A DNA stretch of 30,912 bases, taken from contig JBBQEB010000024.1 of assembly GCA_038320275.1 (NCBI GenBank), forward strand, positions 1 to 30,912, in the 5' to 3' direction. Below, piece by piece: positions 1 through 30,912 of the stretch. The first letter of the stretch is position 1, and every line of letters begins with the position of its first letter. Made by a program: the position numbers and the translations under genes. Under the pieces are notes generated by a model. The model searched no databases. It had not been told where the DNA came from and was given only the letters and a program-made list of their open reading frames with translations. This stretch comes from Myxococcales bacterium. GTDB taxonomy: Bacteria; Myxococcota; Myxococcia; Myxococcales; Anaeromyxobacteraceae.

Positions 1-185
1 TGCAAGCTGGCGACCAGGCCCGTCGCGTCGAGGTGGAGGCGGCTCCGAACCGCACCCCTTGTGAACTCGGCGCAAGAGGTGCGCGGAGGTCACGCCACCA
101 GACGCACGGCGGTTCACCCGCGATCCGGCGGAAAAGGTCGCCCGGCGCCCTACATTTCGGCCCTGGAGCCTCCACCGCGCGCGCC

Positions 186-201
186 TGGCACCGGGCGTGC
201 T
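186..201 (+). promoter_or_regulatory. Putative sigma54 (-24/-12) promoter of the first NHL gene
   Basis: TGGCACcgggcGTGCt has GG at 187-188 and GC at 199-200 (GG-N10-GC), 24 nt before the probable GTG start at 225. Confidence 0.55.
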
Positions 202-224
202 TGGGCAGGGCCTTCCAGGACCCC

Positions 225-1220
225 GTGCCCCACCGCTCCGCCACCTCCGCGCTCCTCGCCGCCACCCTGGCGATGGCGCTGGCCGTCCCCGCGGTCGCGG
301 CGGCCGGCCCCATCCTCACCACCTACCAGTACCACCTCGCCACCAGCACCGGAGTCGTGCCCTTCAGCGGCGTGCAGCTCGCCTACGACCGCTATCACGA
401 CGAGCTCTACGTGATGGGCGATGGCCCGGTGCGGGTCTTCAACGCCACCGGGATGGAGGTCTTCAGCTTCGGCGAGTCCACCGACCTCGGCAACATCCAG
501 AGCGTCGCGGCCACCGAGAACGGCGACCTCATCGCGCTCACCATGGTGGAGGGCAAGCAGGTGTTGATCCGCTGCAACTATCGCGGCGAGCGGCTGGGCG
601 TCATCACGCCGCAGGGCGTCCCGCCGGAGCGGGCCGGGTTCGTGCCGGGCTCGCTGAAGTACGCGAACGGCAGGATCTACCTCGCCAGCCAGGGCGAGAT
701 GACCTTCATGGTCCTGGATGCCGCGGGCAAGTTCGAGGCCTTCTTCGACGCGTACACCCTGGTGGACAGCGAGGACGTCCGCAAGAAGGCGGCGCAGCGG
801 ACCGACCTGGGCGTGCGCGGCTGGAACATCGACAAGGGCGGCAAGATCCTCTTCACGGTGCAGCCGCTCTTCCGCTGCTACGTGCTCTCCCTGGACGGCT
901 CCATCACCGCGTTCGGCACGCGCGGGAGCGGCCCCGGCAAGTTCAACGTCATCTCCGGCATCGCCGGGGACGACCTGGGCAATCTCTACGTCACCGACAT
1001 CCTCAAGTCGGCGGTGATCGCCTTCGACAAGGACTTCCACTTCATCCGCGAGTTCGGCTACCGCGGCCCGAAGCCGTCCAACATCGTGTCGCCGGTGGAC
1101 ATCGCGGCCGGCAACGGCAAGGTCTTCGTGTCCCAGTACGCGCGGCGCGGCGTGAGCGTCTTCAAGGTGGAGACGGACGCGGGCGGCGAAGCGGCGGGCG
1201 GCTCGCGCATCCGGTTCTGA
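225..1220 (+). CDS. Secreted NHL-repeat beta-propeller protein, first gene of the omcS/osc cluster
   Basis: Signal peptide (MPHRSATSALLAATLAMALAVPAVAAA). NHL motifs FGTRGSGPGKFN..SGIAGD..GNLYVTD and FGYRG...SPVDIA. GTG 225 preferred over 33 because AGGA lies upstream and a signal peptide follows. Confidence 0.85.
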   Translation: MPHRSATSALLAATLAMALAVPAVAAAGPILTTYQYHLATSTGVVPFSGVQLAYDRYHDELYVMGDGPVRVFNATGMEVFSFGESTDLGNIQSVAATENGDLIALTMVEGKQVLIRCNYRGERLGVITPQGVPPERAGFVPGSLKYANGRIYLASQGEMTFMVLDAAGKFEAFFDAYTLVDSEDVRKKAAQRTDLGVRGWNIDKGGKILFTVQPLFRCYVLSLDGSITAFGTRGSGPGKFNVISGIAGDDLGNLYVTDILKSAVIAFDKDFHFIREFGYRGPKPSNIVSPVDIAAGNGKVFVSQYARRGVSVFKVETDAGGEAAGGSRIRF

Positions 1221-1300
1221 GCCGCGAGCGGGGCCGGATGTGACGGTCGCGCCTCGAGGCGACGGGCTGCGGCCGTGGCGAAGCGGAGTCGCAGGGCGGA

Positions 1301-1500
1301 CGACCTTCGACTAACGACCGCGACAGTCGAACTCGACCGCGACCGCGACCACCGACCGCGACCACCGACCTCGACCGCGACCGCGACCGCGACCTCGACC
1401 TTCGACCTTCGACCTTCGACCTTCGACCTTCGACCTCGACCTTCGACCTTCGACCTTCGACTTCGCTTCGACTTCGACCTTCGACCTCGACCGCGACCGC
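1301..1500 (+). repeat. Imperfect tandem array of 6-7 bp CGACC(G/T/TT/AC) units
   Basis: Directly visible: cgaccg, cgacct and cgacctt units over about 200 bp of intergenic DNA. Confidence 0.9.
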
Positions 1501-1541
1501 CTCCGTTCGCCCTCAGCTCGGCGAAGCGGAGTCGAACGGAG
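1501..1541. repeat. REP-like palindromic element
   Basis: ctccgttcg...cgaacggag hairpin. Its core ggcgaagcggagtcg (1520-1534) is an exact repeat of 1277-1291, and a related copy lies at 15311-15350. Confidence 0.6.
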
Positions 1542-1710
1542 CCGCGCTTCGCCTACACTCTCCGTGTCATCACCATTGGTGAAGACGCATGATTTGCGCA
1601 TGGCGCCCCAGACCCAGCGTCAAACCGCTGGGGCGCAGAGTTTGCGCGCTTCCCGCTTTGCGCGCGGCGTACACTCTGCGTAAATGTGGGGCAAGAGTTG
1701 GGTGTGGGGA

Positions 1711-1748
1711 CTGGGTGCTTTGCCCCACTTCTGGGTCTCTACACCCAC
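1711..1748. promoter_or_regulatory. Tandem palindromic activator sites (TGGG-N8-CCCA x2) upstream of the omcS sigma54 promoter
   Basis: TGGGtgctttgcCCCA (1712-1727) and TGGGtctctacaCCCA (1732-1747), 20-bp period, 65-100 bp upstream of the -24 box. Confidence 0.5.
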
Positions 1749-1811
1749 CTACATCCCCCCACCAGGGGAGCGAAATCGCTGGAAAGCGGGCTGTTTCGCG
1801 ATCGCGCCGCT

Positions 1812-1827
1812 GGGCACGCTGTCTGCA
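1812..1827 (+). promoter_or_regulatory. Putative sigma54 promoter of omcS
   Basis: gGGCACGctgtcTGCa has GG at 1813-1814 and GC at 1825-1826 (N10 spacing). Confidence 0.6.
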
Positions 1828-1932
1828 CAAGGGGCAGACCATCGCAGTTGTAGGGCAGGCGGCACCCAAGTCCTCCGCAGTCGCAGCCTCGACGACAACG
1901 CAGCTCATCAGCAGTCCAGGAGAAGACAAGAC

Positions 1933-3237
1933 ATGAAGTTCATGAGACTCGCAGTCGCAGTCGGCTTCGCGCTGGCGTTCGGCAACGCGCAGGCCTTCCA
2001 CTCGGGCGGCGTCGCCGAGTGCGAGGGCTGCCACTCGATGCACAACTCCGAGGGCGGCGTGGCCAACGTCACCGGCATGCCCCAGTACACCTCCGGCCCG
2101 TACCTCCTCAAGGCGAACGATGCGTCGGGCGCCTGCCTCAACTGCCACAACTCGCCCGATGCGGCCGCCACCGGCTACCACATCTCCACCGACGACTCGA
2201 AGCTCGGCCCCGGCCTTCCCCCCGTCGAGATGACCCCCGGCGGCGACTTCGCCTGGCTGAAGAAGACCTACCTCATCCACATCCGTGGCGCGCCGCTCAC
2301 GAACGAGGGCGATCGCCACGGCCACAACATCATCGCCCAGGACTTCGGCTTCGCGGCCGACAAGGAGCTGGTTACCGCTCCCGGCGGCAGCTACCCGGCG
2401 GCGAACCTCGGCTGCCAGAGCTGCCACGACCCGCACGGTAAGTACCGCCGCTTCGCGGACGGCTCGATCGCCACCACCGGTCTCCCCATCTTCGCCTCCG
2501 GCTCCTACGGCACCAGCGCTGCCCCCATCGCCAACGTCTCCGCGGTGGGAGCCTATCGCCTCCTCGGGGGGGTGGCTTACCAGCCGAAGTCGCTCGTCGG
2601 GAACTTTGCCTTCGCCAATACCGTTCCTGCCGCCTCCGCTCCCTCGTCCTACAACCGCGCCGAGACCTCCGGCCAGACCCACGTCGCCTACGGCAAGGGC
2701 ATGTCCGAGTGGTGCGCCAACTGCCACACCGCCATGCTGGAGAACAGCTACGTCTCCGGCATGAAGGGCCTCGTCCACCCGGCCGGCAACGCCGCCAAGC
2801 TCACCGCGCCCATCGTCGCCAACTACAACAGCTACGTGAGCTCGGGCATCATGACCAACACCGACCCGCTCAAGGCCTACTCGACCCTCGCTCCCTTCGA
2901 GCTCGGCACGGCGGACTACACGGTCCTGAATGCCCTCGCCGTCATCACCGACACCAAGGACCAGTCGGCCTCGACGGGCGCCAACGTCTCCTGCCTCTCC
3001 TGCCACCGCGCCCACGCCTCCGCCTTCCAGAGCATGGCCCGCTACAACCTCTCGAACGAGTTCATGACCATCGCCGACGCGTCCAACGCGGCCGCCTACG
3101 ACCCCTCGACGACGGAGAACAAGGTTAACTACGGCTACAACGTCGCCGAGCAGACCAACGCGTACTACGGCCGCGCCGCCACCGCGTTCGGCCCGTACGC
3201 CCGCAACTACTGCAACAAGTGCCACGCCAAGGACTAG
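1933..3237 (+). CDS. omcS: Hexaheme c-type cytochrome, OmcS/OmcT nanowire family
   Basis: AGGAG RBS and Sec signal ending AQA. Mature N-terminus FHSGGVAECEGCHSMHNS, six CxxCH motifs, internal motifs MTPGGDF, GHNI, CHDPHGKYRRF.DGSIATTGLPI and GMSEWCANCH, and C-terminal CNKCHAKD all match G. sulfurreducens OmcS as I recall it. Confidence 0.95.
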   Translation: MKFMRLAVAVGFALAFGNAQAFHSGGVAECEGCHSMHNSEGGVANVTGMPQYTSGPYLLKANDASGACLNCHNSPDAAATGYHISTDDSKLGPGLPPVEMTPGGDFAWLKKTYLIHIRGAPLTNEGDRHGHNIIAQDFGFAADKELVTAPGGSYPAANLGCQSCHDPHGKYRRFADGSIATTGLPIFASGSYGTSAAPIANVSAVGAYRLLGGVAYQPKSLVGNFAFANTVPAASAPSSYNRAETSGQTHVAYGKGMSEWCANCHTAMLENSYVSGMKGLVHPAGNAAKLTAPIVANYNSYVSSGIMTNTDPLKAYSTLAPFELGTADYTVLNALAVITDTKDQSASTGANVSCLSCHRAHASAFQSMARYNLSNEFMTIADASNAAAYDPSTTENKVNYGYNVAEQTNAYYGRAATAFGPYARNYCNKCHAKD

Positions 3238-3265
3238 CCTTCCCAGGTCCGAAGCGGTCGTGACC

Positions 3266-3293
3266 GGGGGACCGCGCGAGCGGTCCCCCTTTT
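3266..3293 (+). terminator. Intrinsic terminator after omcS
   Basis: Perfect 10-bp stem gggggaccgc/gcggtccccc, GCGA tetraloop, followed by tttt(cattt). Confidence 0.85.
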
Positions 3294-3375
3294 CATTTGC
3301 GCCAGGATCTCGGGCCTTTCCGAATCCTGCCCCGTCGTCTAGAGTCGCGCGCCTCGCCGCTGTGCTGGAGGTTGG

Positions 3376-4782
3376 ATGAAAGGCTCGCTGACCGCGGTCG
3401 CCTTCGTCGCAGCGCTGGCCGGCTGCGCCGCGCAGCGCGCCGCCACGCGCACGCTCCCGCCGCTCGGGCAGGGCGAGGGCGAGCTGTACCTGTACCTGGA
3501 AGCGATGCCCCCAGGGTCGCGGCTCGCCTTCACGGTGGAGTCGGTGGCGGCCGTCTCGGCCGAAGGACCTGCGGTCCCGCTGACCGTGGCGAGGGCCGAG
3601 GTCTCGGCCGAAGCGGCCTCCCGCCAGCGGCTCCTGGCCTCCGGGCGGCTCCCGGCAGGCGAGTACCGGGCACTTCTCCTGAAAGTGGGGCGCGCCACCT
3701 TGCGCGACGGCGACAAGGCTCACGATCTGCTCGTCGGGACCGAGGCGAGCCGGGTGGAGCTGCCACTGGTAGTGAGCCGCGGCCGGGCGTCGGTGGTGGC
3801 GCTGGCGCTTGATCCGGGGCGCGCGGTGGACGAGAGCTACCGCTTCACGGCCGCCTTCCGGGCCTCGGTTCCCGACGCGCCGATGATCGCGCGCACCGGG
3901 TACGTGACGAGCACCCCCGCCGCAACGCTCCTCCTTTTCGACCGCCACGACCACCGCGTCGTCGGGGCCCTCCCCACCGGCCGGGAGCCCTGCGGCGTCG
4001 TCCTCGACCCCTCTCGTAATCGGGCCTACGTGGCGCTGGCGGGCGACGACGCCGTGCAGGTGATCGACCTCCCCACCGGCACCGAGCTGGGGCGAGTCAC
4101 CCTGCGAAACGGCGACCGCCCGCGCGAGCTGGGGCTCTCCACCGATGGCCGCACCCTGCTGGTGGTGGAGCAGGGCTCCAACGCGCTCAGCTTCGTGGAC
4201 ACGGCCGGCCTCGCCGAGACCGACCGGCTGGCCACCGGCGAGGAGCCGCGCGCGCTCCTCCTCGACCGCGCCGGGCGGCGCGCCTACGTGCTCAACCACC
4301 GGACGAACAGCGTCACGGTGGTCGATGTCGCCAGCCGGACCCTGGTGACCACCCTCGGCACCGAGGCGGAGCCGGTGCGGGCGCAGCTCAACCGGGCCGG
4401 CGACCGGCTGTATCTCCTGCACGCCGGGTCGCCCTACATGACGGTACTCAGCCTGCCGGCGTTCACCGCGCGCAGCCGGGTCTTCGTCGGGCTGGGCGCC
4501 AGCGCGCTCAAGGTCGATCCCCGCTCCGACCTCGTCTACGTGGGCACCCGGGACGAGGACCGCCTGCAAGTTTTCGATCCCTTCTCGCTCCTGCCGGTGA
4601 GCTTCCTGGAGGTGCCAGGAGGCGCGGGCTATCTCGCCATCGACGACCTGGAGAACGCGCTGTTGGTGCTCTCGGCGGAAGGGCGCTCGCTCTCGTTCGT
4701 GGACCTCACCAGCCGCAGGGTGGTGGGGGCAGTGGACGTGGGTTCGGAGCCGTACCAGCTCGCCGTGCCGGGGGAGCGCTGA
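3376..4782 (+). CDS. oscD: Lipoprotein with YVTN/YncE-type beta-propeller (OscD-like)
   Basis: Lipobox LAG-C and GGAGG RBS. Repeats such as RAYVLNHRTNSVTVVD and TGREP/TGEEP/VGSEP. Symbol assigned from fold and position. Confidence 0.8.
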   Translation: MKGSLTAVAFVAALAGCAAQRAATRTLPPLGQGEGELYLYLEAMPPGSRLAFTVESVAAVSAEGPAVPLTVARAEVSAEAASRQRLLASGRLPAGEYRALLLKVGRATLRDGDKAHDLLVGTEASRVELPLVVSRGRASVVALALDPGRAVDESYRFTAAFRASVPDAPMIARTGYVTSTPAATLLLFDRHDHRVVGALPTGREPCGVVLDPSRNRAYVALAGDDAVQVIDLPTGTELGRVTLRNGDRPRELGLSTDGRTLLVVEQGSNALSFVDTAGLAETDRLATGEEPRALLLDRAGRRAYVLNHRTNSVTVVDVASRTLVTTLGTEAEPVRAQLNRAGDRLYLLHAGSPYMTVLSLPAFTARSRVFVGLGASALKVDPRSDLVYVGTRDEDRLQVFDPFSLLPVSFLEVPGGAGYLAIDDLENALLVLSAEGRSLSFVDLTSRRVVGAVDVGSEPYQLAVPGER

Positions 4783-4862
4783 AGCTGCGCGCGTCTCGCC
4801 TCGTCTCGCAGCGCGCGACAGGGCCGCGCGCGGTTGCCAGCGAGCGTCGGTGCGGGGCCGCG

Positions 4863-7040
4863 GTGGCTCTCGTGGCCGCCCTGGCCTCCCTCGCCTGGTC
4901 TCCCTCGGCCCGCGCCGACACCTCGGCGGTGGCGGAGCCCAGCTACTCCAATTCGAAGCTCGATACGCGCGACGCTTCGGGCGTCACCCACGGGACGCAG
5001 AGCACGCTCGATCAGCGCTACCGCCTCAACCTCGACGAGTCCATCTTCCCGCTGGTGAAGCTGGGGCTGGGCGGCATCTACGACTGGGCGCTCACCTCCG
5101 GCACCACCGAGGGGCTCCGCACCGACCAGGACTCGCGCCGCTGGACCGCCTTCGCCCACCTTCGGGCGGGCGATCCCATCCTCTCCGGCGCGCTCGACTA
5201 CGACCGCAGCCAGCAGAGCGCCGCCTCCACCACCGCCGGCGTGCGCTCGGCGCAGTCGCCCCTGGTGCGCGAGGTCTATGCGGCGGCGCTGGGCTGGCGC
5301 CCGGCCGACCTCCCCACGGTGGACCTGCGCCTCAGCCGCGCGCACCTCTTCGACGAGGCGCGGCTCGCGAGCGATCAGCGCACGGACGAGCTCTTCCTAT
5401 CCTCCACCTACCGCCCGTCGCGCGCCCTCGACCTGGGGTACTCGCTGCGCTTCTCCGACGTGACCGACCAGCTCCATCTCCTGGAGCAGAAGGAGCTCGT
5501 CAACGCGGCCCGCTTCACCTGGTCCGACAAGGTGCTCTCCGATCGCGGCACCGCCTACGTCTCCTACTCCATCGCGAACCGCCGCAGCGATGCCAGCGTC
5601 ACCGGCACCGGCGGCGTCGTCCCCACCCTGCAGGTCGCCACCGCCGGGCTGTCGCTGGTGGAGGCGTTTCCGGCCACCCCGGACCGGGACACGCTGACGC
5701 CCAACCCCGCCCTGGTGGATGGCGAGACCACCCTCTCGGCGGGGCTCGACCTGGGCTTCGCGCCGACGCTGGCGGGCGACCTCGCCTTCCGCGATCTCGG
5801 CGCGAGCTTCGGGGTGACGCTCACCAGCGTCAACGCGGTGTACGTGTACGTGGACCGGCAGCTCCCCCCCGAGGTGGCGCGGGGGGTGGCCTGGGCGGCC
5901 TATACCAGCAACGACAACGTGCTCTGGACGCCGCTCCCGCTCGTGGGCCCGGTGGCCTTCGGGCTCTTCGCGAACCGCTTCGAGATCCCGGTCGCCCGCA
6001 CCGACGCCCGCTTCGTGAAGGTGGTGGCGAAGCCGCTCACCACCGCCGTGACGACCGACCGGCAGTGGGCCAACATCCTCGTCACCGAGGCCCAGTTCCT
6101 GCTCGTGCTCCCCGGCGACCAGGTGCAGCGCCACGTCACCACCACCGGTGGCCAGCTCAGCGCCACCGGCAAGTACGTCATCCTTCGGAACCCCGTCCTC
6201 ACCTTCGACAGCTCGCTCTTCGTCACCCACCAGGACGACCCGGCGCGCCTGACCTGGAGCGTGCTCAATGGCCTCTCTTTCTCGCGGCGGCTCACGGCCG
6301 TGTACGGCCTGAGCGCGCGGGTGGATCGCTCCGATACGCAGGTGGCCGGCGGGCACGAGTCGGAGAACCGCGCCAGCGCGGCGCTCTCGGCCGACTTCCT
6401 GCCCACGCTGGGAGGGGGCCTCACCTACAGCGGCCGCCTCGGCCAGACCCGCCTCGGCACCGCCTTCTCCAACGGCGTGAGCGCGTTTGCCCGGGCCGAC
6501 CTGTACACCGGCGTGAGCGTGTCCTCGAACGCCAGCCTGAACGTGGGGCAGAACGAGCTGCGGCAGACCACCAACAGCACGTCCCTGGCGGCGAGCGCTA
6601 CCCTCAACCCGCACCCCACCACCGCGTTCACCGGCGCCTACGCCCTCTCCCGCAGCTCCATCACCGGGGGGTTGGCACCGGCGCATTCCGACACCAGCTC
6701 GCGCGTGGACGGGACGGTCTCCTTCACGCCCGCACCCGCGCTCTACCTCGCGGCGGGCGCCTCCCACTACGTGACCGGGGGGGCGGGGACGACGCTCGCC
6801 AACGTGGGGCTCAACCTCTCCCCCTTCCCGCGCGGCGACCTCCAGGCCCGCTTCTCGTACAGCGACTCGCTCGACACCTCGTCCAGCCTGCGCCAGCGGA
6901 TCTGGGGCCCGTCCTTGCGCTGGAACATCCGCCGCGGCTGGTTCGCGGATGCCTCGTATACTGTCAACCTCACCCGCACCCCGGCGCTCGAGACGACGAC
7001 CAAGACGTTCTTCGTGTCGCTCGTACTCGCGCTCCGGTGA
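4863..7040 (+). CDS. oscE: Outer-membrane beta-barrel protein with inserted soluble domain (OscE-like)
   Basis: Signal peptide ending ARA. Long Ser/Thr/aromatic-rich alternating beta-strands and a terminal strand FFVSLVLALR. Start uncertain because the frame is open back to CTG 4779. Symbol is positional. Confidence 0.8.
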   Translation: MALVAALASLAWSPSARADTSAVAEPSYSNSKLDTRDASGVTHGTQSTLDQRYRLNLDESIFPLVKLGLGGIYDWALTSGTTEGLRTDQDSRRWTAFAHLRAGDPILSGALDYDRSQQSAASTTAGVRSAQSPLVREVYAAALGWRPADLPTVDLRLSRAHLFDEARLASDQRTDELFLSSTYRPSRALDLGYSLRFSDVTDQLHLLEQKELVNAARFTWSDKVLSDRGTAYVSYSIANRRSDASVTGTGGVVPTLQVATAGLSLVEAFPATPDRDTLTPNPALVDGETTLSAGLDLGFAPTLAGDLAFRDLGASFGVTLTSVNAVYVYVDRQLPPEVARGVAWAAYTSNDNVLWTPLPLVGPVAFGLFANRFEIPVARTDARFVKVVAKPLTTAVTTDRQWANILVTEAQFLLVLPGDQVQRHVTTTGGQLSATGKYVILRNPVLTFDSSLFVTHQDDPARLTWSVLNGLSFSRRLTAVYGLSARVDRSDTQVAGGHESENRASAALSADFLPTLGGGLTYSGRLGQTRLGTAFSNGVSAFARADLYTGVSVSSNASLNVGQNELRQTTNSTSLAASATLNPHPTTAFTGAYALSRSSITGGLAPAHSDTSSRVDGTVSFTPAPALYLAAGASHYVTGGAGTTLANVGLNLSPFPRGDLQARFSYSDSLDTSSSLRQRIWGPSLRWNIRRGWFADASYTVNLTRTPALETTTKTFFVSLVLALR

Positions 7041-7057
7041 GGCGAAGGGAGAACGCC

Positions 7058-7669
7058 ATGTCCATCGCTCGTGTCCTCGTGGATCGCCCGTCGCGGTGGG
7101 GCCTGGCCGCTGCCGCGACGCGAGGAGCGGGGCTGCTCGTGGTCCTCCTCGCGCTCGCCTGCGCCTCCGGGCACCGCTACCAGGACGCGCAGATGGACTT
7201 TGGCTCCGTGAAGACGGTGGCGGTGCTGCCCTTCGCCAACCTCTCGCGCGACAACCTGGCCGGCGAGCGGGTGCGCGACACCTTCGCCAACGCGCTCCTC
7301 GCCACCGGCGCGGTGTACGTGCTGCCCGCGGGCGAGGTGGCGCGGGCGCTGGGCAAGGCGGGGGTGGCCAACGCCGCCGCCCCCAGCAGCGAGGAGATCG
7401 TCAAGCTCTGCCAGGCGGTCAAGGCGGACGCCGTGATCACGGCGGTGGTGAAGGAGTACGGCGAGCTGCGCTCCGGCACCGCCACCGGCAACGTCGCCTC
7501 GGTGAGCGCGCAGATGCTGGAGGGCACCACCGGCAAGGTGGTCTGGGCCGCCAGCACCACCAAGGGAGGCATCGGGCTCTCCGACCGGCTCCTGGGCGGC
7601 GGCGGCGCGCCGCTCAACGACGTCACGGAAGCGGCGGTCGATGACCTCGTCTCGAAGCTGCTCAAGTAG
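7058..7669 (+). CDS. oscF: CsgG/TolB-N-like lipoprotein (OscF-like)
   Basis: GGGAG RBS, lipobox LALA-C, motifs VKTVAVLPFANLS, ADAVITAVVKEY and TGKVVW. Symbol is positional. Confidence 0.8.
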   Translation: MSIARVLVDRPSRWGLAAAATRGAGLLVVLLALACASGHRYQDAQMDFGSVKTVAVLPFANLSRDNLAGERVRDTFANALLATGAVYVLPAGEVARALGKAGVANAAAPSSEEIVKLCQAVKADAVITAVVKEYGELRSGTATGNVASVSAQMLEGTTGKVVWAASTTKGGIGLSDRLLGGGGAPLNDVTEAAVDDLVSKLLK

Positions 7670-8897
7670 CTTCGCGCTGGCGGTTGCGGGGGCGCTTCTG
7701 CTCGCGCCCGCCGTGGCGCGCCCGCAGAGCCCGCAACCCCCGCAAAGTTCGGCGTCCGGAGCGCTCGGGCCGGCCGCCGCCGGCTCGCGGGTCGCCGCGG
7801 GCGGAGCCCCGCCACTCGGTGCAGGCCCTCGGATTGCCCTCTTCCCGCTCGAGAACCTGGCCGGCACCGCCGCGCCTCTGCGGGAGCTGCGTGGCGCGCT
7901 GGAGGCGTCGCTCGCCCGCGCCGGGCTCCGGGTGGTCGCTGCCGAGACGCTCGACGCCTTCCTCACGAAGCACCGCGTCCGCTACACCGGCGGGGTGGAG
8001 TCCGGCATCGCGAAGTCCGCCGGCGAGGAGCTGGGCGTTTCGGCCATCGTCCTCGCTGCGCTGGAGGGCTACGCACCGGACGCGCCCCGCCTCGCGCTCA
8101 CCATGCGGGCGGTGGGCGCGCGCGAGGAGGCCCCCATTCTCTGGATCGACGGGCTGAGCCGCGCCGGGGACGAGTCGCCCGGGTTCCTGGGGCTCGGGCT
8201 CGTGCGGAGCCCGGTCGTGCTGCAGGAGCAGATCTTCTCACGGCTCTCCGGCTCGCTGGCGGCGGCGCTGGCGGGCAAGGGGCCGCTCGCCGGCGCCTGC
8301 GAGGGGGCTGGCCGCTTCCGCCCCAAGGTCCGCTACCGCTCCGCCCTCCTCTCCCCGGGCCGCAACTACTCGGTGGCGGTGGTGCCCTTCCGCAGCTTCG
8401 CCAAGCGCCGCAACGCGGGGGACCTCCTGGCGCTGGAGCTCCTCCGGCAGCAGGCCGCCACCCAGGGCTTCCGCGTCATCGAGCCGGGCGTGGTGCGGGA
8501 GGTGATCCTGAAGCACCGCATCGTGATGGAGGGCGGGGTGTCGCTCGACCAGGTCCGCACGCTGGTGGGGGCGCTCGGCGCCGACCTCGTCATCGCCGGC
8601 GACGTCTTCGAGCTGGACGACGCCGGGAGCGTGCCGGTGGTGAGCTTCACCGCCAGCATGCTGGACGCCCGCACGGGCGACATCGTCTGGCAGGCGAGCG
8701 CCTACGCCCGCGGCGACGAGGGGCTGCGGCTCTTCGGCACCGGGATCGTGCGAACCGCCCCCGCCCTCGCCTGCAGGGTTCTGCGCACCTCGCTCGACGA
8801 GCTCTTCGACCTGAAGGCGTTCGAGCCCATCGAGCGCCGGGCGAGCGAGCCGGCCAAGAAGGGCGGCTGGAAGCCGCGGGAGGGCGGCGCCGAGTGA
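7641..8897 (+). CDS. oscG: Secreted protein with two CsgG/TolB-N-like domains (OscG-like)
   Basis: Signal peptide, then a duplicated domain starting RIALFPLENL and SVAVVPF, with LGADLVIAG and DARTGDIVW. Overlaps the previous gene. Symbol is positional. Confidence 0.78.
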   Translation: MTSSRSCSSSFALAVAGALLLAPAVARPQSPQPPQSSASGALGPAAAGSRVAAGGAPPLGAGPRIALFPLENLAGTAAPLRELRGALEASLARAGLRVVAAETLDAFLTKHRVRYTGGVESGIAKSAGEELGVSAIVLAALEGYAPDAPRLALTMRAVGAREEAPILWIDGLSRAGDESPGFLGLGLVRSPVVLQEQIFSRLSGSLAAALAGKGPLAGACEGAGRFRPKVRYRSALLSPGRNYSVAVVPFRSFAKRRNAGDLLALELLRQQAATQGFRVIEPGVVREVILKHRIVMEGGVSLDQVRTLVGALGADLVIAGDVFELDDAGSVPVVSFTASMLDARTGDIVWQASAYARGDEGLRLFGTGIVRTAPALACRVLRTSLDELFDLKAFEPIERRASEPAKKGGWKPREGGAE

Positions 8898-9088
8898 GCG
8901 GTCGAGACTGTGCGCGTTCTCAGCACGGCCTTCAACCAGGCGCTCCGCGCCTCCCTTCGCGAACGGTAGAGGCAGGAGCCAGGTGCAAAAGTGCCGCCCG
9001 CCCATGACCCCGCGCAACCCCTGCGCCTCATCGGCGCTCGGATTTCGTCAAAACGTGAGTTTTAGCGGCACTTTGACGCAGTTCACGG

Positions 9089-9104
9089 CGGCATGAGCGT
9101 TGCA
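9089..9104 (+). promoter_or_regulatory. Internal sigma54 promoter upstream of the PPIase and cytochrome genes
   Basis: cGGCATGagcgTTGCa has GG at 9090-9091 and GC at 9102-9103. It is preceded by an AT-richer patch with the inverted repeat cgtcaaa/tttgacg (9046-9078). Confidence 0.7.
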
Positions 9105-9194
9105 CGCTCCCGCGTCACCGCCGCTGAGAAGTTCGACACCTGGTGCTTCCGCTCTGAAAAGGGGCCGCGCCCGGTCTTTCGAGGGTCTCCACGC

Positions 9195-10958
9195 ATGAAC
9201 CGTCTCGCCGCTGGGCTGCTCCTCACCGCACTTCCAGCCCTGCTCAGGGCCGCCGATGCTCCGGCGCCCGCCGCTCCCGCCCCTCCAGTCGCTCCCCCGG
9301 CGGCCGCGGCGAGCGCCGGCCCCCGGCCGGAGTCGATGTCCGCCTACTTCACGGGCGAGGACGGCACGCCAGCCAAGGCGCCCCTCTTCGCGGACGGCTC
9401 GCGGGCGCTGCCCATCGCCAAGGTGGGCGGCGAGCCCATCGCCCTCTCCGAGCTCATGACCGCGCTCGGCACCGCCCACGACACCATGACGAAGGAGGTC
9501 CACGCCGGCGGCAAGGACTTCAAGCCGGTGCTGGACCGCCTGATCGACGTGAAGCTGGTGCTGCTGGAGGCCCGCGAGATGGGGCTCGCCGATCAGCCGG
9601 AGGTGAAGAAGGCCGTCGAAGGATACGTGGAGAGCGCGACCATCCAGGAGCTGCAGAAGCGCGCGCTGGTGGACGTGAAGCCCGACCCCGCCGAGGTGGA
9701 GAAGATCCGCCGCATCGGGGTGAAGGAGGGGAAGGTCCAGTCGGTGCTGTTCAAGACCGAGGCCGACGCCAAGGCGTTCGCCGCGGCGGCGAAGAAGAGC
9801 GGGTTCGACGCCTCCGCCAAGGCCGCGGTCGCGAGCGGCAAGGCCACCGGCGGCAAGCCGGCCGAGTTCGTGCCGCTCCAGAAGCTGCTGGGGCCGGTCG
9901 CCAACGCGCTCGAGAAGATGAAGAAGGGCGAGGTGAGCAAGCCGGTCAAGATCCCGGAGGGCTTCACCGTGCTCGAGCTGGAGGACATCCGCTACCCCGC
10001 GAACGCGGCGGCGCTGGCTACCGCCCGGGAGATCGCGCTCGACGCGGCCCGCAAGCGGGCCATCCAGAAATACTACGACGGCCTCGTCGCGAGGTACGTC
10101 AAGACGGACAAGGCGCTGCTGAAGCGGCTCGACTTCCAGGCCAAGAAGCCGGGCTTCGCGGCCCTGGAGAAGGACCAGCGCGTGCTGTCGCGCGTGGAGG
10201 GAGGGGCGCCGCTCACCGTGGCTGAGCTCACCACCACGCTGAAGGAGCAGTTTTATCACGGGGTGGACTCGGCCATCCGCGAGAAGAAGGTGAACCGGCA
10301 GAAGCTGCCCACGCTCGACGCCATCCTCTCCCGGCGCGTGCTGCCGCTGGAGGCGAAGCGGCTCGGCATCCCGGAGTCGCCCGCGTTCAAGAAGGGCGTG
10401 GCCGACTACACCGATAAGGTCGTCTTCACCTCCTTCGTGGAGAAGGTGGTTCTGCCGGAGGTGAAGGTGCCGGACGCCGAGCAGCAGAAGTACTACGAGG
10501 CGCACAAGGCCGAGTACACGCTGCCCGCCTTCTACAAGCTCGAGAGCATCGCCTTCCCGGACGTGAAGCGAGCCCAGGCCGCGCTCCAGAAGCTCCAGTC
10601 TGGAACCGATTTCGCCTGGCTGCGCGCCAACGCCGAGGGCCAGGTGAAGGAGGTCTCCCGCGGGGTCAAGTTCGAGGGCGGCACCGTGTCGGCGAAGGCG
10701 ATGCCCGAGGAGCTCGCGAAGCTCCTCGCCAACGCCAAGGCCGGAGACTACCGCCTCTACTCTGGCGAGGGCGACCAGCACCACGTCGTCCACGTCCTGC
10801 AGGTGACGCCGCCGGAGGTAAAGTCGTTCGCGCAGGCTCAGGACGGCATCCACCAGAAGCTCTACGCCGACCACCTCAACGCCTCCATCCGCCAGTTCTC
10901 CGACAAGCTGCGCCAGGCCCATCCGGTGAAGGTCTACCTCAAGAAGATCGGCTCCTGA
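9195..10958 (+). CDS. oscH: PpiC/SurA/PrsA-type peptidyl-prolyl isomerase chaperone (OscH-like)
   Basis: Signal peptide. SurA-N-like IAKVGGEPI, LDRLID..L.LLEAREMGL. Parvulin-like MKKGEVSKPVKIPEGFTV. The architecture is duplicated in the C-terminal half. Confidence 0.88.
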   Translation: MNRLAAGLLLTALPALLRAADAPAPAAPAPPVAPPAAAASAGPRPESMSAYFTGEDGTPAKAPLFADGSRALPIAKVGGEPIALSELMTALGTAHDTMTKEVHAGGKDFKPVLDRLIDVKLVLLEAREMGLADQPEVKKAVEGYVESATIQELQKRALVDVKPDPAEVEKIRRIGVKEGKVQSVLFKTEADAKAFAAAAKKSGFDASAKAAVASGKATGGKPAEFVPLQKLLGPVANALEKMKKGEVSKPVKIPEGFTVLELEDIRYPANAAALATAREIALDAARKRAIQKYYDGLVARYVKTDKALLKRLDFQAKKPGFAALEKDQRVLSRVEGGAPLTVAELTTTLKEQFYHGVDSAIREKKVNRQKLPTLDAILSRRVLPLEAKRLGIPESPAFKKGVADYTDKVVFTSFVEKVVLPEVKVPDAEQQKYYEAHKAEYTLPAFYKLESIAFPDVKRAQAALQKLQSGTDFAWLRANAEGQVKEVSRGVKFEGGTVSAKAMPEELAKLLANAKAGDYRLYSGEGDQHHVVHVLQVTPPEVKSFAQAQDGIHQKLYADHLNASIRQFSDKLRQAHPVKVYLKKIGS

Positions 10959-10989
10959 CGTGGCGGGCGCTCCGCAGCGAGGGTCCATC

Positions 10990-12996
10990 GTGAACCGTCT
11001 CCCCCACGTCCGCGCCGCCCTGGCGGCGCTGCTCGCGACGGGCGCGCTCCTCCTCTGCGCGGTGCCCCTCCGCGCCTCCGCCCAGCTCGGCAAGGGCGGC
11101 GACACCACGGCCGCCAAGGGCATGAAGGGCCGCGACTGCATCGACTGCCACAAGAAGTTCGAGGAGAAGTACGGCGGGATGCCCTACGCGCACTCGGCGG
11201 TGAAGGCGCGGCGCTGCGAGGATTGCCATCTGCGGCACGGCATCGTCCCGAAGCTCATCCTGAAGACGAGCGGCAACGCGCTCTGCTACTCCTGCCACAA
11301 GCGCGAGTCGATCGGCATGGACAAGCCGTTCGTGCACAGCGCGCTCAAGGAAGGCGCCTGCACAGGCTGCCACGATCCGCACGGCGCCCAGGCGAAGCAC
11401 CTCCTCAAGGCAGAGGGGAAGGCCGCCTGCTACGGCTGCCATGACAAGACGCGGTTCGAGGGCAAGGTTGTGCACGCGGTGGTGAACTCGCCCGCGAGCT
11501 GCGGCACCTGCCACGCAGCGCACGGGTCAGCCCAGAAGAATCTCCTCAAGGCCGAGCCGCTGAAGGCGTGCGTCGGCTGCCACGACGCCGCGAAGCCCGC
11601 CTTCGCCAAGGCGCACGGCGGCTACCCGGTGGCCACCAGGACCTGCACCACCTGCCACGATCCACATTCCTCGGCGCAGCCCAAGCTCCTGCGGGCCTCC
11701 ACGCACAATCCCATGGTCACCGGCTCCTGCGACGCCTGCCACGCCGCGGCGACCTCGGCGAAGCCCTTTGCGGTGAGCGAGAAGGGCGCCAAGCTCTGCG
11801 CCAATTGCCACGACGACAAGACGCTCACCGCCGGCGGCAAGGTGGTGCACGCTCCGTTCAGCTCGGGCGACTGCCTCTCCTGCCACGATCCGCACGCGGC
11901 CGCCGGCGCCAAGCTCACCCTCGCCTCGGGCAACAAGCTCTGCTTCGGCTGCCACCCGGCCATGGCCGAGAAGGTGAGCGTGCCGCACAAGCCGGTGATG
12001 GCGGCGAACGGCTGCGTCTCCTGCCACAGGCCACACGCCGCGCCGCAGAAGGCGCTCCTCTCCACCGACGCCAGCACGCTCTGCCAGTCCTGCCACCAGG
12101 CCTCGAAGGCCAAGGTCGCGACCGCCAAGGTCGTCCACAAGCCGTTCAGCGCGGGGCAGTGCATCGCCTGCCACTCCCCGCACGGCTCGAACTTCCCGGG
12201 CATGCAGAAGGCCCGGGGAGACCGCACCTGCTACAAGTGCCACCAGGACGCGGAGTCGCGCTTCGTGAAGGCGCACACCCATCGTCCCGTGATCGACGGC
12301 AACTGCAGCGCCTGCCACACCGGCCACGCCTCCGAGACGCCCAAGCTGCTGCGCGCGAGCGGCGCCAAGCTCTGCCAGGGCTGCCACGCCGAGATCATGA
12401 AGGCGGTGGCCCAGGGCGGCACCACGCACCCGCCCTTCGCTTCGGGCGACTGCCTGACCTGCCACGATCCCCACGGCTCGAACCAGCCGGCCATGCTGGT
12501 GTCGGACGCGAAGACGCTGTGCGCGGGCTGCCACCCGAGCGTCGAGAAGGAACAGCAGGGCGCGAAGAGCGTGCACGCCGCCTTCGGCACCGGCGAGTGC
12601 ACCAAGTGCCACGGCGCGCACAAGGCCAACTTGAAGAAGCTGCTCCTCGCGCCGAGCCCGGACCTCTGCCTCTCCTGCCACAAGCCGATGGCGGCGAAGC
12701 TCGCGAGCGAGAAGAAGCACCAGCCGGTGGACGACTGCCTCTCCTGCCACAAGCCGCACGCCTCCAAGCAGGCGCACCTCGGCACGGCGCCGGTGGCGGA
12801 GCTCTGCGGCGGCTGCCACGACGGGAAGGCCAAGGGGTTCGCCAAGGCGCACCTCGGCATCGACCCCGCGACCATGGCTTGCGTGAGCTGCCACGACCCG
12901 CACGCCTCCAAGGACCCGAAGCTCTTCAAGGCGGTCGTGCACGCGCCGTTCGCTGGCCGGCAGTGCGAGGCCTGTCACGTGGGGGAGACGAAGTGA
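10990..12996 (+). CDS. 26-heme periplasmic c-type cytochrome (doubled-CxxCH repeats)
   Basis: 26 CxxCH motifs counted by hand, repeat H.P....CxxCH.PH......L......LCxxCH, signal peptide. GTG 10990 follows GAGGG (alternative start 10960). Confidence 0.92.
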   Translation: MNRLPHVRAALAALLATGALLLCAVPLRASAQLGKGGDTTAAKGMKGRDCIDCHKKFEEKYGGMPYAHSAVKARRCEDCHLRHGIVPKLILKTSGNALCYSCHKRESIGMDKPFVHSALKEGACTGCHDPHGAQAKHLLKAEGKAACYGCHDKTRFEGKVVHAVVNSPASCGTCHAAHGSAQKNLLKAEPLKACVGCHDAAKPAFAKAHGGYPVATRTCTTCHDPHSSAQPKLLRASTHNPMVTGSCDACHAAATSAKPFAVSEKGAKLCANCHDDKTLTAGGKVVHAPFSSGDCLSCHDPHAAAGAKLTLASGNKLCFGCHPAMAEKVSVPHKPVMAANGCVSCHRPHAAPQKALLSTDASTLCQSCHQASKAKVATAKVVHKPFSAGQCIACHSPHGSNFPGMQKARGDRTCYKCHQDAESRFVKAHTHRPVIDGNCSACHTGHASETPKLLRASGAKLCQGCHAEIMKAVAQGGTTHPPFASGDCLTCHDPHGSNQPAMLVSDAKTLCAGCHPSVEKEQQGAKSVHAAFGTGECTKCHGAHKANLKKLLLAPSPDLCLSCHKPMAAKLASEKKHQPVDDCLSCHKPHASKQAHLGTAPVAELCGGCHDGKAKGFAKAHLGIDPATMACVSCHDPHASKDPKLFKAVVHAPFAGRQCEACHVGETK

Positions 12997-13007
12997 GGCA
13001 CCACACC

Positions 13008-14285
13008 ATGCGAACCGCCCCGCTCCTCCTCGTGTGCGCGCTCGCTGCCGCCGCCGCGCTGCCGGTCGCGGGCGCCGCCGGCCCCAACGACGCCAGGTGG
13101 AAGCTCCGCCCCGGCGCGCAGGGCAAGCTCTGCCTCGACTGCCACACCGGGCAGTTCCAGGACGTGCTGAAGAAGGCGTCGGTGCACACGCCCGTGCGCA
13201 CCGGCGACTGCGTCGGCTGCCACAATCCGCACGCGGCCCAGCACGCGAAGCTGCTCGCCGACGATCCCAGCAAGACGTGTTTCGCCTGTCACGACGTGGT
13301 GCCCAAGGCGCCGAAGAGCACGCACAAGCCCATCTCCGAGAAGGGCTGCGTGAGCTGCCACGACCCGCACGCCTCCAACTTCAAGTTCAACCTGGTGAAG
13401 GCGCAGGGCGACCTGTGCGCGAGCTGCCACAAGGGTATCGCCGAGGGGGCGGCCAAGGCCAAGGTGAAGCACGGCCCGCTCGCGAAGAACGGCTGCGGCG
13501 CCTGCCACAACCCGCACGGCTCAGCCAAGGCGACCAAGCTCCTCTCGAACGAGGTGCCCGGGCTCTGCGTGGGCTGCCACAAGGTGGACCGGCCGGGGTT
13601 CGCCGCCAAGCATTTCAACTACCCGGTGGCGAAGTCGCGCTGCACGAGCTGCCACGACCCGCACGGCTCGAACAAGAAGGGCATGCTCTACGACCGGGTC
13701 CACGCGCCGGTGGCGAAGGGCATGTGCTCGCAGTGCCACAACCCGGCCGGCTCCCCGGCGGCCCTCGCCACCCGCCAGCAGGGCGTGGCGCTGTGCAGGG
13801 GCTGCCACAATCAGGCCGTGAACGGGATGATGGACAAGAACCAGATCCACCGTCCGGTGGCCGAGGGGAGCTGCCTCTCCTGTCACAACCCGCATGCGTC
13901 GCCCGCCAAGGGCATGCTCAAGGGCACGCAGCTTCAGGTCTGCGGCACCTGCCACGAGGACTCGATCAAGCGGCAGACCCTCTCGCCCACCAAGCACGAG
14001 CCGGTGAAGGACGGCAACTGCACCGCTTGCCACGAGGCGCACTCGTCGAACCAGTCGCTCATGTTCGTGAAGGCCGACATGACCGAGATGTGCGGCGCCT
14101 GCCACGACTGGCTCAAGCACTCATCGCATCCGATGGGCGCGAAGCTCACCGACCCGCGCAACAAGAACCTCCACGTCGACTGCCTGAGCTGTCATCGCGC
14201 CCACGGCACCGAGTACAAGCACATGATGCCGTACGCCTCGACGTCCGACCTCTGCACCAAGTGCCACGAGAAGTTCTCGAGGTGA
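13008..14285 (+). CDS. 16-heme periplasmic c-type cytochrome (doubled-CxxCH repeats)
   Basis: 16 CxxCH motifs counted, signal peptide MRTAPLLLVCALAAAAALPVAGA. Alternative GTG 12993 overlaps the previous stop. Confidence 0.92.
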   Translation: MRTAPLLLVCALAAAAALPVAGAAGPNDARWKLRPGAQGKLCLDCHTGQFQDVLKKASVHTPVRTGDCVGCHNPHAAQHAKLLADDPSKTCFACHDVVPKAPKSTHKPISEKGCVSCHDPHASNFKFNLVKAQGDLCASCHKGIAEGAAKAKVKHGPLAKNGCGACHNPHGSAKATKLLSNEVPGLCVGCHKVDRPGFAAKHFNYPVAKSRCTSCHDPHGSNKKGMLYDRVHAPVAKGMCSQCHNPAGSPAALATRQQGVALCRGCHNQAVNGMMDKNQIHRPVAEGSCLSCHNPHASPAKGMLKGTQLQVCGTCHEDSIKRQTLSPTKHEPVKDGNCTACHEAHSSNQSLMFVKADMTEMCGACHDWLKHSSHPMGAKLTDPRNKNLHVDCLSCHRAHGTEYKHMMPYASTSDLCTKCHEKFSR

Positions 14286-15205
14286 TGGCCGTGATCCCCT
14301 TTCGCAAGCTCGCGCTGCGCGCCGCCGGCGCGGCGCTCCTCCTCGCCGGCGCGCCCGCCGCCCGCTCGCAGGGCATCGCGCTCACCTTCGAGCAGGCGGT
14401 CTACGCCGATGGCGCCGACAAGGACGCCAAGGCGCTCAAGGCTCCGCGAGGCGTGGCCTGCGGCGAGACGGGCGGGGTGGTGGTGGCCGACACCGGCAAC
14501 GGGCGGCTCGTGCGCTACGCCCTGCGCGAGGGGCGGCTCTCCGGGGGCACCGAGATCAAGCTGCCGCAGCTCACCTACCCGGTGAGCGTGGAGCTCGACA
14601 GCAAGGGCACCATCCTGGCGCTCGACGGCAAGACCCGGAAGCTGGTGCGGGTGGCGCCGAACGGGACCTTCCAGGGGGTGGTGGAGGTGCGCGGGGCCTC
14701 GGGCACTGCGGTGCTGCCCTCGAGCTTCGCCATCGACGCCGCCGACAACCTGTACGTGCTCGACGCGGCCACCCGGCGCGTGCTGGTGCTCGGGCCGGGC
14801 GGCGCCATGACGCGCCAGGTGGAGCTGCCGAAGGAGGGCGTCTTCACCGACGTGGCGGTGGACGCGTCGGGCACCGTGTACGCGGTGGACGCGGTGGGCG
14901 TGGCGGTTTGGTCGGCGGAGAAGACGGCCCCGGCCTTCAAGCCCCTCACGAAAGGCATGAAGGACAAGATGAGCTTCCCCTCGCGCATCCTCGCGAAGAA
15001 GGGGCGGCTCTACCTGGTGGACGAGCACGGCATGGGCATCGTGGTGTTGGGAATCGACGGCAGCTACCAGGGTCGCCAGCTCAGCCTCGGCTGGAAGGAG
15101 GGGTTCGTGTACTACCCCGACCAGCTCTGCATGACAGACGCAGGCCAGGTCTTCATCGCCGACCGCGACAACAACCGGGTGCAGTACTTCACCAGCGTGA
15201 AGTAG
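14285..15205 (+). CDS. Secreted NHL-repeat beta-propeller protein, last gene of the osc cluster
   Basis: TGATG coupling, signal peptide, NHL motifs PRGVA...VVVADTGNGRL and VFIADRDNNRVQYF. Confidence 0.88.
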   Translation: MAVIPFRKLALRAAGAALLLAGAPAARSQGIALTFEQAVYADGADKDAKALKAPRGVACGETGGVVVADTGNGRLVRYALREGRLSGGTEIKLPQLTYPVSVELDSKGTILALDGKTRKLVRVAPNGTFQGVVEVRGASGTAVLPSSFAIDAADNLYVLDAATRRVLVLGPGGAMTRQVELPKEGVFTDVAVDASGTVYAVDAVGVAVWSAEKTAPAFKPLTKGMKDKMSFPSRILAKKGRLYLVDEHGMGIVVLGIDGSYQGRQLSLGWKEGFVYYPDQLCMTDAGQVFIADRDNNRVQYFTSVK

Positions 15206-15310
15206 GCCCGGAGGACTCGCGCCGGGCCCTCCCCTTGCGAGGCTTGCGAAGGTCAGGAACTCGGCTGGGGTCAGGACGCGCGGGTCGCAGCCGCTCTCCT
15301 CGCTGCGGAC

Positions 15311-15350
15311 TTCGGCCGAGCGTAGCGCACCTTGGCGCGGAGTCGAAGGG
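15311..15350. repeat. REP-like element between convergent genes
   Basis: ttcggccgagcgtagcgc...gcgcggagtcgaaggg shares the gcggagtcg core with the copies at 1277-1296 and 1520-1541. Confidence 0.5.
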
Positions 15351-15478
15351 GCGGCCCGTCTCCGGGGAGCCGGGCCGCCCTCGAGTCCGTCCTCCAGTTC
15401 CAGGGCCCGGCGCTCGACGATCCCGGGCCCGACGGCCGGGGGGGCGCGAAGTCCCCGCCCCGGCCTCACCTCACCTCA

Positions 15479-16258
15479 TCAGTGGCAGCCGAAGCAGCTG
15501 CCCGTCCAGAGCGGCGTTACCTCCAACGTGCCGTTCCGGTGCTGCGACTGCCCGGTCCTGAGCACCACGTTCGTCGCCACCACTTTGTGGGTGACCTGGT
15601 CGTAGGAGATGAGGCCAGTGGCGTCTGGATGGCAGGTCTGGCAAGCGTTGGTCGTGCCGTACATGGACGGGTAACCGTGCTGCCCGCTGTGCCAGGCGTA
15701 CGCGGTGGGCGGCATGCCGTGGCAGGCGCCGCAGGAGCTCGAACCGCCCGTCGCGTACCAGGAGGGCGTCGGCAGGCTGCCTCCCGCGCCGCCGCCGTAC
15801 GGGTAGGACGTCGCCATCATGCAGCCTCCCTCGCTGTCGGGGACGCCCGGCGGCTCGCAGTTGTAGGAGTAGGCGCTGACCGTCCACGTCCCTGACGCCG
15901 TGTGGCAGGCCACGTTGGAGCAGGTCTTGGCGGTCGCATCGAAGGTGGGCGCCGGCTTTCCGGTCGCCACGGCGGGGCCGCTCGGGTCGAACTGGAGCAC
16001 GCCGCCGCACATGTGACAGGTGGTGCAGCTTGCGAAGGCGTGCTTCGCGTGCCCGCCGTTCGGCGTGCAGATGGGGCCGGTGGGGAGCCCCTCGCCCTGC
16101 ACCAGCGCGGAGGACCGCCCTCCGAGGCGCTCCACTCCCACCTGCGCCGCCGGACTGGACGTGCCCGTGGGCACCTCGTCGCCGCACCCTGCGAGCGCCA
16201 CCGCGGCCAGGCTGCCCGCGATCCATCCCATCCAGGAACCGCGCCTCGTATCACCCAT
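15479..16258 (-). CDS. Multiheme lipoprotein cytochrome c, CxxxxCH/CxxCH domain family (5 heme motifs)
   Basis: AGGGAG RBS, lipobox LAG-C, motifs CTTCH, CSNVACH (CX4CH), CGACH, CQTCH and terminal CFGCH. Confidence 0.88.
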   Translation of the reverse strand: MGDTRRGSWMGWIAGSLAAVALAGCGDEVPTGTSSPAAQVGVERLGGRSSALVQGEGLPTGPICTPNGGHAKHAFASCTTCHMCGGVLQFDPSGPAVATGKPAPTFDATAKTCSNVACHTASGTWTVSAYSYNCEPPGVPDSEGGCMMATSYPYGGGAGGSLPTPSWYATGGSSSCGACHGMPPTAYAWHSGQHGYPSMYGTTNACQTCHPDATGLISYDQVTHKVVATNVVLRTGQSQHRNGTLEVTPLWTGSCFGCH

Positions 16259-16381
16259 GGTGTCACTCCCTGGGGTCGCACGATGCAGCCGTCGCGACGT
16301 GCGGTCGAGTTTCGGGCGCAGCGCGCGTTCACCCCGGGGCAACATGCACAGAACCGCCGCGGCAGGGCTTGATCCACATCA

Positions 16382-18094
16382 TTGCGCCCCCACAGACTTG
16401 CGCCGCGCCGACGCTTGCGTCAGGGATCCGCCGCGAAATGCTCCCCTCCTGGCGCGAGGCGGAACCGGCCGGGTGGCTCGCCCTGCCCGCTCACCGCCCT
16501 GGCGTACCTCCCCGCGCTGCAGGCCGGGCTGGTGTTCGACGACCACGCCCTCCTCGAGGGCTCCACCTTCCTGCGCGGCACGCTGGGCGCCATCTGGCGG
16601 GGCGCCGGCACCCCCGACTACGGGCCGCTCACCTGGTCCAGCCTCTGGCTCGACCTCCGGCTCCTGGGCGGCGAGCCCGCGGCGCTCCATGCGGTGAACC
16701 TCTGCCTGCATGCCCTGACGGCGCTCCTCATTTGGCGCGTGCTGCGCGCGCTGGAGGTCCCCTGGAGCTGGCTCGGCGCGGCGCTCTTCGCGGTGCACCC
16801 GGTGGCGGTGGACTCGGTGGCCTGGATCTCCGAGCGGAAGAACGTGCTCTCGGGGGCGCTCTGCGCCGGCTCGGTGCTGCTCTGGGTGCGGTACGACGCG
16901 CGGGGGCGGGCGCGCGACCTCGCCGGCGCCATCGCCCTCTTCGCGCTCGCGCTCCTCGCCAAGACCTCCATCGTGGCGATGCCGGTGGTGCTGCTCGGGA
17001 TCGTGCTCTGGCGGCGGGGCGGCGTCCCCCGCTCCCGCTGGCTCGCTTCCCTCCCCTTCTTCGGCCTCTCCGCGGTGGCGGGCGTCGTCACCATGTGGTT
17101 CCAGTGGACCCGCGCCATCGAGGACCACCTCCTCCGGCCGCGGGGCCTCGCCGAGCGCCTCGGCGGCGCCGGCTGGGCGCTCACGTCCTATCTCGAGCGC
17201 GCCTTTCTGCCGGTGCGGGTGGGCTTCGTCTATGCGGACTGGCCGGTGGGCCCGCGCTCGGCCCTCTTCTGGGCACCGCTCCTGGTTGTCCTCCTCTCGG
17301 CGGCGCTCGTCGTAAGATTTCGGAGGGGCTGGGGCGGCCCGGTCCTCCTCGCGCTCGCCTACCACGCGCTGCTCGTCGCGCCGGTGCTGGGCCTCCTCGA
17401 CATGGCGTACTTCGGGGTGGGCCCGGTGGCGAACCACCTCCAGTACCTGGCGCTGGTGGGACCTTCGGCCCTGGTGGCGGCCGGCCTGGCCCAGCTCGGG
17501 CGGCGACGCAGGGCGTGGGCCGTGGCCGCGGGCGCCGCCCTGATCGGCCTCCTCCTGTCCACGAGCTTCCGCCGCGCGGCCTCCTTCGAGAGCGACTTCA
17601 CCCTCTGGCAAACGGCAGCGCGGGGCGCGCCGGACAACCTCTTCGCGGTCTGGATGTACGCGGATGCGCTCGGAGAGGCCGGCCGGGGCGCGGAGGCGCT
17701 GGCGGAGCTCGACCGCGCCGGGCGGGAGGCCCGCGACGAGCACGTCCGGCTGCGCGCGCGGGGGCTCGCCGCCGCGCATCAGGGCGACGCGGCCGCGGCG
17801 CTCGAGGAGGCGAGGTGGGCGGATGCGCTGCGCCCCGACGCGGAGTACGCGCTCGAGCTGGGGCGGCTGCTGGCGCGGTCGGGGCATGCCGCCGAGGCCG
17901 CGGAGGTTTTGCGTCCGCTGGTGGCGGCCGCGCCCGGCAACGCGAGCTTTCGCTACTGGCTGGCAGTCGCGACGGCGCGCCAGGGGCGGCGCGAGGAGGC
18001 GCTGGAGCTCCTGCCGGAGAACCTCCGGCGGGTGCCGGCGGACGATCGGAGCCGAAAGGCCCTGGAGCTGCTCGCGCCGGGGCCGCCGCGATAG
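16382..18094 (+). CDS. TMTC-like GT-C membrane glycosyltransferase with C-terminal TPR repeats (5' end possibly frameshifted)
   Basis: Y.PAL..GLVFDD, YGPLT, LHAVNL.LH, ALFAVHPVAVDSVAWISER.NVL, LALLAK and YLALVG, many TM helices, then Ala-rich TPRs. A plausible ATG at 16438 is out of frame. Confidence 0.8.
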   Translation: MRPHRLAPRRRLRQGSAAKCSPPGARRNRPGGSPCPLTALAYLPALQAGLVFDDHALLEGSTFLRGTLGAIWRGAGTPDYGPLTWSSLWLDLRLLGGEPAALHAVNLCLHALTALLIWRVLRALEVPWSWLGAALFAVHPVAVDSVAWISERKNVLSGALCAGSVLLWVRYDARGRARDLAGAIALFALALLAKTSIVAMPVVLLGIVLWRRGGVPRSRWLASLPFFGLSAVAGVVTMWFQWTRAIEDHLLRPRGLAERLGGAGWALTSYLERAFLPVRVGFVYADWPVGPRSALFWAPLLVVLLSAALVVRFRRGWGGPVLLALAYHALLVAPVLGLLDMAYFGVGPVANHLQYLALVGPSALVAAGLAQLGRRRRAWAVAAGAALIGLLLSTSFRRAASFESDFTLWQTAARGAPDNLFAVWMYADALGEAGRGAEALAELDRAGREARDEHVRLRARGLAAAHQGDAAAALEEARWADALRPDAEYALELGRLLARSGHAAEAAEVLRPLVAAAPGNASFRYWLAVATARQGRREEALELLPENLRRVPADDRSRKALELLAPGPPR

Positions 18095-18207
18095 ATGGAC
18101 ACCCGGCCCCCGCGTCGTGTCGACCTGTGTGTCGCGCTCCGACAACAGTCTGGTATCGTCCGGCGCACCCGAGCCTGCCCCACCCCGCTCACCCCGGAGA
18201 CGCTTCC

Positions 18208-18639
18208 ATGATCCGCGGCATCGCCCTCGCCATCGCGCTCCTTCTCGCCGGCCCGGCGGTGGCTCAGGAGGCAACGACGGGCTCCCAGGCCAAGTCACCC
18301 GTTGCCAAATCCGGCGCAAAGAAAGCTTCGAAGGCGGCCAAGAAGGGCGGCGCGGCGGCGGGTCAGCCCGGCCCGGCCGGAGCGAAGAGCGGCCCGCCCA
18401 ACAAGGAGCTGCGCCAGGCGAAGGTGTCGCTCCGTGCCGCCGCCGGTGCCTGCTCGCGCCCTGGCGACTGCGACGAGACCTCCAAGCGCGCCGACCGCGA
18501 GTCCCTGGGCCTCCTGCGGAGCGCGGAGGAGAACTTCATGACCGTCTGCCTCTCCTGCTCGACGCAGGAGAAGTGCGACCAGGAGCGGAAGCGGATGGTG
18601 GACGGAAAGACGAGCCTGGGCAACGCGCCCTGTCCTTGA
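18208..18639 (+). CDS. Small secreted hypothetical protein with Lys/Ala-rich linker and 6-Cys domain
   Basis: GGAG RBS, signal peptide MIRGIALAIALLLAGPAVA-Q, host-like codon usage. Confidence 0.75.
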   Translation: MIRGIALAIALLLAGPAVAQEATTGSQAKSPVAKSGAKKASKAAKKGGAAAGQPGPAGAKSGPPNKELRQAKVSLRAAAGACSRPGDCDETSKRADRESLGLLRSAEENFMTVCLSCSTQEKCDQERKRMVDGKTSLGNAPCP

Positions 18640-18713
18640 ACGACGGGGCCCGATCTCGAGCCATCGCGTGACAGACGCGGCAGAGCGGCGTCGGGTGAAG
18701 TACCGGTTGGATG

Positions 18714-19473
18714 CTAGAGCTGCTCGGAGAACGCGCCGTCCGGCGCGGCCGCGAGCACCTCGATACGGCTGAGCACCGTCGCGCCGGTGTGCTGCCCTCG
18801 GGCCCAGTTCTCCTCCCGGAAGGGGAACAGGACTCCCCCGACGCGCCGGAAGTCGGCGTACTCGGTCGCGAACTCGATGCGCGTGCCGCCGGGGCCGGGC
18901 ATTGCCCCTTCGGAGCGCAGAACGAGCCCAGTACTCGGGTCGATCTCCGTGACCACCTGGATACCCTTCTCGACGGCAAGCCCGAGGGCGCGCAGGCTCT
19001 TCCCTCCGCGCTCCACCGTTCCGAGGTCCACCACCTGGGCGCCTTCCTCGGCCAAGGAGAGCGGCAGAGCCATGCGCGCGGCCTGGAGCACCATCGCCGC
19101 ATGCATGGGTGTCCCGGTCACTTCCCGGCCGTCGCGATCGCCGTAGCCGCCCTGGCCGACACGGCCTCCGGAGACGACGCGCACCTCCGGCGCGTGGCCG
19201 GGGTAGGCGATCTCGACCCGCAGGCTGCCGGGCCGCTGGTAGAGGCGCAGGAGGTGCCCCGCGCTCCCGCGCAGGCTGGAGGTGACCGTCCCCTCCTGGC
19301 GGACGGCTCGGGCCCGCTGCAGCGCCTCGCGGCCACCGTAGGCCTGGAGCACCTTCGCGACGAGGGGGGCGAGGGACGCAGGCGCGGCCTCGGCCGCAGT
19401 GGCGACCGAGGCGGCGGGCGCGGCGGCTGCAAGCAGCACGGAGAACGACGGCCGTCGAGAGGAGGGCGCGCAT
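18714..19473 (-). CDS. LolA-like fold periplasmic protein; signal peptide apparently frameshifted
   Basis: VLQAYGG.EAL, LRVEI, EIDPSTGLVLR and EYADFRRVGGVLFPF are typical of outer-membrane lipoprotein-sorting-like proteins. ATG 19473 is out of frame with the body. Confidence 0.7.
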
Positions 19474-19523
19474 GGGGAGGCGCAGTGTCCTCCGACACGC
19501 CCCGTGACGGCAAAGCGAACCAC
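19453..19523. repeat. Degenerate direct repeat, copy A
   Basis: Aligns by hand with 20975-21045 at roughly three quarters identity (cgtcgag..cgcgca..gcgca..ccga..cgccc..ggcaaagc.aaccac). Confidence 0.6.
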
Positions 19524-19648
19524 CGGCTGCGGGGCCGGCCGCGACCGCCCTCCCCTTCCCCAGGCGACAACAGCGAGGAGCGCGGGTGGCCGGCCGGCGT
19601 GCCCGTCGGTCGCGCGCCTCGTTCGAGCGCATTACGAGGCGCCCTCGT

Positions 19649-20026
19649 TCAGCCGAAGTCCGCGGCCCGGCCCTCGCCGAGCAGCACGTCCGCGGGGATC
19701 CCGAGCTGGTCCCGAAGGCGGCGGACCATGTCGAGCGTCAGGCGGCGCTTCCGTGACAGCACCTCCGACACGCGCGCGCGCGAGCCGATGGCGGGCTCGA
19801 GCGCCTTGCGGCTCAGGCCGAGCTGCTCCATGCGGAACCGGATCGCCTCCACGGGATCGGGCGGGTAGATGGGCTGGTGCCCCTGCTCGTAGTCCTCGAC
19901 CAGCGTCGCGAGCACCTCCAGGAGATCGTGCTCGGGGGTTCGCGGAGCGGCCTCCCACAGCCGCTCTATCTCCTTCAGCGCCGCACGGTGCTGCGCCTCG
20001 CTCCGGATGGGCTTCACGCAATTCAT
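19649..20026 (-). CDS. higA: HigA antitoxin (HTH)
   Basis: KPIRSEAQH.AAL.EI..L, LEVLATLVEDYE, PDPVEAIRFRMEQ.GL, IGSRARVSEVL..KRRLTL.M.R.L...LGIPADVL. Confidence 0.93.
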   Translation of the reverse strand: MNCVKPIRSEAQHRAALKEIERLWEAAPRTPEHDLLEVLATLVEDYEQGHQPIYPPDPVEAIRFRMEQLGLSRKALEPAIGSRARVSEVLSRKRRLTLDMVRRLRDQLGIPADVLLGEGRAADFG

Positions 20027-20028
20027 CC

Positions 20029-20328
20029 CTACACCTCCTCCGCATCGACGGCGTCGTACTGTTCGTGGGTGCCGACGAACCGGATGAACAGGATCTGCGC
20101 GCTGTACTTCACCGCTACGACCAGTCTGTACTTGTTGCCTGCCACGTTGAAGACCACCCGGTTGCCACCCAAGAAGCTCACGTTTCGGTGAGCCTCCTTG
20201 ATGTCGGCGGGAGCGCGCCACTCGGCTCGCTTCGCTTCTGCGTACCACGCGCGGAGCGGCTGCTCGGCGTCGGCATGGCGCCTCTCCTCCCAGAACTCCT
20301 GCAGCGTTCGCCGCGAGATGACTCTCAC
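20029..20328 (-). CDS. higB: HigB toxin (RelE superfamily mRNA interferase)
   Basis: MRVISRRTL.EFW, L.AWY, RVVFNVAGNKYRLVV..., FIRFVGTHEQYD. Lies directly upstream of higA. Confidence 0.93.
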   Translation of the reverse strand: MRVISRRTLQEFWEERRHADAEQPLRAWYAEAKRAEWRAPADIKEAHRNVSFLGGNRVVFNVAGNKYRLVVAVKYSAQILFIRFVGTHEQYDAVDAEEV

Positions 20329-20337
20329 CCGCGCCGG

Positions 20338-20366
20338 ATCGTATTCCGATCCCATGCTGGGAGCAA
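20338..20366 (-). promoter_or_regulatory. sigma70 promoter with palindromic operator of higBA
   Basis: TTGCTC-N17-TACGAT on the minus strand. Palindrome TCCCA-N3-TGGGA at 20350-20362 lies in the spacer and overlaps the -35 box. Confidence 0.7.
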
Positions 20367-20459
20367 GGGGCCGACGCCACTCGGCGCTGATCGAGTGTGG
20401 GGTCCGGGTGCGCCGCCACCGCTTGAAGACACCGCCGTAAACGAGGTCGTGGCCGCGCG

Positions 20460-20801
20460 TCAGCCACGTTTGCGGGCGGCCTCGGCTGCGGCCTCTCCGA
20501 TGCGAAGCGGTGTCGCGCCGAACGCCGCCTTCATCCCCGTGCGTGCCGCGGGGGTCTGCATCTTCGCGAGGAGCGCGTCGAGCTCCCCCGCCAGCGCGGC
20601 GAGCTTCCCGTCGCGCGCGCGGGAGAGGTCGCTGAACTCGTCGAAGGAGAGCATCACGGCCTCGGGCTCCTGGTGGCGCGTGATGATGACGATGCCTCCT
20701 CGCGTGACCTGCCGGAGCACGCGGCCGAACTCGTTCTTGGCCTCCGTCGCCGTGACGGAGGCGGCCTCGACCTCTTCCCCGCGGCGATCCCGATGGAGCA
20801 C
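20460..20801 (-). CDS. Phd/YefM-family antitoxin with no intact cognate toxin
   Basis: SVTATEAKNEFGRVL.....G..VIITRH.EPEAVMLSFDEF. Start uncertain: GTG 20801 and 20897 are in frame, while ATG 20875 with a strong GGAGGTG RBS is out of frame. Confidence 0.85.
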   Translation of the reverse strand: MLHRDRRGEEVEAASVTATEAKNEFGRVLRQVTRGGIVIITRHQEPEAVMLSFDEFSDLSRARDGKLAALAGELDALLAKMQTPAARTGMKAAFGATPLRIGEAAAEAARKRG

Positions 20802-20974
20802 TCGCGCCGGGCGTGCACCGCCCCGCTTGCGCTCGGGCGGAAGGTGCGTGGGTTCGCTCGGTTCGTCGGGCCCATGTTCGTCACCTCCCGTCGGCACCGA
20901 TGATAGCTATTTTGGCTGGTCGTGGCCATTCGCGTCCCGCCCCCGGCGACCGCCCGTCCCTCGCGAGCCAGCGA

Positions 20975-21045
20975 CGTCGAGGGGAGCGCGCACCGGGAAG
21001 GCGCAACGCCACCCGATGCGCCCTCTGGCGGGCAAAGCCAACCAC
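20975..21045. repeat. Degenerate direct repeat, copy B
   Basis: Aligns with copy A at 19453-19523. Confidence 0.6.
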
Positions 21046-21111
21046 TGCGCGCGGGCGCGCCTGGGCCGCGCATTCAGCGGCAGCGAGATGGATGCGATCT
21101 TCTGCTGGCCG

Positions 21112-21876
21112 TCAGTCCATCGCGTGGCAGGCGAGGCACAGCGGCGTCGGGCTCACCGCCGCGCCGCGGGGCATGGGCTGCGTGGCGGGGCGCAGGAGCC
21201 GCGCCGGCAGGCTGGCGCCCTCGAAGCTGGCGTGGTCGGCGAGAGACACCGGCGGCTTGGCCGGCGCGCCGGGGGGCAGCGCCAGCTTGTACATCCAGTC
21301 GGAGCGGGCGTCGTGGCAGGTGGCGCAGCGCACCTTGCCGTCGGGCAGGAAGACGCCGCGCTTCACCACCTCGGCCTCGGGGCGCAGCGACGAGCCGGGC
21401 TTCGCCTGGCTGGCCGCGAAGTCGACGTCCACCGGGTGCGTCCGGTTGAGGTGCGCTCCCGCGCCGTGGCCGCCGTGGCAGGCGAGGCAGTCCTGCGACG
21501 GCGCGGTTGCGGCTTGCGCAGTGTAAAGGAGGCATCCGCCCTGGGCGGCGCTCGGGGCGGCATCCGATGATCCCCTGGCGGCGGGCGAGACACGCGCGGC
21601 AGAGGTCTCCAGCGGGGCTCCGCGGGCCGCGGCTGCCTCGTCGGTCTCGAGCTGGCGATCGAGCTGCTCGCGGTAGCGAAGGAAAGCGTCGCGATCCACC
21701 GGGAGGGCACCGGCGGGTGCGCTGGCCGACGCGAGCCGCTGTCCCCCGAGGATCCGCCGCGGGGTCACGGAGGAGGGCCCGAGTCCACCCTGGTGGGCCG
21801 GCTCCGCGCGCACGCTGCCGCTTAGCATGAGAAGAGCCACCGCGATGATCCCGACGCCAACCCGACCTGGTCTCAT
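21112..21876 (-). CDS. Secreted triheme cytochrome c (doubled-CxxCH family)
   Basis: Signal peptide ending VRA, then CLACH, THPVDVD, GKVRCATCHD and terminal LCLACH. Confidence 0.85.
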   Translation of the reverse strand: MRPGRVGVGIIAVALLMLSGSVRAEPAHQGGLGPSSVTPRRILGGQRLASASAPAGALPVDRDAFLRYREQLDRQLETDEAAAARGAPLETSAARVSPAARGSSDAAPSAAQGGCLLYTAQAATAPSQDCLACHGGHGAGAHLNRTHPVDVDFAASQAKPGSSLRPEAEVVKRGVFLPDGKVRCATCHDARSDWMYKLALPPGAPAKPPVSLADHASFEGASLPARLLRPATQPMPRGAAVSPTPLCLACHAMD

Positions 21877-21923
21877 GTGAGCCGCCCGTCCCCTCGCCGC
21901 AGCGCGCGTGCGATGGGGCGTAG

Positions 21924-21975
21924 GGCAAGCTCCGCGCCGCCCACTGGCAAAAAATACTGGTGCGATTTCAAATAC
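21924..21975 (-). promoter_or_regulatory. Putative sigma54 promoter with upstream AT-rich IHF-like site
   Basis: Minus strand cGGCGCGgagcTTGCc (21939-21924, N10 spacing) and an adjacent A-tract/tttcaaatacttc patch at 21948-21978. Confidence 0.55.
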
Positions 21976-22253
21976 TTCCTCCACGTCACCTGACCATGGC
22001 AGGGTCGCGCCGACCGCCCGCGGCGGGGAGGCCTGGGAGCGCAAGCTCCTGTCCACTCGGCACTTTCTGCCCTGCAGCTCTTGCCCACCGGCCCTTGCCT
22101 CATGAGTGCGGGGGACCCGGGCGGGGAGGCGCCGCGTCATGGACTGGATTCCTCCATGAAGCAAAGGTCGGCACCCCGAGGGGCCGGGTCAAGACGGAGG
22201 CGGTGCGCGTGCCTGCGTCCGGGTGACGGCGGGGCGAGCAGCGAGGAGGGCGA

Positions 22254-22300
22254 ATCTTGACGAACTTGCCCTTGCGCTCCGACGTCGAATTCGTCAAGAT
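22254..22300. promoter_or_regulatory. Operator inverted repeat of the Xre-RES module
   Basis: Perfect 11-bp inverted repeat atcttgacgaa (22254-22264) / ttcgtcaagat (22290-22300) just before the antitoxin start. Confidence 0.65.
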
Positions 22301-22307
22301 GACGAGC

Positions 22308-22943
22308 ATGAAGCCCCGCCCTCACTCCAGGACCGTCGAGGTCGCGCGCGCTCCTGCGCGCCGGGATGGCGCCCGTAGCCTGCTCTTGGGCGAGGCGGTC
22401 GCTGCCTTCGGTGAAGTCGCCCGGGCGCTGGAAACCGCCGAGGTGGAGGACCTCGCGCGCCAGCTCGGCGAGGACGGCTCCTCCCCGGTGGAGACCGTTC
22501 TGCGGGTGCTCGAGCATCCGGCCGCGCTGGGCACGGTACGAGGCGATCCCCTGGCCCGGGCGCGCATGCGTGGGATCCGCGCGAGGGAGGAGCTTCTTGG
22601 GACGGAGGGCGGTCCGGTCTCGGCGGCGGAGCTCGCGGAGGTGGTCCGCGTCTCACGCCAGACGGTGGATGCCTGGCGGAAAGCGGGGCGCGTGCTGGCG
22701 CTGGAGCGCGGCCGGCGCGGGTTCTTCTATCCCGGCTGGCAAGCCCACCAGGGCCGGCTCCTGCCCGGGCTCACCGAGGTGCTGCGGACGTTGGAGCCGT
22801 CGGACTTCTGGGGCAAGCTGAGCTTCATTTTGAGCCCAGACCCCCGCCTCGGCGACGAACGCCCTCTCGACCTGCTCCGCCGCGGCGAGGCGGCCCGCGT
22901 CCGCGAGCTCGCCGCCGTGCACGGCGAGCACGGCGCGCTCTAG
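22308..22943 (+). CDS. Xre/MbcA/ParS-like antitoxin with HTH
   Basis: HTH VSAAELAEVVRVSRQTVDAWRK.GRVLAL, YPGWQ, and C-terminal LSPDPRLGDERPLDLLRRG. Precedes a RES gene. Alternative starts 22299 and 22257. Confidence 0.85.
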   Translation: MKPRPHSRTVEVARAPARRDGARSLLLGEAVAAFGEVARALETAEVEDLARQLGEDGSSPVETVLRVLEHPAALGTVRGDPLARARMRGIRAREELLGTEGGPVSAAELAEVVRVSRQTVDAWRKAGRVLALERGRRGFFYPGWQAHQGRLLPGLTEVLRTLEPSDFWGKLSFILSPDPRLGDERPLDLLRRGEAARVRELAAVHGEHGAL

Positions 22944-22946
22944 CGC

Positions 22947-23549
22947 GTGGTCAGGGCCCCTCCTCTCTCTCCGCCGCCGGCGGACCTGGCGGCGGCGAGC
23001 CTGCCGCTCGCGACGGTCACCGGACCCTGGCTGCGCATTCACCTCGCCACGCGCGGCGCGCTCCACTGGGGAAGGTCGCGGCAGTTCCGCTTCGACGCCC
23101 CGGACGCCGGGTACGGGGTCCTCTATGCCGGTGGGGACGACACCTGCGCCTTCGTGGAGACCTTCCTTCGCGTGCCCGGAGGCTCGGGTTGGGTGAGCCG
23201 GGTGGACCTGGGGGCGCGGAGCCTGTCCCGGCTTCGCGCCCGGCGTCCGCTCCAGCTCGTCGACCTCACCGGGCACGAGCTCGCCCGGCTCCGGCTCGAC
23301 GCCAACATCTTCGCCACCCGCGAGTACGCGCTCACGCAGGCATGGTCCCAGGCCTTCTTTGGTCACCCCGCGCGGCCCGACGGGCTCATCTTCCACTCCC
23401 GCCACGACCCCGACCTGCGCTCGGTCGCGCTGTTCGACCGGATCGAGCCCCTCATCGTGGCGGAGCGGGTCCACGCCTCGCTGCTGGACGCGGCTTTCGC
23501 GCCGCGGCTGGGAGGGATCCTGGACCGCTACGGGGTGGCGCTGCTGTGA
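22947..23549 (+). CDS. RES-domain toxin (NAD+ phosphorylase / ADP-ribosyltransferase family)
   Basis: R-E-S signature: RFDAP..YGVLYA, AFVETF, DGLIFHSRHDP...VALFDR. Confidence 0.9.
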   Translation: MVRAPPLSPPPADLAAASLPLATVTGPWLRIHLATRGALHWGRSRQFRFDAPDAGYGVLYAGGDDTCAFVETFLRVPGGSGWVSRVDLGARSLSRLRARRPLQLVDLTGHELARLRLDANIFATREYALTQAWSQAFFGHPARPDGLIFHSRHDPDLRSVALFDRIEPLIVAERVHASLLDAAFAPRLGGILDRYGVALL

Positions 23550-23618
23550 GGGAGACTCCGGACGACTGCCATCGCCGTCCTGTTCCCGCGGCGATGCGTC
23601 ACGGGGGTCCGCGCGCCA

Positions 23619-24091
23619 TCAGGGATCGCTGAGCGCCGCCGGCCCCACGATCTTTCCAGACGCGACATCGTTGTCGTTCCGCAACGGGTGACCACCAAGC
23701 TGCGCACGCAAGTGCCTCACGTTGACCCGTTCCCACGGGCCGTCCCCACGCTTTCCGCTCTCGATCAGGACCGTGTAGACGCCGGGCTGGGCGAGCTTGA
23801 TTCCTTGGATCATGCACATCGACCGGGGCGCCTCACCTCACCCTCTCCGGACAGTTCTGTCACTGCCCGTGCGAGCTCGTGGCCCTCGCCATCGACGACC
23901 GTAATGCGCTCCCAATATCGATCCCGGCCGTCGTCGATCTCGTAAAGGTTCACGACGACGAGCTTTGCGAGCACCGCGGGGAAAGTTGGAGCGAGCACGC
24001 TCTCCAGCATGTTGAAGACCGACAGGCGGCCGGTCATACCGTCGAGCGAAACCCCTTCCGCAAGCAAGGTGGCGACATTCCGAAATGGCAT
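23619..24091 (-). pseudogene. Frameshifted all-beta protein (DUF6941-like), third gene of the MqsA-like operon
   Basis: Removing one copy of the duplicated cctca (23831-23840) joins ...D.MTGRLSVFNML...FPA... to ...QGIKLAQPGVYTVLI.... Its ATG overlaps the upstream TGA. Confidence 0.7.
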
Positions 24092-24588
24092 CAGCTCGCC
24101 ACTGCCAAGGACCCGTCCACCGGGAGGTCGATGCTGGTGAAGTGGTTGGCCGTGACTCGAGGTGGCAACTGCCCCGTCTCCCAGATGCGCTCCACCTCTT
24201 TCAGGCGAGCAGGTCGCGCCGCCAACAGGCAGAGCGCTGCCACGAGATGTGCGCTCGGGATCTCCTTGCCGTGCTTCAACTTCGAGATGTAGCCGCCAGA
24301 GAGCCCGAGCTGGCGCTCGAGATCTCGCTGATGGACGGTCGCAGCCAGCGCATCGATCGCCTTGCGCGCTACGCGACTCATGAGCTTCGCAGCCTCGAGC
24401 TCGAGCGCTCCATCCAAGGCGAGGGCCGTCTTGCTGTCGAACCACTCGCTGCCGCAGTTCGAGCAGGTTGGGATCGCCACGTCCGCCGCAATCGGGAGCG
24501 CCCCAAACTGCCTCCACGCGGTATGACGGTCCGGCACAGCTCGCAGCATCACCGCATGTTCGCCGCACTCGGCACATCGCTTTGTCAT
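24091..24588 (-). CDS. MqsA-like antitoxin (Zn ribbon + Xre HTH) with C-terminal tail
   Basis: CAECG...CSNCGSEWFD zinc ribbon and HTH HQRDLERQLGLSGGYISKLKHGKEIPS. GGAG RBS and ATGA overlap with the upstream remnant. Confidence 0.82.
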   Translation of the reverse strand: MTKRCAECGEHAVMLRAVPDRHTAWRQFGALPIAADVAIPTCSNCGSEWFDSKTALALDGALELEAAKLMSRVARKAIDALAATVHQRDLERQLGLSGGYISKLKHGKEIPSAHLVAALCLLAARPARLKEVERIWETGQLPPRVTANHFTSIDLPVDGSLAVAS

Positions 24589-24740
24589 GACCATCTCCGG
24601 GGGAACACCACTCGAAGAGTTCCGCCAACGCGCTTCAGCGGGTGCTCGGGACCGTGCAGCGACGCCATCAGGACCTGCGTGCCATTCTCGTCCTGCTCCA
24701 TCGTGAACTTCACGAACCACGTACAGAGGGCTTTGAGTGG
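24585..24740 (-). pseudogene. 5'-truncated MqsR/RelE-like toxin remnant
   Basis: A frame not in the ORF track reads ...WFVKFTMEQDENGTQVLMASLHGPEHPLKRVGGTLRVVFPRRWS*, ending in ATGA with the antitoxin. An in-frame TAG lies a few codons upstream of WFVKF, with no start codon between them. Confidence 0.6.
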
Positions 24741-24755
24741 CCCTGCCGCCTACCC

Positions 24756-26075
24756 TCAATCCCGTCGCGCCGCCCCGATCCTCGCCGCCAGCGCCACGAT
24801 GGCCCTTCGCGCGCCCTCGGCGTAGGCGCGGACGGAGCCGTCCAGCTCCCCGTTCGCCTCCACCTCGCGCCAATACTCGCCAGCCCAGCGCGCCGCATCG
24901 GGCCAGACGTCGATGCTCTCGCCGCGTGGAGGCGCGGGCTCGAACGCGCGTGGCGGGAGGGTCTCGCCGGACGGAGCCAGCGCCATCGGCAGCATGTCGT
25001 AGGCCGGGGCCAGGCGAAGCGAGCCCGTTTCGGAGGCGAAGAAGGCGACGTTCCCGAAGTGGCGATCGTCGTTGCCGATGAGCTGTCCGAAGGCGTCGAG
25101 CCATACCAGGCGGGAGGCGTCCGCCGGCAGGAGGGCGAAGGGGCGTGCGCGCAGGCGCGGGGCTGCAGCGGTCCAGCTATCGCGCTTGCCGAAGTGCTCG
25201 TCGTCGACCGCTCCCAAGGTGAGGACGGCTCGCCTCCCTCGGGCTCCCACCCGATCGAAGCGCTCCACCTCCAGGAACCGCCAGCCCTGGACGTCGAGGC
25301 AGCGGGCCCGCGCCGCGGAAGCGCCAGCCCGCGCCAGGAGCTGCGATGCCTTCCATTCGCACCAGAGGAGCTCGCGCCAGCGCCGCGCGGGGGGGGCGTC
25401 GCCGGGTGGCGCGAACTTCACGAGGAGGTGCCGCCCGCGCGCGAACGCGCCGAACTTGGGCCGCTCTCCCCCCGCGGAGGAGCCGCCGGGATGGCTGGCG
25501 GAGGCCTGCGCGACCGCGGGGTAGTCCCGCGGCGTGGAGGCGGTGGGGGACGATGCCAGGAAGCGCTGCAAGGACTCGTCCCCGATGACGAGATCCCCGA
25601 CGCAGTCCTCTCCCCGCCGCGCCAGAGCCACCAGGCGATGGTCGTCGGACCAGTCGACGACGCGAGGGGGGAGCTCGAGCTCGGGATACCGGGCCGGGAA
25701 GCCGCGGCCGAGGTAGCCCTGGGGCGCCATGTCGGAGAGGGCCGGCGGGAGGCCGGTGAAGAGCTCCCTGCTCCGTGGCCGCTCCAGCCAGTGCCCTCCC
25801 TCCCAGAGAAGGTGCAGCGTCGCGAAGGGCGCCGCCACGCCGGCCTCGTCCACGCGGAAGACCGGCAGCCGGCGGCCCAGGCCAGCGATGAAGCGCGTTC
25901 GGGCGTAACGCGAGGCGCGCGCGCGGCCCATGCGACAGACGTGCTCCCCGCAGGCGGAGATCAGGCGCGACAGGGTCGCCGCCGAGATCCCCAGCGCGCG
26001 CCTCAGCTCGGGGGGCCGCGCCACGCGGACGCGGGACAGCTCGTCGAGGAGGTCCTGGGGGGCGATGGAGGTCAC
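24756..26075 (-). CDS. yjjJ: HipA-family Ser/Thr kinase toxin YjjJ with N-terminal HTH
   Basis: LGISAATLSR HTH, G.ARASRYA, DMAPQGYLGR, GSSAGGERPKF, LEVERFDR, FGQLIGNDDRHFGN, LAPAYDMLPM. Confidence 0.92.
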   Translation of the reverse strand: MTSIAPQDLLDELSRVRVARPPELRRALGISAATLSRLISACGEHVCRMGRARASRYARTRFIAGLGRRLPVFRVDEAGVAAPFATLHLLWEGGHWLERPRSRELFTGLPPALSDMAPQGYLGRGFPARYPELELPPRVVDWSDDHRLVALARRGEDCVGDLVIGDESLQRFLASSPTASTPRDYPAVAQASASHPGGSSAGGERPKFGAFARGRHLLVKFAPPGDAPPARRWRELLWCEWKASQLLARAGASAARARCLDVQGWRFLEVERFDRVGARGRRAVLTLGAVDDEHFGKRDSWTAAAPRLRARPFALLPADASRLVWLDAFGQLIGNDDRHFGNVAFFASETGSLRLAPAYDMLPMALAPSGETLPPRAFEPAPPRGESIDVWPDAARWAGEYWREVEANGELDGSVRAYAEGARRAIVALAARIGAARRD

Positions 26076-26085
26076 GGGGCGCCGA

Positions 26086-26119
26086 CTGAAACGATTCCTG
26101 AAACGATCGCGGATCGCAA
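26086..26119 (-). promoter_or_regulatory. yjjJ promoter/operator with direct repeats
   Basis: ctgaaacgat repeated at 26086-26095 and 26098-26107. Minus strand reads TTGCGA-N17-AATCGT. Confidence 0.45.
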
Positions 26120-26481
26120 GAGGCTCCGCCAAATCGCCTCTGGACGCCCTCCCGCGGCTGCGCGGCGGAGCAAGCGTGCAACGATTTCCGGACGCGATCC
26201 GCCACCACGACCTGGAGGTGCGCAGTGGCGCGGCCGAGGTCCGAAATCGTCGGCCGTTCGCGACCGGGGGCGTGGGCGAGCCTCTTCCCCGCTCGAGCCT
26301 TTGCCCGGCGCTGGCTGTCACATGGCGCGCTGAGCCCCGACGTTCGCGGGAGGGCGGGCGATGCGGCCCGGCAGTTCGCTCTGCGCGCGGCGACCCAGCC
26401 CCGGCGTGAGCGTTTCCCTCCGGCAGCGCCGGCCTCACCGTGACACGCGCATGACGTGACCTTGCGATGGATAGGTGCGAG

Positions 26482-27276
26482 ATGAGCCCCCCCGATTCCA
26501 CCGCGGACGCCGAGTCCGCCTCCGCCGGCCGACCGGCAACCAGCCAGGGGCATGCCTCGGCGCTGGGCGAGAAGCTCGCGCCCGCGGCCGCCGTCCTGGC
26601 GACCTCCTTCGCGCCGGCCACCGACGCGCCTGCGCCCGCGCTGCGCAAGAAGCCGCGCCTCCGCGGCGTCTCCCACCAGATCGCGTTCTTCTTCGCGGCC
26701 GCCGGCTGGTACTTCATCGTCCACCAGGCCGCCACCGCGCGCGCCGCCTGGGCGGTGGGCATCTACGGCGCCTCGCTGACGACCCAGCTCGGGGTGAGCG
26801 CGCTCTACCACCGGCCGCAGTGGTCACGCCGCAACTACGCCATCATGCGCCGGTTCGACCACTCGGCCATCTTCGTCCTCATCGCGGGCACCTACACGCC
26901 GCTCTGCTACGCGCTGGGGGGCCGGCGGGGCATGACCCTCCTCACCATCGTCTGGGTGGGCGCGGCGCTCGGGATGCTGCGGGCCATCCTCTGGCCGTTC
27001 GCCCCGCGCTGGCTCTCCGCCAGCCTCTACGTCGGCCTGGGCTGGCTCGTCTTCCCGCTCCTGCCGCAGCTCTACACGGTGGTGGGGCTGAACGCGCTGC
27101 TCCTCCTCATGGCAGGTGGGCTCGCCTACAGCGTGGGCGCCATCATCTACGCCGTGCAACGCCCCAACCCCATCCCGCACGTGTTCGGGTTCCACGAGGT
27201 CTTCCACGTCCTCGTGATCGTCGCCGCCGCCTTCCACTACGCGGTGGTGATGAGCGTGCTCCCGCTCATCCGCTGA
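26482..27276 (+). CDS. Hemolysin III / PAQR family membrane protein (TrhA-like)
   Basis: [59 protein letters not shown]. Start is 26482 or 26467. Confidence 0.92.
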
Positions 27277-27482
27277 TGGGCAGGTCCCCGCGTGCGGACT
27301 CACCGTGCGTCATGTGGTGGCCGTATCGGCGTGTGGTGCTCCAGGCGTCAGCCTCGAGAGCCCACCGTGCTGGCAGTCGGGGCGGCAGCTCTCCGGGCCG
27401 GGCCCTCGAGGGCGCGAAGGAAGGCGTTGCGAGAGCTCCGGGAGGCGCCTACTCTCGTCCGACCTTTCCCGGGGAGCACGCC

Positions 27483-28637
27483 ATGAGCACGAAGCCCACC
27501 GCACGGCCGTCGAACCCGCAGTTCTCCTCCGGCCCCTGCGCCAAGCGGCCTGGCTGGACGGTGCAGGCCCTGGCGGACGCGCTCGTCGGCCGGTCGCACC
27601 GGAGCAAGCCAGGCAAGGCGAAGCTGGCGGAGGTGATCGACCGCTCGCGGGCCATCCTGGGGGTCCCCAAGGACTACCGGATCGGGATCGTTCCCGCCTC
27701 GGACACCGGCGCGGTCGAGATGGCCATGTGGTCCCTCCTGGGCGCGCGCGGCGTCGATCTCTGCGCCTGGGAGAGCTTCGGCGAGGGCTGGATCACCGAC
27801 GCGGTGAAGCAGCTCAGGTTGAAGGACGTCCGCCTGTTCCGCGCGGCCTACGGCGAGCTCCCCGACCTCACGCAGGTGGACTGCGACCGGGACGTCGTCT
27901 TCACCTGGAACGGCACCACCTCCGGCGTGCGGGTGCAGGACGGCGCCTGGATCAAGGACGATCGCCAGGGCCTCACCATCTGCGACGCGACCTCGGCCGC
28001 CTTCGCCATGCAGCTTCCCTGGGAGAAGCTCGACGTCGTCACCTGGTCCTGGCAGAAGGTCCTCGGCGGCGAGGCTGCGCACGGGATGATCGTGCTGTCG
28101 CCGCGCGCGGTCGAGCGGCTCGAGAGCTACAAGCCGGCCTGGCCCCTCCCCAAGATCTTCCGCATGACGTCGGGCGGGAAGCTCATCGACGGCATCTTCG
28201 TCGGAGACACCATCAACACGCCCTCCATGGTGGCGGTGGAGGACCAGCTCGACGCGCTCCGCTGGGCCGAGTCGGTGGGCGGCCTCACGGGCCTCGTCCG
28301 CCGCTCGGAGGGGAACCTGGCCGCGCTGGCGCGCTGGGTGGAGAAGTCCGACTGGGCGGCCTTCCTGGCGAAGCGCCCCGAGAACCGCTCCTGCACCTCC
28401 GTGTGCCTGGTGGTGAAGGCGCCGTCGTTCACCGCCCTGCCCGCCGACGGACAGGCCGCGCTCGCGAAGAAGCTCTCCTCGGCGCTGGAGAAGGAGGGGG
28501 TCGCGCTCGACGCCGCCTCCTACCGCGATGCGCCCCCAGGGCTCCGCATCTGGTGCGGGGCCACCATCGAGACGTCCGACGTGGAGGCGCTCCTGCCCTG
28601 GCTCGACTGGGCGTGGGGCGAGGTGGGGGCGAAGTAG
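27483..28637 (+). CDS. serC: Phosphoserine aminotransferase (Methanosarcina/alphaproteobacterial type)
   Basis: [63 protein letters not shown] (PLP lysine), [15 protein letters not shown]. Confidence 0.96.
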
Positions 28638-28664
28638 GGCGGCGCCCGGCGCGGTGCGCGACGA

Positions 28665-28775
28665 TCAAGGGATGATCTCGAGCCCCAGCGCCCGCGCGTT
28701 GCGGCGCACGCGTTCGTCGCAACTGGCGACGCGCACGGGGCCGAGGTCTTCGTTCAGGAATTGGAGGGTCGCGAG
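28665..28775 (-). pseudogene. C-terminal remnant of a VapC/PIN toxin
   Basis: Frame reads LATLQFLNEDLGPVRVASCDERVRRNARALGLEIIP*, which matches PIN C-termini (HLAT...S.D.R....A.ALG). The N-terminal part is missing. Confidence 0.7.
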
Positions 28776-29032
28776 ACCTTTGGCTGGTCTCCGGGCCGAC
28801 GGGCTGATTCATCCGCCGAGTCTCGGCGGATATCATCCATCCACTGCCGTGCCGTTCCGGGGGGCAGGTCGAGCTCCGGCCACTCCAGCAGCGCCGACTT
28901 GTCGACCTGAGCGCGCCGGAGCTCCGCGACCACCTCGCCACTCTCCGTTACGAGCACCACTCCGCCACGCTTCACGTAGCACAAGTACTCGGTCAGCCGG
29001 GCCTTGAGCCCCCGAACGCCAACAGTCTTCAT
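28754..29032 (-). CDS. Phd/YefM-family antitoxin (3' end probably altered by the deletion that removed vapC)
   Basis: MKTVGVRGLKARLTEYL..VKRG..VLVTESGEVVAEL. Confidence 0.82.
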   Translation of the reverse strand: MKTVGVRGLKARLTEYLCYVKRGGVVLVTESGEVVAELRRAQVDKSALLEWPELDLPPGTARQWMDDIRRDSADESARRPGDQPKVSRPSNS

Positions 29033-29038
29033 CCTGAC

Positions 29039-29067
29039 GAGGTAGCCTCGTTGCTGGAGTCAGTCAA
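29039..29067 (-). promoter_or_regulatory. sigma70-like promoter of the phd/vapC module
   Basis: TTGACT-N17-TACCTC on the minus strand, 6 nt before ATG 29032. Confidence 0.45.
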
Positions 29068-29079
29068 CGCGTAACCCAC

Positions 29080-30474
29080 TCACGCCGCGTTCGCCTTCAC
29101 CTCGGCCACCAGCTTCTCCAGCGACGACTTGGCGTCGCCGAAGAGCATGGAGGTCTTGGGGTCGTAGAACAGCTCGTTCTCGATGCCGGCGAAGCCGGGG
29201 TTCATCGAGCGCTTCATCACGATGATGCTCTTCGCCTGATCGACGTTCAGGATGGGCATCCCGTAGATGGGGCTCGACTTGTCGTTGCGGGCGGCGGGGT
29301 TCACCACGTCGTTCGCGCCGATGACGAGCGCCACGTCGGCCTGGGGAAACTCGCCATTGATCTCGTCCATCTCCTTGAGCTTCTCGTAGGGAATGTTGGC
29401 CTCGGCGAGGAGCACGTTCATGTGGCCCGGCATGCGGCCGGCGACGGGGTGGATGGCGTACTTCACCTCGCCGCCGTTCTTCTCGATGAGGTCGGCGAGC
29501 TCGCGGACGGCGTGCTGCGCCTGCGCTACTGCCATGCCGTAGCCGGGGACGACGATGACGCTGTGGGCGTAGCCGAGCTGGAGGGCGGCGTCCTCGGGGG
29601 TGACCGAATTCACGGTGAGGCCGGTGGCGGTCTTGGCGCTCTTCTCCACGGGCTTCCCGAAGGCGCCGAAGAGGATGTTCCCGAAGGAGCGGTTCATCGC
29701 CTTCGACATCACCATGGACAGGATGAACCCGGACGCACCGTCGAGCGCGCCCGCGATGATGAGCACCTCGTTGCCGATGGCGAACCCGGTCGCCGAGGAG
29801 GCGAGGCCGGCATACGAGTTGAGGAGCGAGATGACGACCGGCATGTCGGCGCCGCCGATGGGCAGCACCAAGGAGACGCCCACGAAGAGCGCCAGCACGC
29901 ACATGAGGTAGAAGGCCCAGGGGGTGAAGGGCTGGTACACGAGCCAGACGAAGAGCCCCAGCGTCGCGGCGAAGAGGATGCCGTTGACGGCGTTCTGGCC
30001 CTTGAAGGTGATCGGCACGCCGGGCAGGAGCTCCTGCAGCTTGCCGAAGGCCATGAAGGAGCCGGTGATGGTGAGCGCGCCGAACATCACCTCGAAGCCG
30101 AGCGCGGCCATGGTGGGGTGGCCCACGCCCGCGCCGTTGCCGAGCGTGTAGTACTCGGCGATGCCGACCAGCGTCGCCGCCAGCGCGCCGAACATGTGAG
30201 AGATGGCGATCCGCTGCGGCATCGCCGTCATCGGCACGAACTGCCCCAGCGGATAGCCGATCGCGGTTCCGAGGGCGAGGCCAGCGACGATCCACTTGTA
30301 GTCGACGATCTCGTGCTTGGTGAGCGTCCCGACGATGGCGAGCATCATGCCCATCGCGGCTTGCTGCATGCCCTTGCGCGCGCTGTCGGGCTTGGTGAGG
30401 CTGCGCAGGCCGAGGATGAAGAGGACGGACGCGGTGAGGTAGCTCACCTGGGTGAAGAATTCGCCGCCGGTCAT
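29080..30474 (-). CDS. pntB: NAD(P) transhydrogenase subunit beta
   Basis: VPMTAMPQ, GSFMAFGKLQ, IGGADMPVVISLLNSYAG, KAMNRSF, VPGYGMAVAQAQH, HPVAGRMPGHMNVLLAEA, GANDVVNPAA. Confidence 0.98.
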   Translation of the reverse strand: MTGGEFFTQVSYLTASVLFILGLRSLTKPDSARKGMQQAAMGMMLAIVGTLTKHEIVDYKWIVAGLALGTAIGYPLGQFVPMTAMPQRIAISHMFGALAATLVGIAEYYTLGNGAGVGHPTMAALGFEVMFGALTITGSFMAFGKLQELLPGVPITFKGQNAVNGILFAATLGLFVWLVYQPFTPWAFYLMCVLALFVGVSLVLPIGGADMPVVISLLNSYAGLASSATGFAIGNEVLIIAGALDGASGFILSMVMSKAMNRSFGNILFGAFGKPVEKSAKTATGLTVNSVTPEDAALQLGYAHSVIVVPGYGMAVAQAQHAVRELADLIEKNGGEVKYAIHPVAGRMPGHMNVLLAEANIPYEKLKEMDEINGEFPQADVALVIGANDVVNPAARNDKSSPIYGMPILNVDQAKSIIVMKRSMNPGFAGIENELFYDPKTSMLFGDAKSSLEKLVAEVKANAA

Positions 30475-30812
30475 GGGACCTTCCCGGGCGCGGCGGGAGC
30501 GGCGGGCGCGGCCACCGGCTTCGCCTTCGGGGCGGGACGGAACATGCGCAGCATGCGGTCGGTGATGAGGAAGCCGCCCACCACGTTGATGGTGGCGGCC
30601 GTCACCGCGATGAATCCGAGCCAGGTGGCGACCCGGTTCTGATCGGAGCCAGCGGCGACCAGCGACCCCACCAGCGAGATGGCGCTGATGGCGTTCGTCG
30701 CGCTCATGAGCGGCGTGTGAAGGAGCGCGGGCACCTTGGTGATGACCTGGAAGCCGACGAATCCGGCCAGGACGAAGACGTACAGCTCGATGATGGAGAA
30801 GCCGTGGACCAT
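30471..30812 (-). CDS. pntA: NAD(P) transhydrogenase subunit alpha, part 2 (membrane domain)
   Basis: FVLAGFVGFQVITKVPALLHTPLMSATNAIS and INVVGGFLITDRMLRMF. Overlaps the pntB start (ATGA). Confidence 0.95.
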   Translation of the reverse strand: MVHGFSIIELYVFVLAGFVGFQVITKVPALLHTPLMSATNAISAISLVGSLVAAGSDQNRVATWLGFIAVTAATINVVGGFLITDRMLRMFRPAPKAKPVAAPAAPAAPGKVP

Positions 30813-30912
30813 GCGTGTGTCCCCTCTCTGCGACCCTCGACCTGCGGCCTACGACCGCGAATTCGAACCCGACCGGCGAAGCTCGACCCTCGCGCCGCGA
30901 CCGGCGAACCTC

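Follow-up and report, generated by a model that had tools for sequence, protein, structure and literature searches.

An OscC-free osc gene cluster, probably for OmcS-type heme filaments, in a genome of the Anaeromyxobacter family

Gene content and gene order

The analysed stretch of DNA (30,912 nucleotides, hereafter the window) carries an intact, OscC-free ortholog of the osc gene cluster in a genome of the Anaeromyxobacter family. This cluster probably makes OmcS-type heme filaments, which would be exported through an OscE barrel situated on top of a PelC-type periplasmic collar of OscF and OscG. Since the Geobacter OmcS set has an intact counterpart of ten genes in the window, the host likely builds such wires. 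The gene set and its order, orthology, heme and histidine complement, clade membership, and terminator were read from the sequence; filament formation by the window hexaheme is predicted. The cluster is a further case of a known system that is common in the family, and the novelty assigned to it initially was overrated because the cluster occurs family-wide, OmcS homologs in A. dehalogenans are already in print (PMC10954620), and the title of the osc paper, as given in PMC13194489, calls the machinery widespread. The initial annotation knew of no direct demonstration of such filaments in this lineage, and the papers listed in a literature search likewise showed none.

Ten plus-strand open reading frames fill positions 225–15205, among them the OmcS homolog (E 1e-146 to PDB 6EF8), so that the annotated set of co-oriented genes was borne out. 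All ten pair in order with the omcS/osc genes of G. sulfurreducens (genome G104; 31–59% identity), whose reference locus consists of GSU2505, GSU2504, and GSU2500-GSU2493 (Shen et al., 2025, Cell Chem Biol, as cited in PMC13194489 and PMC12977616). The proposed correspondence to the omcS region was confirmed by reciprocal searches: each of the ten G104 proteins had a window gene as its top match in the window's genome (G000), and all four forward searches, with D, E, F, and H, were best at the G104 osc locus. The D–K block is colinear with GSU2500-2493 in eight of eight genes, all with reverse best matches at the window, and both the NHL gene and the OmcS-family hexaheme are located 5' of it. 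The tight coupling described previously applies to five of the nine gene junctions (≤31 nt), but the other four measure 712, 138, 80, and about 200–300 nt. All four of D-E-F-G occur in 47 of 72 OmcS-family loci; among the 47 loci with at least 8.5 kb of downstream sequence, 42 have the complete set. This arrangement is not due to chance, since it is colinear in all 47 OmcS-family loci carrying the four genes.

The cluster resembles its G. sulfurreducens counterpart in the ten orthologs and their order, the 26- and 16-heme counts, and the overlapping reading frames of F and G. It differs in the absence of omcT, of the spermidine-synthase-like gene (1035 aa in G. sulfurreducens), and of the oscC that lies there between omcS and D, in an OscG without lipobox, in an intact OscJ (oscJ of G104 is split by a frameshift), and in an extra convergent lipoprotein cytochrome. 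A c-di-GMP-I riboswitch before omcS was found in G104, whereas none reached the gathering score in the window and four other family loci. The RNA-family scan before omcS gave chance miRNA matches alone (E up to 5), and the sigma-70 promoter scan of the window yielded 0 sites.

The first gene, A (225–1220; alternative start at 273), codes for an NHL-like propeller protein orthologous to that encoded 5' of G. sulfurreducens omcS (38% identity, E 1e-61, with the reciprocal direction landing on A). The OscK ortholog K (14285–15205; 41% identity to G104) is an NHL-repeat protein according to PF01436. Of the NHL genes reported at both ends, K thus stands on its Pfam domain, whereas the label of A derives from a sub-cutoff NCBIfam ScyF-NHL match (E 1e-12) and orthology, the Pfam search of A being without match. 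The OscD ortholog D (3376–4782) combines a lipobox with a YncE-like beta-propeller (PF21783, E 2e-11; 42% identity), and the OscH ortholog H (9195–10958) is a PPIase chaperone of the SurA/PpiC type (PPIC rotamase; PF13145, E 6e-28); both are reciprocal best matches with G104.

The predicted OscE barrel and the proposed export route

The OscE ortholog E (4863–7040; reciprocal best with G104) is a predicted outer-membrane barrel. Its AlphaFold model (pLDDT 91, pTM 0.65) is an open barrel of ~28 strands, counted from DSSP, without plug and with an inserted domain of ~165 aa that has a weak likeness to CBM32/F5-8C (E 0.0035). The highest TM-score among the listed matches of the fold search was 0.35, to MtrB, which at an rmsd of 16 is a generic barrel likeness; an ESM Atlas search matched unnamed clusters alone. 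Judged by these models, OscE is likely the export pore, more so than OscF and OscG, and a porin route for OmcS is also favoured in PMC13712944.

The omcS product would be made in excess, because most transcripts would stop at a hairpin before oscD. After Sec export and heme attachment, the hexaheme monomers would be chaperoned by OscH, a role that has reportedly been proposed for G. sulfurreducens. Lipid-anchored OscF and lipid-free OscG may form a ring under OscE, comparable to PelC under PelB, which would guide the subunits into the plug-less barrel. The histidine ligand between neighbouring subunits would then mediate polymerisation, OscD would shape the filament, and periplasmic electrons would be passed to the filament base by OscI and OscJ.

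These two cytochromes, encoded by I (10990–12996; 26 CxxCH, 26 hemes, paired motifs, periplasmic; 53% identity to G104) and J (13008–14285; 16 CxxCH, 16 hemes; 50–53%), match the DmsE/MtrA-type repeats of TIGR03508 (E 2e-86 and 2e-49), and a large plug-less barrel encoded together with DmsE-type multiheme cytochromes is a trait shared with MtrAB and OetABI. Accordingly, one of these two cytochromes could be sheathed by OscE in the way that MtrA is by MtrB, in which case the hexaheme would be a surface monomer or short oligomer and not a secreted polymer. MtrB having the best TM-score among the listed matches of E fits such a conduit, and OmcS-like genes beside the porin-cytochrome cassette OetABI are on record (PMC10553843). 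However, the osc genes have been proposed to be necessary for OmcS secretion (PMC13194489, PMC12977616). The window differs from MtrAB and OetABI in also encoding a chaperone, a propeller lipoprotein, ring lipoproteins, and an OmcS-clade cargo flanked by a terminator. We know of no MtrAB-type conduit with a PPIase chaperone, a propeller lipoprotein, or PelC-type ring proteins, and we regard the conduit as unlikely, although conduit and export could in part apply together. Against the filament reading, G000 contains 29 multiheme ORFs that offer alternative electron routes, and in G. sulfurreducens OmcS is required neither for growth on anodes nor for reducing Fe(III) oxide (PMC13194489). A triheme c7-like cytochrome elsewhere in G000, assigned by motif alone, speaks for it.

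Phylogenetic affiliation of the hexaheme cytochrome

The hexaheme (1933–3237; 6 CxxCH) has a signal peptide, with the mature chain starting at 1993, and is the predicted filament subunit. It shares 60% identity with G104 OmcS, which is identical to 6EF8 across 407 aa, 52% with OmcT, and 48% with OscC. According to PMC6584659, OmcS has 12 His heme ligands, one of them supplied by the neighbouring subunit. All 12 near-invariant His residues of the homolog alignment are retained in the window hexaheme. OmcT and OscC likewise retain the N-terminal inter-subunit ligand, which we take to be His16, together with the remaining ligands; their retention is thus necessary for, but not diagnostic of, OmcS. 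A His247-to-Leu exchange was rejected as a lost heme ligand; Leu occupies this site in 33 of 147 homologs. In the LG+G4 tree, for which the OmcS-family candidate set was the best 80 of 269, a clade of 32 rows united G104 OmcS with the window hexaheme (support 100/97), OscC branched apart (100/100), and a grouping of the window hexaheme with OscC was rejected (p-AU 7e-5). A mixture-model tree placed G104 OmcS in a polytomy with OmcT/OmcJ. By these sequence comparisons, the window hexaheme belongs to the OmcS clade rather than to OscC.

The position of the gene leaves room for another reading, namely that it encodes an OmcS paralog that does not polymerise and functions like OscC or OmcT, in a cluster that exports or services a substrate other than a wire. 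It occupies the OscC position directly before D, and it is the sole member of the OmcS family found in G000. According to PMC12977616, a GSU2501/OscC-type gene directly before D is universal in 12 Geobacter genomes, the eight-gene blocks of Geobacter all have this gene and some have omcS, OmcS itself is the sole one known to polymerise, and sequence models fail to detect authentic OmcS beyond the genus. In the window, a GSU2501/OscC-type hexaheme immediately before D is absent and the lone hexaheme is of the OmcS clade, on a contig that begins 224 nt before A; owing to this contig edge, a divergent second hexaheme, as present in G019 and G030, may be unassembled. An OscC-type gene before D was treated here as a Geobacter trait that does not define the wider family.

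A 10-bp intrinsic terminator-like hairpin with T run lies between omcS and D (3266–3289, plus strand). Such hairpins were detected in 43 of 79 hexaheme-D spacers versus 28 of 1580 shuffles. They are located ≤160 nt past the stop codon in 11 of 14 myxobacterial and 13 of 21 Geobacterales genes of the OmcS clade, as compared to 1 of 15 genes of the OscC clade and 0 of 8 divergent second copies; the same scan misses omcS of G104 itself. A terminator after omcS is as expected for an abundant cargo gene. With a terminator typical of OmcS-clade genes and near-absent after OscC genes, the rejected OscC grouping, and the higher identity to OmcS than to OmcT or OscC, we hold a non-polymerising paralog to be quite improbable. 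Terminator and companion-gene patterns offer testable markers to separate wire-forming OmcS from its paralogs, which is described as an open problem in PMC12977616.

OscF and OscG as predicted PelC-type proteins

The OscF ortholog F (7058–7669; 59% identity, reciprocal best with G104) is a lipoprotein of the PelC/GNA1162 fold, and the OscG ortholog G (7641–8897; 34% to G104) contains, by profile, two PelC/GNA1162-like domains, the C-terminal one being paralogous to F (E 2.5e-19). F has both the PelC fold and a lipobox for the lipid anchor, whereas the lipobox Cys of G is missing in the window copy and in G009. Both proteins had been annotated as CsgG-like, which holds at the superfamily level; PelC and GNA1162 are closer. 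The fold search with the F model (168 aa) returned GNA1162 and PelC first (TM 0.61–0.66, E 3-5e-9) and CsgG (4UV2) at rank 41 (E 4e-4, TM 0.51), in keeping with a shared alpha/beta core, and PDB profile searches with F and G returned PelC and GNA1162.

That OscF and OscG themselves pierce the outer membrane as a CsgG-like ring, as the initially proposed curli-like channel would imply, appears very improbable. Both belong to the wider CsgG/PelC/LpoB/TolB-N fold group, and Pfam CsgG is reached at E <= 0.01 by 8 of the 59 F homologs (best 2e-5), but 59 of 59 match GNA1162-like, and CsgG was absent, up to E 1, from the PDB profile searches with F and G. Each CsgG subunit provides four membrane strands (PMC13631591), whereas the model of F has no membrane strands and short core strands alone, and its mature chain (about 169 aa) can be aligned to PelC with no large insertion. 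G is without lipid anchor in the window and in G009, and E is the one modelled as a large open barrel. PelC rings are described as lacking the CsgG membrane segments and as capping PelB (PMC13631591, PMC12141448). The models therefore make OscF more likely a PelC-type lipoprotein than a CsgG-like pore. The PelC fold of the OscF and OscG domains and the adjoining single-gene barrel resemble PelBC (PDB 9H80, 5T11, 5T0Z), but PelB has 16 strands plus TPRs and serves polysaccharide export (PMC12141448), unlike OscE with its ~28 modelled strands and inserted domain. A literature search found no relevant report linking OmcS with PelC.

Distribution and history of cargo and export genes

An OmcS-family gene is present in 38 of 91 genomes of the family (about 40%), and the OmcS-clade type (56–68%) in about 17 of 91. 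The order A-S-D-E-F-G-H-I-J-K, with a single hexaheme that precedes D and usually has a terminator after it, is shared with other Anaeromyxobacteraceae osc clusters, namely L062 (A. terrae), L071 (Anaeromyxobacter sp.), G009, G019, G029, and G030. Unlike the window, A. terrae and A. soli, both named isolates, have a hexaheme from a more distant clade (47–50%). If the cluster is expressed as predicted, OmcS-type wires would be a normal option for the Anaeromyxobacter family and not a Geobacter speciality, which would matter for how iron is reduced, and how electrons pass between species, in soils and sediments. With its single hexaheme, the layout lends itself as a natural minimal version in which to ask whether assembly needs OscC.

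In trees of the export genes, the myxobacteria are separate from the Geobacterales, whereas both are intermixed in the OmcS tree, with cross-phylum identities of up to 78% among the best 80 of 269 candidates. The export genes appear to have been in myxobacteria for a long time, and the omcS cargo gene was likely exchanged with Geobacterales separately from the machinery, as far as the sequences indicate. The GC3 of omcS relative to its neighbours was mixed as a transfer signal and gave no direction, and no report on horizontal transfer of OmcS involving Myxococcota was found in the literature search. Because the histories of cargo and machine are split, an export machine that accepts foreign subunits is suggested, which may be of use in wire engineering.

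Just beyond the span of the initial annotation, a convergent lipoprotein cytochrome is encoded on the minus strand (15479–16258; 4 CxxCH and 1 CxxxxCH). It co-occurs with the OmcS subtype of the window, of which it is a probable extra companion; no counterpart was found in G104. It was rejected as proof that the two genes were transferred together, because homologs within the family score equal or better (G182, E 5e-51, versus at best 1e-37 in the family of G071). A tentative scenario, possible but on balance doubtful, is that OmcS is swappable: an old OscC-free myxobacterial osc machine with OscE and the PelC-type OscF/OscG collar would have had an OmcS-clade filament as native cargo, and Geomonas/Citrifermentans and a second group of Geobacterales would have taken OmcS from myxobacteria together with the small lipoprotein cytochrome and placed it before their own OscC and machinery. 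The terminator would then mark those paralogs that are true wire subunits, a distinction that could not be drawn from sequence alone.

Host affiliation and integrity of the contig

The host is a non-Geobacter member of the Anaeromyxobacteraceae by its marker sequences, as the initial annotation had proposed. RpoB is 90–91% identical to Anaeromyxobacter records versus 69–70% to Geomonas/Citrifermentans, PntB on the cluster's own contig is 77–78% identical to Anaeromyxobacter records, and genome grouping places the window (genus g1) in family f1, which includes contigs of L062, L059, and L071 (genus g8). The genome has a GC content of 71.7%. A Geobacter-type stretch mis-binned or chimerically fused to a myxobacterial contig, for which the affinity of the window OmcS to Geobacterales bins (75–78%, nearest among the best 80 of 269 candidates) and a cluster tetranucleotide distance at the 96th percentile of 137 genome chunks might speak, is effectively refuted by the E and H trees (same-genus genome G009 as sister and nearest row, respectively) and by a GC3 of 0.90–0.96 throughout the cluster genes, besides the Anaeromyxobacter-like PntB and a roughly even depth outside a repeat (mostly 10–18, with a few bins reaching about 26, in run X1, possibly that of the source sample). 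This repeat, a tandem tract of 6–7-nt units between A and omcS (1312–1500), is probably a genomic repeat outside the export system; the summed contig depth in its bin is 124 versus about 14 elsewhere.

Gene Content and Conservation of the Cluster

The genome that contains the window as contig C24 has a size of 4.1 Mb (343 contigs, 91% complete) and a G + C content of 71.7%. Positions 225–15205 are filled by ten open reading frames (ORFs) on the plus strand (GC3 0.90–0.96), which confirms the ten co-oriented genes of the initial annotation; coupling, described there as mostly tight, is tight at five of the nine junctions (gaps of at most 31 nt) and looser at the other four (712, 138, 80, and approximately 200–300 nt). 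An NHL-like gene (A) is followed by the hexaheme cytochrome gene S (1933–3237, plus strand; 434 amino acids, six CxxCH motifs), whose product matches the OmcS structure 6EF8 end to end (E = 1e-146), and by D to K, the orthologs of OscD–OscK. Searches against Pfam and NCBIfam found the expected domains in D, H, I, J, and K (with 26 CxxCH motifs in I and 16 in J), GNA1162-like matches for F and G, and no family match for E. A tract of 6–7-nt tandem repeats with a 20-nt direct repeat on its flanks lies between A and omcS (1312–1500).

For comparison with G. sulfurreducens we used genome G104, which encodes an OmcS with the same sequence as the 6EF8 chain. By tblastn, each of the ten window proteins had a match in the omcS/osc locus of G104, in conserved order (identities: A 38, S 57, D 42, E 31, F 59, G 34, H 35, I 53, J 50–53, and K 41%). 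In the reverse direction, the best match of each of the ten G104 proteins was the window gene, and the forward whole-genome searches with D, E, F, and H (four of the ten proteins) all had their best match at the osc locus. In contrast to this locus, the window lacks omcT, oscC, and a 1035-aa gene, which we take to be spermidine-synthase-like, and its oscJ is intact. In G104, a frameshift interrupts the 16-heme oscJ (L161:1-958 / L162:12216-13458) behind the tenth heme; a between-strain frameshift at position 868 of oscJ is listed in PMC13194489. The osc names and the proposed roles of OscH in folding, OscEFG in secretion, and OscD in morphology follow PMC13194489 and section 6 of PMC12977616. 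In the rearranged clusters L164 (G022) and L165 (G038), A is relocated behind K, followed in G022 by a second hexaheme gene.

RpoB (24 of 28 genomes matched) was 90–91% identical to that of A. terrae, A. soli, and Anaeromyxobacter sp., which belong to the same family but a different genus, and 69–70% to Geomonas/Citrifermentans, in agreement with the non-Geobacter, Anaeromyxobacter-like host assumed initially. Among the 91 other genomes of the family, 38 had an OmcS-family match (E ≤ 1e-30) and 47 matched the OscE profile, 34 of these below 1e-100. Within the window's genus, OmcS and OscE occurred together in only one of ten other genomes, and the fragmented genome G007 carries an H ortholog; the order's other families, represented by 24 genomes, gave no OmcS match. 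A GTDB-wide scan yielded 72 loci from the best 80 of 269 candidates, and D-E-F-G was complete in 47 of these loci (Geobacterales, Myxococcales, Nitrospirota, Rokubacteria, and others) and colinear in all 47. The cluster is real, intact, and, given these counts and the OmcS and PpcA-E homologs already stated for A. dehalogenans (PMC10954620), ordinary for the Anaeromyxobacteraceae: a further member of an already known system. Among the papers listed for Anaeromyxobacter in connection with OmcS or nanowires, none was a direct study of filaments; filament formation, expression, and export by the window cluster are predicted from sequence. The physiological role of OmcS is disputed (PMC13194489).

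Affiliation of the Hexaheme Cytochrome

Section 6 of PMC12977616 cautions that polymerisation is known for OmcS alone and that the GSU2501/OscC type is always present in the Geobacter eight-gene blocks. The window hexaheme occupies the OscC position; its identities are 60% to OmcS, 52% to OmcT, and 48% to OscC. It keeps all 12 histidines that are near-invariant in 147 homologs and common to OmcT and OscC as well; OmcS has 12 histidine ligands (PMC6584659, section 7). A careful phylogeny of 52 selected sequences (OmcJ and 51 of the 147 homologs) placed it in one clade with G104 OmcS (100/97), separate from OscC and OmcT/J, and a topology test on 30 rows rejected its grouping with OscC (p-AU 7e-5). 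The match to 6EF8 and the clade placement uphold the OmcS homology proposed at the outset. Orthology to OmcS proper is likely, but not certain because a mixture model leaves G104 OmcS in an open polytomy.

An independent sign in the question of OmcS versus paralog is a terminator-like hairpin between omcS and D (3266–3289). Such hairpins occurred in 43 of 79 hexaheme-D spacers versus 28 of 1580 base shuffles. Counted by clade in related, non-independent loci, they followed 11/14 myxobacterial and 13/21 Geobacterales OmcS-clade genes, 1/15 OscC genes (one further spacer was too short to score), and 0/8 divergent second copies; the scan was negative for G104 omcS. Since the hairpin follows OmcS-clade genes and nearly never OscC, we infer that the window omcS would be expressed as abundant cargo, whereas OscC would be read through together with the machine. 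Second, divergent hexaheme genes on the opposite strand, upstream and without a terminator, were seen in L166, L167, L015, L026, L028, L032, and L017 and are possibly the myxobacterial stand-in for OscC. One as in G019 and G030 may lie unassembled upstream in the window's genome, because the contig begins 224 nt 5' of A.

A lipoprotein cytochrome gene (four CxxCH and one CxxxxCH) lies convergently at 15479–16258 on the minus strand. At E ≤ 1e-15 it was found in 14/91 genomes of the family; when the two genome lists were crossed by hand, these comprised 13 of the 17 genomes with an OmcS-clade type (≥56%), none of the 21 with distant types only, and one of the 53 with none. In six Geobacterales loci it immediately follows omcS, and it is also present in 12/124 genomes of the family of G071 and in G066 and G067; it was not found in G104, G095, and G096. 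Its co-occurrence with the OmcS-clade subtype extends over two phyla. The encoded protein may serve the window's OmcS subtype as an anchor or as an entry cytochrome. Terminator and companion gene offer a fresh lead as testable markers of wire subunits.

Probably Separate Histories of Cargo and Export Genes

Quick phylogenies were computed for E (53 rows) and H (45 rows). In both, the myxobacterial copies and one Bdellovibrionales bin formed a 100-supported group separate from all Geobacterales, and the nearest row to the window was the same-genus genome G009, as 99-supported sister in E. The sequences closest to the window in the OmcS tree came from Geobacterales bins (75–78% identity), with G009 OmcS at only 60–63%. 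To the same bins, RpoB identity was lower than that of OmcS (73–74 and 61–63% for two parts), and E and H reached 25–33%. Monophyly was rejected for the myxobacterial OmcS-clade rows (p-AU 0.004 under LG, 0.002 under the mixture model) and for the Geobacterales OmcS rows (p-AU 6e-5), the groups tested being taxonomic but named after a first tree; the grouping of window and G009 OmcS was marginally rejected (p-AU 0.036). In the OscC-rooted OmcS tree, two Geobacterales groups are nested in a 95/94 clade in which every outer row is myxobacterial, which hints at transfer from a myxobacterium to Geobacterales; the direction is not settled, since the sampling was query-centred and the lineage of L023 is unsure. 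Cargo swapping of OmcS is a fresh, testable lead; no account of it was found in the literature collection searched.

The Predicted Export Channel

The curli-like, CsgG-type channel first proposed is not supported, and a corrected model is given here. Searches of the PDB with profiles built from 59 rows for F and 34 rows for G found PelC (9H80, 5T11, 5T10, 5T0Z) and GNA1162 and no CsgG match at E ≤ 1, and the F model (pLDDT 91) resembled GNA1162 and PelC (TM 0.61–0.66), with CsgG not before rank 41. F is paralogous to the C-terminal domain of G, whose lipobox is absent in the window, G009, and L071 and kept in 28/34 anchored rows (loose pattern). PelC rings are described as devoid of the membrane segments of CsgG and placed beneath the PelB barrel (PMC13631591, PMC12141448). 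The E model (pLDDT 91, pTM 0.65) is a barrel of approximately 28 strands (own count) without a plug, and a domain with weak likeness to CBM32/F5-8C is inserted at residues ~235–400. The main rival reading assigns E to a porin-cytochrome conduit; no solved barrel was close in the fold search, and the top TM-score among the matches listed was that of MtrB (0.35). A porin route is favoured in PMC13712944. Based on the PelC-type profiles and model, the PelC-under-PelB precedent, the plug-less barrel, and this favoured route, E likely forms the pore and F/G a predicted collar.

Neighboring Genes and Other Cytochromes

A PMT_2 glycosyltransferase with TPRs is encoded at ~16490–18094 (plus strand); many relatives (L059, L062, L163, L171, L020, L006, L024) have homologs inside their OmcS loci, and a link to glycosylation is possible. 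A small cytochrome with three CxxCH motifs (21112–21876, minus strand) has homologs just past K in G009 and G019 (L163, L166). Genes unrelated to the cluster code for a HipA-family YjjJ-like kinase (24756–26762, minus), an HlyIII membrane protein (26467–27276, plus), SerC (~27490–28637, plus), and PntB with its partner subunit (29080–30812, minus). The genome contains 29 ORFs with at least three CxxCH motifs. Contigs C93, C108, C1, C62, and C104 together carry three 10-heme ORFs (820–970 aa, lipoprotein-like starts), presumably MtrC/OmcA-like by size, a triheme c7-like protein, and a 20/14/10-heme run, which is located on C62.
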